NCBI GenBank assembly: GCA_964463155.1
Contig: CAYXAY010000001.1
Location: forward strand, 1,407-65,406
Direction of reading: 5' to 3'
DNA length: 64,000 bases
Source: an uncultured archaeon
Lineage (GTDB): Archaea > Iainarchaeota > Iainarchaeia > Iainarchaeales > CSSED10-239
The position numbers and the translations under genes are program-made. Below are positions 1 to 64,000 of the stretch, piece by piece. The notes below the pieces were generated by a model that was not told the origin of the DNA, searched no databases, and was given only the letters and a program-made list of their open reading frames with translations. Position 1 is the first letter of the stretch. Every line of letters starts with the position of its first letter.

Positions 1-1463
1 GATTTAGTTCCGAGGTTTTGTTCTTCCATAAGTTTGATAAGCCCTGCTTCTGTATAATGGATAGGTGGCGTTGTTTCTTTGTCTTCCTTTAATATTTCAA
101 GAACAGGGACAATATCTCCTTTTTTTAAATCAGGCAAAATTGTTTCATTTAATTTAGAGAAATAATATATTTTCTTCCACCCCGGTTCAATAATTGTTTG
201 CCCATTTACTACAAAAGGCGCGTTTTTGATATCTATGATTGCAGAAATGTTTTCGGTTTTTGCATCCTTATAAAGTGTTGCCAAAAATCTTCTAGTTACC
301 AAATCAAATATTTTTTTTTCAGCTCCAACAAGCTTGTTTGAATAACTAACCGGATAGATTGGCGGGTGATCCGTTGTTTCTTTTTCTCCTCTGGAAGGAT
401 GTATGGGATTTGATAATATCTCTTTTGCAATTTCTTTGTAGTCCTTGTCTTGAGAAACAATTTCTACAATTTCTTTAATATTAATTGTTGCAGGATAAAC
501 CGTATTGTCTGTTCTTGGGTAACTAATAAGTCCTTGTTGATACAAATTTTCAGCAATATTCATGGCTTGGTTTGTGCTAATCCCAAAAATACTTGATGCT
601 GCTCTCAAAAAGCTGGTGGTATTAAACGGTTCTGGTCTGTTAAGTGTTTTTTCTTTCTTTGAAACGACCTTAACAATCCCTTCTTTTTCATTCTTGATAT
701 TTTCAAAAATCGTTTTTGCTTTTTCAGTATCAAAAAACTTTCCTTCTTTGTGGTTTCCTGAAAACTTAATCTTGTCTTTTTCAAAATTAGCAATTATTTC
801 AATATATTTCTCAGGAACAAATTTTAATCTTTCAAGTTCCCTTTCAACTACAAAATTCAATAAAGGAGTTTGTACTCTTCCCGCAGAAATGAAAAGTTTT
901 CCTTTTCTGTTTGATACAACAGAAAGATATCTAGTAAGTATTGCCCCCCACAAAAGATCAACTTCTTGACGCGCAAAAACAGAATCTGCGTAATTGAAAT
1001 CAACTTTTCTTAAATTATTAAAAGAATCAATAACTTCCGTTTCTGTTAATGCACTAAAATATGCTCTTTGAAGATTAGCGTTCTTGTTTTGTTCAGCAAC
1101 ATAATTATAAGCCTCCACTCCAATTGCCTCTCCTTCTCTATCAGCGTCTGTTGCAATAATTATATTGTCTAATTTTTCTCTTTTCTTTCTAAGGCAAGAA
1201 ATTATTGCCTTTTCAACCTGAAGATAAGTAAGTTCCTTATCTGCCAAAAGATCAAGAACATAAATGTTCCAATAGTTATTGTCTCCAACAAAATCAACAG
1301 TGTTTATGTGTCCTCTAAGAGGAATTACAAGAGCATTCTGTCCCTCCCAATCAAAAGAAAAGCAATTAACGCCGTTTTCGACTATGGTGTCAAACTTGTT
1401 TCTAGAGAGGATGCTTGCAAGTCTTTTTCCTGCAATGGCTTTCTCTGAAATTATTAGCTGCAT
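1..1463 (-). CDS. topA: Type IA DNA topoisomerase (Toprim + active-site Tyr domains), 5' part; runs off window start
   Basis: Manual translation of minus strand from ATG at 1463: MQLIISEKAIAGKRLASIL (Toprim), ATDADREGE, active-site SYPRTDN; no stop before window edge. Confidence 0.8.
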   Translation of the reverse strand, partial: MQLIISEKAIAGKRLASILSRNKFDTIVENGVNCFSFDWEGQNALVIPLRGHINTVDFVGDNNYWNIYVLDLLADKELTYLQVEKAIISCLRKKREKLDNIIIATDADREGEAIGVEAYNYVAEQNKNANLQRAYFSALTETEVIDSFNNLRKVDFNYADSVFARQEVDLLWGAILTRYLSVVSNRKGKLFISAGRVQTPLLNFVVERELERLKFVPEKYIEIIANFEKDKIKFSGNHKEGKFFDTEKAKTIFENIKNEKEGIVKVVSKKEKTLNRPEPFNTTSFLRAASSIFGISTNQAMNIAENLYQQGLISYPRTDNTVYPATINIKEIVEIVSQDKDYKEIAKEILSNPIHPSRGEKETTDHPPIYPVSYSNKLVGAEKKIFDLVTRRFLATLYKDAKTENISAIIDIKNAPFVVNGQTIIEPGWKKIYYFSKLNETILPDLKKGDIVPVLEILKEDKETTPPIHYTEAGLIKLMEEQNLGTK

Positions 1464-1472
1464 TTTAATTCA

Positions 1473-1943
1473 TTAAAAAGTAGTTTGTAGTATTTTTCTT
1501 GGAAGATTCTTACTATTCTTGTGCTCCTTTAATATTGTAAGTATGCTTGCCTTTGTTATACCATCAATCTTGAAGATACTATCTAATAGTGCCCTTAAGT
1601 CAGACTTGTCAAGAGCCATGGCCCTAGCAAGAACATTATATTCTCCAGTGACCTCAACAACTTCCTTTAGATCTTCCATTTCTTTTAATTTTTTTATGAT
1701 TTCGTTTTGTTTAGATGGGTCAATGGTAATTAATATTTCAACCTTTTCGTTAAAACCAAGAACCTCATAATCAATCTCTGTAGTAATTGATTTTATTATT
1801 CCTCTTTGTATCAACCTATCAAGTCTTTTCTTTATAGCAACGTCTGTTAGATTTATGTCTTTTGCAATATTTGCAAATGACATTCTTCCATTGATTGCTA
1901 ATTGTTCAATTATATATTTATCTATTTTATCAATTATCTGCAT
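1473..1943 (-). CDS. Lrp/AsnC family transcriptional regulator
   Basis: N-terminal HTH (IIEQLAINGRMSFANIAKDINLTDVAIKKRLDRL) plus C-terminal RAM-like domain; 156 aa. Confidence 0.8.
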   Translation of the reverse strand: MQIIDKIDKYIIEQLAINGRMSFANIAKDINLTDVAIKKRLDRLIQRGIIKSITTEIDYEVLGFNEKVEILITIDPSKQNEIIKKLKEMEDLKEVVEVTGEYNVLARAMALDKSDLRALLDSIFKIDGITKASILTILKEHKNSKNLPRKILQTTF

Positions 1944-1960
1944 ACTAAATCTTTCCTATT

Positions 1961-2674
1961 TTATCTTATTGGCTTTAACAAATGATATTTGTCCAAATAA
2001 ACTTCTGTTTTTAATATTTCAATAAATGGTATAACAAACATCACAAAGAACGCCGTTGCAATTATCGGTCCTGCAAATACTCCAAACAAAACATCAATAA
2101 TGTAGGTTATAAGTAGCAAAATAAACACCGTCAAGAAAAGATACACAAAATATATCCAGTTCTTTCTAATGTAGTTTAAATTTATAACTAACGCGTATTC
2201 TGCACTTTGTTTTTCCATAACAATGATTTGTGGGATAAACCAAAACAATATGGTTATGACTAGCAACACAATGTTTATGAAAATATTATTTAGCAAACCA
2301 AAATCAAACAAAAAGCAAAGAGCCAAATACAAAAGCAAATAGAATGAAACATTGAATTTAAACAACTCAATAAAAGGCCTTCTTAGTTCCTTAGAATATT
2401 TGCTTTCAAAATCATATTCTCTTTCAACCCTATAAACAATAATTGCTTGAAGCAAAGAATATGCAAATATTATTGCAACAAATGCAATCAAGGTAAGTAT
2501 TATTATCAAGGCATCTTGATTCAAAAGATTATAAGTAATATTCAAACTACCCCCGGAAATACTAAACAAAGGATTTACTAAAAACAAAGTAAATATCAAC
2601 AATAGACTTGTTGCAAAGACTAGCTTGATATTTTGCATATATTTCTTTAACGCTATATTAATGTCCAGACTCAT
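1961..2674 (-). CDS. Hypothetical polytopic membrane protein
   Basis: 237 aa, multiple hydrophobic helices, no recognisable motifs. Confidence 0.4.
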   Translation of the reverse strand: MSLDINIALKKYMQNIKLVFATSLLLIFTLFLVNPLFSISGGSLNITYNLLNQDALIIILTLIAFVAIIFAYSLLQAIIVYRVEREYDFESKYSKELRRPFIELFKFNVSFYLLLYLALCFLFDFGLLNNIFINIVLLVITILFWFIPQIIVMEKQSAEYALVINLNYIRKNWIYFVYLFLTVFILLLITYIIDVLFGVFAGPIIATAFFVMFVIPFIEILKTEVYLDKYHLLKPIR

Positions 2675-2756
2675 AAAATCAACTCTTTATTTTTCTAATT
2701 TTTGACAAATTATTGTTTAGTTTATATAATATATTGACAGATTTCTTTTTAAATAA

Positions 2757-3983
2757 TTAACTTTTATTAGAAATAACCTTTCCAACTAGATACCTTGCCT
2801 TTGTCTCAGTTATCTTTACTTTTATTGTTTTTGAAAGCTCATAGTCACCAAATACAACAACCTGCTTATATTCTTTTGTTCTTCCTATGCTTGTTTTGTT
2901 TTTTCCTTTTTCAGTAATTAGTATTTCTTTTGTATTTCCAATAAGTTTTTTGTTGTTATCAACAGCAATTTTTAAGCAAAGCGCAGTTACAATCCTTGAT
3001 CTTTCTTTTTTAATTCTTCCCGGGAGGTCCTTATATTTGTTTGCCTCAATTCCTTTTCTTTTTCCAAACCGCGAAACATTAACAACATCAAATTTGCATT
3101 TTTTTATAGTTTCTAATGTTTCTTGAAATTCTTTTTCCGTTTCTGTTGGGAAACCAACAATAATGTCTGTTGTAAGAGTCAAGTCTTTTATGTTTTTTCT
3201 AAAATAAGAAACCAAGTCAAGATATTCTTTTTTGGAATAATATCTATTCATTTTCTTTAAAACAACATTGCTTGCGCTTTGAATAGGGAGATGCAAGAAT
3301 TTATACATTTTTTCTGATTTCATAACTTCAACAATTTCTTTTTTATAATTTTTGAAATGTTGCGGGTTGCCCATCCCAAGCCGTATTTTAAAGTTTTCAG
3401 GAACTTTTATTATTTCTTTTAAAAGCTTTCCAATATCTGTTTTTATATCTATACCATAACACCCAGTATCTTGAGCGGTAAGAAGTATTTCTTTTGCGCC
3501 ATTTTCCACTGCGCCAATAACTTCTTTTTTTATTTCTTCAACATCCTTGCTTTTAAGTTTGCCTCTTGCAAACTTGACTGCGCAATATGCGCAATTTCCA
3601 AGACAACCATTTGCAATGATTATTGCCTTTGTTAGTTTGTGTTCTTTTGATTGGTTATTTCTGTATTTGTCAAGATAAGAGATTAGTTTTTTCTTATCTT
3701 TGATTCCAACAAATTTAGCATTTGGCAAAAGTTCTTTTAGAGTCTTTGAATCAATATCCACAAGGCAACCAGTAATTATGATTTCCTTGTTCTTTAAAAC
3801 ATCAAAATTATCAGAAATATATTTGTAAATTTTTGTTTCTGTTTGTTCTTTGACACCACAGGTATTGATTATAACAATATTTGCGTTTTTTTCTGTTTTT
3901 GCAAAATACATTCCAGAGACAATATCTTGACTATCTCTTTGGTTTAAGGTACAACCAAATGTTTTAATAAAAATAGTTTTCAT
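2757..3983 (-). CDS. MiaB-like radical-SAM methylthiotransferase (archaeal MtaB/CDKAL1-type tRNA modification enzyme)
   Basis: N-terminal MTTase domain (IFIKTFGCTLNQRDS), radical SAM CxxxCxxC (CLGNCAYC), C-terminal TRAM-like region; 408 aa. Confidence 0.8.
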   Translation of the reverse strand: MKTIFIKTFGCTLNQRDSQDIVSGMYFAKTEKNANIVIINTCGVKEQTETKIYKYISDNFDVLKNKEIIITGCLVDIDSKTLKELLPNAKFVGIKDKKKLISYLDKYRNNQSKEHKLTKAIIIANGCLGNCAYCAVKFARGKLKSKDVEEIKKEVIGAVENGAKEILLTAQDTGCYGIDIKTDIGKLLKEIIKVPENFKIRLGMGNPQHFKNYKKEIVEVMKSEKMYKFLHLPIQSASNVVLKKMNRYYSKKEYLDLVSYFRKNIKDLTLTTDIIVGFPTETEKEFQETLETIKKCKFDVVNVSRFGKRKGIEANKYKDLPGRIKKERSRIVTALCLKIAVDNNKKLIGNTKEILITEKGKNKTSIGRTKEYKQVVVFGDYELSKTIKVKITETKARYLVGKVISNKS

Positions 3984-3992
3984 AATTTTTAA

Positions 3993-4379
3993 TTATTTTT
4001 TAGAAGCAATTATTCCAATTGCTCCGGCTATAACAAATCCAAAAAATGAAGATGAGATAAACTGTTGCCAAAACCGCAAATCCCTTGGAACCGCCATATT
4101 ATTTAATACAACGTACAATTCATAAGCAAAAATATAAACAACAATATAATAACAAATAATTGAAATCACAATAAACAATGCAAATATAGTCCATTTATTC
4201 CAGTTAGTATATTCTTCAATGACTGGCATTACAAGAAACATTCCAAAGAACGAAACAATCGGCAAAAGAATATACATTGGGCTTGTAAAGAAATTGTCCT
4301 TTGCTAAAAAATAATAGACAACTTGCGCCAAAACATAAGCCAAAATAAAAAATAAACTGATTTTAAGGATTTTAGTCAT
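3993..4379 (-). CDS. Small hypothetical membrane protein
   Basis: 128 aa, 3-4 predicted TM helices. Confidence 0.35.
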   Translation of the reverse strand: MTKILKISLFFILAYVLAQVVYYFLAKDNFFTSPMYILLPIVSFFGMFLVMPVIEEYTNWNKWTIFALFIVISIICYYIVVYIFAYELYVVLNNMAVPRDLRFWQQFISSSFFGFVIAGAIGIIASKK

Positions 4380-4523
4380 CTATATCACTAAATATATTCT
4401 ACTCCAAAAGAGTTTTAAATAGTTTAGAAAATTAAAAGAATATATTTAAAAACAAGTTGTTAAACAAATAAAATAGTTATATAATATATTAGTTAGTTAC
4501 AATAAAATTTAAATGGAACAATT

Positions 4524-5486
4524 ATGATTAGCGCCTCAGCACCATGGACTGAAAAATACAGACCTCAAATACTTGATTATATATCAGGCCAAAAACACGT
4601 TGTTCTAAAACTTAAAAAATATGTTGAAACCAAATCAATACCAAACATGCTTTTTGCTGGACCGCCAGGAGTTGGTAAAACCTGTTGCGCAATTGCATTA
4701 GCAAAAGAATTATTTAAAGATGGTTATTCCCAAGATTTCTTGGAATTAAACGCCAGTGATGAAAGAGGAATAGGAGTTGTTAGAGGAGCAATAAAAGATT
4801 TTGCAAGAACCATGGCGCTAACATCAAATTTCAAAATTATATTTCTAGACGAAGCAGATGCTTTAACCCCCGAAGCGCAACAAGCATTAAGAAGAACAAT
4901 GGAAAAATACACTAACACCGTAAGATTTATTTTAAACGCAAACTATTCTTCTAAATTGATCCCGCCAATACAAAGCAGATGCGCATTATTCAAATTTAAA
5001 CCATTAACAAAAGAAGACATTAAAGACAGAATAGAATATATTGTTAAAGAAGAAAAACTAAAGATTGATAAAGAAGCAATTGAAGCAATTAACGAGGTTT
5101 GCGAAGGCGACTTAAGAACTGCGATCAATCTTTTGCAGACCGCTGCGTCAACTAACAATCACATAACAGAAAAAGAAATTTACATAGTTTCAAATTCTGC
5201 TCAGCCACAAGACATAATACATTTAATTGATGCTTGTCTTTCAAAGGATTTCTTAAAAGCAAGAACAACACTTGAAACTTTGCTGTTTGATCACGGCCTT
5301 TCCGGAGAAGACATAATCAATCACATCTATAAAAAAATAATAACCTATCCTGAAAACAAAATAAGCACTAACAAAAAACTAAAAATCATTGACAAGATTG
5401 CAGAATTTAATTACAGATTAGTGCAAGGCGCAAATGACAGAATTCAACTTGAAGCATTAATCTCACAAATAATATTAATTGAGTAG
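4524..5486 (+). CDS. rfcS: Replication factor C small subunit
   Basis: AAA+ clamp-loader motifs: GPPGVGKT Walker A, DEAD Walker B, SRC motif (SRCALF); 320 aa. Confidence 0.9.
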   Translation: MISASAPWTEKYRPQILDYISGQKHVVLKLKKYVETKSIPNMLFAGPPGVGKTCCAIALAKELFKDGYSQDFLELNASDERGIGVVRGAIKDFARTMALTSNFKIIFLDEADALTPEAQQALRRTMEKYTNTVRFILNANYSSKLIPPIQSRCALFKFKPLTKEDIKDRIEYIVKEEKLKIDKEAIEAINEVCEGDLRTAINLLQTAASTNNHITEKEIYIVSNSAQPQDIIHLIDACLSKDFLKARTTLETLLFDHGLSGEDIINHIYKKIITYPENKISTNKKLKIIDKIAEFNYRLVQGANDRIQLEALISQIILIE

Positions 5487-5497
5487 GTGAAAAAAAC

Positions 5498-7249
5498 TTG
5501 GTAACAACATCATACATAGACGAATTAAAAGAACAAATGGCAAAGGACTTAGAAAAGGCCAACAAAAACATTGAAGATAAAAAAGCAAAAGAGGAACAAA
5601 AAACAATCGCGCCTCCTGAAACAAAATCCATTATTTCATCAAATGAAACAAAACTGGATAATATTAAGGACACTTCTAAATCATCAGCCACAGATGATCT
5701 TGACCAGTTTGTGCCAAGGCAGACAAGTGAGTCAATAAAAACCTTTATGACTACAATAAAAAATGACAAGGAAGCAGACATTTTAATTTCTAAATGGGAA
5801 TCAACAGGAAAGCTTGTAACAAAATATGCGGACACAGAAATCTACAGGGTTCTAGACGAACCTCTTCTTTATTATAAAACATCAATACCAAAACCATCCC
5901 CAAACCAAAAACTAATAATAAACACATTAAAGGAAGCAACGACCAGACTAATAACAACAGACCCTTATAAGATCAGAGACCCAATCCAAAGACAAAACAT
6001 TTATTACCAAAAAATTTTAGAGATTCTAGAAAACGCTCCAGAAATCAATGTTCCAAAGCATTTGTTTGACTTCTACGCTAAAGCGGTTGTTACTGAAATG
6101 GTTGGCTTTGGTATGATTGATACTTTGATTCACGACACAAAGCTTGAAGAAATAATGATTATTGGTCCAAAAAAGCCAGTATATATTTATCACAGAGACT
6201 ATGGAATGATGTATACCAACATTATTTTCTACACAGACGAAGAAATACAAGACATCATTGACAAGATTGCAAGAGTTCTTGGAAGAAGAGTAGACATCTC
6301 TAATCCATTACTAGATGCTAGACTTCCAGACGGCTCTCGTGTAAATGCAACAATACCACCGGCATCAATTGATGGTTCAACAATAACTATTAGAAAATTT
6401 AGAGAGGACCCTTACACAATCGTGGACTTGATAAACTTTTCAACAATCAATATGGAAGTGGCAGCATTCCTTTGGTGTGCGGTTGATGGCATGGGCGCAA
6501 AACCAGCAAACCTATTAATCTCTGGTGGAACTGGTTCTGGTAAAACAACATTACTAAATGTTCTTGCAAACTTTATTCCAAATTCAAGTAGAGTTCTAAC
6601 AATTGAAGACACTGCAGAATTAAAACTTCCAATAAAACACATAATAAGATTTGAAGGAAAGCCTCCGGGTTTAGAAGGAACAGGAGAATTAACTCTTGAC
6701 ATCCTTGTAAAAAACACTTTAAGAATGAGACCCGACAGAATAATAGTGGGCGAAATCAGACACGCAGAAGCAAGCACGTTGTTTACTGCCATGAATACAG
6801 GTCACGACGGCTGTATGGGAACAATACACGCTAACACAGCAAGAGAAACCCTTGTAAGAATAACTTCTCCACCAATGGATGTTCCAATGCTAATGCTTGC
6901 CGGTCTAGACTTTATTGTTGTTGAAAAAAGAATGAACACCACCAGAGGTTTGGTCAGAAGAATAATTGAAGTTGCAGAGATTACAGGGGTCTATGAAAAC
7001 AATCCAAAATGTAATACGATCTTTAGATGGAACCCTCAAACAGACAATCTTGAAAGAACACCTGAGCCAATAAGATACTTTGATATTATAAAAACCTATA
7101 CAAAAAACACAGATGCAGATATTAAGGCAATTGTGGAGAAAAAGATAAGTATTTTAAATGGTTTAGTTAAAAAGAATATTAGGTCCATAGATGAGGTTTC
7201 AAAGGTCGTCCAGGATACTTACACTCAAGAAATGAAGCCCAATATGTGA
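5498..7249 (+). CDS. Type IV filament assembly ATPase (FlaI/TadA/VirB11 family)
   Basis: Walker A GGTGSGKTT, RIIVGEIRHAEA Walker B/Asp box, His box GHDGCMGTIHANTA; TTG start at 5498, alternative ATG downstream. Confidence 0.85.
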   Translation: MVTTSYIDELKEQMAKDLEKANKNIEDKKAKEEQKTIAPPETKSIISSNETKLDNIKDTSKSSATDDLDQFVPRQTSESIKTFMTTIKNDKEADILISKWESTGKLVTKYADTEIYRVLDEPLLYYKTSIPKPSPNQKLIINTLKEATTRLITTDPYKIRDPIQRQNIYYQKILEILENAPEINVPKHLFDFYAKAVVTEMVGFGMIDTLIHDTKLEEIMIIGPKKPVYIYHRDYGMMYTNIIFYTDEEIQDIIDKIARVLGRRVDISNPLLDARLPDGSRVNATIPPASIDGSTITIRKFREDPYTIVDLINFSTINMEVAAFLWCAVDGMGAKPANLLISGGTGSGKTTLLNVLANFIPNSSRVLTIEDTAELKLPIKHIIRFEGKPPGLEGTGELTLDILVKNTLRMRPDRIIVGEIRHAEASTLFTAMNTGHDGCMGTIHANTARETLVRITSPPMDVPMLMLAGLDFIVVEKRMNTTRGLVRRIIEVAEITGVYENNPKCNTIFRWNPQTDNLERTPEPIRYFDIIKTYTKNTDADIKAIVEKKISILNGLVKKNIRSIDEVSKVVQDTYTQEMKPNM

Positions 7250-8403
7250 TTTTTAAAATGCAAGAAGATGATAAAAATTTAAAAAATTTTAAAAAAGAAC
7301 TGGAGAAAGACGAGTCAAAGCCAACAATTGATTTGGATGCTGTTCAAAACATAGTTTCTAAATTAAAAGATAAAGACAGAGTAAAAGGGCTTTCAGGAAC
7401 TGTTTCTGAAGGACACTTAAAGGAATTAAGAGACATCATTTCTGAAGGAAAGCTTGCAAAATTAAATGTTGATACAGAAACAAAACTTCTTGCTAACTCT
7501 GAGTCACAAATCAATAAAGGGGCAGTAAAGATTTATGGCGCCTTTCAAGGGCCCATTAATGCTATTGTCAAATCAATAATCAAGCAAAGCATAGGAAGAA
7601 AAATCGCATTTTATTTATATTCTGCAGGCACAAAAAAAACTCTTGTTCAACATCTTGTTCTTTCAGTCATCTATTCTTTAATAGTGACTGTAGGACTTGG
7701 TTTTTTTATGCTAATAATACTTGCAATAGTTAATCCGTTGTTTTTGATATTCTGGCCTGCAATAATCATATTTGTGTTTATATTTGCATTAATATCATTT
7801 GCTTATCTTGTGCCTATGCAAAAGGCAAGGCTTAGAGGAATAATGATTGACACAGAGCTTCCATATGTTCTAAGACACATATCAACAGAGTTACAGGCGG
7901 GCATTGGTCTTTACAAGACATTACAGTCTGTTGCAAAAAACGATTATGGTGTTTTGTCAGAGGAAATGGCAAGAACAATAATTGAGATAGAAAATGGAAC
8001 AGACACAAAAACAGCACTAAGGCACATGGCTCTAAGAAGTCAATCAAAAAGCTTTAACATAGCAATCTTTCATATTGTAAGAACATTAAACACAGGTGGC
8101 AATCTTTCACAAAGTATTGATAGTGTTGCTAACACAGTTTCCTTTGAATTACTAGAGTCTTCAAAACAGTTTGGAGAAAAAATGAATTTCTTTGGAATAA
8201 TATTTATTTTTGTTGCAATTGTTCTTCCAGTGTTTTTAGCAATATTAAGTGCTATTGCAAACGCACCGATTGGACAAGATGGTTCTTTGTTTCTTCCAGG
8301 AGTACTGACTCCAACATTACTAACTATAGTTTATTTGGTAGTAATGCCTGCAATCTTTGTGTTTATATCCTATTATATTAAGATGATAGAACCAAAAATG
8401 TAA
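7246..8403 (+). CDS. TadC/FlaJ-like pilus platform membrane protein (T2SSF domain)
   Basis: T2SSF-type cytoplasmic domain followed by TM helices; overlaps ATPase stop by 4 nt. Confidence 0.7.
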   Translation: MIFKMQEDDKNLKNFKKELEKDESKPTIDLDAVQNIVSKLKDKDRVKGLSGTVSEGHLKELRDIISEGKLAKLNVDTETKLLANSESQINKGAVKIYGAFQGPINAIVKSIIKQSIGRKIAFYLYSAGTKKTLVQHLVLSVIYSLIVTVGLGFFMLIILAIVNPLFLIFWPAIIIFVFIFALISFAYLVPMQKARLRGIMIDTELPYVLRHISTELQAGIGLYKTLQSVAKNDYGVLSEEMARTIIEIENGTDTKTALRHMALRSQSKSFNIAIFHIVRTLNTGGNLSQSIDSVANTVSFELLESSKQFGEKMNFFGIIFIFVAIVLPVFLAILSAIANAPIGQDGSLFLPGVLTPTLLTIVYLVVMPAIFVFISYYIKMIEPKM

Positions 8404-8416
8404 ACGAGTAGAAAAA

Positions 8417-9352
8417 ATGGCAAATACATTAAAAGAATCGTTAGATAGATACCAAATATATCTTTATTCAATGAAAATAAAGATGAAAGCACTTTATTGG
8501 TTTGCATTAATAATAGTTGTTGCTGTGATTTTTGGAGGGCTTTTTGTATTTTTAGATGTGATGTTTAAAGGTTCTGGCGCATTAACAAAGGTTGGTTTTC
8601 TGGTTTTTGCAATAACTCTTAATTTAGGTCTTGGTCTCCCGTATTATAAATATTTTAAGAATCTTGAACTTATTGAAAAATATTGGCCCGATTCCTTAAG
8701 ACTTATTGCAGACACTATGAAATCAGGTTCATCACTTGACTATGCTATAAGAGAAGCAAGTTCTGCTGATTTTGGACCGTTGTCTTTGGAGTTTAATGAA
8801 ATTATAAGAAGACTAGAGATGGGAGACACCATGTCTCAAGCACTTAACCACATGTCTCTAAGAATAGAATCTAAGATTGTAAGAAGAACAATAACATTGA
8901 TTCAAGAATGTTTAAAGACAGGGGCTCAGCTTGCTGATGTCCTAGAGGAAATTGCTCAAGACACCAAGCAGGTGTTTAGAATAAAAAAAGAAAGGGAAAC
9001 AAAAACACTTCTACAAGTTATTTTTATTTTTGCAGCAGGAGCAGTTATTGCACCGTTTATCTTTGGTCTTACAAATGTGATTACGGTCTTTTTAACTAAC
9101 ATTTCAGCTAACTCCGGGGTTGCTTCTGCTGACGCTCTTGCTAAATCAATAGTAGCTCAAAAGACAATGAGTTTGCTTCTAGATGCTTACCTATTACTGG
9201 AAGTTGCAGCTGCTTCAGTAATCATTAGTCTTATGAGATCAGGAACGTTTACAAATGCAATTGCGTTTTTCCCGGCCATGATAACAATAGCATATATAGT
9301 TTACATTGTTTCTCAAGCAACAATAAATGGAATATTAATTGGAGTTGTATAG
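8417..9352 (+). CDS. TadB/TadC-like second platform membrane protein (T2SSF domain)
   Basis: T2SSF-like domain (LRLIADTMKSGSSLDYAI... LADVLEEIAQD) plus TM helices; paired with upstream TadC-like gene. Confidence 0.65.
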   Translation: MANTLKESLDRYQIYLYSMKIKMKALYWFALIIVVAVIFGGLFVFLDVMFKGSGALTKVGFLVFAITLNLGLGLPYYKYFKNLELIEKYWPDSLRLIADTMKSGSSLDYAIREASSADFGPLSLEFNEIIRRLEMGDTMSQALNHMSLRIESKIVRRTITLIQECLKTGAQLADVLEEIAQDTKQVFRIKKERETKTLLQVIFIFAAGAVIAPFIFGLTNVITVFLTNISANSGVASADALAKSIVAQKTMSLLLDAYLLLEVAAASVIISLMRSGTFTNAIAFFPAMITIAYIVYIVSQATINGILIGVV

Positions 9353-9355
9353 ATT

Positions 9356-9538
9356 ATGAATAGATTAAAAAAATTATTAAAGGAAAAAAGAGGGCAAGTA
9401 AGCCTTGAAGTGTTGTTGATTGTTGGAATAATTGTTCTTGCAGCAATACTTGTTGGTTATTATCTAAAGCAAATATCTTATAACAACAGCCAAAAAGTAA
9501 AACAATATACTGAAGCAACAACTTCTGGCAGATCATAA
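9356..9538 (+). CDS. Flp-like small type IV prepilin (60 aa)
   Basis: Class III signal peptide KRG|QVSLEVLLIVGIIVLAAILV with Glu at +5; Flp-pilin length. Confidence 0.75.
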   Translation: MNRLKKLLKEKRGQVSLEVLLIVGIIVLAAILVGYYLKQISYNNSQKVKQYTEATTSGRS

Positions 9539-9553
9539 ATCGGTGATTTTCGG

Positions 9554-10024
9554 ATGTTAAAATTAAACAGAAAAGGGCAGGGCGCTTTAGAGTATCTTTT
9601 GGTAATTGCAGGAGTAATACTTATTGCAATAATTGTAATTTACATAATAGTTACAAGTGGTTCGTCAAGCAGAGATAAGGTAGACGATTCTTATCAAAAA
9701 GTAAACAACCTGACTGACAGCGCAATATTTCCACCAAGAATCAAATCAGTAACTTGTGCTTATAAAGACATTAATACAATAAGATTTAATTTAAGGATCT
9801 TTGAATCCCCAACACCAGGAATTGACACATATTGTCTTTATCTTTCAGGAAGAGACATTAACAGATGTAGCGTTTATTCTGGGGCAACATTAGTTTATGA
9901 TTACAATATACTAACAAACATTGTTGCAATAGACAATAACACATTTAATTTAACATTAATTTCTTTGCTTGATGAGAACAACTTCTCAAACCCAAGCGTT
10001 TCAGAAAGATGCACCATAAGATAA
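9554..10024 (+). CDS. Type IV prepilin (class III signal peptide) with DNTIFPP-like module and Cys-containing beta domain
   Basis: RKG|QGALEYLLVIAGVILIAIIVIY; DSAIFPP motif; YCLYLSG...C; 156 aa. Confidence 0.75.
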   Translation: MLKLNRKGQGALEYLLVIAGVILIAIIVIYIIVTSGSSSRDKVDDSYQKVNNLTDSAIFPPRIKSVTCAYKDINTIRFNLRIFESPTPGIDTYCLYLSGRDINRCSVYSGATLVYDYNILTNIVAIDNNTFNLTLISLLDENNFSNPSVSERCTIR

Positions 10025-10027
10025 AAT

Positions 10028-11542
10028 ATGTTTGAAGATATTTTTAATATGTTAAAAAAGCAAAAAGCACAAACAGCAGTTGAGGTGCTAATAATCATCA
10101 GCGGAATATTGATTGTTGCGGTTGTTGTTGTTATGATTTTTATATCAACAGGCTCAGCAAAAGCAGACGACATAACAAAAACAGATACCGCCCATCAAAA
10201 ACTGCTTGACAACACAATCTTTCCCCCAACACTTGATTCTATTAAATTAACAGATAGTAACGACACAAATGTAACTATTCAAGTAAGTATTACAGAATCC
10301 CCATCTTCAAATATTAAAGATTATTGTTTGGTTGTTAATGACAACATAACAAATTATTGTAATAGTCCAGGCACTAGTGGAAATATGGTTTTTAATATTC
10401 CAAAAGAAACCACAAATTATTATTCTGTATCTCTTGTCTCAAGAAGCAACCAAGATAAGATTTCCTCATCAAGCTTTGTTTTAACTGGAAGTATTGCTAC
10501 TGTTGGCACAGGCGGCACTGACGACACAGGCGAAACTGGACCGCTACTATTAAACTTTACTTGTCCGACAGGCTATGCAAAAGTTCCGGGACTTGCAGAA
10601 TATAATACAATAGGCGATAAAAACGGTTTTTGCGTTATGAAATGGGAAGCAAAAATTAATTTTGATAATGATCCATTAGGATTGGGAGACATTAATACTA
10701 GTTGTGAACATTTTGTGGCAAGACCTAACCACACTTTGCGTTATGGTATTTGGGATATAATGGCCACTGGTTGTCGCATTACTTCAATAACTAATAGATT
10801 AGTTTCCACTGCGGAAGGATACCCTATAGGAAATGTAAATCAAAACGAAGCGAGAAATTATTGTCAAGGATTGGCCACTTCAACAGGCAAAGATTATCAT
10901 TTAATAACAAACAATGAATGGATGACAATCGCAAGAAATATAGAGGATCAAAATGTTAATTGGATTAGCGGGGCGGTGGGCGTGGGACCATTAAAAAAAG
11001 GAAACACCTATGGTCGCATCCCCGCAATTCCAGGAGAATATGGCGTTTCTTGTGTTATAAGCGCCGTAGCAGAGAGATGGTTAATCGATTATGTGGGCGC
11101 ACCATGTTCTGCTTCACCAAATCATAGAAATCAACTATCATTAGCAAGATTGGTTTTATCTACAGGAGACGAAATTTGGGATTTTTCGGGGAATATGGAA
11201 GAGTGGGTTGATAAAACTGTTTATTCTTATGTTGAACCAAAACCAATTGATGAACAAAATTATTCTTCACCAGCAAGATTTGAATTTACATTAATTGATC
11301 GCACTAAATTACACCCTTCTTTTCCTGAAAACCAATACCGCCCAAAAAATTTAAATTGGAACTCAATACAAGGCGTTGGTCAGATATTTAGTCACTGGAG
11401 AAGTGGAAACGCAACTCATGGCATTTTAAGAGGAGGGAGGGTTTTTTTAAATAACGGACCAACAGGAATTTATACAATTGATTTTTACACTCCAACAACT
11501 AGAACCATATATGCCGGATTTAGATGCGTGTATGTGCCATAA
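10028..11542 (+). CDS. Prepilin fused to FGE-sulfatase / C-type-lectin-fold domain (pilus tip adhesin candidate)
   Basis: KA|QTAVEVLIIISGILIV class III SP, DNTIFPP, YCLVVN module; C-terminal FGE-family motifs ARNYCQGL...HLITNNEWMTIARN, WDFSGNMEEWVDK, LRGGRVF, GFRCVYVP; no CxxxxC catalytic pair. Confidence 0.8.
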   Translation: MFEDIFNMLKKQKAQTAVEVLIIISGILIVAVVVVMIFISTGSAKADDITKTDTAHQKLLDNTIFPPTLDSIKLTDSNDTNVTIQVSITESPSSNIKDYCLVVNDNITNYCNSPGTSGNMVFNIPKETTNYYSVSLVSRSNQDKISSSSFVLTGSIATVGTGGTDDTGETGPLLLNFTCPTGYAKVPGLAEYNTIGDKNGFCVMKWEAKINFDNDPLGLGDINTSCEHFVARPNHTLRYGIWDIMATGCRITSITNRLVSTAEGYPIGNVNQNEARNYCQGLATSTGKDYHLITNNEWMTIARNIEDQNVNWISGAVGVGPLKKGNTYGRIPAIPGEYGVSCVISAVAERWLIDYVGAPCSASPNHRNQLSLARLVLSTGDEIWDFSGNMEEWVDKTVYSYVEPKPIDEQNYSSPARFEFTLIDRTKLHPSFPENQYRPKNLNWNSIQGVGQIFSHWRSGNATHGILRGGRVFLNNGPTGIYTIDFYTPTTRTIYAGFRCVYVP

Positions 11543-11555
11543 TTTATGAGAAAAT

Positions 11556-13148
11556 ATGTTTGAAGAGATTTTTAATAAGTTAAAAAAGCCAAAAGGGCAA
11601 ACGTCTTTAGAAATACTTATTGTTATGGGGGGATTAGTTATTGTTGCAGTAGTTGTTGTAACTGTGATTCTTGCAGCAAGCAAGAACAAGGTCGCGGAAA
11701 TTACAAATGCAGACAGGCAAAATGCAATGGTTATTGACACTACATTGTTTCCGCCAAACATTAATTCAATAAGATGTAATTTAAAAGAAGACAATACAGG
11801 CATAGACATTTCATTATCAGTTATTCCTTCAGCAACAAAAGATATTTCAGATTATTGTTTAGTAATAAACGGAAGACCAACAGAAATCTGCGCGTCTTCT
11901 TCATTAACAGAATTATTATTTACTACTGCCGAAGTTGGAAACGGAAACTTCAAAGTAGCTTTAGTTTCAAGAAACAGCAGAAATGCAATATCAAGTAACA
12001 GCGTTAGTTTTAATTGTAGAGTAACATTGCCTATTGGAGGAATAATCATTCCTCCAGATAATAATCAGACAACACCAGAGAAATTACCATTAAATTTTAC
12101 ATGTCCAGCGGGCTATGCGAAAGTTCCGGGACTTGCGGAATATAACACAATAGGCGATAAAAATGGTTTTTGTGTTATGAAATGGGAAGCAAAAATGGAT
12201 TTTGATAATGATAATATTGGCGACACAAATGTAAATTGTATTCGCTTTTTTAGATCAAATTGCACTTATCACAATATTTGGGATGTACGCACCTGTTCAG
12301 TTCCAAACAACACAAAAATAACTAGTACCTCTCAAGGATTGCCTATAGCAAATTTAACATTAGCTGATGCTAGAAATTTTTGTTCAAATCAAGGTAGCGG
12401 ATATCATTTAATTACTAATGACGAATGGATGACGATAGTAAAAAATATAGAGGATCAAAATGTAAATTGGAGCGGGGGGGTAGTAAACGTCGGTAGTTTA
12501 AAAGTAGGAAATGCCGGTGGGTCAAGTGGTCGAATAACTTACAATCTTGCGAACTCAAATGTGTCTCCATATGGTCCACTGTCACTAGGGCAAGCGTGTT
12601 CTACCTATAGCTTATTATATGATTATAACGGACACCCCGCACCCAATTCAGTTTATTGTACTACCGGTTGTACTGAAAACAATAATTTAACACAACCCTC
12701 TAAATTAAGATTATCGACAGAAGACGAAATTTGGGATTTTTCTGGAAATCTTATGGAATATGTAGATAAAACACTATTTAGAGGGCATTTACCAACGCCC
12801 GAAATTAATGGGGAACCACAAACAAATATTTGGACAGAATTTATAAATATAAATTCCACAAACAACACTTACCTTCAAGATAAAGAATACAAACCAACAA
12901 ATTCAAATTGGCATTCTGCGGTAGGAATTGGCAAATTTATGATTAATCAATATACCCAACCAGAAACGATGATTTTTATAAGAGGAGGTGGCGCATTTTA
13001 TTATGTTAACAATTTTGACGCGTCGGCAGCCGGCATCTATTCATTATATCTATTAAGAACCACAACAACCGCGGTTCCAAGTGGCCCACATATTGACCAA
13101 GGTCCAGGCATTGGCTTTAGATGTGTTGGTCCAGGAACTCTAAATTGA
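11556..13148 (+). CDS. Prepilin fused to FGE-sulfatase / C-type-lectin-fold domain, tandem paralog
   Basis: KG|QTSLEILIVMGGLVIV SP, DTTLFPP, YCLVING; shares near-identical FTCPxGYAKVPGLAEYNTIGDKNGFCVMKWEAK core with upstream gene; WDFSGNLMEYVDK, IRGGGAF, GFRCVGPG. Confidence 0.8.
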   Translation: MFEEIFNKLKKPKGQTSLEILIVMGGLVIVAVVVVTVILAASKNKVAEITNADRQNAMVIDTTLFPPNINSIRCNLKEDNTGIDISLSVIPSATKDISDYCLVINGRPTEICASSSLTELLFTTAEVGNGNFKVALVSRNSRNAISSNSVSFNCRVTLPIGGIIIPPDNNQTTPEKLPLNFTCPAGYAKVPGLAEYNTIGDKNGFCVMKWEAKMDFDNDNIGDTNVNCIRFFRSNCTYHNIWDVRTCSVPNNTKITSTSQGLPIANLTLADARNFCSNQGSGYHLITNDEWMTIVKNIEDQNVNWSGGVVNVGSLKVGNAGGSSGRITYNLANSNVSPYGPLSLGQACSTYSLLYDYNGHPAPNSVYCTTGCTENNNLTQPSKLRLSTEDEIWDFSGNLMEYVDKTLFRGHLPTPEINGEPQTNIWTEFININSTNNTYLQDKEYKPTNSNWHSAVGIGKFMINQYTQPETMIFIRGGGAFYYVNNFDASAAGIYSLYLLRTTTTAVPSGPHIDQGPGIGFRCVGPGTLN

Positions 13149-13288
13149 TCTAATTCTAATGTTTTTTAGTTTGCCAAACTAAACAGAAAGATATATAAAT
13201 ATAATCTATAACAATAATAGTAATTATTTTATTATATAAATAAAATATAAATCACTCAAAAACTGAGTAATTAAACGGAGGAATAAAA

Positions 13289-13699
13289 ATGAAGTTTAAT
13301 AAAGGTCAAGGTGCACTTGAATACCTATTATTAATCGGCGGAGCTGTATTAATCGCAGTTATCGTAATCGCATTACTTGTAGGTATGGGTTCATCCAGCA
13401 GACAAGGAACACAAGAAAGGCAAGAAAGCATAGACAATACAATTGCAGGAACAGCTATCGCTCCGATATTGAATGCGGTGACATGTGCCAATAATACTTT
13501 AAATTTAAGATACATTTATAATGGTGGAACATTGGAATATAGCTTAAACAACGGAGCTTGGACCGCAGTAGGGGAAACAGATGGAAATACAAATATTTCT
13601 GTAACAACTTGTCCGGTAGTACCATATTCAGTACAACTTAGATCTACAAATGCAAGTGGTCAGATAGCTCTATCAAGTACATTCACTGTAAGAACATAA
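13289..13699 (+). CDS. Type IV prepilin (class III signal peptide)
   Basis: NKG|QGALEYLLLIGGAVLIAVIVIALLV; GGAGG SD 8 nt upstream; 136 aa. Confidence 0.75.
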   Translation: MKFNKGQGALEYLLLIGGAVLIAVIVIALLVGMGSSSRQGTQERQESIDNTIAGTAIAPILNAVTCANNTLNLRYIYNGGTLEYSLNNGAWTAVGETDGNTNISVTTCPVVPYSVQLRSTNASGQIALSSTFTVRT

Positions 13700-13764
13700 A
13701 TACAGTAATTTAACCAGGGGTTTCCTGGTTTTATTTTTGTTATAATAAAAAAGGGGAAAAAACA
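13700..13764 (+). terminator. Hairpin plus T-tract downstream of pilin gene
   Basis: AACCAGGggtttCCTGGTT 7-bp stem followed by TTATTTTTGTT. Confidence 0.4.
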
Positions 13765-14223
13765 ATGAATTTCAATCTTACTTTTTCAAAGAAAGGACAG
13801 GGCGCCTTGGAATATTTAATAATTATAGGTGCGGCAATATTAGTCGCAGTTATTGTTGTTTCTTTAATAATTTCAGTTAGCAGGGCTAACACAGACATAA
13901 CAACAACAAGCAACGAACAATACACAAACATGATTGATAACACAATAATCCCGCCAATGATAATAGGTGTTGACTGTAATGCGGTAGCTGATCGTGCAAG
14001 ATTTACAATAAATCCTTCAATAACCGAAGCAGTAAGTCAATATTGTTTGGTTGTAAATGGAGACGTAAATATAACTAATTGTCAAAATACAAATTCTGTA
14101 TTGACTTTCCCATACAATTCATTTGTAAATGGCACAGCATATCGTATGTCTTTAGTAGGGAAAAGGGGAAATGTTTTTTCGTCGCCAACAGCACCACCAA
14201 CATCATGTACAGCACACAACTAA
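13765..14223 (+). CDS. Type IV prepilin with DNTIIPP / YCLVVNG module
   Basis: KKG|QGALEYLIIIGAAILVAVIVV; YCLVVNGDVNITNC; 152 aa. Confidence 0.75.
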   Translation: MNFNLTFSKKGQGALEYLIIIGAAILVAVIVVSLIISVSRANTDITTTSNEQYTNMIDNTIIPPMIIGVDCNAVADRARFTINPSITEAVSQYCLVVNGDVNITNCQNTNSVLTFPYNSFVNGTAYRMSLVGKRGNVFSSPTAPPTSCTAHN

Positions 14224-14239
14224 AGATAAAAAGGTAAAT

Positions 14240-14422
14240 ATGATAAAAAGATTAATTGACGATAACAGGGGACAGGTTTCCCTTGAATATCTTGTTATGA
14301 TTGTCTTTGGGGTTATGCTTGTAATAATAACCGGCATAATGATCATCAATTTAAGCGTACTTATTTCTGTGGCCAAAGCAAAAATACTAAACTACAGGCA
14401 CAATATTCTAAATACAATATAA
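14240..14422 (+). CDS. Flp-like small type IV prepilin (~60 aa)
   Basis: True start likely ATG at 14240 (MIKRLIDDNRG|QVSLEYLVMIVFGVMLVII); the longer ORF call from 14171 overlaps upstream gene and is probably artefactual. Confidence 0.65.
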   Translation: MIKRLIDDNRGQVSLEYLVMIVFGVMLVIITGIMIINLSVLISVAKAKILNYRHNILNTI

Positions 14423-14434
14423 ATAAGAAAAAAG

Positions 14435-15538
14435 ATGTTTTATGCAAATATAGCAATATTATTTTTTGTTTTCTTGTTTCTATTGCTTGCTTCTTTTTCT
14501 GATATTAAAACTAGAACAATATCTAATAGATTAATTCTTTTCTTCTTAATATTTGGAGTTTCGTTTAATGTTCTTATGGCAATCTATCTTAATAACTATA
14601 GTCCATTATTATCATTATTATTTTCAGCAATAATAGGCTTTGTTGTCTTTTTCATATTATGGGAATTAGGCGTCATTGCTGGAGGAGACGCAAAATTATT
14701 TATGGCAATATCAATGATGCTTCCAACAATGCAAAACACTTTTCAGATCTTTAACATAGGACAAGAAAAAATATTTACTTTTCCAATATTCACAATATTA
14801 TTGTTTGTTGTTAGTGTGTTTATGGTTCTGCCATGGATATTATTATATTCTAAATACCTATTATTCAAAAGAAAAAACTATTTGCATCTTTTAAAGGAGA
14901 TTTTTTCAAAAAAGAACCTTATATCGATTATGGATTCAGTTCTTGTAGTTGTTCTTCTAGGCCTAATAATGTCTATCTTATCTCTTACAAGCATCCGATA
15001 CATTCTAATAATCTCTTTTGTATTTACCTATCTTATATTTAAAATAAAAATAAAAAAACACTTCTATACTTTTATTATATCTCTATACTTAGTTGTTTTT
15101 TTCATGTTCCTATTAACCTCAAGAAAAATAAACTATTTACTACTATCAAACACGCTAAACACAATAGTCTTTGTGTTTATATTCTCCGTATTAATCATAT
15201 ATTACAGATACATAAAAGAAAAAGTGTTTGTTGAAACAAAAACAATCTCTCAACTAACGGAAGGAGATGTCCCGATATACAATTACTATTATATTAAGAG
15301 GAAGTTAATTATTAAAGAATCAAATTTCTTTAGAAAACTAAAAGAGTTGGCACAAGGAACCTATTACAAGGGTTTAAAGGTTGATTCCAGCAAGGCCTGT
15401 GGCATTTCAGTAAAAGACATAGCTTTTTTAAAAGATATGTATAAAAATAAATTAATAAACAATAAAATATATGTAAAGAAGACTATTGCATTTACGCCAG
15501 CAGTTCTTCTTGCATTTATATTGTTGATAATATTTTAA
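14435..15538 (+). CDS. Prepilin peptidase (A24 family, EppA/PibD-like) with C-terminal extension
   Basis: Two catalytic Asp motifs at expected positions: FSD23IKTRTISNR and GGD85AKLF; 8+ TM helices; 367 aa with an extra ~130 aa C-terminal region. Confidence 0.8.
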   Translation: MFYANIAILFFVFLFLLLASFSDIKTRTISNRLILFFLIFGVSFNVLMAIYLNNYSPLLSLLFSAIIGFVVFFILWELGVIAGGDAKLFMAISMMLPTMQNTFQIFNIGQEKIFTFPIFTILLFVVSVFMVLPWILLYSKYLLFKRKNYLHLLKEIFSKKNLISIMDSVLVVVLLGLIMSILSLTSIRYILIISFVFTYLIFKIKIKKHFYTFIISLYLVVFFMFLLTSRKINYLLLSNTLNTIVFVFIFSVLIIYYRYIKEKVFVETKTISQLTEGDVPIYNYYYIKRKLIIKESNFFRKLKELAQGTYYKGLKVDSSKACGISVKDIAFLKDMYKNKLINNKIYVKKTIAFTPAVLLAFILLIIF

Positions 15539-15551
15539 ATTTTGAGAAAAT

Positions 15552-15998
15552 ATGAAAAAAGGCCAACTTTCAATTGAGATTGTAATTCTATTAGCCATAT
15601 TTCTATTGTTCTTTCAAGCAATGATACTTCCAACCATTGAGTTTTCAGAAAACATATTACAAGACACTCAAGCAATAGTGATAACCAAAAAGAACATAGA
15701 CAACCTTGCAACAAACATTGAGCAACTATCCAATCAAGAAGGCTACGGGCAAAGAAAAGTATATTTCTATTTGCCATCAAATGCAATTATGAAATGTAAT
15801 AATACTCTAAAGCAATTAGACTACAATATAACAATCTCAAAACAACAGCCAATCCCATCACAATGTGACAATATGGGGCTATGTAGCTTTAACAAGCAAT
15901 TACTCGTAAGAAACATAGACTGTAATGCGATAGGCCCCGGCCATAAAGGAATAATAACAATACTAAAAAAAATTGATGGAAACATCACAATCGGTTAA
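15552..15998 (+). CDS. Type IV prepilin-like protein
   Basis: KKG|QLSIEIVILLAIFLLFF class III signal; 148 aa. Confidence 0.65.
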   Translation: MKKGQLSIEIVILLAIFLLFFQAMILPTIEFSENILQDTQAIVITKKNIDNLATNIEQLSNQEGYGQRKVYFYLPSNAIMKCNNTLKQLDYNITISKQQPIPSQCDNMGLCSFNKQLLVRNIDCNAIGPGHKGIITILKKIDGNITIG

Positions 15999-16351
15999 TG
16001 TTTATGAAATCCAAAGCACAAATAAGTTTAGAGTTTATTGTAATACTAGGATTTATACTTGTAATCGCCTTGTTCTTTGCAAACAACATATTTGGAACAA
16101 CAGACATTAACAAGTCAATAACAAGAGTGAAGCTAAGAACCTTGGAGGTGTTTTCAACAACAGATTCAAGAGCTCAACTAAACAAAATAGATTACTATGT
16201 TTCAGACACAAACCTTCAATTAAATCTTTATATTAACAGGTTTGATGAAAACTTCTCATTATCAGAGGAATATTATTCATCAACAATAGATAATCTAGAA
16301 AAATCAACAATCTTTAAAAATGTAAGAGTATCATTTACATATATTAACTAA
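15998..16351 (+). CDS. Type IV prepilin-like protein (minor pilin candidate)
   Basis: KSKA|QISLEFIVILGFILVIALFF; 117 aa. Confidence 0.6.
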   Translation: MFMKSKAQISLEFIVILGFILVIALFFANNIFGTTDINKSITRVKLRTLEVFSTTDSRAQLNKIDYYVSDTNLQLNLYINRFDENFSLSEEYYSSTIDNLEKSTIFKNVRVSFTYIN

Positions 16352-16366
16352 AAAGAGAAAGAAATA

Positions 16367-16957
16367 ATGCACGGCAAATATTTGTTATTTCAATTGTTTT
16401 TCATAATAAGTGTCTTTGTAAACTTATTTGTTAATGACAATTTGTTTTTAAAAATACTTTTAGTTTTCTTATTGTTCCTGTTTGGACTATTAATACTTCC
16501 AGAATTTCAACATAACAAAAACAAGTTTTTATTTACAGGAATAGGGTTTGTAATTCTTTCTATTCTCTTCTTGTTTGCTGGATATTTCATAAATCTTACC
16601 TACATAATCGTCCTAACTTGTATACTTGTGGTTTTCTTCTATTGCTCAAAGGTGCTTTTTAGCACAAGCTATGGCGAAGTCATATTTTCAACAGACAGAA
16701 CTGCCCAAATAAAGATAAAAGATGTCTTTTACAATCTTAACAAGATTTATTCTATTGAGACATCAAAGAAAATCGCATCAGGCTCAATAGTATCAATATG
16801 TCTTGACAATTCTATTCTAAGAAAGCCAACAAAGATAATTGATGTTATTTGTGAATCTACAACAACAATTCCAAAAACTTCAAAAACACAAAAAATCCCA
16901 AAGAAAGCTATAAAAACTAGAAAGAACACAAAAATCTCTAAGAAGAAAAAGAGATGA
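16367..16957 (+). CDS. Membrane protein with C-terminal beta-barrel-like (NfeD-like?) domain and Lys-rich basic tail
   Basis: 3-4 N-terminal TM helices, C-terminal GEVIFSTDRTAQIKIKD...SGSIVSI, terminal KTSKTQKIPKKAIKTRKNTKISKKKKR. Confidence 0.35.
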   Translation: MHGKYLLFQLFFIISVFVNLFVNDNLFLKILLVFLLFLFGLLILPEFQHNKNKFLFTGIGFVILSILFLFAGYFINLTYIIVLTCILVVFFYCSKVLFSTSYGEVIFSTDRTAQIKIKDVFYNLNKIYSIETSKKIASGSIVSICLDNSILRKPTKIIDVICESTTTIPKTSKTQKIPKKAIKTRKNTKISKKKKR

Positions 16958-16961
16958 GTGT

Positions 16962-17342
16962 GTGTTTGATTCAGATTTTAGAAAGATAATTATCTTTAGT
17001 GCAGTTTTTGGATTACTTGGAATCCTATTGCTAATGTATTATTTTGAAACATCAGAGTTATCTGTTTCTGCAGTTTCTGAAAACCACATAAACAAGACAT
17101 TAAGCGTTACTGGAAATGTAAAGTATATAGCCCTAAAATCAAATACTCTTTTCTTTGAGCTCTGCGATTCTTCTGCTTGTATTTCTTGCGTTTATTTTAA
17201 TCCTTCTAAGAAACTTATAATAGACCTTAAGGAATTACAAGAAAGCAACAAAGAAATAACAGTAAAAGCAAGATATCAAAAATACTATGAAACAAAAGAG
17301 CTTATTGTTTATGGTTTGTCAGAAAAAGGGGAGGAGAAATGA
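16962..17342 (+). CDS. Membrane-anchored OB-fold-like protein
   Basis: N-terminal TM helix then LSVTGNVKYIALKSNTLFFELCDSSACISCVYF...ITVKARYQKYYETKELIVYG resembling OB-fold (tRNA_anti-like) pattern. Confidence 0.35.
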   Translation: MFDSDFRKIIIFSAVFGLLGILLLMYYFETSELSVSAVSENHINKTLSVTGNVKYIALKSNTLFFELCDSSACISCVYFNPSKKLIIDLKELQESNKEITVKARYQKYYETKELIVYGLSEKGEEK

Positions 17343-18499
17343 TTTTTCTTGACATCTTTCTTGGCATAGTTATTGGCTTTGTATTGGGATTAATTCCCTG
17401 CTTTCACATTAATGTATTAGCTTATCTCCTAGTTATTATTGGCGCTTTTCTTTTGTTTCCAGACAAATTTTATTTTTTCTTTAGTCTTGCAATAACAATG
17501 ACAATTATAAGTCTTGTTCCTTTACTTCTCTTTAACATTTCTACGCCAGACAATTTCACACTAAATCTTGGACGAGATAAAACCCACACAATTACAACAT
17601 ATATCTATGGCACATTTTTTGGTTCTCTCTTTTCTATTCTCCTATTACCTATCTTTTACATGTTGTTTGTGCTTTTCTCTGATTTTTACCTCTTGATTTT
17701 TGCAATCCTTTTTTTGGTTTTAATATATTTGGTGTTTTTAGAACGCAGAGTTCTTTTGTCTTTAACAATCATTTCTTTTGCAGGAGCCCTAGGGCTTATA
17801 ACCCTAAAATACAATTTCGTTTTCTTTGAACCGCTTCTACCTTGTATCTTTGGGTTGTTTGCCTTGCCAACTCTGCTGGTGTCGTTATGGGACAATAAGA
17901 AGATAGGCTACGTGTCGCCTGTCCAAGAAATAGTGTGTTTTAAATCAATTTCTGTCTTTTCTTTTCTTGGTGCTCTTTTCTCTTCAGTCATAGCAATAAT
18001 TCCTTCCCTAAGCCCAGGCATAGCAACAATCATTCCATCAGTTTTTTCTAAAGACTATTCTTTAGAAAAAAGAAAAATACTTCTTTCAAGTACCCTAATC
18101 TCAGTAATACTTGTGTATTTTTTCATGGCTGCAATATTTAGAAAATCAAGAATAGGCTATGTCTCAATTCTCCTTTCAAGTAATCAGATTCCAAGATTGC
18201 TACTCCCAGACATCTTCCTTTTTTGCTTTGTCTTCTTGTTTGTTGTTTCAGTTGTATGTTTTCTTCTTTTGCATTTCTATCCGCATTTCTTTTCAATTAT
18301 GCAAAAGCTTCCGAAGAAAAAAACAACCATTGTTGTTATTGTGTTTTCCATAATTTTGATACTGCTTATAACTAACATCTATTCAATATTTCTAATAATT
18401 CTCTCTTGTGCGATAGGCTTCTTACCAATAGTCTATAATAAAAACAAATTGCTTCTTATGTCTTATTTAATACTGCCAACAATTTTGTTTTTTATATAG
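17339..18499 (+). CDS. Hypothetical polytopic membrane protein (>=10 TM)
   Basis: 386 aa, very hydrophobic; last gene-sized ORF before JAMM in pilus locus. Confidence 0.35.
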   Translation: MIFLDIFLGIVIGFVLGLIPCFHINVLAYLLVIIGAFLLFPDKFYFFFSLAITMTIISLVPLLLFNISTPDNFTLNLGRDKTHTITTYIYGTFFGSLFSILLLPIFYMLFVLFSDFYLLIFAILFLVLIYLVFLERRVLLSLTIISFAGALGLITLKYNFVFFEPLLPCIFGLFALPTLLVSLWDNKKIGYVSPVQEIVCFKSISVFSFLGALFSSVIAIIPSLSPGIATIIPSVFSKDYSLEKRKILLSSTLISVILVYFFMAAIFRKSRIGYVSILLSSNQIPRLLLPDIFLFCFVFLFVVSVVCFLLLHFYPHFFSIMQKLPKKKTTIVVIVFSIILILLITNIYSIFLIILSCAIGFLPIVYNKNKLLLMSYLILPTILFFI

Positions 18500-18510
18500 A
18501 GGAAATAAAT

Positions 18511-18882
18511 ATGGAAACCTGGAAAATAAAAAAAAAAGTTCTTCTTTCAATCATGGAACTAGCAAAGGCGGCCTTTCCAAACGAGTTTAGTGGAATGCTT
18601 GTTGGTGACAATGAGGAAAAAGTAGTTGATGACATCTATATAATCCCAGTAACAATAAATAGTCGCTTTTCTTCAACAATAAGAACTGATCTTGTTCCAA
18701 TGTCGCTATCAATTATAGGTTCAGCGCATTCTCACCCTTCAAGCTATGCTCGTCCGTCTTCTGCAGACCTTAGTTTTTTTCAAAGCAAATCAATAAACAT
18801 TATCGCCCACTATCCTTATGGTCCAAAAGATTTTACGGTTTTTGACAGCAAAGGCAAGGAAATCCAAGTTGAGGTTATCTAA
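18511..18882 (+). CDS. JAMM/MPN+ metalloprotease (archaeal JAMM deubiquitinase-like)
   Basis: JAMM motif E...HSHPSSYARPSSAD (HxHx7SxxD) with upstream Glu in EFSGMLVG; 123 aa. Confidence 0.7.
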   Translation: METWKIKKKVLLSIMELAKAAFPNEFSGMLVGDNEEKVVDDIYIIPVTINSRFSSTIRTDLVPMSLSIIGSAHSHPSSYARPSSADLSFFQSKSINIIAHYPYGPKDFTVFDSKGKEIQVEVI

Positions 18883-19032
18883 TTTTCTCTAAAAATCCGT
18901 CTAAAAAAACAAAAATTTATAAAACAAACAGCAAAAAGCATTTATTATTTTTGCTACACAATTACATTAGAGGGATAGAATAATACTATTCTAGCAACTA
19001 TTTACTAAAAACCTTAAAATTAAAGATTAGCT

Positions 19033-19527
19033 ATGACTATTGACAAAACAATCCAAGAAGAAATAAACCTTATTAAGCAAAAGCTAGAAGAGCAAGACAA
19101 ATTATCAAAGGAATATCTAGACCTTCTTCAAAGATCACAAGCAGACTTCATTAATTACAAAAACAGAATAGAAAAAGAAACAAAAGATATCCTGTTTATT
19201 GAAGCTTCAAAAATTTTCAATGATTTTCTAAGTTACAGAGAGATTCTTCTAAAAGCAATAGAGTGCGAAACAGAGCCAAAACTAAAAGAAACTCTTTTTC
19301 ATCTTCTAACAAGCCTTGACAATATTCTAAAAAGACAAGGCCTTGAAAGATTAGATGTTCAAGATAAAGACTTTAACCATAACACAAGCGATTGCATATC
19401 TAAACAAGAGATTAAAGATGAAAAGCAAAACAATAAAGTGATAACAGTAATAGAAGACGGTTATCTTCAAAACAAAAGACTAGTAAAACCAGCAAAAGTA
19501 ATTGTTGGAGTTTATATTAAAAAATAA
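19033..19527 (+). CDS. grpE: GrpE nucleotide exchange factor
   Basis: Coiled-coil N-term, [13 protein letters not shown] GrpE signature; upstream of dnaK. Confidence 0.75.
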
Positions 19528-19529
19528 AA

Positions 19530-21359
19530 ATGGTGAAATATATGACAAAAGTTATTGGTATTGATTTAGGAACAACATTTTCTGCAGTTTCAATAGTTGA
19601 AGCAGGCCAGCCAAAGATTATAATAAACAGAGAAGGCTCAAGAATAACTCCTTCTGTTGTGGGTTTAAGTAATGGCGAAATTATTGTTGGGGCTCTTGCT
19701 AAAAGGCAAGCAGTAATAAACCCTGAAAACACCATATATTCAATAAAAAGAAAAATGGGAACATCCGAAAAAGTAATGTTTGGTGGAAAAGCCAACAGCC
19801 CAGAACAAGTTTCAGCTTACATCCTTCAAAAACTAAAAAAGGATGCTGAGGAGCAGCTAGGTCAAAAGATAACAAAAGCAGTAATAACAGTTCCTGCATA
19901 TTTTTCAGATTCCCAAAGAAAAGCAACAAAAGCAGCAGGTGAGATTGCAGGTCTAGAAGTTCTAAGAATAATTAATGAGCCAACAGCTGCAGCTCTTGCT
20001 TACGGTCTTGACAAAAAACATGTCCACACAATTCTGGTTTTTGATTTTGGTGGGGGAACCTTTGATGTTTCAATACTTGAATTATCAGATGGCGTCTTTG
20101 AAGTCAAAGCTACTGCTGGCGACAACCACTTAGGCGGTGACGACATTGATTCAAAGATCATCGATTATTTAGTTACTGAATTCAAGAAAAAAGAAGGAAT
20201 AGACTTAACAAAAGACAAGATGGCAATGCAAAGATTAAAGGACGAATCAGAAAAAGTAAAGATAGAGCTATCAACAACATTAAAAGCAACAATTAACATA
20301 CCTTATATAACAGCAACCCCAGAGGGCTCAAAACATCTAAACATAGAACTAACACGAGCGAAGCTCGAAGACATGTGTTCTGACATATTCAAAAGACTAG
20401 AGGGTCCAACAAAACAAGCAATAGCTGATTCAAAGATTGATGTTTCAAAACTTGATGAAGTAATTTTAGTAGGCGGTTCAACAAGAATGCCTAAAGTTGT
20501 TGAACTTGTTGAGAAACTAACAAAAAAGAAAGCAAACAAATCAATCAACCCTGACGAAGTTGTTGCTATGGGCGCAGCAATCCAAGGCGCGGTTCTTCAA
20601 GGAGAGATAAAAGATGTTTTGCTTCTTGACGTAACTCCTTTGTCTCTAGGTATAGAAACCTTAGGTGGAGTCTTTACAAAACTTCTTGAAAGAAACACAA
20701 CAATTCCAACAAAGAAGTCTCAGATTTTTTCAACAGCCTCAGATTCCCAAACAGCAGTAGACATTCATGTTCTTCAAGGCGAAAGACCATTAGCAAAAGA
20801 CAACTTGACTCTTGGAAGATTCCAGTTAGTAGGCATCCCTCCAGCACCAAGAGGAGTTCCACAAATTGAAGTTACTTTTGATATTGATGCTAATGGAATA
20901 ATACATGTCACCGCAAAAGACCTAGGCACAGGAAAGTCTCAAAACATAAAAATCACTTCAACAACTTCTTTAAGCAAAGAAGAGATTGAAAGATTAAAAA
21001 GAGAAGCAGAGGAACACGCAGAGGAAGATAAAAAAACCAAAGAGAAAATTGAAGTTAGACACAAAGCAGAGACTTTAGTCTATTCAATTGATTCTGTTCT
21101 TGAAGAGGCAAAGGACAAGTTATCTACAGAAGATACAGAAGACATAAAAAAACTAAAAACAGAACTCCAAGAAGCAATAGATAATGATTCTCCAAATCTT
21201 GAAGAAAAAACAATTGCTCTTCAGACAAGGCTTTATGATATTTCAAAGAAGCTTTATCAACAGGCATCTTCACAGTCTCAAAATCAAGAAGAACCAAAGG
21301 ACGACAAAAAAGACAATGGAAAAACAGTAGATGCAGAATACACAACAGAAGACAAGTAA
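19530..21359 (+). CDS. dnaK: Chaperone DnaK (Hsp70); probable true start ATG at 19542
   Basis: [29 protein letters not shown] signatures; 605-609 aa. Confidence 0.95.
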
Positions 21360-21378
21360 AAAGGATTGAGACAAGAAA

Positions 21379-22527
21379 ATGTCAAGCAACAAAAATTTTT
21401 ATGATATTCTTGGAGTCAAGAAATCAGCAACAGCAGAAGAGTTAAAACAGGCTTATAAGCAACTAGTAAAAAAATACCATCCAGATATCTCCAAAGAACC
21501 AAATGCTGAAGAAAAGCTAAAAGAAATAACTCATGCTTATTCAATTCTTGGCGATGAAAACAAAAGAAAACAATATGATATGTTAGGCGAGGCTGCATTT
21601 AATGGTGGGGGTTACCAGGATTTCAATTTCAGCGAAGACTTTGATTTTGATCTTTCAAAAATATTTTCCAGGTTTGGCTTTTCTGAAGATGATTTCTTTG
21701 AAGAGTTTTCTGGTTTTAAAAATCGCGGTTTTGGTTCTCATGGGAAACGCCAAGAGTGGGCAGACCTTAACTTGAAAACAAAAATAAATGTTGATTTTGT
21801 TACTTCTGTTAAGGGCGGTAAAAAAGAAATAAAACTTGACAAAGATGTTGTCTGCTATACTTGTGAAGGCACAGGATCAAAATCAAAATCAAAAACAACC
21901 TGTTCAACTTGTGGCGGCAAAGGCAGAACAATTTTAAGAAAGCAAACTCCTTTTGGTATGTTTGCAATTGAACAATTATGTTCAAAATGTAAAGGACATG
22001 GCACAATAATCTCTGATTTATGCAAGTCTTGTGGTGGCAAAGGTCACCTAAAAAAATCAGTAACCTTAAATGTTGATGTTCCTGCAGGTGTCAATAATGG
22101 CGATATCATAAGACAAAGAGGCGCAGGAAACACTCATGATGGTCAATCAGGTGACTTATTCATTCAAGTTTTTGTATCCAACCATGAGTTCTTCAAAAGA
22201 GAAGGCTTTGATCTTTACTGTGAAGTCCCAATCATTTATAGCGACTTAATTCTTGGAACAAAAATAAAAATCAAAGGCATCCAGGACACAATCACCTTAA
22301 CAATCCCGTCAGGCACAAAATATGAAACCGTCTTTAAGATTTCAGGTAAAGGGGTTCCAGACCCTAATAGAAGAGGACTTCATGGTTCTTTGTTTGTAAA
22401 AGTTCTTCTTGCTGAACCCATTGATGTCAGTCGCGAATATAAACAGCTTCTCGAAAGACTAGCACAGATTGATTCAAAGACAAAAAAGAAAATCCAAGAT
22501 AAGTTTAAAGATTATATAAGTTTTTAA
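21379..22527 (+). CDS. dnaJ: Chaperone DnaJ (J domain + Gly/Phe region + four CxxCxGxG zinc-finger repeats)
   Basis: YYDILGV...KKYHPD J domain; CYTCEGTG, CSTCGGKG, CSKCKGHG, CKSCGGKG. Confidence 0.9.
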   Translation: MSSNKNFYDILGVKKSATAEELKQAYKQLVKKYHPDISKEPNAEEKLKEITHAYSILGDENKRKQYDMLGEAAFNGGGYQDFNFSEDFDFDLSKIFSRFGFSEDDFFEEFSGFKNRGFGSHGKRQEWADLNLKTKINVDFVTSVKGGKKEIKLDKDVVCYTCEGTGSKSKSKTTCSTCGGKGRTILRKQTPFGMFAIEQLCSKCKGHGTIISDLCKSCGGKGHLKKSVTLNVDVPAGVNNGDIIRQRGAGNTHDGQSGDLFIQVFVSNHEFFKREGFDLYCEVPIIYSDLILGTKIKIKGIQDTITLTIPSGTKYETVFKISGKGVPDPNRRGLHGSLFVKVLLAEPIDVSREYKQLLERLAQIDSKTKKKIQDKFKDYISF

Positions 22528-25500
22528 AAATACTCAGACAATGACCTTTGTACCCTTGATTTTTTGTCTGAGAAAAGTGAATTGATTTCGTCTTCGCTAA
22601 GCTGTATTCTTTGTAAAAGATGAGGATTCAAGTTATAATCGATCACAAGGTTTTTAGCAACTTCTAGATATTTCTTAATAGAGCCCTGTGCAATTGTTAA
22701 GATTAATTTCCCACCGCAATCGCAAACTCCAGAAAGTGGTATTCGTCTATATTTCTTATTGCACTTTACGCATCTTAACTTTTGGCGAGCAAAAGCCCTA
22801 GTGTTACCAATAATGTCCGGGAAAAGATGATAATGCAAAAGTCTTTCAAGAGAGTCTTTGTTATCAACAGCTTTTATTCTTCCCTGAAGCTTTGCTTGTT
22901 TTTGCATTTTGTCTGCCATTGATTTGATTGAAATATAATTTGATTGCTTAGGTCCTTCATCAAAAGCAAAAGTGTCATGTGTAAACTTTATACAATCATA
23001 TTGTTCTTCTGTTCCAAGTATTTTTCCGGCATTAACAATTTCAAAAACCTTGTCTGCTTCAGTGAAGTTTTTTGTGGCCTGATAAAACTCATAAGGATAT
23101 TCTGTGTTAGTCTCTATCTCATGTGACTCGTCATCAATCTCAAATGGCGAAAGCACAGTGGTAAAAGCAATAGGCGCATCCATTCTCCCTCCCCTTCCTG
23201 CACTCAAATATGCGCAAGAGAAATTAAGCATAGAGTCCATTAACAAAAGCATAGAGTCTTGGTCACCATCAACATTTCTTCTTTTTGCAGTAATATAATA
23301 GGGATGCCCCCAAGCAAGTTTAGATTTAGAATAACCAATTATTCTTCCTACAATACCGGCAGAGGTATGTGGAGCAAGTCCAATTACAAGTTGTCCAATA
23401 AGGTCTTCTTTAGTCTTAGCATTATAAAATCTTGAAAGCTTATAAAACTTTTCAAGTTCATCATCAACAAAAGCAGCGACTCTCAAAAAATAGTCCCCGC
23501 AATGTTCGTCAACAATAATGTCTTGAGGAAAGATAGACACTCTCTGGTTGTCATCTTTTAAGTCATTTCCAAGATAATCGTGCTTATACCCAAGTTCTTT
23601 TAGCCTTTCAACATTTATTCCAAGTTCTTTTGCAGACACTTGAGTAATAGTCGCATTCAATGCTTCATATCTGCAAGTGCCGTCTCTAAAAATATAAACA
23701 TTATGTTTTGCTCTAAGTATTCCTTTCTCAAGTGGCTCTGAGTGTTTTTCTCTGCTGATAAGTCCCTTGACCCCCTTTAAAGTTTCAGGCACCCCCACTA
23801 GAAGATTGTTTGCTGCCTGTTCAATTTGTTTGTCAATATTTATTTTATGTTCAAGTTTAGGTTTAGTTTCAATATTACATTTATTACATATTTCCTGCAA
23901 TGTTTGGCTCTTACATTTTATACATTCTCTTATGGTCTTTGTGCCAGTCCTACAATCAAAGCAATAGTTCCCAAACAATATCTTCTTACAATAAGGGCAC
24001 ATATATGCTTTAATTTCAACACAATTTATCCCAACATCATGTTTTGTTTCTCCATTAGCGCTTTTCCTTGTTGCCTTAATCAAATCTCTTGAGTTTCCAA
24101 AGCCTCTTCCGATAGGGAAAAGAGCATGTGGCTTTCCGACCATCTCTCTTTCATGTGCGGCTTCAGGTCTTCCCATTCTTGCTCCAATCCAAAACCCGGA
24201 TTTCTCTCTAATGTCTATTTTAGATATATGACTTAAAATATCTGTTGCCTTCTTGTCTTCGTCTTCAATTTCTTCCTTAAATTCCTCTAAAGGATCAATA
24301 GCATTCATTGCCCCAACAGTCTTTAGGAAAGGATATGCTTGTTCTTGTTCAATCAATATTTTGTTTTCTTCTTCCAAATACTTATGAACAAGCCCTATCT
24401 TTTCTAATATCCCTTTAATGTAGCTATCATATTCAATTTTCAAGCCAATAATCTGTGATTCTTTTTTTGTTAATATCTCTGTTCCAATAACTTCAATTGT
24501 TTTTTCCAAGATGTCTTTTATGCTTTCAAAGATTGTAGGTTTATTTTTGGTTTCTTCTTCTTCTTCTTCGTTTGTTGAAAATACCTTATCTGTGTTTCTT
24601 ACCTGTCTTATTAATGTTTTTAATTCTTCATGATTCAAAAGATCATAATAAAATATATACTTAGGAAACAATGGCAAATTATATTTGATACTTAATGCAA
24701 CAGCGCTATAAGGGTTTGGCTTTTGATAAAACTCTTTACACATTTCAAGAACAGGCCTTGGTATCTTGTGTGTTCTAAAAAGATATTCAATCTCAGAAAG
24801 CCATTCTTCCTCAACATACCCAGATTTAATCAAAGGGTGACCTGTTTTCCTAAAGTCCCCAACAGAAATAAGCATGTCTCCAACAAAAAGAATCCTATCT
24901 ATCTGCTCAATATATTTTTTTGCGTCTTCAACATAGTCAATAGCAACAACATCTTTGTTCTTTAATCTAACAATTGGCCCATCAATTGTTGAACAAGGAA
25001 AATATTGCAATGATTTTCCTGGTCTTTCAATTCTTCCATGTGTTCCAACAGCAATGAATTCATCTAAGACAAACATTGTTGAAGGATTAATGGCTTTAGC
25101 CATAAGTCCAGTGTTTCTAGCTTTACCATATCTGAGTCTAAACCCACCTTCCCTAAAAGGATAAGCAAAAACTGGTCTTCCAGCAGCCAGACCTTCAAGA
25201 TATTTCGTTGATGGCTTTAACTCAACCCCTTCAGCAGTCTTCTTTACTTTAACAAGTTTTTCCATCCAAGACCAATCAAGTCCTAATTTTTTACTAGTGT
25301 TCATGATCTTTAAGGCTCTAACATAAAGCCCGTCAATAAGAACAAGACACATAGCCCCTCTAACCTTGTTTGTGTCAATTCCAGGAACATCTCTGTTAGC
25401 AACAATTTCAACTTCACTATCCGCAAAGCTATTTATCCTTATTGGACAATTCTCAACCAAGATTTTAATTTCAGTTTCAGTAACTCTTTGCTGTCTAGCA

Positions 25501-26120
25501 ACAACTTCTTCCTGATAACGCATTGCTTCTTCAATAACTCTGTTAACTTCTCTTTTGCTTGGTTTATATATGTCAATATTTAATTTTTTTCTTGCAAGAT
25601 CTCCAAGTAACAACGGCAATGTCTGAGCGTTACCGCCAGCGGCTCTGATAGGTCCGGCATAATAAATGTCAATAAAATCAGAATAGTCTTCATTTTTTGA
25701 AATCTTAATCTGTGGCAAACCATCAATGGGGGAAACAACAACACCCCCTGTCTCAATAATAAGCGCAGTTCTTAATGCTTGGTCCAGTCTTTTTTCAGGG
25801 TCTTCAATATCTCCAAGTTGCTTGTCAAGTATCATATTAAATATCTCTAGCATTACTGGAAACCTGCGCTGATGTTTTTCCCATAATGTATTATATACTT
25901 CTGCAACTCCCGGAGGACCGACCAAAAGCTCTGTCTTTTCTGCAATACCTTTAGCAGGAACTGATTCAATGTCTTTATGCACATCTTTTCCTTGCTTTCT
26001 CGCATTTCTTGCAAGCGCTATAGCGACATCTATTTGTTCAGTCAATTTATGGTAATATTCCTTAATATCCTTGTTTGCTAAAATATTTGTCTCACTCATA
26101 ACCCACTTCTTCTCTTTCAA
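22524..26120 (-). CDS. polD: DNA polymerase II (PolD) large subunit DP2, intein-free
   Basis: 1198 aa; characteristic DP2 double-psi beta-barrel region and Cys clusters (CPYCKK...CFDC, CVKCNKKYRRIPLSGVCDCGGKL). Confidence 0.85.
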   Translation of the reverse strand: MKEKKWVMSETNILANKDIKEYYHKLTEQIDVAIALARNARKQGKDVHKDIESVPAKGIAEKTELLVGPPGVAEVYNTLWEKHQRRFPVMLEIFNMILDKQLGDIEDPEKRLDQALRTALIIETGGVVVSPIDGLPQIKISKNEDYSDFIDIYYAGPIRAAGGNAQTLPLLLGDLARKKLNIDIYKPSKREVNRVIEEAMRYQEEVVARQQRVTETEIKILVENCPIRINSFADSEVEIVANRDVPGIDTNKVRGAMCLVLIDGLYVRALKIMNTSKKLGLDWSWMEKLVKVKKTAEGVELKPSTKYLEGLAAGRPVFAYPFREGGFRLRYGKARNTGLMAKAINPSTMFVLDEFIAVGTHGRIERPGKSLQYFPCSTIDGPIVRLKNKDVVAIDYVEDAKKYIEQIDRILFVGDMLISVGDFRKTGHPLIKSGYVEEEWLSEIEYLFRTHKIPRPVLEMCKEFYQKPNPYSAVALSIKYNLPLFPKYIFYYDLLNHEELKTLIRQVRNTDKVFSTNEEEEEETKNKPTIFESIKDILEKTIEVIGTEILTKKESQIIGLKIEYDSYIKGILEKIGLVHKYLEEENKILIEQEQAYPFLKTVGAMNAIDPLEEFKEEIEDEDKKATDILSHISKIDIREKSGFWIGARMGRPEAAHEREMVGKPHALFPIGRGFGNSRDLIKATRKSANGETKHDVGINCVEIKAYMCPYCKKILFGNYCFDCRTGTKTIRECIKCKSQTLQEICNKCNIETKPKLEHKINIDKQIEQAANNLLVGVPETLKGVKGLISREKHSEPLEKGILRAKHNVYIFRDGTCRYEALNATITQVSAKELGINVERLKELGYKHDYLGNDLKDDNQRVSIFPQDIIVDEHCGDYFLRVAAFVDDELEKFYKLSRFYNAKTKEDLIGQLVIGLAPHTSAGIVGRIIGYSKSKLAWGHPYYITAKRRNVDGDQDSMLLLMDSMLNFSCAYLSAGRGGRMDAPIAFTTVLSPFEIDDESHEIETNTEYPYEFYQATKNFTEADKVFEIVNAGKILGTEEQYDCIKFTHDTFAFDEGPKQSNYISIKSMADKMQKQAKLQGRIKAVDNKDSLERLLHYHLFPDIIGNTRAFARQKLRCVKCNKKYRRIPLSGVCDCGGKLILTIAQGSIKKYLEVAKNLVIDYNLNPHLLQRIQLSEDEINSLFSDKKSRVQRSLSEYF

Positions 26121-27585
26121 AATCCTTTATACAAAGTTTTTGGTTTTTTAAATTAAACAACACGACCTTTGACACAGTTGGCATGTGTCCCATCTCTTTC
26201 TGAAAAGATGTGATTGATTGCCAGCAAGAAGTGCTAACAAGATGACAGCTCTTGTATCTAGAGTATGCATGATGATGTATGTGTCCGCAAATAAAAACAT
26301 CTGGTACTTCTTTTATTGTCAAAAAGTTCTTTTCAATAGGAATAAATGTTTGCTTTTCCCCAAACTGCGGCATCAAGTCTCTTCTTCTAATAAGTTCTTT
26401 TTGCGCTAAGTCTGGTCTATCCATTTTAATATCCTTTACTTTTCCAAATATCCCATGAAGAGCAAATCCGTGATATGTTAAAAACATTAGCCCCTCAAGT
26501 TCTATCCAAGCAGGCGAACCTAAAAGATGAATATTTTTCTTAAGATAAAGATTAGGTAAAAACTTTTCAGAAATTGCAGGCTGAGGATCAGAAATCCTTA
26601 CAGCATCGTGGTTTCCAGGTATCAAGAAAACCTCAATATTCTCTGGAATCCTTAAAATAAAATCTTCAAATGCCTTATATTGTTCAAATATGTCAGTGAT
26701 TGCAAGTTCGTCATACTGCTTATTGTATATTCCAATACCATCAACCAAGTCTCCTGCAATAATAATATATTTAATTTTTTCAATAATTCTCTTGTCTTCA
26801 TCATTAACATTAAAGCTATTTAACCATTCAATAAAATCATTAAATTCATGTTCTCTAAACAACTTACTTCCAATATGGGTGTCTCCAAGTATAACAACAA
26901 AAGAATCATCCTTAAGTTGTTGTGTTTTTGTGCTATAAGGAATATCAGCATATGTCATTTCTTTTGCAATAAACAGGTCTTTAGAAATAATAGAACACTT
27001 AAACCCCAAAACATTATCCATTAATATCTCTTTTGGGTTGACATTGTATCTTATCCCATTGCAGTTATTGTCAATCCTTGTTCCTTCTGTTTTTTCCATA
27101 ACAACAATATTGACTTTTCCGGTGGGATCGTCAACGGTCAGCAAGAGATTTCCGTTTTTGGTTATTCTTTTGTCAAGAACCATTCCAATAATATCAACTT
27201 CTTTTCCTTTTAGTTCTCTTTTAGCATCAGCAATCGTTTGATGATTAAATCCTTCTCTTTTTCTAATAATCTCAAACAAAGTATTGTATTTGTCTAAAAA
27301 CAAAGCAAGAAAGTCATCAACCTGCCCCTGTGACAGTTGCTTTCCAGTAACATCATAAGCGTCAAATATTCTAAAGTTCTTTCCATTATTAGAGATTACA
27401 TTTTCCACAGATTCAACCATTGAACTTATAATCTTTCTAACATCTTCTGTGCAAACAAAAATCTTGTTTTCAGCAGCCAATCTGTCAAGTATTTTCCTAT
27501 AATTATTTGAATTCAATAATCTAAGGCAATCCTCATTAATTATCAGATTTTTATCTTGTGCGTAACAAACAATCTTTGAATCCAT
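26092..27585 (-). CDS. DNA polymerase II (PolD) small subunit DP1 (calcineurin-like phosphoesterase/exonuclease)
   Basis: GDTHIG, AGDLVDGIGIY, IPGNHD, CGHIHH phosphoesterase motifs; OB-fold N-term; overlaps DP2 start. Confidence 0.85.
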   Translation of the reverse strand: MDSKIVCYAQDKNLIINEDCLRLLNSNNYRKILDRLAAENKIFVCTEDVRKIISSMVESVENVISNNGKNFRIFDAYDVTGKQLSQGQVDDFLALFLDKYNTLFEIIRKREGFNHQTIADAKRELKGKEVDIIGMVLDKRITKNGNLLLTVDDPTGKVNIVVMEKTEGTRIDNNCNGIRYNVNPKEILMDNVLGFKCSIISKDLFIAKEMTYADIPYSTKTQQLKDDSFVVILGDTHIGSKLFREHEFNDFIEWLNSFNVNDEDKRIIEKIKYIIIAGDLVDGIGIYNKQYDELAITDIFEQYKAFEDFILRIPENIEVFLIPGNHDAVRISDPQPAISEKFLPNLYLKKNIHLLGSPAWIELEGLMFLTYHGFALHGIFGKVKDIKMDRPDLAQKELIRRRDLMPQFGEKQTFIPIEKNFLTIKEVPDVFICGHIHHHAYSRYKSCHLVSTSCWQSITSFQKEMGHMPTVSKVVLFNLKNQKLCIKDFEREEVGYE

Positions 27586-27592
27586 CTTGTTT

Positions 27593-27868
27593 TCATTTTA
27601 TACTTTCTTTTAAGTTTTCTAACTTACTAATAAGCGACCACATAGCACTTCTGCAAAATTGCGGCACATTGTTGTTGTTTGTTATGTCTTCCAATTCATA
27701 AAGTATGCTTGATATCTCTATATCGTCACATTTCTTCTTTAGTCTTTCTTCAATACCATTTAACAACCGCTTTAGGTTCTTTGGTATTGATCCATCTTCT
27801 ATTAGAAACTCAATCTCTGAAACAATCTCTTGTATCATCTTAGAAGTGTCTACTATCTTCTTTGGCAT
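27593..27868 (-). CDS. UPF0147-family small protein
   Basis: 91 aa; DGSIPKNLKRL ... NNNVPQFCRSAMWSLISKLE resembles conserved UPF0147 repeats. Confidence 0.45.
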   Translation of the reverse strand: MPKKIVDTSKMIQEIVSEIEFLIEDGSIPKNLKRLLNGIEERLKKKCDDIEISSILYELEDITNNNNVPQFCRSAMWSLISKLENLKESIK

Positions 27869-27945
27869 ATTATCACTTCCTTAATTGTTAAAAATAGCAA
27901 TTAATATATATTTTTGCAGTAAATCATTTTTAATAGCTTTTGGTT

Positions 27946-28881
27946 TTATTCCCATCTACTTTTTTTGTTTTTCTTTTCAATAGGATAGGTTTCCAAAAGC
28001 TCTCTGATTGTAATGTTTTTTTCGCCTTTCATAAACTGGTTCTTTTCATAGCCACTTGATACCACAATTTCTTTTCCTGGATTATTTTTTTTTATAAAAT
28101 CCAACATGTGCTTTTGTTCAGTTTCTGAAAGATTCGGGTTGTAAATAAAAACAATCAAATCAGATAATGCTTTGATTGCGGCAATTGCTTGTTTTTCAAT
28201 AGCATTCATGTTCTTAAATTCAGTGTGCAAAAGTCCGGGGGTATCAATAACTTGATATGTCTCTTGTCTTCTATTTAAGTAACCTATATTAAGTGCTTTA
28301 GTTGTAAAAGCATAAACATTAATTTCGGGCGTGGCTTCAGTTATCTTTGTAAGATATGTTGTTTTTCCAGCATTTGGAAGTCCAATAAGAACAATAGTTC
28401 TAAGATTAAAATCAGGACTTGCAATTCTTCTAAAGCCTTTCTCCAAATCAATCAGCTTGTCAAAAGTGCTATCTAAGTTCTTAAGAACAGAAGCAAGCCT
28501 TCCAACATATTCTTTCTTTATTTTTACAAACTTGTCTTTATCAAATTTACTTCCTCTTCTTTCCTGCATCCTCAGTAATAATTTTTTGTATTTTTCTGAA
28601 AGTTTGTTGATAACGGTAATTGTACTGGTTATGTGGTTTCTATATTTTTCAATTGTTGTTTTTGGACAGATGTTTTTAAACATCAGCTTATAATATTCGT
28701 TTTTTATCTCATAATTTGGTAACCTGTCAGAAACACACTTAAGTTTGTCAGTAACCCCCACTTGATAAGCAGAGATATACTTGTGCGCAAGGTCGTTTCT
28801 TTGAAAGTCCTTGGTTTTTCTAACTTTATTAATAATAACATCCAATATATCCTTGGATTTAGTGATTTTTGGGAAGTTCAT
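27946..28881 (-). CDS. NOG1/HSR1-family GTPase
   Basis: G1 GLPNAGKTT, G3 DTPG, NOG1-like N-terminal helical domain; 311 aa. Confidence 0.7.
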   Translation of the reverse strand: MNFPKITKSKDILDVIINKVRKTKDFQRNDLAHKYISAYQVGVTDKLKCVSDRLPNYEIKNEYYKLMFKNICPKTTIEKYRNHITSTITVINKLSEKYKKLLLRMQERRGSKFDKDKFVKIKKEYVGRLASVLKNLDSTFDKLIDLEKGFRRIASPDFNLRTIVLIGLPNAGKTTYLTKITEATPEINVYAFTTKALNIGYLNRRQETYQVIDTPGLLHTEFKNMNAIEKQAIAAIKALSDLIVFIYNPNLSETEQKHMLDFIKKNNPGKEIVVSSGYEKNQFMKGEKNITIRELLETYPIEKKNKKSRWE

Positions 28882-28980
28882 ATTTTTCTTATTTTGATTA
28901 AGTATTTAAAGGATTTGGTTATAAATATATATAATAATATAATATTTTATATATTCTTCTTTTAAAACGGTGTAAAATCT

Positions 28981-30066
28981 ATGAAAGTAATTACAGAAAA
29001 GAACTATAAAAAATTAATGTTAATACCATTAATAATAGCAATAATTTGTTTGTTCCTGATATTTGTACATCCAAAGGTACATAGAGGAATAGACCTAAAA
29101 GGAGGAAACCAATTGATCCTAAGACATGAAGGAGAATCAATAGAGCATTCAACCCTTGAGAGCATAATCCGGCAAAACTATTCATTAAAAGAAGTATCAA
29201 TTAACGAGACAACTGGACCTGGAAGCATAGGACTAATAATAGAGTATTCAAACAGCCCAGAGATAGAGAACGCAAAGCTTTCAAGAAATAGACTTGATTT
29301 TAAAAATTCAAATATTGAGGACCTAAAAGTAAAATCAAAAGATGTATTGTCTCCTCTTCTTGCAAAAAAATACATTTCTCAAAAAGAAATAGATTACATT
29401 GATGATTTAAAAAACAAAGAAGACCTAAAAAATTATGTCACTGAAACAATAATTCTTGCAAATAATAATTTTAATAATTCTTTAGTAAACCTAGTAAAAT
29501 CTGAATTAAAGCTAGGAGAAGAAGCAAGAATCCAGACAAGAGAGATTTCAGCAACTCTTGGTAAAGACTTTGTAAAGTCTTCAATAACAGTAGGAATAAT
29601 TGCTTTTACTCTTCTAACAATAGTAATATTATTGTTCTTTAGGGAAATAATTCCTTCTGGATTAATTATCTTTGCTGCAATATTTGATATCCTTGTAGGT
29701 CTTGCAGGAATGGCATTAATAGGTTTGCCACTGGGCCTAACAACAATTCCTGCCCTATTGATGCTTATTGGTTATTCTGTTGACACAGATATTCTTCTAA
29801 GCACAAAGTTATTAAAGCACAGGACAACAGACCCATACACAGCAGCAAACGATTCAATGAAAACAGGACTAACGATGACGATAACAACTCTAGCAACAGT
29901 TCTAGTGATGATGGTTGTTGCTTACTTTACTCAAATGCTTGTGGTTTTGGAAATCGCAGTGATTTTGTTCTTTGGTTTACTTGGAGACTTAATATCAACA
30001 TGGTTCTTCAATGCGTCAGCATTAATATCTTATGTTAAACACAAGGAGAAAAAAAGTCAAATTTAA
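28981..30066 (+). CDS. secF: Protein-export membrane protein SecF
   Basis: N-terminal TM then GIDLKGG motif, C-terminal 5-TM RND-like bundle; 361 aa; adjacent to SecD. Confidence 0.65.
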   Translation: MKVITEKNYKKLMLIPLIIAIICLFLIFVHPKVHRGIDLKGGNQLILRHEGESIEHSTLESIIRQNYSLKEVSINETTGPGSIGLIIEYSNSPEIENAKLSRNRLDFKNSNIEDLKVKSKDVLSPLLAKKYISQKEIDYIDDLKNKEDLKNYVTETIILANNNFNNSLVNLVKSELKLGEEARIQTREISATLGKDFVKSSITVGIIAFTLLTIVILLFFREIIPSGLIIFAAIFDILVGLAGMALIGLPLGLTTIPALLMLIGYSVDTDILLSTKLLKHRTTDPYTAANDSMKTGLTMTITTLATVLVMMVVAYFTQMLVVLEIAVILFFGLLGDLISTWFFNASALISYVKHKEKKSQI

Positions 30067-30083
30067 AAAAGGGGTTTTTCAAA

Positions 30084-31724
30084 ATGAAAAGTTTATTAAA
30101 AAGACCAAGAATCATAATTTGGATTTTAATTGTAATAATAGCAATAGTACTACTAGCAACAAAGGGACTACAATATGGTGTTGATTTTTCTGGGGGAACA
30201 GCATTTCAAATAGTTCTGGAAAAGCCTGTTGAGCAAAACGAGATGCCACGTGTTGTTGCAGTAATCTCAAGAAGACTTGACTGGGCAGGACTAAAGGATG
30301 CCAAAGTGACTTCAGCAGGTAACCAGTATATAACTGCTCAGCTTGCAGAGTCTGATCCTGATGAGATTGCTAGACTTAAAAACACTCTTTTAAAACAAGG
30401 TAAGTTTGAGGCCATCCTTGATGGAGAAGTGTTGTTTGTTGGTGAGGATATAAGAACGGTCTATAAAGACCCAGCAAGAGGGTATGGTATTCAGACAATA
30501 GACAAGTCCGGCGCAAGCCAATGGGTACTGCCATTTATGCTTTCTCCTGAAGCATCTAGAAGGTTTGCAGAAATGGCTTTCCACAAATGCACCCCAACAG
30601 GCTATGAAAACAAAAAAGTTACTTATGATTGTGAAAAAACATATTTCTTTATTGACAGACCAACTGATGCAATAATACTTGTTGATTATGAAACATATGT
30701 TGATGAAAAACAAGTCCCTGCGTCTCCAGAACTTGAAAACAGCGATATGATTCCTTTTGAAGAGATTGTTTCTCAATTAAACACAAACTATTACATTGTT
30801 GATAATAATCTAAGTTCAGAACAGCTTACAAAGATAACTGTGGATTTAAAAACCCATTCAAAAGCAATTGTTTCTTCTTCAATTTCTCAAAGCGTAAGAA
30901 ACCAACTTTTACAATTAGGATATAAAGTAGTTGTTATTAACAAACCCGAAACCCAACCGTGGGTTTGGGAAGCAACAGGCCTAAAGTCAGTTATTTCATT
31001 AACAGAAGGAGTAGCAAACATGTCTGCGCCATCAACAACGTCTTCAAAATTTGAAATATTTAATAATCTAACAATAACAGGAACCGCAGCAAGCCAAGAG
31101 GACGCAAAAGAAAGGCTTGATGATTTATTAGTTATTCTAGAATCAGGCTCTCTTCCAATACCAATAGAAAGCATAAGCACAGAATCTATTTCTCCATTCC
31201 TTGGGAAGGAGTTCTTGCATAATTCAGTATGGATTGGCTTATTTGCATTATTAACTGTTGCGTTGGTATTATTCATAAGATACAGAGTATTCTTATTAAC
31301 TATTCCAATACTTCTAGCAGACATTTCAGAAGTATTAATAGTTCTTGGTTTCTTGTCATTGATACAGTTCAGGCTTGATCTTGCAACGATTGCAGGAATT
31401 CTTGCAACAATAGGTACCGCAGTTGATCACAAAGTAATAATTACTGATGAGCTATTAAAGGGAGAAGGAAAAGACCACTCAAGTTCAGAAAGTGTAACAA
31501 CAAAAGTAAGAAAGGCGTTTTTCATTATCTTTGCTGCTGTTGCTACGGTCTTTGCAACAATGCTACCAATAATTTTCTTTAATGTTGGTTTAAGCAAGCT
31601 TGTTGGTTTTGCAATAACAATAATGGTCGGTTCATTAATTGGCATCTTGATAACTAGACCGGCCTATGCAGAGCTTGCAAAAGAGATTGTTCTTCTGCAG
31701 AAAATAAAACACGAAAAAAAGTAG
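30084..31724 (+). CDS. secD: Protein-export membrane protein SecD
   Basis: GVDFSGGT motif after first TM, large periplasmic domain, C-terminal TM bundle; 546 aa. Confidence 0.7.
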   Translation: MKSLLKRPRIIIWILIVIIAIVLLATKGLQYGVDFSGGTAFQIVLEKPVEQNEMPRVVAVISRRLDWAGLKDAKVTSAGNQYITAQLAESDPDEIARLKNTLLKQGKFEAILDGEVLFVGEDIRTVYKDPARGYGIQTIDKSGASQWVLPFMLSPEASRRFAEMAFHKCTPTGYENKKVTYDCEKTYFFIDRPTDAIILVDYETYVDEKQVPASPELENSDMIPFEEIVSQLNTNYYIVDNNLSSEQLTKITVDLKTHSKAIVSSSISQSVRNQLLQLGYKVVVINKPETQPWVWEATGLKSVISLTEGVANMSAPSTTSSKFEIFNNLTITGTAASQEDAKERLDDLLVILESGSLPIPIESISTESISPFLGKEFLHNSVWIGLFALLTVALVLFIRYRVFLLTIPILLADISEVLIVLGFLSLIQFRLDLATIAGILATIGTAVDHKVIITDELLKGEGKDHSSSESVTTKVRKAFFIIFAAVATVFATMLPIIFFNVGLSKLVGFAITIMVGSLIGILITRPAYAELAKEIVLLQKIKHEKK

Positions 31725-31890
31725 TAAAACAATTGAAAAAATACTAAACAAGAACATGTAATTTTTTTCTAACAAACGGCTTTTACCACCACCAGTATAT
31801 GGTCAATTAATATACAAAATAGAATAATTGTATTCTTCCTTTTCTTTTTCAAACAAAAGAGCATTTAATTTTTGGATTTATTTTACATCC

Positions 31891-32337
31891 TTAATGTTTG
31901 CTTTTCTTATTTGCATTTTTTTCACCAACACAAATCTTTACAAGCCAAACAACAATTGCTGCCGTGAAAAACCATGAAAAGACATGCACGATGTTTGCAA
32001 TACCAATGTTATCAGCAAGCATAACTACAATTATTCTTATTAAATTAACAAGCCACAAAAGGATCACACTAGCAACTACAACTTTTGCTTCTGGCTTAAT
32101 CGTAATAGCCAAAAACCCAGCAATCACAGCTAGATAAGTAGAAATAGAAACAATTCCGGAGCAATAAATAACAAACTCAAAATTATTGTAATTAACAATG
32201 TCTCGCAGTACTAATTTGATTAGGCTTTCTTCAATACCAACCAATATGTTTCCAAAAACATAAACTCCAAGAAGCAGTAATAAAGCATAAGCAATAATGA
32301 AGCCCACAATAAAGATTATCTTTTCTTTTGTTTCCAT
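31891..32337 (-). CDS. Small polytopic membrane protein (possible archaeosortase/exosortase-family relative; weak)
   Basis: 148 aa, 4 TM, conserved-looking CSG motif; assignment speculative. Confidence 0.3.
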   Translation of the reverse strand: METKEKIIFIVGFIIAYALLLLLGVYVFGNILVGIEESLIKLVLRDIVNYNNFEFVIYCSGIVSISTYLAVIAGFLAITIKPEAKVVVASVILLWLVNLIRIIVVMLADNIGIANIVHVFSWFFTAAIVVWLVKICVGEKNANKKSKH

Positions 32338-32390
32338 TACATAAAATATATAAACACAAATATTTTTTAATGGTTGTCTGTGATTATGTG

Positions 32391-32428
32391 TTCATTTGTA
32401 ATGAACAACAGTGTTCATCAGTAATGAA
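32391..32428. promoter_or_regulatory. Two tandem palindromic operator-like sites TTCAT-N5-ATGAA
   Basis: gtgTTCATttgtaATGAAcaacagtgTTCATcagtaATGAA, centres 23 bp apart, 54-91 nt upstream of minus-strand gene start at 32337. Confidence 0.4.
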
Positions 32429-32578
32429 AACCGCTATATACTAATTAGCAAGTGGTTATTAAGTGCCTTAAAAAAATTCAATCTAAAGGAAGGAATAATT
32501 CTTACAATTAATCAAGAAGGCATTATAAAAGAAAAAGAATTTAAAATACAAGTAATTCCAGTGTGGAAGTGGCTTACT

Positions 32579-33232
32579 TTAAATCAAATAAAGAGCAAGC
32601 ATTGAAAATCCGCCAATAATAAGTGTTGTCAAGAAATTAGTCTGGCTATTGTCAAGATAACCCGCGGTCTCCAAAGTTGCACCAATAACACTATCAACAA
32701 GGCTTCCAATTATTCCAAATGCAGATATGATAATTGCAATCTTAATATCAACCTTAAATATATAATAAAAAAAAACAAAAGTTATTGCTGAAACAAACAA
32801 TGCAGCAAGTAACCCTAAGATAGTTATCCCACCATTAGTTCCGTGCTCCACTTCCTTAAAGTTAGTGATTAACCATGGCTTTTTCTTTGAAAGCCTTCCA
32901 ATCTCTGAAGACATGGTGTCAGAAAAAGCAGCACAAATAGTTGAAGCCGCTGCATAAATCTGTCCAAAAACCACTAAAATAGTTCCAACAAGACAATTAC
33001 CCAAAAGATTAACATAGCTTCTTTTTTCTTTTTTATTTTGAGTAATTATTGTTATTCCCTCAGCTAAGCAAAAATATAATAAAAGATAAATAAAAAGCAT
33101 TTCTTTTCCAAAATACAAGAAAAGTCCCGACATTCCAAATATTATAGAAATAGTAAATATATCATACTTCTTTGTTATCCAAAGAACAATTCCAAGAACA
33201 TAAAAAAAAAGAAAATAGAATATGAAGTTCAT
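32579..33232 (-). CDS. DUF92/TMEM19-family integral membrane protein
   Basis: FSDTMSSEIG motif and GG-rich TM helices typical of DUF92. Confidence 0.5.
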   Translation of the reverse strand: MNFIFYFLFFYVLGIVLWITKKYDIFTISIIFGMSGLFLYFGKEMLFIYLLLYFCLAEGITIITQNKKEKRSYVNLLGNCLVGTILVVFGQIYAAASTICAAFSDTMSSEIGRLSKKKPWLITNFKEVEHGTNGGITILGLLAALFVSAITFVFFYYIFKVDIKIAIIISAFGIIGSLVDSVIGATLETAGYLDNSQTNFLTTLIIGGFSMLALYLI

Positions 33233-33242
33233 ATTTCCTCTA

Positions 33243-33812
33243 TCATACTAATGTGGCTTTGATTATCATGACTTTATTAATGTAACCAAACTTTATTAGT
33301 TTTGCCTTACATTTTTCTGAAAGATGTTGAAATATAATGTCATTCCAGTTTTCTTTTGTAGTCTTTGCTGAAATCTCTTCTTTAAAAAAATCAACAATTG
33401 CTTTTCTTGTCTGCGTTCTTAATGGGGTTGTAAATTTTGCGCCGGTTATTGCCATTACTTTTATCTTTAATTTGCTTCCATCCTTTGTTGCAACATAGAA
33501 AACAGGTTCGATTTTTGACTTTTGTCTTCTTATCATTCTTCTTAAAAATCCGTGTTTAGCTTCAAACAAAGAAATGATGGTGTCAGCTTTAGCTCCTATT
33601 ACCTTGTTAATCTTGAAAGTTACTTCAAAGCTTGAATCTCTGAAGTTTCCTGTTAACTCATTTAATCCTTTTTTGATATTTCTACCAATTAGGTTTTTTG
33701 GTAGTATTGCAACAGTCTCTCCAATTTTTTTTTCATCAAATGTGGAGTCTGCAGAAATATCATACCATTTCTTTTTTCTCCAATTATCTACTGTGCTTTT
33801 TTTGTCTGCCAT
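33243..33812 (-). CDS. rps3ae: 30S ribosomal protein S3Ae (eS1)
   Basis: N-term KKSTVDNWRKKKWYDISA... matches S3Ae; 189 aa. Confidence 0.8.
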   Translation of the reverse strand: MADKKSTVDNWRKKKWYDISADSTFDEKKIGETVAILPKNLIGRNIKKGLNELTGNFRDSSFEVTFKINKVIGAKADTIISLFEAKHGFLRRMIRRQKSKIEPVFYVATKDGSKLKIKVMAITGAKFTTPLRTQTRKAIVDFFKEEISAKTTKENWNDIIFQHLSEKCKAKLIKFGYINKVMIIKATLV

Positions 33813-33823
33813 GTTTAAACACC

Positions 33824-34225
33824 CTATTTAACAAGAAGCTTAGCTGAATCGTCTGAGTATCTCCAAGCCCCGTCTATTTTCTTTCTTTTGATATAGTATT
33901 TTCTAAGTCTATTGACTTTTGACACAGTTTTTTTATATCCTCTTTTTGCGCTTGTGTCTTTTTTGTTTTCTTCTTTATGCTTAATCAATTTTACGCTTTT
34001 CTTAATAAGATAAAGTAATTCGTCAGGTAGCTTGTCTTTTTTAAGATTAAGCTCTGCTTGAACCTTCCTAATTTTCTTTCCTGTTGCTTCAAAAACTGAC
34101 TTTACGCCATATTTTTGCTTTAAAATAAGTCCAATTTCTGCTGTTGTCTTACCTTTATTTGTAAGGTATTCTATTTGGTCATAGATTTCCTTCTTTTTAG
34201 TTAGTTCTTTTTTTTCTTCGCTCAT
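33824..34225 (-). CDS. rps15: 30S ribosomal protein S15 (uS15/S13e)
   Basis: C-terminal RLRKYYIKRKKIDGAWRYSDDSAKLLVK matches uS15 terminus. Confidence 0.75.
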   Translation of the reverse strand: MSEEKKELTKKKEIYDQIEYLTNKGKTTAEIGLILKQKYGVKSVFEATGKKIRKVQAELNLKKDKLPDELLYLIKKSVKLIKHKEENKKDTSAKRGYKKTVSKVNRLRKYYIKRKKIDGAWRYSDDSAKLLVK

Positions 34226-34374
34226 TATATCACATTATTTTTCTCTTAATTATCTTCTAGCCTGTGTCGATTAATAGGCGCTAATTAATAAAAAATATAG
34301 CCGCATAAAATAGGTCTATAATATATATATATATTCTTGGGGCGATTTATTTATATATATTATTATTTAGCTTT

Positions 34375-34926
34375 CTATAGATATCTTGCTCTTTTCTCTA
34401 TTTCTGCGATTTTTTCAAGAACTTCTTTGTTCTTATAGCCTTCTGCTATTTCTTTCCAAAACCCCTCTGTCTTCTTGCAAGCAAGAAGGGTTTTTTTAAA
34501 GACTAAAAGGTCAGTAGCTTTATCTTCTATCTTGTTTGAAAGAAAGCCAAGACCAAAGTCTATAAAGTAGATTTTCTTGTCTTTGGTGGTGATGATATTA
34601 ATAAGATTAAGATCTCCATGAATAATTCCAGCATCATGAAGCTTAGCTATTTCTCTTCCAATCTCTTTTGTAAATTTCTTATGCTTACAGGTGTTTTCAA
34701 GTTTCTCCATAACAATATTGTTTTCAGAAACAGAATAGATGATAGGGGTATTAACACCAGCAACTTTTGCGCGTTTTAGAAGCGTAGATTCTTGCTTGTT
34801 TCTAGTCTTAATAAGTTTTTTGTCTAAAACAGGATCACGATAGCTTTTAGAAACTCTTTGCTTAACAATTTTTTTTCCTTCAAGGTAAATAACAGCTTCA
34901 GCGCCCTTGTTTATTTCTTTTTTCAT
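34375..34926 (-). CDS. bud32: Bud32/PRPK-type atypical kinase (KEOPS subunit)
   Basis: GAEAVIY, catalytic HGDLNLINII, DFGLG; 183 aa. Confidence 0.8.
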   Translation of the reverse strand: MKKEINKGAEAVIYLEGKKIVKQRVSKSYRDPVLDKKLIKTRNKQESTLLKRAKVAGVNTPIIYSVSENNIVMEKLENTCKHKKFTKEIGREIAKLHDAGIIHGDLNLINIITTKDKKIYFIDFGLGFLSNKIEDKATDLLVFKKTLLACKKTEGFWKEIAEGYKNKEVLEKIAEIEKRARYL

Positions 34927-34938
34927 GACGTTATCTCT

Positions 34939-35442
34939 TTAACAAATAGGAAGATCTCTAGCAACATCTCTTTGTTCTTCAACAGGGTAATAGTTTTCAA
35001 GCACATCTATATAACGACCCCAACGTATTTTGTCAAGTTTCTTAGAATAAGAGTTTTGGAATTCTTCTAAAACCTTGTCTCTTTCCTGAATTTGCATTTC
35101 AATCTTTGCAAGAGTGGTTCTAGTTACACATTGATTTTCAGTGATTGCATATCTTACAAGCCTATCTATCTTTTTTGCGTCCTCATAAAGATAAACATAA
35201 TCAACAATGGGTTTAGTGTATTTTTCAGCACCAACGCCCATTAACTCAGAAACATATGCTTGATAGTCTCCAGGAATCAAATAACTGCCAGCAATGTAAT
35301 ATTTCTCATTAATAGCAGATATCTTGTTTATCTGATAATTAGATATAAACATTATCAAGGCATAGACAAGCACAACAGCGATCATTATAACAATAAGTCC
35401 TCCTAAAAAGGTTTTTTTGTTTCTTGTGTGTGCTAATGACAT
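34939..35442 (-). CDS. Hypothetical N-terminally membrane-anchored protein
   Basis: 167 aa, single N-terminal TM; no recognised motifs. Confidence 0.35.
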   Translation of the reverse strand: MSLAHTRNKKTFLGGLIVIMIAVVLVYALIMFISNYQINKISAINEKYYIAGSYLIPGDYQAYVSELMGVGAEKYTKPIVDYVYLYEDAKKIDRLVRYAITENQCVTRTTLAKIEMQIQERDKVLEEFQNSYSKKLDKIRWGRYIDVLENYYPVEEQRDVARDLPIC

Positions 35443-37812
35443 TTATATCACTTCAATATTATCATTATTTAGATACCGAATATTTAAAACATTATGTGTT
35501 TTTAGTATGTCCCTTTCCATAGTCTTATATTTGTCATTTATCTTTAATTCTTTGATTTCGTCCTTTAATGACAAGTTATTGTCTTTTTTAAATTTCCAAA
35601 TTGCATTATTTAGGTTTTCAATATCCTCAAAGTTCAAGGTGCTTGTAAAGCTTTCAATTTTTGGAAATTCGTTTTTGTTAGGGTCATTTTCATAAAGTAC
35701 CAATAATATCTTTTGTGTAGTGAAAGGAATGATTGGAAACAACAATAGTAATAGTCTTTTAAGACAATAGTTCAATGTATCTATGCTTGCATTTTGTTCT
35801 TCCTTACTAAACTTTTTATCTTGATTATAGGCCCTGCTCTTAACCAGTTCAAGATAATGTGATGATAGGGTTGTCCACAAAAAGTATTTCAGCTTAACAA
35901 TAGGGTTATGAAAATCATAAGCATTATATTTTTTATCACAATAATCAATCAATTCATTTACTTCTTTTAACATTGCTTTATCAAGTTCAGAGAATTCTGA
36001 AACCGTTCCATCAATTCTCTTAAACTGCGAAATAAACTTAGCAACATTCCAAAGCTTGTTTAATGTTTTTTGCTCGCTTGAGATCCGATTCTTTGAACAT
36101 TTCAAGTCCTTCTCATTAAGATTTCCTTCATCTGCCGCCCAAAGCCTTAAAGATTCCGCTCCAAAGTTTCTTAATATCTCTTGTGGGTCAATAACATTAC
36201 CTGAAGACTTTGCCAGCTTGTTTCCTTTTTCATCAACAATATGCTGATGTATATAAACATCATCAAAGATGACATTTCCAGTTAAAAGATAACATTTCAA
36301 AAGCGTATAATGAAGCCAGGTTCTAACAATTTCTTTTCCTTGTGGTCTCAAAGTACAGATTGGATGTTTTTTATAAAACTCGCTTCCATAATCCAAAACA
36401 AACAAAGGAGATATTGATGAGTCAAACCAAGTATCAAATACTCTAGTTTCTCCTTCTATCTCTTGGCTTTGGCATTTAGGGCATTTCTTGACTGGCGCCT
36501 CTTCTTTCCAAGGCTTAACATATTTTCCTTTTTCTCCAAGGATGCCTTCTTTACAGTTTTTACAATACCATATAGGTATTTCAGTAGCATAATATCTTCT
36601 TCTTGAGATTGGCCAATCAATTGAAACAACTTCTAGCCAATCAAGTAAGATTTTCTTTGTTGCAGGATTAGTGAAGTTTACCTTTTCTGCAATTTTTTTC
36701 ATCTGTTCAATATATTCTGTTTGCTTTAAATAATATTCCTTCATTGAGATAAACTCAATCTCGTGTTTTGATCTCTCACAGATTGGAACCTTGTGCCGTA
36801 TTATCTTTTCTTCAGTTATCAATCCTTTTTTTTTAAGCTCTTCAACCATCTTTTTCCTTGCGTCTTTAACAGTTAAGCCTTTTAAAAATTCAGCGTTTTC
36901 GTTCATGCAACCGGTAATGTCAATAGATATTATAGGTTTAATACCTTGCTCAATAAAAAACCTGATATCTGAGTAGTCTCCAGCAGAGCACATCATGACA
37001 AGACCAGTGCCTTTGTCGGTTTTTGCCATTGGGTGTGATTTGATTGCTACTTCTTTATTAAACAAAGGAGAGATTGTTGTCTTTCCTTCAAGCTTCTGCC
37101 ACCGCTCATCTTCAGGGTTAAATATTACCATTCCAAGTGAACAAACAAGTTCAGGTCTAGTTGTTGCTATTGGTATTTTTTCGGAAGTTTCCTTAACTTC
37201 AAACAATATTGTATAAAACTTAGAATCAACAACATCATAGTCGATCTCTGAGTCTGCAAGTGTTGTCTTACAGCCAGGACAATAGTTAGTTACTTTTTCA
37301 TCAAGATAAATTAGTCCTTTTTTATAAAGCTCAATAAATGTTTCTTGTGTTAATGCCCTGTACTTATCTGAGTCTGTCTTGTAAATTGCTCCAAGCTTTT
37401 CGTTTTCCTTATATTCATTAAATGATATTCCGAGCTTGTAAAATGTGTCTGTTGTTTCAGAAGAGGTTTCTTCTAGAATTTTTTTACAATACTCAATATA
37501 TGTTTCTCTGTCTGTGTTTAAAATTGAAATATTAAACTTTTTTTCTGCAGCCATCTCAATAGGAAGTCCGTTTCTATCAAGTCCCAAAGGAAACAAGACA
37601 TTAAATCCTTTAAGTCTTTTGTATCTTGATATAAAGTCCATGATTGAATAAGTGGATGCATGTCCAATATGAACTGGGCTATTAATATATGGTGGGGGGG
37701 TATCTATACTATAGACTGGTTTATTATTTTCTTTAAATTCAAAAGTCCTATTATCAATTTCTTTCTTTATGATTTCCTTTTCAAGTTCTTTGTTCCATTT
37801 ATCAAATGCCAT
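35443..37812 (-). CDS. valS: Class Ia aminoacyl-tRNA synthetase, most likely valyl-tRNA synthetase (compact 789 aa)
   Basis: DTPPPYINSPVHIGHASTY (HIGH), DWPISRRRYY, KLAKSSGN (KMSKS); Val/Leu/Ile family, ValRS favoured by TPPP-HIGH context. Confidence 0.6.
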   Translation of the reverse strand: MAFDKWNKELEKEIIKKEIDNRTFEFKENNKPVYSIDTPPPYINSPVHIGHASTYSIMDFISRYKRLKGFNVLFPLGLDRNGLPIEMAAEKKFNISILNTDRETYIEYCKKILEETSSETTDTFYKLGISFNEYKENEKLGAIYKTDSDKYRALTQETFIELYKKGLIYLDEKVTNYCPGCKTTLADSEIDYDVVDSKFYTILFEVKETSEKIPIATTRPELVCSLGMVIFNPEDERWQKLEGKTTISPLFNKEVAIKSHPMAKTDKGTGLVMMCSAGDYSDIRFFIEQGIKPIISIDITGCMNENAEFLKGLTVKDARKKMVEELKKKGLITEEKIIRHKVPICERSKHEIEFISMKEYYLKQTEYIEQMKKIAEKVNFTNPATKKILLDWLEVVSIDWPISRRRYYATEIPIWYCKNCKEGILGEKGKYVKPWKEEAPVKKCPKCQSQEIEGETRVFDTWFDSSISPLFVLDYGSEFYKKHPICTLRPQGKEIVRTWLHYTLLKCYLLTGNVIFDDVYIHQHIVDEKGNKLAKSSGNVIDPQEILRNFGAESLRLWAADEGNLNEKDLKCSKNRISSEQKTLNKLWNVAKFISQFKRIDGTVSEFSELDKAMLKEVNELIDYCDKKYNAYDFHNPIVKLKYFLWTTLSSHYLELVKSRAYNQDKKFSKEEQNASIDTLNYCLKRLLLLLFPIIPFTTQKILLVLYENDPNKNEFPKIESFTSTLNFEDIENLNNAIWKFKKDNNLSLKDEIKELKINDKYKTMERDILKTHNVLNIRYLNNDNIEVI

Positions 37813-37867
37813 AGGTTATCTCTTTTATATAATATATAATAAATTAACTATTAAAAAACAGTCGCTT

Positions 37868-38497
37868 TTATTTGTTTACCATCTGGATATACTTAATAAC
37901 TGTCTGATAAGCATTTATCTCAGAGATTGTCTGCTGTATCTTTTCAGTTAGCTGGTCAATCTTAACTTGTGCGTTTTCTTTCTTGAACTGTTGCCTTTTT
38001 CGGTTATGATCTCCAATAACATTGTCCTTATAAATAAGTGAGCGATTGACGGTGTCAGAGAGTTTTTTTCTATAATCATAGTCCACTAAAAAAGTATCAG
38101 CAAGTGTCCCATACTCCGGGTCCATCATAACCTCATCAGTAAGCTTACAATTAACAACATCTTCTCTATATTCAGGATTAACTGCTTGTTTAATTTTATG
38201 TTTCCAAAATTTTCCTTTAAAGAATTTAGTTACCTTAATGTTTCTATAATAATTATGTGCCTTGTCTTTTTCTTTCCCCCAAAACCTCTTAAGTCCCTTT
38301 AGCTTGTCTTTTGTTTCAGCCAATTCTGATATCTTTTGTTCCAGGTCTTTAAGCCCTGGGTGTATAATCTTTCCGTTCTCTAAAATTAGGAATTTTTTTT
38401 TTAAAAAAATATCTATATATACCTTATCTTCGTTTTTTTCTAACTTTAGTTCTTGAATAAACGTCTCGTAATTGTTTATTGTTTTGGTTAAAGGCAT
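37868..38497 (-). CDS. Hypothetical protein
   Basis: 209 aa, Lys-rich soluble, no motif recognised. Confidence 0.35.
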   Translation of the reverse strand: MPLTKTINNYETFIQELKLEKNEDKVYIDIFLKKKFLILENGKIIHPGLKDLEQKISELAETKDKLKGLKRFWGKEKDKAHNYYRNIKVTKFFKGKFWKHKIKQAVNPEYREDVVNCKLTDEVMMDPEYGTLADTFLVDYDYRKKLSDTVNRSLIYKDNVIGDHNRKRQQFKKENAQVKIDQLTEKIQQTISEINAYQTVIKYIQMVNK

Positions 38498-38614
38498 GTT
38501 AAATACACTTGAGTTTAGTATAAAAGAATAAATCTAAATGTTTTTAAAGCTTGACAAAAGAACTATTTTTAATGGTTTTCTGTCATAATTTTATATTTAA
38601 AGATGTGAAAAACT

Positions 38615-38935
38615 ATGTTTGGCGGAATAGATCCTAGAAAAATGCAAAGTATGATGAAACAACTGGGAATTGAAAACAAAGAGATTCCTGCAAAGAAAGT
38701 AATAATTGAAACAGATTCTAAAAAGATAATTATAGAAAACCCAACAGTAACAGAAGTGTCAATGCAAGACCAAAAGACCTATCAGATAATAGGGGATGTT
38801 AAAGAAGAAACAGATATCCCAAATGAAGACATTAATATGGTAGTAGAGGCAACTGGTAAATCTGAAAAAGAAGCAAAAGTAGCTCTTGAAAAGACCTCAG
38901 GAGACATAGCTAAAGCCATAGAGTTACTTGGATAA
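38615..38935 (+). CDS. nac: Nascent polypeptide-associated complex alpha subunit (NAC + UBA domain)
   Basis: GIDPRKMQSMMKQLG, NAC beta-barrel, C-terminal UBA (EKEAKVALEKTSGDIAKAIELL). Confidence 0.85.
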   Translation: MFGGIDPRKMQSMMKQLGIENKEIPAKKVIIETDSKKIIIENPTVTEVSMQDQKTYQIIGDVKEETDIPNEDINMVVEATGKSEKEAKVALEKTSGDIAKAIELLG

Positions 38936-39976
38936 TCCCAAGTAAAGAAGGCTGTCTTTTTGATGATATCCTTGTATATTTAATGTAACTGTTTCTTTGT
39001 CAAGGTCTTCAGGATAATCCAGTAATGCTTGTGTTTGATTATTGTCATAATTGTATTTTTTACCTTCAATAACAACATTACTAGTGTCTACAAGCGCCGC
39101 CACCTTGTATTTATTGGCGTTGTTGTTAATATTATTGTCAGCAAAGAGTTTATTTATTATTTCAGTGCTAACATTTTCTTGATTAAATACAATAACCAAT
39201 GTATCAGAGTCTTTATTTATTTCAAAGTTATAATCTTTTAGTTTGTTTTCAAGTATTGCAATTGTTTGGTTATCATCAGAGTTGATGTCTGTTTGAAGAT
39301 AAATTATTGGTTCAATTGAAACAACATCAAACTCTCCTGAACTAAAAAGCATCTGTGGCGCGTTACTACTATTATAGATTTCAATTCCGGTAGCACTGAT
39401 TAGTTGTTGGCCAGAAAAACTAGCATAGCACACCACAGTGATGTCGTCCCCTTTTACAGTATTAATATTAACAATGCCCTCAATAGGGGTTGCCCCAAAG
39501 TAATATTCAATACTTTGATTTAAATCGTTTGAGAAGTTCACATCTTCTGGCGCCTCTAATAAAGCAGACTGGTAGATTTCAATAGGCTCCTCTATAATTT
39601 CTATTTCTCTTATTTCAGAAATTATTTCTTGTTTTTTCTCTGCCACAACATTCAATGTAATTACAACACTGATATTTCCGTCTTCTGCTTGCCTAAATGA
39701 TGTGTTTTTTTTTTTAATTCCTTGAATATCCAAAAGTTTATCATTGATTGCGTTTTCTTCATAATATACAGGTCTTCCAGCAACAATAATTTGTGGAAAC
39801 ACATCAAGTACTTTAGCATCAAACTGTGCCTGGTAATTAACAGGTTCAGTGTTTAGATCTGCTAGTGGTTCTTGCGATTCATCGCCACCAAACCCTCTTG
39901 TTATTATCGCAAACATAGACCCTACACACAATAACACAATAAATATAGAAAATGCTGTCTTTTTATCCACTCTCAT
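38924..39976 (-). CDS. Hypothetical secreted/membrane-anchored protein
   Basis: 350 aa, N-terminal TM/signal anchor, Asn/Ile-rich ectodomain. Confidence 0.35.
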   Translation of the reverse strand: MRVDKKTAFSIFIVLLCVGSMFAIITRGFGGDESQEPLADLNTEPVNYQAQFDAKVLDVFPQIIVAGRPVYYEENAINDKLLDIQGIKKKNTSFRQAEDGNISVVITLNVVAEKKQEIISEIREIEIIEEPIEIYQSALLEAPEDVNFSNDLNQSIEYYFGATPIEGIVNINTVKGDDITVVCYASFSGQQLISATGIEIYNSSNAPQMLFSSGEFDVVSIEPIIYLQTDINSDDNQTIAILENKLKDYNFEINKDSDTLVIVFNQENVSTEIINKLFADNNINNNANKYKVAALVDTSNVVIEGKKYNYDNNQTQALLDYPEDLDKETVTLNIQGYHQKDSLLYLGLSK

Positions 39977-40069
39977 AAATAGTTCACTTTTATTATTAGT
40001 TTTTTATATATTATATATACTATTAACTATTTAAATTAAATCATTACGGCCATAAAACAAATGCTTTCA

Positions 40070-40954
40070 AAAAACAAATGGGTTTTAGCACCAATGCTAG
40101 AATACACAAATCTCCGTTTAGACATCTTTGTAAAGGAAACCATTGTTCTTTACTTTACACAAAGATGGTTCACACAAATCATATTCTAAACAAGCGGTTG
40201 TCAGAGATATCAGAATTAGAAGCAAAAGACGAGAATTACCCAGTCTCTCTCCAGCTTGTTGGAAATTTTACTTATAAAAAAACAACAGTCTCTGCTTTTG
40301 AGAAAATAGAAAAGCGCTCTTTCAAGAGAATAGATTTCAACCTTGGATGTCCTTCTCCAAAGGCTGCTGCAGACAAATCTGGTTCTTTCCTTCGAGACGA
40401 TATTTCTGTGTTTCAAAAACCCAAAGGAAATAAAAGAAACGACTAAGAAGATTACAGCAAAGGCAAGGCTCGGAACTACAAAAAACAACAAATCAGTGAT
40501 TGCAAAGACTTTAAAAGATGCAAACAGTGACGCAATAGCAATACATGACCAGCAAAAGATTTAAGGCTATAAATCAAAATCAGATTACAAAGAAGTAGAA
40601 AAAATAGCAAAAGAACTAACAATTTCATTGATCTACAATGGAGACATAAACAAAAATAACTATTCAATGTTTAATGACATTGAGGTATTTTCAGGACTAA
40701 TGCCTGGAAGAACAGCATTAACTGATCCTTATAGATTCTCATTAATAGCAAATAAGAATCCAAAAACCAAAGAAGAAAACATAAAAGCTGTTATTGATTT
40801 TTCAAAAAAATACAATATGTTTTTACATTCCCAGAAAAACGTTCTTTTGCAATTAGTCTCTGGCTTTTTTGGTTCAAGAAAAGTAAGGGAAAAGATAACA
40901 ACTCTAAAAACCAAAGAAGAAATTGATTCCTTGTTCTATAAAAAGAAAAAATAA
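40070..40954 (+). pseudogene. tRNA-dihydrouridine synthase (Dus) pseudogene with >=2 frameshifts and an internal TAA
   Basis: Dus motifs split across frames: VLAPM (frame 2), PFRHLCK...LYTKMV, LQLVGN, DFNLGCPSPKAAADKSGSFL (frame 1), ITAKARLG...AIAIHDQQ-stop(40562-40564) then GYKS..LIYNGDI...GLMPGRTALTDPYRF (frame 2). Confidence 0.65.
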
Positions 40955-41658
40955 ATTACAACTGCCAAAAGAACAATCAAATTAATATACCAATATTTGA
41001 TTAGCATCCTAAGAAAGAAAAGAGCTATATCAAATATTCCAATAAAGAAATCAGCAATGTACTTAAAAAGCTTTTTTGGATCCTTTAAATCGCTCATCAT
41101 TTCTGTAAAAAGCGCACTATCGCTTTTCTTAATCTTTCCAAGTTTTTGTAAATTATTGATTTTTCCCATGACTGCGTCAAAATAAAGCTCTAAGTTATCA
41201 ATATCGCATCTCCAAATAGGTATATACATTTCTTCAAAGCCACTAAGTGAAATGCTAGTCTTTTCAACATTAAACTTGCAAGAAAGCATCTTTGTGACTG
41301 TTTCTTTTGTTTCTTCTATACTTACAAGTGATTTTTTAACTCTGATCTCCACTCTCTCAATAAAAACATCTATGCTATCAAGAACCCGTGGAGTAAACTT
41401 TTCAAGCAATATCAAGAATTCGTCTTCAATCTTATTAGTAAGGGAATTAAGGGCGGTCTGTCCTGAGATATGATGATATTTATTGTCTATTCTACAATCA
41501 ATATCATAGAAGCATACCCAATAAGGCACGATATTAAGGTGAAGATTTTCTTTTGTAATCTTTACCTTGTACCCTTTTTTGTCAAACTCTTTTTGGAATT
41601 TGGAAATCGCTTCCTCAAGAGTTACTTTGACAGGAAAGGAACATTTATTTAATTCCAT
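40936..41658 (-). CDS. Hypothetical tail-anchored protein with internal PxWxCxDID repeat
   Basis: 240 aa; VPYWVCFYDIDCRID and IPIWRCDIDNLE repeats; C-terminal TM; immediately downstream of sepF. Confidence 0.4.
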   Translation of the reverse strand: MELNKCSFPVKVTLEEAISKFQKEFDKKGYKVKITKENLHLNIVPYWVCFYDIDCRIDNKYHHISGQTALNSLTNKIEDEFLILLEKFTPRVLDSIDVFIERVEIRVKKSLVSIEETKETVTKMLSCKFNVEKTSISLSGFEEMYIPIWRCDIDNLELYFDAVMGKINNLQKLGKIKKSDSALFTEMMSDLKDPKKLFKYIADFFIGIFDIALFFLRMLIKYWYINLIVLLAVVIYFFFL

Positions 41659-41663
41659 CTATC

Positions 41664-42005
41664 TTATCTTTTTTTTATCTTGACTTTTGATGGTGTTAAA
41701 AGTATCTTTGCTGCAGAAATCATTGCAAGGTCTCCACCTGTGTCTTTAACATACATTTTTATTTGTCCTAAAAATTGCTTTGCTCTTTGTGCATTTCTCT
41801 TTGTTAAGTTCTCTATGTCTAAAAGAACAATGTTTCTCTCTTTAAGCTCTCTGATAGCTTCTTCAACTTCTGCATTAGTTTGTAAGTTGATAGGTTTTAC
41901 CCAAAAGTCTACTTCTTCTGGTTCCTCGTCAACTTCCATGTTGTTTAAGTAGTCATCAACATCTAAATCTGATTTTTTTGCAAAAACATTGTCAAAAAAT
42001 GCCAT
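41664..42005 (-). CDS. sepF: Cell division protein SepF homolog
   Basis: DUF552 core: IVLLDIENLTKRNAQRAKQFLGQI...DTGGDLAMISAAKILLTPSKV. Confidence 0.65.
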   Translation of the reverse strand: MAFFDNVFAKKSDLDVDDYLNNMEVDEEPEEVDFWVKPINLQTNAEVEEAIRELKERNIVLLDIENLTKRNAQRAKQFLGQIKMYVKDTGGDLAMISAAKILLTPSKVKIKKR

Positions 42006-42192
42006 ATTGTTTCACCTTTTTTATTATTCCCCTTTTTATTAAAAATATATAGTAATATAATACTGAACCAAAATATATAAAAACAAATTGTTCTTTAATA
42101 TAGAACTTTTTTCAGATAATTTCGGGCTTCCCTTTATAAATCTAACATCTCTTTAAATTACTTTTTAGCCATAATTTATATAGGTTACAGAC

Positions 42193-43362
42193 ATGAATCC
42201 AACACACACAATAATCCATTATTCAGAGATTGGAATTAAAAAGAACAACAGGTTTATTTTTGAGACCCAACTTTTAAGAAACATCAATTTCGCGTGTAAA
42301 TACCACATTTTATCGTCATTCAAGAGATATGGAAGAATGGTTCTTGTTCTAAAAGAGGATTCTGATATTTCTACACTTACAAGGATTTTAAAAAATATAC
42401 CTGGAGTCTCAAGTTTTTCTTTTTCATATTTCTGCGAAAGGGATATTGACAAGATTAGAAAGCTTGCTTTTGATATTTCTAAAGCCAAAGAAAAGGAGTT
42501 TTCTAATTTTAGAATAACCACAAGACGCTCCTTTAAAAAATTTCCACTAACTTCTCAAGAAACCGATAAAAAGGTTGGAGAAAATATCTTCATGAAACTT
42601 AAAAAGCCAGTTAAACTAAAGGGTGCTGATCTAGACATTATTATTGAGATAACAGAAAAAGAGGTCTTTGTCTATACCAACAAAGACAGCTTCAAGAGTA
42701 TTGGTGGTCTTCCAGTTGGCTCAACAGGAAAACTAGTATGTTCTCTTTCAGGAGGCATTGACAGTCCTGTTTCTGGCTATATGCTTAACAAAAGGGGTAG
42801 TAAGGTAATTTATGTTCATATCCAAAGCAATAATTTAGTGACAAAGGAAGTCGAAGACAAAATATTCAAGCTTTGTAATGTCCTAAAATACTTTCAAGGC
42901 GAGACAAAGCTTATTATCGTGCCTTTCTCTGATATCCAAAAGCAATTGTTGATGGCAGTTCCTGCTGATTACAGAATGATAATCTATAGAAGATTCATGT
43001 TTAGGATTATTGGAAAAATTGCTGATAAGGAAAATGCCCTTGGCATCATAACTGGTGACTCTGTTGGTCAAGTTGCTTCTCAAACCCTTGAAAACCTCAA
43101 TTGCATCTATGAAGCTAGCCCTCTTCCAGTCATCTCCCCATTAATCGGCCTAAACAAAGAAGAGATAACAGATATTGCTCAAAAGATTGGAACCTATGAC
43201 ATCTCAATTATCCCGTATCCAGACTGCTGTTCCTTTATGGTTGCTGAGCATCCAAAGACCAAAGGCAACCTTAGAGATGTCAAATACATTGAAAGCAACA
43301 TCAAAGACATCGACCTTCTAGTCAACGATGCAATCTCAAAATCAAAGATTTATAATTTCTAA
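42193..43362 (+). CDS. thiI: tRNA 4-thiouridine synthase ThiI (THUMP + PP-loop)
   Basis: PP-loop SLSGGIDSPV; N-terminal ferredoxin-like/THUMP region; 389 aa. Confidence 0.8.
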   Translation: MNPTHTIIHYSEIGIKKNNRFIFETQLLRNINFACKYHILSSFKRYGRMVLVLKEDSDISTLTRILKNIPGVSSFSFSYFCERDIDKIRKLAFDISKAKEKEFSNFRITTRRSFKKFPLTSQETDKKVGENIFMKLKKPVKLKGADLDIIIEITEKEVFVYTNKDSFKSIGGLPVGSTGKLVCSLSGGIDSPVSGYMLNKRGSKVIYVHIQSNNLVTKEVEDKIFKLCNVLKYFQGETKLIIVPFSDIQKQLLMAVPADYRMIIYRRFMFRIIGKIADKENALGIITGDSVGQVASQTLENLNCIYEASPLPVISPLIGLNKEEITDIAQKIGTYDISIIPYPDCCSFMVAEHPKTKGNLRDVKYIESNIKDIDLLVNDAISKSKIYNF

Positions 43363-43372
43363 AGAGAAAAAC

Positions 43373-44413
43373 ATGAAGGACAAAAGAATAGTTGTTGGCG
43401 TTTCTGGTGGTGTTGATTCTTCAATGAGCCTTGTTGTTCTACAGAAGAGGGGGTATACACCAATTGCTGTTTCTCTTAAGCTTCCAGTCTGGAAAGACGC
43501 AAACTGTAAAGACAATTCTTGTTGTACTCCTCAGGCTCTAAAGATAGCAAAAGAGATTTGTAAGAAGTTTGGTATCAAGTATCACGTTGTTGATGAAAGA
43601 AAAAACTTTCAAAAAGAGGTTGTTTCTTATTTCAAAAAGGAATTAAAAAATAACAGAACTCCAAACCCTTGCGTTGTTTGTAATCGTTATTCAAAAATTA
43701 AAGCTCTTCTGGATTTTGCAGATAAACATAAGATAAAATTTGTAGCAACAGGCCATTATGCTAAGATAAAAAACAACAATCTATGTAAACCAAAAGACAA
43801 AGAAAAGGACCAGATTTATGGCCTTTGTCTTCTTAAGAAGGATTGGCTATCAAGAATTATTTTCCCTTTGGCAGATATGACTAAAGACCAAGTATATTCT
43901 CTTGCTCAAAAGCAAGACTTTGATTATTTCTCTAAAACTAAGCAAAGCCAAGATTTTTGTTATGTCTCAGGTAGTGACATTTCAAAATTTGTTGAAAAAG
44001 AACTTGGGAAAAAACCAGGTAAGATTGTTGATGCCCACGGAAAGTTTCTTGGCACCCATAACGGCCTTTGGTTTTATACTCTTGGTCAAAGAAAAGGCCT
44101 GGGAAAAAATGGCAAAAGATATTTTGTGTCTGGGTTTAACACTAAAAAGAATCAATTGATAATTACAGAAAAGCTTGAAAAGAAAATAAAAGAAATTTCT
44201 TTAGAGAAAGTTAATCTTTTAATAGAAAAACTTCCAAAAAATCTAAAAGTTAAGATTAGATATACGACTACAGAGCTTTCAGCAAAAGTAACTTTGCAAA
44301 AAGGAAATAAAGCAAAAGTAATCTTTGCTTTTCCTCAAGCAGTAGTAACTCCTGGTCAGTTCTGTGTGTTTTACAAAGGCGATAAATGCCTAGGCGGAGG
44401 AATAATAAAATGA
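43373..44413 (+). CDS. mnmA: tRNA 2-thiouridylase MnmA/TrmU-family PP-loop ATPase
   Basis: VGVSGGVDSS PP-loop, conserved Cys residues; start ATG 43373 just after thiI stop. Confidence 0.7.
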   Translation: MKDKRIVVGVSGGVDSSMSLVVLQKRGYTPIAVSLKLPVWKDANCKDNSCCTPQALKIAKEICKKFGIKYHVVDERKNFQKEVVSYFKKELKNNRTPNPCVVCNRYSKIKALLDFADKHKIKFVATGHYAKIKNNNLCKPKDKEKDQIYGLCLLKKDWLSRIIFPLADMTKDQVYSLAQKQDFDYFSKTKQSQDFCYVSGSDISKFVEKELGKKPGKIVDAHGKFLGTHNGLWFYTLGQRKGLGKNGKRYFVSGFNTKKNQLIITEKLEKKIKEISLEKVNLLIEKLPKNLKVKIRYTTTELSAKVTLQKGNKAKVIFAFPQAVVTPGQFCVFYKGDKCLGGGIIK

Positions 44414-44997
44414 AATTAAATAACACTTATTTTCTTATGAGACACGGTCAGAGCCTTGCAAATATTAAACATCTAGTTATAAGTGATCCAAAAAACGGTG
44501 TAAATCATTTTGGCCTGTCTGTTCTTGGTAAACTACAAGTACAAGATTCAATTTTAAAAAATAAAGATTTAAATAAAGACACAATAATCTATTCCTCTGA
44601 TTTCAAGAGAGCAAGAGAAACAGCAGAGATTGTTAGTAAATTTTTAAAATCTAAAAAGCCAAATTTATCAAAGGCCTTAAGAGAAAGGCATCTTGGTGTT
44701 TATGAAAAAGGCAAAGACAACATATATCATAAACTCTGGGCAGAAGATATAAAAGGCAAGACTCTAAAAAGTTGCGAGAGTGTAAATTCGGTTGTTAAAA
44801 GAGTAAAAGCTTTTATAAACTATATAGAAAAAAAACAAAAAGGCAAGAGCATCTTATTGGTTGCTCATGGTGACATAATAAGTATTGGTTTATCTGTTCT
44901 TAATAATAAAGATGCGATATACCATCACAAGTTATTTTCAATTCTAAAAAATGCAGAAATAAAGAGAGCGAATACCACACACTTAAAAAGGCTTTGA
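44410..44997 (+). CDS. Histidine phosphatase (phosphoglycerate-mutase-like) family protein
   Basis: LMRHGQS catalytic RHG motif; ATGA start/stop overlap with mnmA. Confidence 0.65.
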   Translation: MKLNNTYFLMRHGQSLANIKHLVISDPKNGVNHFGLSVLGKLQVQDSILKNKDLNKDTIIYSSDFKRARETAEIVSKFLKSKKPNLSKALRERHLGVYEKGKDNIYHKLWAEDIKGKTLKSCESVNSVVKRVKAFINYIEKKQKGKSILLVAHGDIISIGLSVLNNKDAIYHHKLFSILKNAEIKRANTTHLKRL

Positions 44998-45060
44998 TTC
45001 CATATATATAATATTCTCTATGGATAGTTTTGGTAATAGATTAACTGTTTAGTTTATAAT

Positions 45061-46287
45061 GTGGTGAATAAGATGACAGAGAATATATTCTATAATTTCT
45101 TAAATGAAAAGTCGGTTTTTACTGATAAGTCTAAAATTTCTCCACACTATGCCCCAGAAAAACTTCCTTTTAGAGACGAACAGATAAAGAATTTGTCTTT
45201 ATGGCTTTCTCCAGTTCTTAAAAGATCAAAACCCCATAATATCTTTGTTTATGGCAAAGTAGGAACCGGAAAGACAACAGTTGTAAGACATGTTGTTTCT
45301 CAACTTGATTTGTTTGCAAAAGATCAACATCTGCCCCTAGTAAGTATTTATTTAAATTGTAGAAATTATCAAACCAAATATACAGTATTGGTATATTGTG
45401 TTCAATTATTTTATCCAGACCAAAATTTCTTTGGTTATTCCAGATCTTTTATCTATGATAAGTTTCTAACATATATAAAAGAGAATAAAATAAACTTTGT
45501 AATAGTTCTTGACGAGATGGATAAAATAAAAGACAAAGAGATTGATGATTTGATATACACCTTGACAAGAGCAAATGACGAGCTTGAAGGCGGTTCTGTT
45601 TCAATTATTGGTATTTCAAACAATCTTTTTTTTAAAAACAATCTAGATTCAAGAACAAAAAGCACACTTTGTGAGCAAGAGGCCGTCTATCCTCCATACA
45701 ATGCTGAGGAACTAAGAGACATACTTAGTCAAAGAATAGACATCGCTTTTAAAAAAGACGTTGTTAGTGATTCAGCAATTAATGCAGCAGCAGCAATTGC
45801 AGCAAAAGAATCAGGAGATGCAAGACGTGCAGTTATGTTACTTTTAAGGGCAGGAGAGATTGCAGATCTAAATGGCAATCCCAAAGTAACTGACAAAGAA
45901 GTCTATGATGCTAAAGAAAAAGTTGAACAAGAGGTTATGAAAAGCATGGTTCTAACTCTTCCTGTTCAATTGCAACTGGTTCTTTTAGCTATTGCCCAAG
46001 GCTCATTAAAACCTAAAGGAGTTCTTGCAGTTACTGGTCAGTCAATGGATTCAAACATTCTTTATTCTGGAGAAATATATGACAAATATAATTCTCTTTG
46101 TGAAAAATATTCAGAAAAGGCAGTGACAATAAGGTGGTTTAGAGAATACATAACTGAACTAGAAACCTATGGCTTTATATCAACAACAATCTCAGGTAAA
46201 GGCGTTAAAGGAAACACCACACTAATAAGACTTGGAATAGACGCCCAAAGCATAATAGAGTTATTAAAGTCAGAATTCTCAGAATAG
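45061..46287 (+). CDS. orc1: Orc1/Cdc6 replication initiator paralog 1
   Basis: AAA+ Walker A YGKVGTGKTT, Walker B VLDEMD, C-terminal winged helix (RWFREYITELETYGFIS); GTG at 45061 or ATG at 45073. Confidence 0.85.
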   Translation: MVNKMTENIFYNFLNEKSVFTDKSKISPHYAPEKLPFRDEQIKNLSLWLSPVLKRSKPHNIFVYGKVGTGKTTVVRHVVSQLDLFAKDQHLPLVSIYLNCRNYQTKYTVLVYCVQLFYPDQNFFGYSRSFIYDKFLTYIKENKINFVIVLDEMDKIKDKEIDDLIYTLTRANDELEGGSVSIIGISNNLFFKNNLDSRTKSTLCEQEAVYPPYNAEELRDILSQRIDIAFKKDVVSDSAINAAAAIAAKESGDARRAVMLLLRAGEIADLNGNPKVTDKEVYDAKEKVEQEVMKSMVLTLPVQLQLVLLAIAQGSLKPKGVLAVTGQSMDSNILYSGEIYDKYNSLCEKYSEKAVTIRWFREYITELETYGFISTTISGKGVKGNTTLIRLGIDAQSIIELLKSEFSE

Positions 46288-46350
46288 GCCATTTGGAGCA
46301 ACAAAATCTATTTAAATATCTTTTTTTGCATATATTATTTGTGACTAGCT

Positions 46351-46890
46351 ATGGATGATTCTAAAAAGATTCTAGACCCTATAAGGGTAAAAATTTTATC
46401 TTCTATGAGAAAAGAGAGAGTGTTAGTTCCAAATATCAGGCAATTAAAAAAACACACCGGCTTTCACAGAGCAACAATAAAGTCATCAATTGACTTTATG
46501 GAAAAGCAAGGGTTAATCAAACATTACATTCCATCATTAAACGCATCAATTGCAGGTTATGGTCTAAGGGTCTGGACATATCTTCAAATGGATATCTCAA
46601 ATAAAAAAACAAATGTAAATCTAAGAAAAATAGTAACATCAATACCAAATGTCTATCATTGTTCAGAAGTCATTACAGAAAAAGGATACAATATAGCAAT
46701 AGGCTATCTTGCAAAAAACGTTGAAGATTATTACAATAATGTTCAAAGACAATATTTTTATAATTCACCAGAAGTATACGACCTAGTAAAAGAAAGAACA
46801 GTATTTTATCTTTCTGATCCCACCTATGTCCAGAAAAGCCACAGCAGCACTTTGATTGATATTCTTGAAAAAGAACAAGGAATAGAATAA
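46351..46890 (+). CDS. Winged-helix DNA-binding protein (putative transcription regulator)
   Basis: N-terminal wHTH-like segment IRVKILSSMRKERVLVPNIRQLKKHTGFHRATIKSSIDFMEKQGLI. Confidence 0.4.
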   Translation: MDDSKKILDPIRVKILSSMRKERVLVPNIRQLKKHTGFHRATIKSSIDFMEKQGLIKHYIPSLNASIAGYGLRVWTYLQMDISNKKTNVNLRKIVTSIPNVYHCSEVITEKGYNIAIGYLAKNVEDYYNNVQRQYFYNSPEVYDLVKERTVFYLSDPTYVQKSHSSTLIDILEKEQGIE

Positions 46891-46893
46891 TAT

Positions 46894-47694
46894 ATGGAAA
46901 TAGAAATTAATTATGAATTATCTGCAGGAAAGAATGCAGAAAACAAATACAAGGGTAGAAACAGATATCTAGAAAAGATTAAAGGAATAGATAAAGCCCT
47001 AGAGATAACCAAACAAAAGACGTGTCTACTAGAGAAAGCTAAAGAAAAAAAGCCAAAGTTTGAGATTAAGAAAAAAGAAGAAAGAACAAAAGAATGGTAT
47101 GAAAAATTCAACTGGTTTTTTACAACAAATGGTTTTTTAGTGATTGCAGGACGTGATGCAAAGAATAATGAGCAGCTTGTAAAAAAGCATTTCTCAGTTA
47201 ACGACCTTTATTTTCACGCAGATATCCATGGTGCACCCCACATAGTTATTCAAAACCCTAAAAACCTAGAGATTAAAGATATTGACAAACAAGAAGCAGC
47301 AAACTTTGCTGCCATTCATTCTTCTGCTTGGTCAAGCGGGATCTTTTCTGTTGATGTTTATTCTGTTGGCTATGGCCAAGTGTCTAAGACCGCAGGTTCT
47401 GGAGAGTCTCTTGGTACGGGTGCTTTTGTTATAAGAGGCAAAAGAGAATATTATAAAAAAATCAATCTTGAAATTGCTGTTAGTTTTGACAACAAAAGAA
47501 AAGTTGTAATTGCAGGTCCGGTATCTGCAGTTTCAGTAGTATCCAAAGATTTCTTTGTTTTGGTTCCGGGAAAGACCAAAAAATCAGATATATGTAAAGA
47601 GCTAAAGGAAAGATTTTCAAAGAAAAACATTTCTCTTTCTGTTGATGAAGTAATGTCGAACCTCCCACCAGGAGATTGTGATATAAAGGTATAA
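46894..47694 (+). CDS. NFACT-R (DUF814) domain protein, truncated NEMF/Rqc2-like
   Basis: FLVIAGRDAKNNEQLVKKHFSVNDLYFHADIHGAPHIVIQ matches NFACT-R core. Confidence 0.55.
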   Translation: MEIEINYELSAGKNAENKYKGRNRYLEKIKGIDKALEITKQKTCLLEKAKEKKPKFEIKKKEERTKEWYEKFNWFFTTNGFLVIAGRDAKNNEQLVKKHFSVNDLYFHADIHGAPHIVIQNPKNLEIKDIDKQEAANFAAIHSSAWSSGIFSVDVYSVGYGQVSKTAGSGESLGTGAFVIRGKREYYKKINLEIAVSFDNKRKVVIAGPVSAVSVVSKDFFVLVPGKTKKSDICKELKERFSKKNISLSVDEVMSNLPPGDCDIKV

Positions 47695-48154
47695 AAAGCA
47701 ATTGTAAATAAATTATTTAGTGATAATCGCGGCTTCAAGAAACACAGAGCTTTTTAAAACGCAAAAACAAATAAGGTAAGCCGTTGACGATAATGTGATG
47801 ACAGAAAGACAAGCGATAAATCATCTTAATAAGATTAACCTACAACTGAAAAAAGAAAAAGGCACATATCAAGAAGCTCTTGCAGTAATGCACACACAAA
47901 CAAAAATTCTGAATTCTAGGAAACTATAAAAAGATTTCCAGATAGCTTTCAAAAAAACATAAAAATCGCTTTTAAAAATTCTAAGTTTACCTATTCAGAT
48001 TATAGAAAATATTTATTACCAGTTGTAGATAGACTTGACACCAACATTAATTAATTATCTACAGAAATAGAGTTTAGAAAAAAAAGCAGTCTTAAAACCA
48101 AAATCTGTTTCTAAAAGAGAAATAAAAAGAAAATATTTTGCTAAATTGTTTTTT

Positions 48155-48763
48155 CTAAAATATACCTGTAAAGAAAATCAATATTACTGGTATTGCTATT
48201 AATATTCCCCAGACAAGAGGATTCCATCTCATTATTTTTGCACCATCAAGTGGTCCAAACGGTATAAGATTAAAGAAAGCAATCCACAGATTAATAAAAA
48301 CACCGTAACTAACAATCAACAATGGCGCCCCAAAGATTGCTGCAATAAAAAACAAAAATGCCATTATAAGATTTGATACAGGCCCAGCAACAGAAATTAT
48401 TCCGTCTTCTTTAACACTATGGCTTTTCCCAAAGATATAAACCGCCCCAGGAGCAACAAAAACTAATCCTAGAAGTCCAGCTAGAGTAATCCCTGCCAAA
48501 AGAAAAACCGGCCACATAACAAATCTTGCTTGTGCCCCCAGATGTATCCCAGTATATTTGTGTGCCATTTCATGCACAATAAAGCTTGTTGCAGTGATAA
48601 GCAGGCTTAGCCCAAACTGTGTGAAAAAACCACTCCAGGTAAAAACAAACTGCTTGGTCGTTAGATAATCTAAAAGGCTATAGTTGCCAAGAACAATTGT
48701 AAAACATAACGATATTGTAAGCCACGCAATTATTAAATCAAAAATTTCGGAATGCTGTTTCAT
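48155..48763 (-). CDS. M50-family (site-2 protease-like) membrane zinc metalloprotease
   Basis: HEMAH HExxH in TM helix, second-site LDG motif (FGPLDGAKI); 202 aa. Confidence 0.7.
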   Translation of the reverse strand: MKQHSEIFDLIIAWLTISLCFTIVLGNYSLLDYLTTKQFVFTWSGFFTQFGLSLLITATSFIVHEMAHKYTGIHLGAQARFVMWPVFLLAGITLAGLLGLVFVAPGAVYIFGKSHSVKEDGIISVAGPVSNLIMAFLFFIAAIFGAPLLIVSYGVFINLWIAFFNLIPFGPLDGAKIMRWNPLVWGILIAIPVILIFFTGIF

Positions 48764-48765
48764 GT

Positions 48766-49515
48766 TTATTCTTTCTTTAAAATTATTTTATTAAAATTAT
48801 TGTTTATCTTTTCTTTTAGTTCTTCTAAATCAATATTATTTTCTTTTGATAAAACCTCATATGATTTTTTTATATCAGTTATTGCTATTGGTTTTCCGTC
48901 AACGGAAATAGGATAATCTGTTTCTATAAAAATCTGATTTAAGTAGTCATTAATATTATGTATGCTTGGTTTATTAAATCTGATTGTTAGATAGTATTTT
49001 CTATCAAGTGCGGTTTCTATTTCTTTTTCACTTCCAGTAAACCAATGCAAGATAATTGGGAATCCGTCCCTGCTTTCAAGGATTTCAAGAACTGGCCCTG
49101 TCGCATATCTTGAGTGTACAATTACTGGCAGATTGTTCTCTTTAGCAATATCTAGTTGTTTTTCAAAAACAATTTTTTGCTCTCTTCTAAGCTCAAAATC
49201 GTTTGTAACCTTGTAATCTAAACCTATCTCTCCAATCGCCACAATTTTGTTTGTGTCTTCAAAGATTATTTCTAGGTAATTAAGTGTGTCTTTTAATCCC
49301 TCTCTAACAACAACATCAGGACAAAGTCCATAGGCAAAATAAAGTCCAGGTATATTTTCTTTTCTAAAGTTTTCAAGTTTTCTATAGCTTTCAATATCAG
49401 CATTGTTAGCCACCGCAAGTATTTCTTCTTTTAAAAAGGTTTCCTTAAGATACTCCAAAGACAATTTATCATAATGACAATGAATGTCTATGAATTTTAA
49501 ATCTTTATTCTCCAT
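48766..49515 (-). CDS. tatD: TatD-family metal-dependent hydrolase
   Basis: FIDIHCHYD metal-binding start, IGEIGLDY, VIVHSR; 249 aa. Confidence 0.8.
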   Translation of the reverse strand: MENKDLKFIDIHCHYDKLSLEYLKETFLKEEILAVANNADIESYRKLENFRKENIPGLYFAYGLCPDVVVREGLKDTLNYLEIIFEDTNKIVAIGEIGLDYKVTNDFELRREQKIVFEKQLDIAKENNLPVIVHSRYATGPVLEILESRDGFPIILHWFTGSEKEIETALDRKYYLTIRFNKPSIHNINDYLNQIFIETDYPISVDGKPIAITDIKKSYEVLSKENNIDLEELKEKINNNFNKIILKKE

Positions 49516-49524
49516 ATATAATAT

Positions 49525-50154
49525 ATGACTATACTTAATTTTAAAGACTATAGTTTAGACATTCCTGCAAGAGTCTATCTTCCAAGCGATGACACTGATT
49601 TAATGATAGAGGTTTTAGAAGAAGAGATAATAAAACCAAACAAGCATTTTAGGTCAGCAATAGAGATTGGTTCGGGTAATGCCTTCTTGTCTTTGGAGAT
49701 TTATCCACAAGTAGATGAATTAATTTCTACAGACATCAATCCGGTAGCCGTTGATTATCTTTTAAATGTTAAGGAAAAGTATAATCTAGAAAAGCAAAAA
49801 ATAGTTTATTCAAATCTTTTTGATTCTGTTGGAGATAAGAAATTTGACTTAATAGTCTTTAACCCGCCATATGTTCCATCAGGAGAAATTCTTGATGAGG
49901 ACGATGACGAGATTAATGGTTATGATTTGGCGATTAATGGTGGCGAAAATGGAAGAGAAATTATTAATAAATTCATAAAACAGCTTCCAGAGCACTTGGC
50001 AGACAAAGGAGTTTGTTATCTTTTAGTGTCTTCTCAAAACGACCCGCTTGATGTTATAGAAAATCTAAAATTAGAAAACCTAAAGTCAGAAATAATTCTT
50101 TCAAAAAAGATTTTTTTTGAAGAATTATTTGTTATTAAGATTACAAGGAAATAA
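49525..50154 (+). CDS. Release-factor glutamine N5-methyltransferase (HemK/Mtq2 family)
   Basis: SAM-binding EIGSGNAF, catalytic NPPY (VFNPPYVP); 209 aa. Confidence 0.75.
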   Translation: MTILNFKDYSLDIPARVYLPSDDTDLMIEVLEEEIIKPNKHFRSAIEIGSGNAFLSLEIYPQVDELISTDINPVAVDYLLNVKEKYNLEKQKIVYSNLFDSVGDKKFDLIVFNPPYVPSGEILDEDDDEINGYDLAINGGENGREIINKFIKQLPEHLADKGVCYLLVSSQNDPLDVIENLKLENLKSEIILSKKIFFEELFVIKITRK

Positions 50155-51265
50155 AATTATGCCAGCAAATGTAAGTTATGAGTATGTGGCTGCCCAAAAG
50201 AAATATGATGAGGCAAAGACCGATGAAGAGAAATTGATAGCTCTTCAAGGAATGCTTTCTGCAGCCCCCACTCACAAAGGCTCTGAAAATATGCGCAGAG
50301 ATATTAGTAAAAGAATATCAGAGTTAAAAATAAAAATGGAAAAAAGAGCAGCTGCTCTTAAAAAAACAGGACATTCAATAGGCATAAAAAAAGAAGGGGC
50401 GGGTCAAGTAGTTATTGTCGGGCTTGCAAATTCTGGCAAAAGCACATTTCTTACAAAATTTACAAATGCAAAACCAGTAATCGCCCCCTACCCTTACACA
50501 ACAACAAAGCCAGAGGTTGGCGTCCTCAACTACGGTGGCGCATTAATCCAACTAGTTGAGATTCCGTCTTTTCTAGAATCTAAAGAAATGTCAAACCAAA
50601 TATTTTCAATAGTCAGAAGTGCTGACGCCATAATTCTTACAATCCCAAACAACGACAAAACACACAGAGATAAATTAATACAACTTCTAGAATCCCAAGA
50701 TATCTATGTCACGAGACCAAAACCAAAAGTTGATTTCAACAAAAGCCAATATCCCGGAATAACATTTATCAATGAGCAAAACCTAATGGTTCCTAAAGAA
50801 CAAGCAATCTCTTTGTTAAAAGATTCAGGCTATCGTTCACACACAGTAATTCTTGGACAAAAGACAACCCGTAACGACCTTTTACTATTAATTAATCCAC
50901 GAGCAGTCTACCATCCAGCAATCATGATTTTTATGCCTTTTACAAAAGACAAACCAGAAACAAATATTTACAAAAACATAAAACCATTTGATTTCAAAGC
51001 TGAAACAAAGATTACAGAGGAAATTTTCAAGATGGTAAACAAAATTATAGTCTACACAAAAAAACCAGGGCAAAAAGCAGACCTGACAGATCCTCTGGTT
51101 CTTGAAAAAGGAACAACAGTTAAAGTTGCAGCAAAGCAAATACACAAATCCATCTCAAAAGAGCTAAAATCAGCAAAGGTCTGGGGCAGCACAAGGTTTC
51201 CTGGCCAAAATGTTTCAAAGGATTATCAACTTCAAGACAAAGACATAGTTGAATTTGTAGCTTAA
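50117..51265 (+). CDS. DRG/Obg-family GTPase with C-terminal TGS domain
   Basis: G1 GLANSGKST, TT(T)KP switch, TGS-like C-terminus; 382 aa. Confidence 0.75.
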   Translation: MKNYLLLRLQGNKIMPANVSYEYVAAQKKYDEAKTDEEKLIALQGMLSAAPTHKGSENMRRDISKRISELKIKMEKRAAALKKTGHSIGIKKEGAGQVVIVGLANSGKSTFLTKFTNAKPVIAPYPYTTTKPEVGVLNYGGALIQLVEIPSFLESKEMSNQIFSIVRSADAIILTIPNNDKTHRDKLIQLLESQDIYVTRPKPKVDFNKSQYPGITFINEQNLMVPKEQAISLLKDSGYRSHTVILGQKTTRNDLLLLINPRAVYHPAIMIFMPFTKDKPETNIYKNIKPFDFKAETKITEEIFKMVNKIIVYTKKPGQKADLTDPLVLEKGTTVKVAAKQIHKSISKELKSAKVWGSTRFPGQNVSKDYQLQDKDIVEFVA

Positions 51266-51362
51266 ATCAGTTCTGTTTCTTAAAAAACAACATTTATAAA
51301 AGAAATACACATATATTATTTTAGAAAAATATATTTTATGAATAGTTATAATTAGGTAAAAA

Positions 51363-52253
51363 ATGCCGACAACAAAAAAAGACACAAATGTAAAGGCAGA
51401 TACAAATTTAGAAGAAAAACTATACAAGCTATTCCTTCCAATAACTGACAGTTTTAAATCCAAAGAACTTGAAGAAAAGTTAATGCAAGCAGACATACAG
51501 GAAGAGTTGCCAAATTATCTATCCAAATATTTATTTTACGCATTATTTATACCCTTGTTGTTCATAATACTTGGAACAATAGTATTAATTGCCCTTGACC
51601 AGGTAAGCTATCTAAAGATATTGTTTGTAATTTGTTTTATTTCAATGTTTGGAATATTGATTTATGCAATAATTAATCCATATTTGATGGTCAGTACAAA
51701 AGTAGGTAACATAAAAAACAATCTGTCTCTTGCAATTCTTAGCATGTCAAGTGTTGCAGAGTCTAGTGCTCCGCCAGAAGCGATGTTTCACACAACTGCA
51801 TTAAAAACAGAAACGCCACATATTGGAAAAGAGTTTGAGAAAATAAACAGATATATGGATTTAGGATTGTCACTTCCTGAAGCAATAAACCAATTATGTA
51901 ATAAAACCCCGTCTGCAGATCTTAAAAAATTTCTAACAGAATTAAACTCAAACATAGAAGCCGGTGGATCGTTGTCTGAATTCATGAAAAAAAAAGCAGA
52001 GCATGCTCAGTTCACTTACAAATTAATGCTTGATAACCTAAACAAGAAAGCAGAAACATTTGGGGACATTTATTCAGCAATAGTTATTGCAGGTCCTTTA
52101 TTTCTTTTCTCATCAATCATGCTTTTGGGTATGATTGGAGGGGGTACTGGACTAGCGGGGCTTAGTATTGAGGCGCTATTGGTTATCGGAATCTTTGGGA
52201 TAGTTCCATTAATCAATATTTTTTTTATAATAATTTTACAATTGGCAGCATAG
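51363..52253 (+). CDS. TadC/FlaJ-like platform membrane protein (T2SSF domain), second filament module
   Basis: T2SSF-like LSLPEAINQL...IEAGGSLSEFMKKKAE...FGDIYSAIVIAGPLFLF; SD upstream. Confidence 0.6.
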   Translation: MPTTKKDTNVKADTNLEEKLYKLFLPITDSFKSKELEEKLMQADIQEELPNYLSKYLFYALFIPLLFIILGTIVLIALDQVSYLKILFVICFISMFGILIYAIINPYLMVSTKVGNIKNNLSLAILSMSSVAESSAPPEAMFHTTALKTETPHIGKEFEKINRYMDLGLSLPEAINQLCNKTPSADLKKFLTELNSNIEAGGSLSEFMKKKAEHAQFTYKLMLDNLNKKAETFGDIYSAIVIAGPLFLFSSIMLLGMIGGGTGLAGLSIEALLVIGIFGIVPLINIFFIIILQLAA

Positions 52254-52263
52254 GAGAAAAACA

Positions 52264-53079
52264 ATGAAATTTAATCCAAGAATTGAATATTTGCTAGATG
52301 CGGCAGCAAAAGGAGCAATAGGTTCACTAATACTTGGAATAATTCTATTAAATACAAAATTTTTCATATTCTGTATCTTTCCAGTTGTAATAGCAATTGG
52401 AGTAGCATCAATACTTTACACAAAGAAACTAAGGTCTCTTGAAAGCAATCTTTTTGTTTTCTTAGATGATTTAAAGGACTTATTACAAGGCGGTATGAAC
52501 ATTGTCACAGCAATGGAAATAATTTCAGAACACGATTATGGCGCATTAAATCCTTATCTAAAAAGAATTGCAGCACAAGTCAAGATTGGTATTCCGTTTG
52601 ATGTTTCATTAGTGGAGGTGTTTTCAGAAGTTGACAGTCCATTGTTCAATAATATTGCAAATGTAATCTCAGAAACAATGAAATATGGTGGAAACCTCAT
52701 AAAAATTTTTGGAGCAGTTTCAAATTATGTAAAACTGATTGATGAGATGGGTGAGGAAAGAAGAGCAAAAACATTTTCAACGGTATTTTCTTCATATTTC
52801 ATGTTTTTTATTTTTATTGCAATTATCCTTACTATCCAAATAGTATTTCTGCCGATGCTTCAATCAAATCAAATAAGTACATCACCAGGCACATCCATTT
52901 CAGATATTAACTTTAATGCATATTTCCTTTATCTCTTGATTATTCAAGCAGGCTTTGCTGGTCCAATAATAGGTAAGATTTCTGAAGGAAACTCAATAGC
53001 AGGAATAAAACATTCAATTATATTACTGGTAATCTCAATACCAATCTATGTGTTGATTTCAATGTTATTTGTAAAATAA
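52264..53079 (+). CDS. TadB/TadC-like platform membrane protein (T2SSF domain)
   Basis: LLQGGMNIVTAMEIIS...ETMKYGGNLIKIF T2SSF-like plus TM helices. Confidence 0.55.
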   Translation: MKFNPRIEYLLDAAAKGAIGSLILGIILLNTKFFIFCIFPVVIAIGVASILYTKKLRSLESNLFVFLDDLKDLLQGGMNIVTAMEIISEHDYGALNPYLKRIAAQVKIGIPFDVSLVEVFSEVDSPLFNNIANVISETMKYGGNLIKIFGAVSNYVKLIDEMGEERRAKTFSTVFSSYFMFFIFIAIILTIQIVFLPMLQSNQISTSPGTSISDINFNAYFLYLLIIQAGFAGPIIGKISEGNSIAGIKHSIILLVISIPIYVLISMLFVK

Positions 53080-53136
53080 GGTTAAGTTTATATAAATATA
53101 TGAAATATATATTAATAGGAGAAATAATGGGATAAT

Positions 53137-53613
53137 ATGTTATTAAATATTAGATTAAATAAAAAAGGCGTTTCACCATTAATTGCAACCATTCTACTTG
53201 TCGCAGTATCCTTGTCTCTTGCAGGAATACTATATTCTTGGGCATCACAAAACGCAAAAGATACAGTTAACAGCGTTACAGAAACTTCCAAAAAATGGAG
53301 AGATTGTAGTGCGATAAACATGTACATAGAGTATGGCTGTACTTATGATGCGACCACAGGAATAAGCTTTATACTTAACGATTCATCAACAGTAAATATT
53401 GATGATAACCTAACAGTAAGCGTGATTGATATAAACAATGCAATTAAAAGTTCAACGTTTGCTCCAAACTTTTCAGGAAGAGCAATGGTTATTACCCGTG
53501 CAATACTTTCTGACCCAAATGCACTTGATGGTTTGAATAAACCATTACAAAGAGTAAGAGTTTATGTTGACGGTTGTCCAGATAGGGCGGCATCAACAAC
53601 TACTTGCAACTAA
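53137..53613 (+). CDS. Archaeal type IV pilin (Pilin_N/DUF361-type class III signal peptide)
   Basis: KKG|VSPLIATILLVAVSLSLAGIL; conserved Cys pair; C-terminal TTCN. Confidence 0.75.
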   Translation: MLLNIRLNKKGVSPLIATILLVAVSLSLAGILYSWASQNAKDTVNSVTETSKKWRDCSAINMYIEYGCTYDATTGISFILNDSSTVNIDDNLTVSVIDINNAIKSSTFAPNFSGRAMVITRAILSDPNALDGLNKPLQRVRVYVDGCPDRAASTTTCN

Positions 53614-53626
53614 ATAAAAATAATCT

Positions 53627-54106
53627 ATGAAACTAAAAGCAATAGACGCATTAATAACAACAATCTTGATTGTTGTAGTTTCAATAATTCTAATAACTAT
53701 AGTTCTTGCCTGGAGTAAAAATTTTACAACAGAAGGAGTAAACAAGGCAAACAACTTAATAGACGAAAAATGCAATCAAGCGACAATAATGATTGCTGAT
53801 TGTAGAATAATAGATGATGGTAATATCGTCTTTCAAATAAAAAACACAAGCAATAACTTTGATTTTGAAAGCACAGACATTTTCAAAGTTTCAGTCTTTA
53901 ATGATTCAGGAACAATGGATGCGGAAAAAGAAATAATCGTGGTTAACGGCACATGGAATGGTCTAGCAACTGGAAACACAGCAATAGCAAAGCTTTCACC
54001 AACTACAACTTCCTTAACATCAGGTTCTGGGGCATTAGTTAACCTGACAGTAAGATCAACTATCTGCCCTCTAGTTTCAACAACCACCAGAGGCTGTCAC
54101 AGATAA
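53627..54106 (+). CDS. Archaeal type IV pilin (Pilin_N-type)
   Basis: KA|IDALITTILIVVVSIILITIVLAWS; KCNQATIMIADC; ends RGCHR. Confidence 0.7.
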   Translation: MKLKAIDALITTILIVVVSIILITIVLAWSKNFTTEGVNKANNLIDEKCNQATIMIADCRIIDDGNIVFQIKNTSNNFDFESTDIFKVSVFNDSGTMDAEKEIIVVNGTWNGLATGNTAIAKLSPTTTSLTSGSGALVNLTVRSTICPLVSTTTRGCHR

Positions 54107-54169
54107 AAGCTTTTTAAATGTTTTTGTTATATGGTAATATAAGTATATAACATTTTAGGAGGAAAATTT

Positions 54170-54622
54170 ATGAATAAAAAAGCAATAGAACCATTGATTG
54201 CAACTATACTTTTAGTTGTTATTGCAGTGATTCTTGTTGTAATTGTTCTTGCATGGGGCAGAGACTTTACAGGCGAAGGACTAAACAAAGTAAGCGGGAT
54301 ACTGGACCCAACTTGTGATGAAGCAACAATAGCAATATCAAATTGTGATTATAATGACGCAGAAAATACAATAACATTCTTTATTAAAAACACAAGTAAC
54401 AGCTATGTATTTTCAACAAACGCATTTGTTGCAAACATTATTGATGACAGTAATGCCTTAAATAATGCCTTGGATACATCAGTTACTTCTAGTACAATAA
54501 ATCCGGGAGCATCAGCGTTAGGTCAAATGTCAACAACACTTTCAGCTACAAGAGTAACAGTTGCAGTAAGATCAAGTGCTTGTCCAAACATTGCAACAGA
54601 CACGGTAAAGAATTGCCAATAA
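54170..54622 (+). CDS. Archaeal type IV pilin (Pilin_N-type)
   Basis: KKA|IEPLIATILLVVIAVILVVIVLAWG; TCDEATIAISNC; ends KNCQ; GGAGG SD. Confidence 0.75.
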   Translation: MNKKAIEPLIATILLVVIAVILVVIVLAWGRDFTGEGLNKVSGILDPTCDEATIAISNCDYNDAENTITFFIKNTSNSYVFSTNAFVANIIDDSNALNNALDTSVTSSTINPGASALGQMSTTLSATRVTVAVRSSACPNIATDTVKNCQ

Positions 54623-54643
54623 AATAGTAAATTTGAATAAAAT

Positions 54644-55096
54644 ATGACTTCAAGAAGAGCAGTTTCCCCAATAATAGCAACAATACTTCTTGTTGTTATT
54701 GCACTAATCTTAGTTGGCATACTTCTTTCTTGGGGTCAAAATTTTGTTCAGAGAAGCACTTCTGATGCAGACAACGCAATAGACAGAAAATGCATAGGCG
54801 CAGATATTTCTTTTAACAATTGTGATTACAATAGTCTCGGTACAGGAACACTGACATTTATCATAGTCAATTCAGGAAAAGTAGATTTTTCTTCAGACGA
54901 GAACCTTAATCTAATTTTGATAGACGATGATCAAGATCTAAATAACGAGAATCTAAACATTCTTGACGGCAGTGCCTTTAATAGAGGGGATTCAAGGAAA
55001 ATAACAATCAACAACTATTCAGCAACCCCACCAGTTGAAGTAACAATAAGAAGCAGTCAATGCAATAATTTTTTTGTCAAAACAACTTGTAATTAG
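54644..55096 (+). CDS. Archaeal type IV pilin (Pilin_N-type)
   Basis: RRA|VSPIIATILLVVIALILVGILLSWG; KCIGADISFNNC; ends TTCN. Confidence 0.75.
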   Translation: MTSRRAVSPIIATILLVVIALILVGILLSWGQNFVQRSTSDADNAIDRKCIGADISFNNCDYNSLGTGTLTFIIVNSGKVDFSSDENLNLILIDDDQDLNNENLNILDGSAFNRGDSRKITINNYSATPPVEVTIRSSQCNNFFVKTTCN

Positions 55097-55596
55097 ATTT
55101 TGTCTATTTCTAATAGATTTATTTTCTTTTCTTTATTAACTATTGCTAGCACAAAGTTTGCATGTATGGTTTTTGCAAGCCTTTGAGATTTTATAAGATT
55201 TACAGAATCGATTTTACCGGGAGCAATAACATCAACAACCATCTCTGTGTGCGTATGCTCTCCATTCTTTGATTTCTTATATACTCTAAAATCAAAACCA
55301 AACAAGTTTCCTTCCTTAACAACAAACCCTTTCTCTGTAAGTTCTCTAAACACCAAAAGCTTGTCTTTAAAGCCATTAATTTCTATCTTACAAATTTTTT
55401 CAAGTTTCTTTAAATCAATCTTTTTGTTCTTTTTGTCAATAAGACTAATCTTTTTCTTCTCAAGAAAATAAAAACATTCAAAAAGATCAATACAAAAGTC
55501 AAGTCCTTTCTTAAACCCAAACCCTTTCTGTGTCAATTGGCTCTTAAGATTATTGTCTTTTACAATTCCTAAATTATTTTCCAGTATTACTTTCAT
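55093..55596 (-). CDS. endA: tRNA-splicing endonuclease EndA
   Basis: Catalytic region FGFDFRVYKK...GEHTHTEMVVDV...SQRLAKTIHANFVLAIV (Tyr/His/Lys triad context); 167 aa. Confidence 0.75.
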   Translation of the reverse strand: MKVILENNLGIVKDNNLKSQLTQKGFGFKKGLDFCIDLFECFYFLEKKKISLIDKKNKKIDLKKLEKICKIEINGFKDKLLVFRELTEKGFVVKEGNLFGFDFRVYKKSKNGEHTHTEMVVDVIAPGKIDSVNLIKSQRLAKTIHANFVLAIVNKEKKINLLEIDKI

Positions 55597-55611
55597 TTAT
55601 CTCACCAGCAG

Positions 55612-55923
55612 TCACTTATATAAAGTAAACAGGTTTCTGTTAACCTCATAAAACAAACCAATCCTAACTCCCGCGTCAATCCAGCCATAAGCATAAGAAT
55701 AGGATGCAAGTGCTCTTGAAAAGTCTCCTTTTTCTTCAAGAGTTTTACCATCTGCAAGGTAATTCTTTGCCATCTCAAGATAGTTGTCTGCTATGTCTTT
55801 TAAGAAAGACTCGTTTTCAATATTTATTTTTATAGTACTAAGTGCTTTTTCCAAAAGCCCCCTATATTTCAAACAATATTCTTTAACATCTGTATCCATT
55901 AACACCATCTCTTTCAATATCAT
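55612..55923 (-). CDS. DUF357-like small archaeal protein
   Basis: ALASYSYAYGWIDAGVRIGL motif; 103 aa. Confidence 0.35.
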   Translation of the reverse strand: MILKEMVLMDTDVKEYCLKYRGLLEKALSTIKINIENESFLKDIADNYLEMAKNYLADGKTLEEKGDFSRALASYSYAYGWIDAGVRIGLFYEVNRNLFTLYK

Positions 55924-56641
55924 TTAGTTGCCCACAAACAATCAAGCTTTGTGGGAAGCTTTTGCTTTCTATTCTCTTATAGTACTTAAAATCAAAAGTA
56001 ATTATTTCTTGCGTTTTACTTGCTGCTCCGCAGATAGTAACACAAAAAACGTCCTTTAACTGATTTCCGTTCTCCTTATCTATGTCTTCAAGTATCTGGC
56101 AGGCTTCCTTTACAGTCATAAACCTGTTCTTGTCTGTCTTTATGTCAAGAAGGCACAGCGTGTGTGCATTTATCTTTAAATTATCAATTATGCAATCATA
56201 AAAGCTTGTAGGCCGATAGTTTCCTTCTGGATAAACAATGCTTGTTGTCTTTCCAAATTTATACTCAGACAATCCAGCGATTCCACGATAACTAAAAACA
56301 GATATTCCAGGGATAATGGTTGTTTCAATGCCTGCCGTTTTAGCATGCTCAATCAATGTAAAATGTGTTGTTGCAGAAAAGGGGTTTCCAATAACCAAAA
56401 GACAGCAATTGTCCTTTAAAAAAACAAGTTCCTGCTCAAGTTCTTTTCTGTCCAAAAGATTTATTTTCTTTTCAAGAAAGGTTTCAAGGTCAGATATTTG
56501 TCCTTCAGAAAATATGTTTGTATAATTATCAATATATATCTTGTTACTGCTTTTGATTGCCTGAATTGCCTCAAGAGTCAATTGCTTGACATTAAGTCCA
56601 ATTCCAATTATGTAAAACATTCTAATTACTATAAACTCCAA
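55883..56641 (-). CDS. dph5: Diphthine synthase (tetrapyrrole-methylase fold)
   Basis: MFYIIGIGL start, LVIGNPFSATTH, GIETTIIPGISVFS motifs. Confidence 0.8.
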   Translation of the reverse strand: MEFIVIRMFYIIGIGLNVKQLTLEAIQAIKSSNKIYIDNYTNIFSEGQISDLETFLEKKINLLDRKELEQELVFLKDNCCLLVIGNPFSATTHFTLIEHAKTAGIETTIIPGISVFSYRGIAGLSEYKFGKTTSIVYPEGNYRPTSFYDCIIDNLKINAHTLCLLDIKTDKNRFMTVKEACQILEDIDKENGNQLKDVFCVTICGAASKTQEIITFDFKYYKRIESKSFPQSLIVCGQLNDIERDGVNGYRC

Positions 56642-57020
56642 TTTCTATATATATCTTATTATTAGAATTATTAATATACTTTATGGAATTAGACATTACT
56701 TTTTTATATCCAATATTATTGCCAATCTCTTTTCTTTTGTTGTTTATCCTAATATACCCTGGTGTTTCTGGAAAAAGCAAAAGATAGTTTTTCTCAAGAA
56801 CATCAATTCCAGAGATTTTAAGATATTGAGAAGTAACAAGCAAGTCTCCGATTTTTTGTTGTCTTAAAAGTTCAATGTTTTTTTCAGAAATATCTGTGCG
56901 GCTACCAGGAAAAACAAGAATAAGCAAAGAAAGAAAGATTAACGCAAAAAGTCCATCAACCACAAACATCTGTGCCTTGTTATTTACATTTAAAAAACTC
57001 AAGCGTCTCAAAGCTTCCAT
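56622..57020 (-). CDS. Small pilin-like protein (putative minor pilin)
   Basis: NNKA|QMFVVDGLFALIFLSLLILVF N-terminus; 132 aa; 41-nt overlap with upstream gene. Confidence 0.45.
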   Translation of the reverse strand: MEALRRLSFLNVNNKAQMFVVDGLFALIFLSLLILVFPGSRTDISEKNIELLRQQKIGDLLVTSQYLKISGIDVLEKNYLLLFPETPGYIRINNKRKEIGNNIGYKKVMSNSIKYINNSNNKIYIEIGVYSN

Positions 57021-57387
57021 CTACAACAACCCCCCTCACAATAACAGAATCCGTTTCTTTTAGAGAATCAAATAAAGTCTTTCCGGACAAACCAATTTTG
57101 CAGATCTTTTTTCTATCAATAGTAGATATCTTAGAAACATCCAAAACATTCTGATAACAAAGACTTTCATGATTTAAATATGAAAACGCAAGATAATTGC
57201 AATCAGTTATCAGCCTATCAACATATAATAAGTTTTCAAGTTCCTTTATGTCTTTTTGGGTTTTAAGATTATGATTAACAAAGCCTTCCAAAAGAACCAT
57301 CTCCAGATAAACAATAAACACAACAACCAATGCAAGGAAAAGAACATCAAGTACTAGTATCTGTGCCTTTTGACTTTCTATTTTCAT
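56980..57387 (-). CDS. Small pilin-like protein (putative minor pilin)
   Basis: SQKA|QILVLDVLFLALVVVFIVYL; 135 aa, Cys-containing. Confidence 0.45.
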   Translation of the reverse strand: MKIESQKAQILVLDVLFLALVVVFIVYLEMVLLEGFVNHNLKTQKDIKELENLLYVDRLITDCNYLAFSYLNHESLCYQNVLDVSKISTIDRKKICKIGLSGKTLFDSLKETDSVIVRGVVVDGSFETLEFFKCK

Positions 57388-57553
57388 ATCCCACCAAATA
57401 TTCTTCCTTCATTCTTTCAATTACTATTCTGTTACTTGGAATCCTTTCAATCTTTTCTTTAAGATTAATATTAACATCAACAAAGAATCCAATAATTATT
57501 ATTATAATCAAAACACACAATATAAACTCCAAAGTCACAATTCCTTTTTTCAA
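57347..57553 (-). CDS. Flp-like small prepilin (68 aa)
   Basis: KKG|IVTLEFILCVLIIIIIIGFFV, Glu at +5. Confidence 0.55.
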   Translation of the reverse strand: MKKGIVTLEFILCVLIIIIIIGFFVDVNINLKEKIERIPSNRIVIERMKEEYLVGYENRKSKGTDTST

Positions 57554-58053
57554 GTGTAAACAATCACCTCAATACCGTAATTCTTAGGAAACGAAAAATG
57601 CGATTTGTTAAAGCTTGTTAAGACATCAAAGCAAAGAAATTTGTTTTTGTTAATGCCATTAGTTATTGTGTATCTCTTGACATAGATGTTAGGAGCTGGC
57701 CTAAGAACAATGACTTTTGAGATGACTTGCAGTTCTTCAAAACGTACCCTGCTTTTGTTATTAGTCTTGATATCCAAGATATACCAGTCTTCGTTTTCTG
57801 TTTCTTTTAAGTGTTTTACAATGCTATTGTTAATCTGCGTGTTAAGGGTAACGGGCTCTATATTTTTGGAATACAATTCGTTTTTTACAATTTCTTCAAA
57901 ATTGATTGCAGCGCTTTGCTTTTTTGTGTTTTGAATCTTTGCTATCAGGAAATCTGAGTCCGGCTCAATACGGTTACCCGCAACAGCATAAACAAAAACA
58001 GGAACAAACAACAAAACTCCAAGGCTCAAAAAGCCCTTATATTTTGATTTCAT
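57550..58053 (-). CDS. Secreted hypothetical protein, first gene of minus-strand pilin-like cluster
   Basis: N-terminal signal peptide MKSKYKGFLSLGVLLFVPVFVYAVAG; 167 aa. Confidence 0.4.
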   Translation of the reverse strand: MKSKYKGFLSLGVLLFVPVFVYAVAGNRIEPDSDFLIAKIQNTKKQSAAINFEEIVKNELYSKNIEPVTLNTQINNSIVKHLKETENEDWYILDIKTNNKSRVRFEELQVISKVIVLRPAPNIYVKRYTITNGINKNKFLCFDVLTSFNKSHFSFPKNYGIEVIVYT

Positions 58054-58215
58054 TAGATATCTTATAAATTTTTCCCTTTATTTAACCCGCAGCTTGGTTT
58101 TTTTGTGTTTTTGAAGCTAATGTCGTTAGTCATACAATTTTACAAAAATTCTAACAAATCTTTTTAAATACCTCTATCTACAATAAATATATTGATTATA
58201 AAGGGGAAATAAAAC

Positions 58216-59304
58216 TTGAAAAAAAACATCTTTGTAAAGGATGTCACTGAAAAAGTAACAAGCATCTTTAAAGATGAGTCTGTCTTTTACCCAAGCTATT
58301 TCCCTGAGGACATAAAATCAAGGGATAAAGAAATCCAAGAATTAAGCTATAACCTTAGGCCAATCTCTGAAAACAAAAAAGCTCGAAATCTTTTGTTGTT
58401 TGGTCCTCCCGGAACAGGAAAGACATTAGTTTCAAAATATGTTTTAAAGCAGTTTTTAGAGTTCACGCAAAAAGGGAAATTCATTTACATAAATGCAATT
58501 GAGGACAATACAAGATTTGCTTTGTATTCTAAGCTTTTGTCTCTTTACAACTCTCCTCTCCCAAGAAGGGGGTTAGGCATTGACGAGATTCTTTTAAGAA
58601 TAAAAGAAGAGATGTCAAAAACAGACTTTGTTCCAATAGTTGTTATTGATGAGGTTGACAAACTTGAAAAATCAGAAATCTCAACAATACTTTATGATCT
58701 CTCTAGAACGGAAGTTGGAAAGAAGTATTTTGCTTTAATACTTATAACAAACAATAGGGTGTTTCAGTTTTCCTTAGACCCAAGGGTTCAAAGTTCTCTT
58801 TTCTTGACAGAGGTTGAGTTTAAAAGATATTCTCCAATTGAGTTAAAGGAAATCTTAAAGGAAAGAATAGAGTATGGTCTGATTTCTAGTGCAATATCAG
58901 AAGACAATCTAGGCTACATCACAGGTTATGCTGCAAAGAATGGGGGAGATGCAAGGATAGCAATTGATATCCTTTATAAGTCTGCAAAACTTACAGAAAA
59001 GAAAGGAAACCTAAAAATAGATAAACAAACAATTCTAGAGTCAGAAAAATTGATTGATGCAGTAAAACTTTGCGAAAAACTAAACTACATTGATTCAAGA
59101 GAAAAAGAAATCATAAAAGTGATTCCTGAAATTGGAATAGATAGTGGAACACTTTACAAAAAGTTTTCAAAAGACTCAGACAGAACAATAAGAAGGCATC
59201 TTGATAATCTAGAAAACATAGGTCTAATAAAAATCAAGGAAAACATTTCCCAGAAAGGAAAGACAAGAAACATCAGTTTGACATTTAGTAAAGAGTTATT
59301 ATAA
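58216..59304 (+). CDS. orc1: Orc1/Cdc6 replication initiator paralog 2 (TTG start)
   Basis: LLLFGPPGTGKT Walker A, VIDEVD Walker B, C-terminal winged helix; 362 aa. Confidence 0.85.
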   Translation: MKKNIFVKDVTEKVTSIFKDESVFYPSYFPEDIKSRDKEIQELSYNLRPISENKKARNLLLFGPPGTGKTLVSKYVLKQFLEFTQKGKFIYINAIEDNTRFALYSKLLSLYNSPLPRRGLGIDEILLRIKEEMSKTDFVPIVVIDEVDKLEKSEISTILYDLSRTEVGKKYFALILITNNRVFQFSLDPRVQSSLFLTEVEFKRYSPIELKEILKERIEYGLISSAISEDNLGYITGYAAKNGGDARIAIDILYKSAKLTEKKGNLKIDKQTILESEKLIDAVKLCEKLNYIDSREKEIIKVIPEIGIDSGTLYKKFSKDSDRTIRRHLDNLENIGLIKIKENISQKGKTRNISLTFSKELL

Positions 59305-59336
59305 ACTAATAAAAAACAAAACTAAATAATGAATAT

Positions 59337-60095
59337 TTACTCATTATCTACTCTTGGCGCCAAGTAGTATCTGACTGCAGCAGAACCGATTGTGTAGTTT
59401 AGTTCTATTGGCATGTCGTCTTTTAGCTTCAAGGTTATTGTTGTTTTTGCGTTTTTAATCATGTTTTGAAGATAGTCTAATGGGAACATTGCTTTTGCCT
59501 TTTTTCCTGAAATAACAATATCTCCTGCTTCAACTTCTTGCTTGAATTTTCCTTTAGAGCTTTGTGTCTCCAAAATGAACTTTTCGTCTCCAACCCTTAA
59601 TGTTATATGAGAACTAAAAAGAGCAGCGTCCTTGATTCCTGCTAATAATTGGTCAGAACCAACCTGCACAGTCACATCAAATGGTATCTGTGGAAGTGGA
59701 TGTTGCTGGTCTGAAACATCAATTAAAGGCATAGTAAAGGATCTTTTGGATTTTCCAATAAACTCAATCTGTATGCTTGGCTTTCCTTCCGTTATCTCAA
59801 TTGAAAGTTTATCATCTGCATTTGAGTGTGATAAAATCTGTAAAAGATTATTAATATTAATACCAAACGACAGCTTGCTTGTGCTTTCCTGCCCAATATC
59901 AGTAATGAATTCTTCAAAGGCCTCTTTTGGCATTACAAAGTCAACAAGACTTATTTGGCTAGGGTCTGTTGCTCTTAAATAGAATTTGTTCTTGTCAATG
60001 GTAAACAAGCCTTCATTAATCAATACTCCAATAGCATCTATACATTTATAAAATTCCTTTGCGTCCTTTATAACTAATTTTATCATACAATCCAC
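59337..60095 (-). CDS. pcn: PCNA sliding clamp
   Basis: 252 aa two-domain clamp; FEEF..., typical archaeal PCNA length and pattern. Confidence 0.8.
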   Translation of the reverse strand: MDCMIKLVIKDAKEFYKCIDAIGVLINEGLFTIDKNKFYLRATDPSQISLVDFVMPKEAFEEFITDIGQESTSKLSFGININNLLQILSHSNADDKLSIEITEGKPSIQIEFIGKSKRSFTMPLIDVSDQQHPLPQIPFDVTVQVGSDQLLAGIKDAALFSSHITLRVGDEKFILETQSSKGKFKQEVEAGDIVISGKKAKAMFPLDYLQNMIKNAKTTITLKLKDDMPIELNYTIGSAAVRYYLAPRVDNE

Positions 60096-60103
60096 CTCAT
60101 ATA

Positions 60104-60826
60104 TTATTGAAACAAAACTAATTTAATATATCCTATATATGGAATCCGCCCTATTTTTTTACCTTTTACTATGTTTTCTTTTATTGGATATAGATTAATA
60201 CAGGGCTTTTGCGCAATAATCTTTTCATTGACAATAGCGACTTCACAGTCCTGGTCAATAAAAACATTGGTTTTGTGATTGTCCCCTTTTGTAAGGTAAA
60301 AAACACCGTCTTTAGCATTAATCTTTACAATTGCTCTATGTATGATGTCTCTCCCAGTTTTATTTGAAGGATAAACAATAATATCATTTTTCCTGTCAAT
60401 AGCATCCAAAAGAGAAATGTTTTTGTCTGCAATCTTTATGCTGTCTGCTTCTAGCAACCCATATTGGTTTTTAGAATAACTAATCTCTGCAAACTCAGAA
60501 AGGTCCTTTTTTGCAACATTTTGATTAATGGTTACTTCTTCAACCGTTAGTTCCTTAGGATTTGTAAGAACAACAACATCTCCCCGATAAAGGTTGGGCT
60601 CCATTGATGAACTTACAACAATTGCCATAGGCATTGCAGTTCCAAGAATCAGTCCAAGTATCTTGTATATAAGCATTGCAAGCAAAAAAGAAACAATAAT
60701 ATTAACTATCCAATAAATAGCAGATTTCCAAAAACAGTCGGGCTTACCAATCCATTTTTCAAGACCCAAATCAACATAGTTAAAAGGGTCTATATAAAAC
60801 CAAAAGCTTCTTTTCTTTTCTTTCAT
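60104..60826 (-). CDS. Signal peptidase I (archaeal Sec11/S26B type)
   Basis: N-terminal TM then VVSSSMEPNLYRGDVVVL catalytic Ser box; 240 aa. Confidence 0.75.
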   Translation of the reverse strand: MKEKKRSFWFYIDPFNYVDLGLEKWIGKPDCFWKSAIYWIVNIIVSFLLAMLIYKILGLILGTAMPMAIVVSSSMEPNLYRGDVVVLTNPKELTVEEVTINQNVAKKDLSEFAEISYSKNQYGLLEADSIKIADKNISLLDAIDRKNDIIVYPSNKTGRDIIHRAIVKINAKDGVFYLTKGDNHKTNVFIDQDCEVAIVNEKIIAQKPCINLYPIKENIVKGKKIGRIPYIGYIKLVLFQ

Positions 60827-61104
60827 TTTTTGTTTACGGCCTTTTCAAGATTTTTAATAATTCCATTAAATTTTTCTTCTGCTTCAGCTATACAGTCTAA
60901 TAAAACATCTCTTGCTGCTTTGTCTTTTGTCCTTAAATAGATTGTAAATTCTCCAGTAAGGTTGTCTGCGTCTTTTTTTGAAACAAACTCAATGTCTTTC
61001 TTTCTTGAAGCAATATCTACTATCAAATCAAAGAAAGAAGAGTCTTCTCCTTTTACAGTAAACTCAATCTCGTTTTTGCTTTTGTTAATAAAATTTATAT
61101 CCAT
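60823..61104 (-). CDS. rpoL: DNA-directed RNA polymerase subunit L (Rpo11)
   Basis: 93 aa; EFTVKGEDSSFFDLIVD...FVSKKDADNLTGEFTIYLRT consistent with RpoL fold pattern. Confidence 0.5.
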   Translation of the reverse strand: MDINFINKSKNEIEFTVKGEDSSFFDLIVDIASRKKDIEFVSKKDADNLTGEFTIYLRTKDKAARDVLLDCIAEAEEKFNGIIKNLEKAVNKK

Positions 61105-61111
61105 TACTATT

Positions 61112-61519
61112 TCACCTTTCTATTGCAAATTTCTTTTTTAGGAGGTTTCCACAAACCTCACAGGTTGCAGAAGTGTTAAGTATATTTTTACATTTCTTAC
61201 AGATCGTTCTAATAACTCCAAGCTCTTGGTTGTTTGTAACCATCTTATATTCATAAGGTCCAACCTCTGATATCTTTGCCCTTATGATATCTCCTTTAGA
61301 GAAACAATCAGATGTTGATTCAACAAACTTGGTGTCCATGTTCTTAACAAACAACACCCCCATATCTGCAGGAGATAAAACCTTGTTTTCAGCATTGACT
61401 ACTTCAACAACAGCCATATTATCTTTAACAACAACAATCTCGCCAATTACAATGTCTCCAACAGCAAGCTTCTCTTTCTTTCTGATATTAGCTAGTACTG
61501 TGCTTAACTCTATATTCAT
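61112..61519 (-). CDS. csl4: Exosome subunit Csl4-like (S1 domain + Zn ribbon)
   Basis: S1-like GDIVIGEIVVVKDNMAVVEV... and C-terminal CKKCKN...CEVCGN zinc ribbon. Confidence 0.5.
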   Translation of the reverse strand: MNIELSTVLANIRKKEKLAVGDIVIGEIVVVKDNMAVVEVVNAENKVLSPADMGVLFVKNMDTKFVESTSDCFSKGDIIRAKISEVGPYEYKMVTNNQELGVIRTICKKCKNILNTSATCEVCGNLLKKKFAIER

Positions 61520-61616
61520 AAATTAGTTCCATTTTATAAGTTTTGTTCTACTATATATTTATATAAAAAAACATTTATATATTGTTGGTTTAAATATTCT
61601 TTAGGAGTGAAAGGCA

Positions 61617-62474
61617 ATGGTACTAGAATTCATATATAGTCCACAAAAGATATTAAAAAGACCAAGTATAATTTTTTTTGAGGCGGTATTTATCTCTTTG
61701 ATGTCTGTTGTCTTTTCAGTATACATCTTTCCAAAGCAATACATAAGTATAGGAATTTTGGCATTTATTACAATAGGACTTATCCCAATCTTTGCAAAGC
61801 TTTTCTCATACAACTCCTATCTTTTCAATTATTCCGAAGGTTTCTTTCAAAGGCACAAGACTTTAATTTTTCAGATTATGTATGTGTTTTTAGGAATCTT
61901 TGTTGCCTTTATTTTTTTGTTTTTTGTTGTTAGCTCACAAACAAGGGACGTAATTTTTGCAACACAGTTTTCAGAAATAAAGGGCGTTGAAGAAATAAGA
62001 AACTCAATTACCGGGCAAGTGAGTGCAACACAAATTAAAGAGAATAAATTCTCAATGGTTTTTAATATAGTCTTTAAGAACAATCTTGGAGTAATTCTAA
62101 GAGCAGCTGCCTTGTCTTTTTTCTATGGTGCTGGTGCAATCTTTTTGATTGCCTGGAATGCATCAATTCTTGCAGTAGTTATTGCAAACAACATCTTTCT
62201 TGGAATGGGTGGACCAGTCGGTGTTCTTGATGCATTACAAGGAATCGGCCAATCTCTTGTTAATCTTTTAGGTTATGTTCCTCATGGTCTTCCAGAAATG
62301 CTTGCATATTTTATAGTTAGTTTTGCAGGAGCAATCTTTGCAAGGGACTTGATGAAGGGTCTATTCACTACTGAGTTTAGATTGGTAGTGATAAAGGATC
62401 TTTTGTGGCTTATATTTATTGCAATGCTTCTCTTAGTAATTGGCGCATTAATAGAAGCAAGCTATTTCTTATAG
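61617..62474 (+). CDS. SpoIIM/DUF95-family membrane protein
   Basis: YVPHGLPEMLAYFIVSFAGAIFA motif and 5-6 TM helices. Confidence 0.55.
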   Translation: MVLEFIYSPQKILKRPSIIFFEAVFISLMSVVFSVYIFPKQYISIGILAFITIGLIPIFAKLFSYNSYLFNYSEGFFQRHKTLIFQIMYVFLGIFVAFIFLFFVVSSQTRDVIFATQFSEIKGVEEIRNSITGQVSATQIKENKFSMVFNIVFKNNLGVILRAAALSFFYGAGAIFLIAWNASILAVVIANNIFLGMGGPVGVLDALQGIGQSLVNLLGYVPHGLPEMLAYFIVSFAGAIFARDLMKGLFTTEFRLVVIKDLLWLIFIAMLLLVIGALIEASYFL

Positions 62475-62521
62475 CCTTATTCTTGTAGCTTTATATATTT
62501 TTTTGTATTAAATATATTTAT

Positions 62522-63523
62522 ATGCAAGACCATAATTATCTTTTAAGATATCCTTTCTCAAACAAGGCAAGAGAGTACATTCAAAACAACGGAATTGACT
62601 TGCTATCAGTGGAGTATCAGACATTAGAGAAAGTAAAAAAGTTTTTAACAGACGAGATGAACCAAGACCACAACACTTTAGAAAGATATTGGTTCCAGTT
62701 ATCAAACATAAATGACGAGGCAATAGCAATAAGCTATGTTAAGATTTATCCGTTGTCAAAGGTTATTCTTTCAATAATTGGCAATGTTCCATTAACACAG
62801 TCTTTTGCAAACTATTATCAAAAAAGGTTTTTATATTTTTCAAGTAAGGAAAAAATATCAGAAAATTTCAAGGAAATAACAAAAGACATTTGCCCAAAGC
62901 TTAAGTGTGATGCGTCAAAAGAGCAATATTACATTTCATTGATTGACTTGTTGACTCTTGATTTAGGAGAGGACTACAAGCTACAATACACAAACCTTAA
63001 AGAAGGAAATATTTTCTTTCCAGGAAAAGAACAGTTATTGGCTTTTTTGGCAGTTGTTCTAAAGAAAAGAATATTAAGAACAACCGAAGTTAATAAAAAA
63101 GAGCTTCCAAAAGCCTTTCTAGAAATTGCAGAATGCATAAAAAGAAATTATCTTTCAAAACAAAGAACACAAGACAATGTTGATTACAGGTATTCAGGGA
63201 AACTTTCAAACAATCAGTTTCCTCCATGCTTTGACAAGTTTTACAATGACTTGTTGTCAGGAAAAAAGCTATCGCATGTTGCAAACTATCACTTGGCTGT
63301 TTTTCTTGCAGGAGTCGGCTATGATTTTAATGAGATTTTAAATATCTACAGTAACGCCCCTAACTTTGAGCAAAAGACCGCAAGCTATCAGATAAAAAAA
63401 ATCTTTGAAAAAAAATACTCAATAGCAAACTGCGAAACCCTTAAATCAAATGATCTTTGCGTTTATGAATGCAAGATCAAACACCCTTTACAATTATTGA
63501 AAAAAGACAAAACAAAAAAATAA
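62522..63523 (+). CDS. priL: DNA primase large subunit PriL
   Basis: FPPCFDKFYNDLLSGKKLSHVANYHLAVFLAGVGY matches PriL Fe-S/helical domain signature. Confidence 0.75.
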   Translation: MQDHNYLLRYPFSNKAREYIQNNGIDLLSVEYQTLEKVKKFLTDEMNQDHNTLERYWFQLSNINDEAIAISYVKIYPLSKVILSIIGNVPLTQSFANYYQKRFLYFSSKEKISENFKEITKDICPKLKCDASKEQYYISLIDLLTLDLGEDYKLQYTNLKEGNIFFPGKEQLLAFLAVVLKKRILRTTEVNKKELPKAFLEIAECIKRNYLSKQRTQDNVDYRYSGKLSNNQFPPCFDKFYNDLLSGKKLSHVANYHLAVFLAGVGYDFNEILNIYSNAPNFEQKTASYQIKKIFEKKYSIANCETLKSNDLCVYECKIKHPLQLLKKDKTKK

Positions 63524-63531
63524 GATAAAAT

Positions 63532-64000
63532 ATGTTTGGATTAAAGAAAAAACCAAAAAACAAAAACAAGTTAGTGTTAATTATTCTTGATGGCGTAGGA
63601 GTCAATAGACCAGGTAAGGGTAATGCTGTTACATTAGCAAACATGGCAATCTTTAACAGTCTAAAAACCAATTACCCTAATATGGTTCTTGGAGCAAGCG
63701 AAGAATATGTGGGTCTTCCAAAAAAACAGATTGGGTCTTCAGAGATTGGTCATTTTACTTTAGGGGCAGGGAGAATAGTTGATTCAGAAATTGTAAGAAT
63801 TGACAAGGCAATAAAGAACGGAGAGTTCTACAAAAACCAAACACTAAACACAGAACTTTCAAAAGTAAAAGGCTTTAATGCTTTGCATATTGTGGGATTG
63901 TTAAGCGATGGCGGAGTGCATTCTTCTATCAATCATTTGTTTGCTTTGCTTGAAGTAGTAAACCGACACAATAACCTTTCACAAGTATATCTTCATCTTT
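63532..64000 (+). CDS. apgM: 2,3-bisphosphoglycerate-independent phosphoglycerate mutase, N-terminal part (runs off window end)
   Basis: LVLIILDGVGVN...GNAV..A, GSSEIGHFTLGAGRIV metal-site motif; no stop before window end. Confidence 0.75.
   Translation, partial: MFGLKKKPKNKNKLVLIILDGVGVNRPGKGNAVTLANMAIFNSLKTNYPNMVLGASEEYVGLPKKQIGSSEIGHFTLGAGRIVDSEIVRIDKAIKNGEFYKNQTLNTELSKVKGFNALHIVGLLSDGGVHSSINHLFALLEVVNRHNNLSQVYLHL

Follow-up and report, generated by a model that had tools for sequence, protein, structure and literature searches.

A probable pair of modular type IV pilins with non-enzymatic lectin-fold heads in a predicted Epd-like pilus operon of a Diapherotrites-like archaeon

The window (the whole 64-kb stretch of DNA analysed here) carries a tightly packed gene cluster at 5498-16351 that encodes a T2SSE ATPase, two T2SSF proteins, nine class-III-type proteins and a Peptidase_A24/Arc_PepC protein (Table 1). 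Two of the nine, P1 and P2, are the sole large subunits of the operon. A prepilin peptidase had been placed in their locus, and the Peptidase_A24 and Arc_PepC matches identify it; its NCBIfam matches to FlaK and EppA are weak and far under the cut-offs. In NCBIfam, the ATPase scores 277 bits against FlaI and 234 bits against TadA, both under the equivalog cut-offs, and its position is kept in the syntenic locus L080. The gene order of the operon is conserved in L080, L081 and L082, and the two pilin-like genes that close the cluster lie at orthologous positions in L080. A two-gene platform is the stated hallmark of the archaeal TFF 'system 1', which has been reported in DPANN (bioRxiv 10.64898/2026.04.22.720090), and the cluster agrees with system 1 as described there. 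Judged from its gene content, the locus is a complete operon for an Epd-like ('system 1') pilus in an archaeon akin to Diapherotrites. The mini-pilin upstream of P1 is a candidate for the major subunit, and the identical gene in L001 has a Class_IIIsignal match. The start of the second mini-pilin was set at the ATG at 14240 (the listed ORF runs from 14171), which matches the 60-aa orthologue at 12939-13121 of L080. Elsewhere, the window encodes PolD and Orc1/Cdc6, which mark the organism as archaeal and DPANN-like; the lineage was read from PolD homologues alone, the nearest named PolD being from 'Candidatus Diapherotrites'. Rfam and tRNA scans of the 64 kb found nothing.

Table 1. Predicted genes of the pilus operon and the parts of P1 and P2 (window coordinates; a slash marks the predicted leader cleavage site)
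Feature	Position	Strand	Basis
Assembly ATPase, FlaI/TadA-like, T2SSE	5498..7249	+	Pfam T2SSE E 1.6e-46
Platform protein 1, T2SSF / TadB-C-like	7246..8403	+	Pfam T2SSF E 2.7e-15
Platform protein 2, T2SSF	8417..9352	+	Pfam T2SSF E 3.6e-17
60-aa mini-pilin, leader KRG/QVSLE and helix only	9356..9538	+	ORF, pilin alignment
156-aa pilin, alpha-1 helix and beta-sandwich, module as in P1/P2	9554..10024	+	Class_IIIsignal 31.5 bits, above cut-off
P1, carrier type A modular pilin, 504 aa	10028..11542	+	ORF, homology
P1 parts: leader aa 1-14; alpha-1 helix 15-62; beta-sandwich 63-155; linker 156-175; head 176-504			
P1 segment RGG...GFRCV, aa 468-501	11429..11530	+	Profile alignment to TaqVP and SUMF2
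P2, carrier type B modular pilin, 530 aa	11556..13148	+	ORF, homology
P2 parts: leader aa 1-14; alpha-1 helix 15-59; beta-sandwich about 63-155; linker about 156-179; FGE-type CLec head 180-530			
P2 segment RGG...GFRCV, aa 476-524, 15 aa longer than that of P1	12981..13127	+	Alignment
136-aa pilin	13289..13699	+	Pfam Class_IIIsignal 32.9 bits
152-aa pilin, beta module as above (IDNTIIPP, YCLVVNG)	13765..14223	+	Class_IIIsignal 31.1 bits, alignment
Second 60-aa mini-pilin, NRG/QVSLE	14240..14422	+	ORF, alignment
Class III prepilin peptidase with archaeal C-terminal domain	14435..15538	+	Peptidase_A24 60.1 bits, Arc_PepC 38.4 bits
Two more pilin-like genes: 148 aa, KKG/QLSIE (Class_IIIsignal below cut-off); 117 aa, SKA/QISLE	15552..16351	+	ORFs, alignment

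The preliminary description of this DNA had presented P1 and P2 as adjacent paralogs with a three-part architecture. Their coordinates and lengths are exactly as claimed, they align end to end with 41% identity (E 1e-107), and each of the three parts (leader with pilin N-terminus, beta module and C-terminal head) is upheld. The linker of P1 is rich in Gly, Thr and Asp and leads into an FGE-type CLec head. In the structure models the pLDDT of the linker is below 50, and the placement of one domain relative to the other is unreliable.

The class III leaders read KKQKA/QTAVEVLIIISGILIVAVVVVMIF in P1 and KKPKG/QTSLEILIVMGGLVIVAVVVVTVI in P2. The sites proposed earlier, KA/QTAVE and KG/QTSLE, are thus present with Gln at +1 and Glu at +5. 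The layout is a short charged stretch and a [KR]-[GA]/Q motif, directly followed by a ~20-residue hydrophobic stretch with the Glu at +5. Aligning the nine class-III-type proteins of the locus leaves just two invariant columns, Q15 and E19. Profile support for the leader is thin: Pfam Class_IIIsignal (PF04021) gives P1 17.2 bits against a cut-off of 23.7 and does not match P2. Five of the 11 members of the close family match it, all sub-threshold, and the neighbouring small pilins score above the cut-off at 31-33 bits. The bacterial N_methyl profile of Pfam has no match in the leader of either protein. The structure models predict an N-terminal helix of 43-46 residues and then a beta-sandwich, which is the long alpha-1 helix and beta-rich globular domain by which archaeal type IV pilins are recognised. 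The conserved beta module described earlier exists, but it is not a separate element; it is the globular pilin domain that the small pilins also have, and its motifs read DNTIFPP / YCLVVN in P1 and DTTLFPP / YCLVIN in P2. In the alignment the 156-aa pilin has IFPP, YCL and closing-strand motifs in common with this module, and on this comparison the pilin module of P1 and P2 is homologous to the adjoining small pilins.

This homology bears directly on the reading that P1 and P2 are not pilins, their N-terminus being a membrane anchor that is not cleaved, or a standard Sec signal, of conventional tethered surface proteins that lie in the operon by chance. The Class_IIIsignal scores would fit such a reading, and many other carriers of the P1/P2-type head have Sec signals, lipoprotein signals or membrane anchors. 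However, a charged leader and then [A/G]/Q-x-x-x-E right before the hydrophobic stretch is how class III signals are laid out, and these are cleaved ahead of the hydrophobic core and not after it. In addition, Q+1 and E+5 do not vary among the pilins of the locus, the entire alpha-1 and beta-sandwich module is shared with bona fide adjoining pilins, and the place of P1 and P2 within the pilin block is conserved. We consider this reading quite improbable. The many N-x-S/T sequons once taken as a sign of a glycosylated surface are there (8 in P1, 10 in P2), but without enrichment, since shuffled sequences attain these counts in 35% and 43% of cases; sequon enrichment was dropped as evidence of glycosylation because the count is no higher than shuffled composition gives. 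Sequon density in P1 and P2 is 2-4 times that of the window's cytoplasmic proteins and similar to that of the adjoining small pilins.

The C-terminal region of P1 contains every FGE-sulfatase motif quoted for the pair, ARNYCQ...HLITNNEWMTIARN, WDFSGNMEEWVDK, RGG and GFRCV, and P2 reads differently at the first two (ARNFCS...HLITNDEWMTIVKN and WDFSGNLMEYVDK). The Pfam assignment is divided. FGE-sulfatase (PF03781) lies just over the cut-off in P1 (24.6 bits vs 23.3, E 2.3e-5), where no single stretch exceeds the threshold alone, and has no match in P2; in the close family 3 of 11 members match, and most are below threshold. The head gives profile matches to TaqVP (4.9e-8) and SUMF2 (2.7e-6), which together with the predicted structure bear out the FGE/CLec fold assigned to this region. 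Its best structural match, by a gap of 6-7 Z units, is the non-enzymatic DGR variable protein TaqVP. The kinship to the CLec family stands, but the nearest relatives are the DGR variable proteins and not SUMF1 itself. The positions of the human FGE triad Ser333/Cys336/Cys341 are occupied by R471/L474/G477 in P1 and G479/Y482/N485 in P2, as mapped onto TaqVP by profile alignment and from TaqVP to hFGE by the equivalences in PMC6328139. TaqVP itself has D348/N351/~V354 at these positions (PMC6328139). For direct alignment of the tail to FGE, a single-sequence search with aa 375-504 against the PDB returned noise only. Between RGG and GFRC there is no Cys in P1 and none in P2, so the reported lack of the Cys pair before GFRC holds. 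Because the triad positions carry non-catalytic residues, ligand binding is more plausible than catalysis for the head, as had been argued.

The segment from RGG to GFRCV is the equivalent of both the DGR variable region and the FGE active-site segment, and is the predicted ligand-binding surface. Few stretches of the family are as poorly conserved, with a mean pairwise column identity of 0.28 vs 0.83 for GFRCV. An enzyme would show the opposite, which argues against a catalytic FGE-family head (formylglycine-generating or otherwise oxidative, as in EgtB, OvoA and PvdO) tethered outside the cell. That reading is also at odds with the missing Ser-Cys-Cys triad, the Cys-free segment and the non-enzymatic best structural match; moreover, P1 and P2 have no DinB-type domain of the kind found in EgtB and OvoA, and no sulfatase gene lies near them. 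A surface enzyme thus appears extremely unlikely.

A DGR within the window was rejected. The whole-window repeat search and blastn of each 3' end against the 64 kb found no repeat of the P1 or P2 3' end, and a motif scan of the window found no RT, the sole YxDD ORF (YIDD) being SecF. The variable-region/template-repeat search run on the window is the method that found pairs in related loci. At least 13 of those 78 loci are clear DGR targets with a 3' variable region, a template repeat and adenine-specific mismatches (for example 20/20, 18/18 and 16/16), and 22 have an RT-like ORF. These relatives, and a head fold nearest to TaqVP, are what one would cite for P1 and P2 as cryptic targets of a retroelement outside the window. 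We hold this to be very unlikely, given the negative searches above and the behaviour of the closest relatives. The syntenic relatives L080-L082 have no RT-like ORF within 10 kb. The variable-region-equivalent segment has indels between members of the close family, a type of change that DGRs do not make. Hypervariation is likewise missing among nine P0004 variants (at least 90% identical), whose last ~45 residues before GFRC vary at only one site. Where DGR variable proteins sit in the cell is an open question (Roux et al. 2021, PMC8144416), and large surveys describe CPR and archaeal DGR targets with no recognisable anchoring domain. Pilin-type N-termini occur in 7 of the 13 clear DGR-target relatives sampled, which bears on how the DGR targets of CPR and DPANN are displayed.

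Relatives carry three P1/P2-type genes, in which the stalks are near-identical and the heads divergent. For type-B paralogs of the same genome, identity falls from 96-97% in the pilin module to 66-80% across the head, and to 34-62% within its variable-region-equivalent segment. Evidence for gene conversion between P1 and P2 is only suggestive. A search for further pilin-FGE fusions, as had been recommended, found them in 38 of the best 120 homologues (bacterial GFTLLE prepilins), and in relatives the P1/P2-type head also occurs on archaeal class III N-termini. A link between the head and pilus machinery across all relatives was rejected, as only 5 of the 78 loci encoding the head have an ATPase homologue within 10 kb.

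We think it probable that P1 and P2 belong to an Epd-like ('system 1') archaeal pilus as modular type IV pilins, each with a non-enzymatic lectin-fold head. Their precursors would enter the membrane via the hydrophobic N-terminus, and the A24 peptidase of the operon would cut the 14-residue leader after Lys-Ala or Lys-Gly, leaving an N-terminal Gln. The ATPase and the two platform proteins would polymerise the small pilins into a filament, which P1 and P2 would join through the alpha-1 helix and beta-sandwich module that they have in common with the small pilins, most likely at the tip or as infrequent subunits of the shaft. The flexible linker of ~20 residues would keep the ~330-residue FGE-type CLec head off the shaft. 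Without the FGE catalytic triad, this head would act as a ligand-binding module, whose binding surface may consist of the last ~35-50 residues (RGG...GFRCV) and neighbouring inserts, the surface that DGRs hypermutate in relatives. In a lineage with no DGR, different specificities might instead come from tandem paralogs, two or three in number, in which the stalk is kept while the head diverges. From this arrangement we infer display on a filament and adhesion, and P1 and P2 are most likely adhesins on the pilus, with attachment to another cell, or to a glycan or protein surface, as the likely role. Since Diapherotrites-type archaea are not established as host-attached, host attachment via P1 and P2 is speculative.

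A subunit of ~50 kDa may be hard to fit in a filament, and P1 and P2 may alternatively be membrane-anchored or part of a short pseudopilus. They could then undergo pilin-type processing but stay in the envelope to capture substrates there, whether soluble or polymeric (glycans, for example), in the manner of a bindosome and of the class III sugar-binding proteins of Sulfolobales. The possibly awkward size of the head and the frequency of glycan binders among CLec folds would suit this reading, but no ABC transporter adjoins the two genes, which lie inside the pilin block of the operon and not in a transporter locus. In addition, P1 and P2 have the full globular module of the adjoining pilins, beyond a mere signal peptide, and their nearest structural relatives are receptor- or ligand-binding variable proteins rather than solute-binding proteins. 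We regard it as rather unlikely, and retain the pilus-borne adhesin as the preferred reading.

DPANN archaea and CPR bacteria are believed to rely on contact with other cells. The locus is a concrete candidate for partner recognition, combining large pilus subunits with a fold known from the programmable receptor-binding domains of phages and bacteria. It also connects the work on modular pilins with that on DGR variable proteins, which stand apart in the literature searched. If P1 and P2 are what we propose, the heads, two or three to an operon, would serve as natural reagents to identify the ligands of uncultured archaea and, through these, their hosts. A broader proposal, possible but tentative, is that type IV filaments are a general display platform for FGE-type lectin-fold heads, including many DGR-hypermutated variable proteins, in microbes that are ultra-small or attach to cells (CPR bacteria, DPANN archaea and Bdellovibrio-like predators). 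In place of a retroelement, the window lineage would then keep two or three heads on near-identical pilin stalks within the pilus operon, an array possibly reshuffled by gene conversion.

The idea is less novel than first assumed: CPR bacteria commonly have prepilin plus FGE-domain proteins, which a catalogue of 2021 already lists, and the functionalization of archaeal filaments is a proposal of 2026. The locus resembles the system 1 / Epd pilus of Methanococcus maripaludis in its ATPase, two-gene platform, many Gln +1 pilins and dedicated peptidase (bioRxiv 10.64898/2026.04.22.720090; PMC3047682). The 2026 proposal builds class III binding proteins into archaeal filaments ('functionalized TFF'; bioRxiv 10.64898/2026.04.22.720090). 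It concerns ABC-type substrate-binding proteins that are usually encoded away from the filament locus, whereas P1 and P2 are tandem duplicates with CLec heads in the pilin block; the words lectin, FGE and sulfatase are absent from its text. The DGR variable proteins TaqVP (5VF4), TvpA (2Y3C) and Mtd (1YU0) have the FGE-type CLec fold in common with the P1 and P2 heads. TaqVP and TvpA, however, are described as single-domain monomers (PMC6328139), whereas the heads are fused to a pilin; no template repeat, RT or adenine-linked variation was found for P1, P2 and their close family (window, L080-L082, P0004 variants), and the paralog differences include indels, unlike DGR variation. From the SUMF1 family (PF03781), which includes the inactive SUMF2 and the non-FGE PvdO, EgtB and PorK/GldK, P1 and P2 differ in their R/L/G and G/Y/N triads and in being predicted extracellular and pilin-fused. 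Bacteroides type V pili are reported also to use a variable ligand-binding domain as an adhesive pilus component (bioRxiv 10.1101/2024.11.15.621889), but are bacterial, assembled by strand exchange and actively diversified by a DGR.

A close parallel in architecture is offered by the bacterial modular type IV pilins, such as Streptococcus sanguinis PilB (vWA module) and PilC (ConA-like lectin module) and ETEC CofB, in which a small pilin module, a short linker and a bulky adhesion module are likewise encoded with pilus genes, and which are thought to be tip-exposed (PMC8179133). The 2021 catalogue lists eight proteins with the prepilin plus SUMF-domain architecture IPR012902-IPR005532 (PMC8179133 Dataset S1), and the bacterial relatives L032 and L033 fall within the modular pilin definition of Raynaud et al. 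2021. P1 and P2 have the extra non-pilus domain of that definition but not IPR012902; with an archaeal class III leader and no N_methyl match, they are modular-pilin-like yet outside its operational bounds. They differ from the bacterial proteins in their archaeal class III (KGQ / PF04021-type) carrier with a beta-sandwich, in the Epd-like machinery and FGE-type CLec head, and in their arrangement as tandem paralogs, two or three of them, whose stalk is constant and whose heads diverge.

P1 and P2 are separated by 13 nt and are 41% identical over their full length (E 1e-107). Both proteins start with MFE(D/E)IFN-LKK-K-(A/G)-Q-T-x-x-E followed by ~22 hydrophobic residues, and both end in ...RGG...GFRCV. 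Their AlphaFold2 models, confident overall (P1, 120-sequence alignment, mean pLDDT 85.3, pTM 0.70; P2, 96-sequence alignment, mean pLDDT 78.6, pTM 0.68), show the same order of parts: a short leader, a continuous helix (residues 17-62 in P1, 17-59 in P2), a beta-sandwich (about 68-155), a Gly/Thr/Asp-rich linker of low model confidence (156-175 in P1, about 156-179 in P2) and a large C-terminal domain. The motifs cited in the preliminary description are present, slightly deviant in P2 (DTTLFPP, YCLVIN, WDFSGNLMEYVDK). The observation behind that description is real, and its structural interpretation, a pilin with a head of the formylglycine-generating enzyme (FGE)/C-type-lectin (CLec) type, is supported. 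At the linker/head junction, the two genes share 90% identity over a 128-nt stretch (window 10545-10672 and 12085-12212); where residues are identical, the codons agree at 0.76-0.86 in this stretch against 0.56 elsewhere, and P1 and P2 share residues there that their orthologues lack. These three features weakly suggest gene conversion between the tandem paralogs.

In P1 and P2 the N-terminal part is a pilin module. The motif [KRN]-[GA]-Q-x-x-x-E recurs in nine genes of the region 9356-16351, whose products have Gln+1 and Glu+5 as their only invariant columns. Pfam Class_IIIsignal is passed by three small pilins of the locus (31-33 bits; cut-off 23.7), reaches a sub-threshold 17.2 bits in P1 and has no match in P2. 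A non-pilin N-terminal anchor, on whose side these last two scores might be counted, is a minor alternative beside the motif common to the locus. The genes lie in a compact plus-strand cluster. In having a platform split in two, numerous pilins and a peptidase of its own, the cluster agrees with the archaeal Epd-type organisation, TFF system 1, described from methanogens, Thermococcales and DPANN (bioRxiv 10.64898/2026.04.22.720090).

Coordinates of the pilus genes in the window and of the large head-pilin genes in two syntenic loci
Feature	Position	Strand	Length or match
ATPase (T2SSE)	5498-7249	+	E 1.6e-46
Two platform genes (T2SSF)	7246-8403, 8417-9352	+	
Mini-pilin	9356-9538	+	60 aa
Pilin	9554-10024	+	156 aa
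P1	10028-11542	+	504 aa
P2	11556-13148	+	530 aa
Two pilins	13289-13699, 13765-14223	+	
Second mini-pilin	14240-14422	+	
Peptidase (Peptidase_A24 + Arc_PepC)	14435-15538	+	
Two further pilin-like genes	15552-16351	+	
Second filament locus, two platform genes (T2SSF)	51363-52253, 52264-53079		
Second filament locus, four paralogous archaellin-like/Pilin_N-type pilins	53137-53613, 53627-54106, 54170-54622, 54644-55096		
Three large genes, L080	6860-11746		555/482/581 aa
Three large genes, L081	2723-7279		521/480/489 aa

The 83-aa ORF listed at window 14171-14422 begins within the last part of the pilin gene before it; the second mini-pilin likely starts at ATG 14240, giving 60 aa as in the first mini-pilin and the L080 orthologue (60 aa). 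A second type IV filament locus (51363-55096) has no adjoining ATPase, and the SPLIATILL N-terminus of its pilins is the type that bears CLec heads diversified by DGRs, retroelements that hypermutate the 3' variable region of a target gene, in other DPANN genomes. Archaeal markers in the window include PolD DP1 and DP2 and Orc1/Cdc6, with PolD ~62% identical to its nearest named homologues ("Candidatus Diapherotrites archaeon") and up to 83% to metagenomic relatives. GC content is ~32%, and no tRNA, rRNA or Rfam family was found at gathering threshold in the whole 64 kb window.

The C-terminal module is an FGE-type CLec domain with DGR variable proteins as its nearest relatives. Pfam FGE-sulfatase is matched marginally by P1 (24.6 bits; cut-off 23.3), not by P2, and by just 3 of the 11 members of the close family. 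A profile built from 120 homologues matches the DGR variable protein TaqVP (5VF4, E 4.9e-8), SUMF2 (1Y4J, 2.7e-6) and PorK/GldK, and the top Foldseek ranks are held by TaqVP, PvdO, Mtd, ToxD, TvpA and EgtB. Because of these matches to FGE/CLec-fold proteins, the C-terminal region cannot be regarded as unrelated to the family, the objection foreseen in the preliminary description. The human FGE triad Ser333, Cys336 and Cys341 superimposes on, or near, TaqVP D348, N351 and V354 (Handa et al., PMC6328139). In the profile alignment these TaqVP residues (PDB chain numbering offset by 4) stand at +1, +4 and +7 past the conserved RGG, and the equivalents, drawn through TaqVP and not from direct alignment to a true FGE sequence, are R471, L474 and G477 in P1 and G479, Y482 and N485 in P2. 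In both proteins the stretch from RGG to GFRC is free of cysteine, so the Cys pair reported as missing is indeed absent. Several cysteines of the heads (residues 176-504 in P1, 180-530 in P2) are conserved. By these residues, the heads are not formylglycine-generating enzymes. An enzymatic role is a minor alternative beside the substituted triad.

There are ten full-length relatives, at 33-47% identity. Among 1.84 billion library representatives, the profile is matched end to end by only five clusters at 50% identity, and the head by 2,368 proteins (E <= 1e-10). Longer contigs show synteny of the operon from RFC, across the pilus genes, to GrpE-DnaK-DnaJ. The syntenic loci L080 and L081 have three large head-pilin genes where the window has two, in the carrier order B-A-B versus A-B; type A has KAQTA...STGSAKADDIT (P1 and orthologues) and type B KGQTSLE...ASSKSKVTQIT (P2 and orthologues). 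Identity between type-B paralogs of the same genome is 96-97% over the pilin module, 66-80% over the head and 34-62% over the segment that aligns with P1 461-496. Within the family, the lowest mean pairwise column identities are those of the insert 331-372 (0.26), the linker (0.27) and residues 461-496 (0.28) and 401-460 (0.30); GFRCV, which adjoins 461-496, reaches 0.83. Conservation marks the stalk, divergence the predicted binding face.

For the DGR relationship, the final 260 nt of every head gene were compared with the gene's own locus in 78 loci recovered with the family profile. In at least 13 of the 78, a 3' segment of ~110-135 nt recurs at a distance of about 1 kb, and the two copies differ almost exclusively where the distal copy has an adenine. 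Adenines account for 20/20 mismatches in L008, 18/18 in both L010 and L025, 16/16 in L045, 12/12 in L033, 7/7 in L032, 17/22 in L006 and 12/14 in L031 (Forterrea); the bias recurs in L022, L027, L040, L042 and L048. In addition, 22 of the 78 loci contain a reverse transcriptase (RT)-like ORF with YxDD plus [ILVM]Gxx[ST][SN]Q. Because of these adenine-biased repeats and RT-like ORFs, the head subfamily is judged to include genuine DGR variable proteins. For P1 and P2, the repeat test was negative within the window, the window, part of a 78,206-bp contig, contains no RT, and the syntenic loci L080-L082 contain no RT-like ORF within 10 kb. Family members carry insertions and deletions relative to one another in the variable-region-equivalent segment, and nine variants of the family member P0004 (>=90% identical) have a single variable site among the ~45 residues that precede GFRC versus 29 in the pilin module. 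For these reasons, the close family is not DGR-driven as far as the available sequence goes. A remote DGR acting on P1 and P2 would accord with the DGR targets elsewhere in the subfamily; it is a minor alternative beside the indels and the near-invariant segment. In the P0004 variants, it is the beta-sandwich of the pilin, with the 29 sites in ~141 residues, that varies most, and not the C-terminal surface of the head; diversifying pressure may act on the exposed body of the pilin.

Pilin-type N-termini occur in about a fifth of the representative set and in 7 of the 13 clearest DGR-target loci. The 120 best homologues include 38 with bacterial G-F-T-L-x-E prepilin N-termini, 12 of the K-[GA]-Q type and others that begin with an archaellin-like K-A-I-S-P-L-I-A-T-I-L-L (JGI annotation "flagellin-like"), the remainder having Sec signals, lipoprotein signals or membrane anchors. 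Among DGR targets, L032 and L033 pass Pfam N_methyl, and L006, L008, L010, L025 and L031 have the archaellin-like motif, on which Pfam Pilin_N, where detected, is sub-threshold (L006, L020, L079). Head-bearing taxa are mainly Patescibacteria, DPANN (Iainarchaeum, Forterrea and others) and Bdellovibrionota/Oligoflexia. The same head subfamily is found in L040, L050, L068, L069, L071 and L074, from MAGs deposited as Bdellovibrionales, Oligoflexia or Halobacteriovoraceae. By these labels they are predatory, cell-attaching bacteria, which adds to the association of the head with lineages that contact other cells. The giant proteins P0245, P0246 and P0248 (1,700-1,900 aa) contain as many as eight distinct regions that match the family profile and may each carry several heads; in P0245 (1,805 aa), four such regions accompany a class-III-like N-terminus, KNKNA|QISLE.

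The best-supported reading makes P1 and P2 modular pilins that display CLec heads lacking catalytic activity on an Epd-like pilus, each paralog contributing a specificity of its own; their processing, assembly, location and ligand we infer. The main rival is a bindosome-like display on the envelope without a long filament. Nothing relevant came from full-text searches that paired pilin and FGE-sulfatase, or DGR and either type IV pilin or DPANN, the DGR literature searched has no mention of pilin or class III N-termini on DGR targets, and the text of bioRxiv 10.64898/2026.04.22.720090 lacks the terms lectin, FGE and sulfatase. Modular pilins were defined for bacteria by Raynaud et al. 2021 (PMC8179133), in which the vWA module of PilB mediates adhesion and Dataset S1 holds, uncommented, 8 proteins of the IPR012902-IPR005532 (prepilin + SUMF domain) architecture. 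P1 and P2 are an archaeal, CLec-headed, tandemly duplicated variant of this known idea, of moderate novelty, and the locus adds a link between modular pilins and DGR variable proteins.
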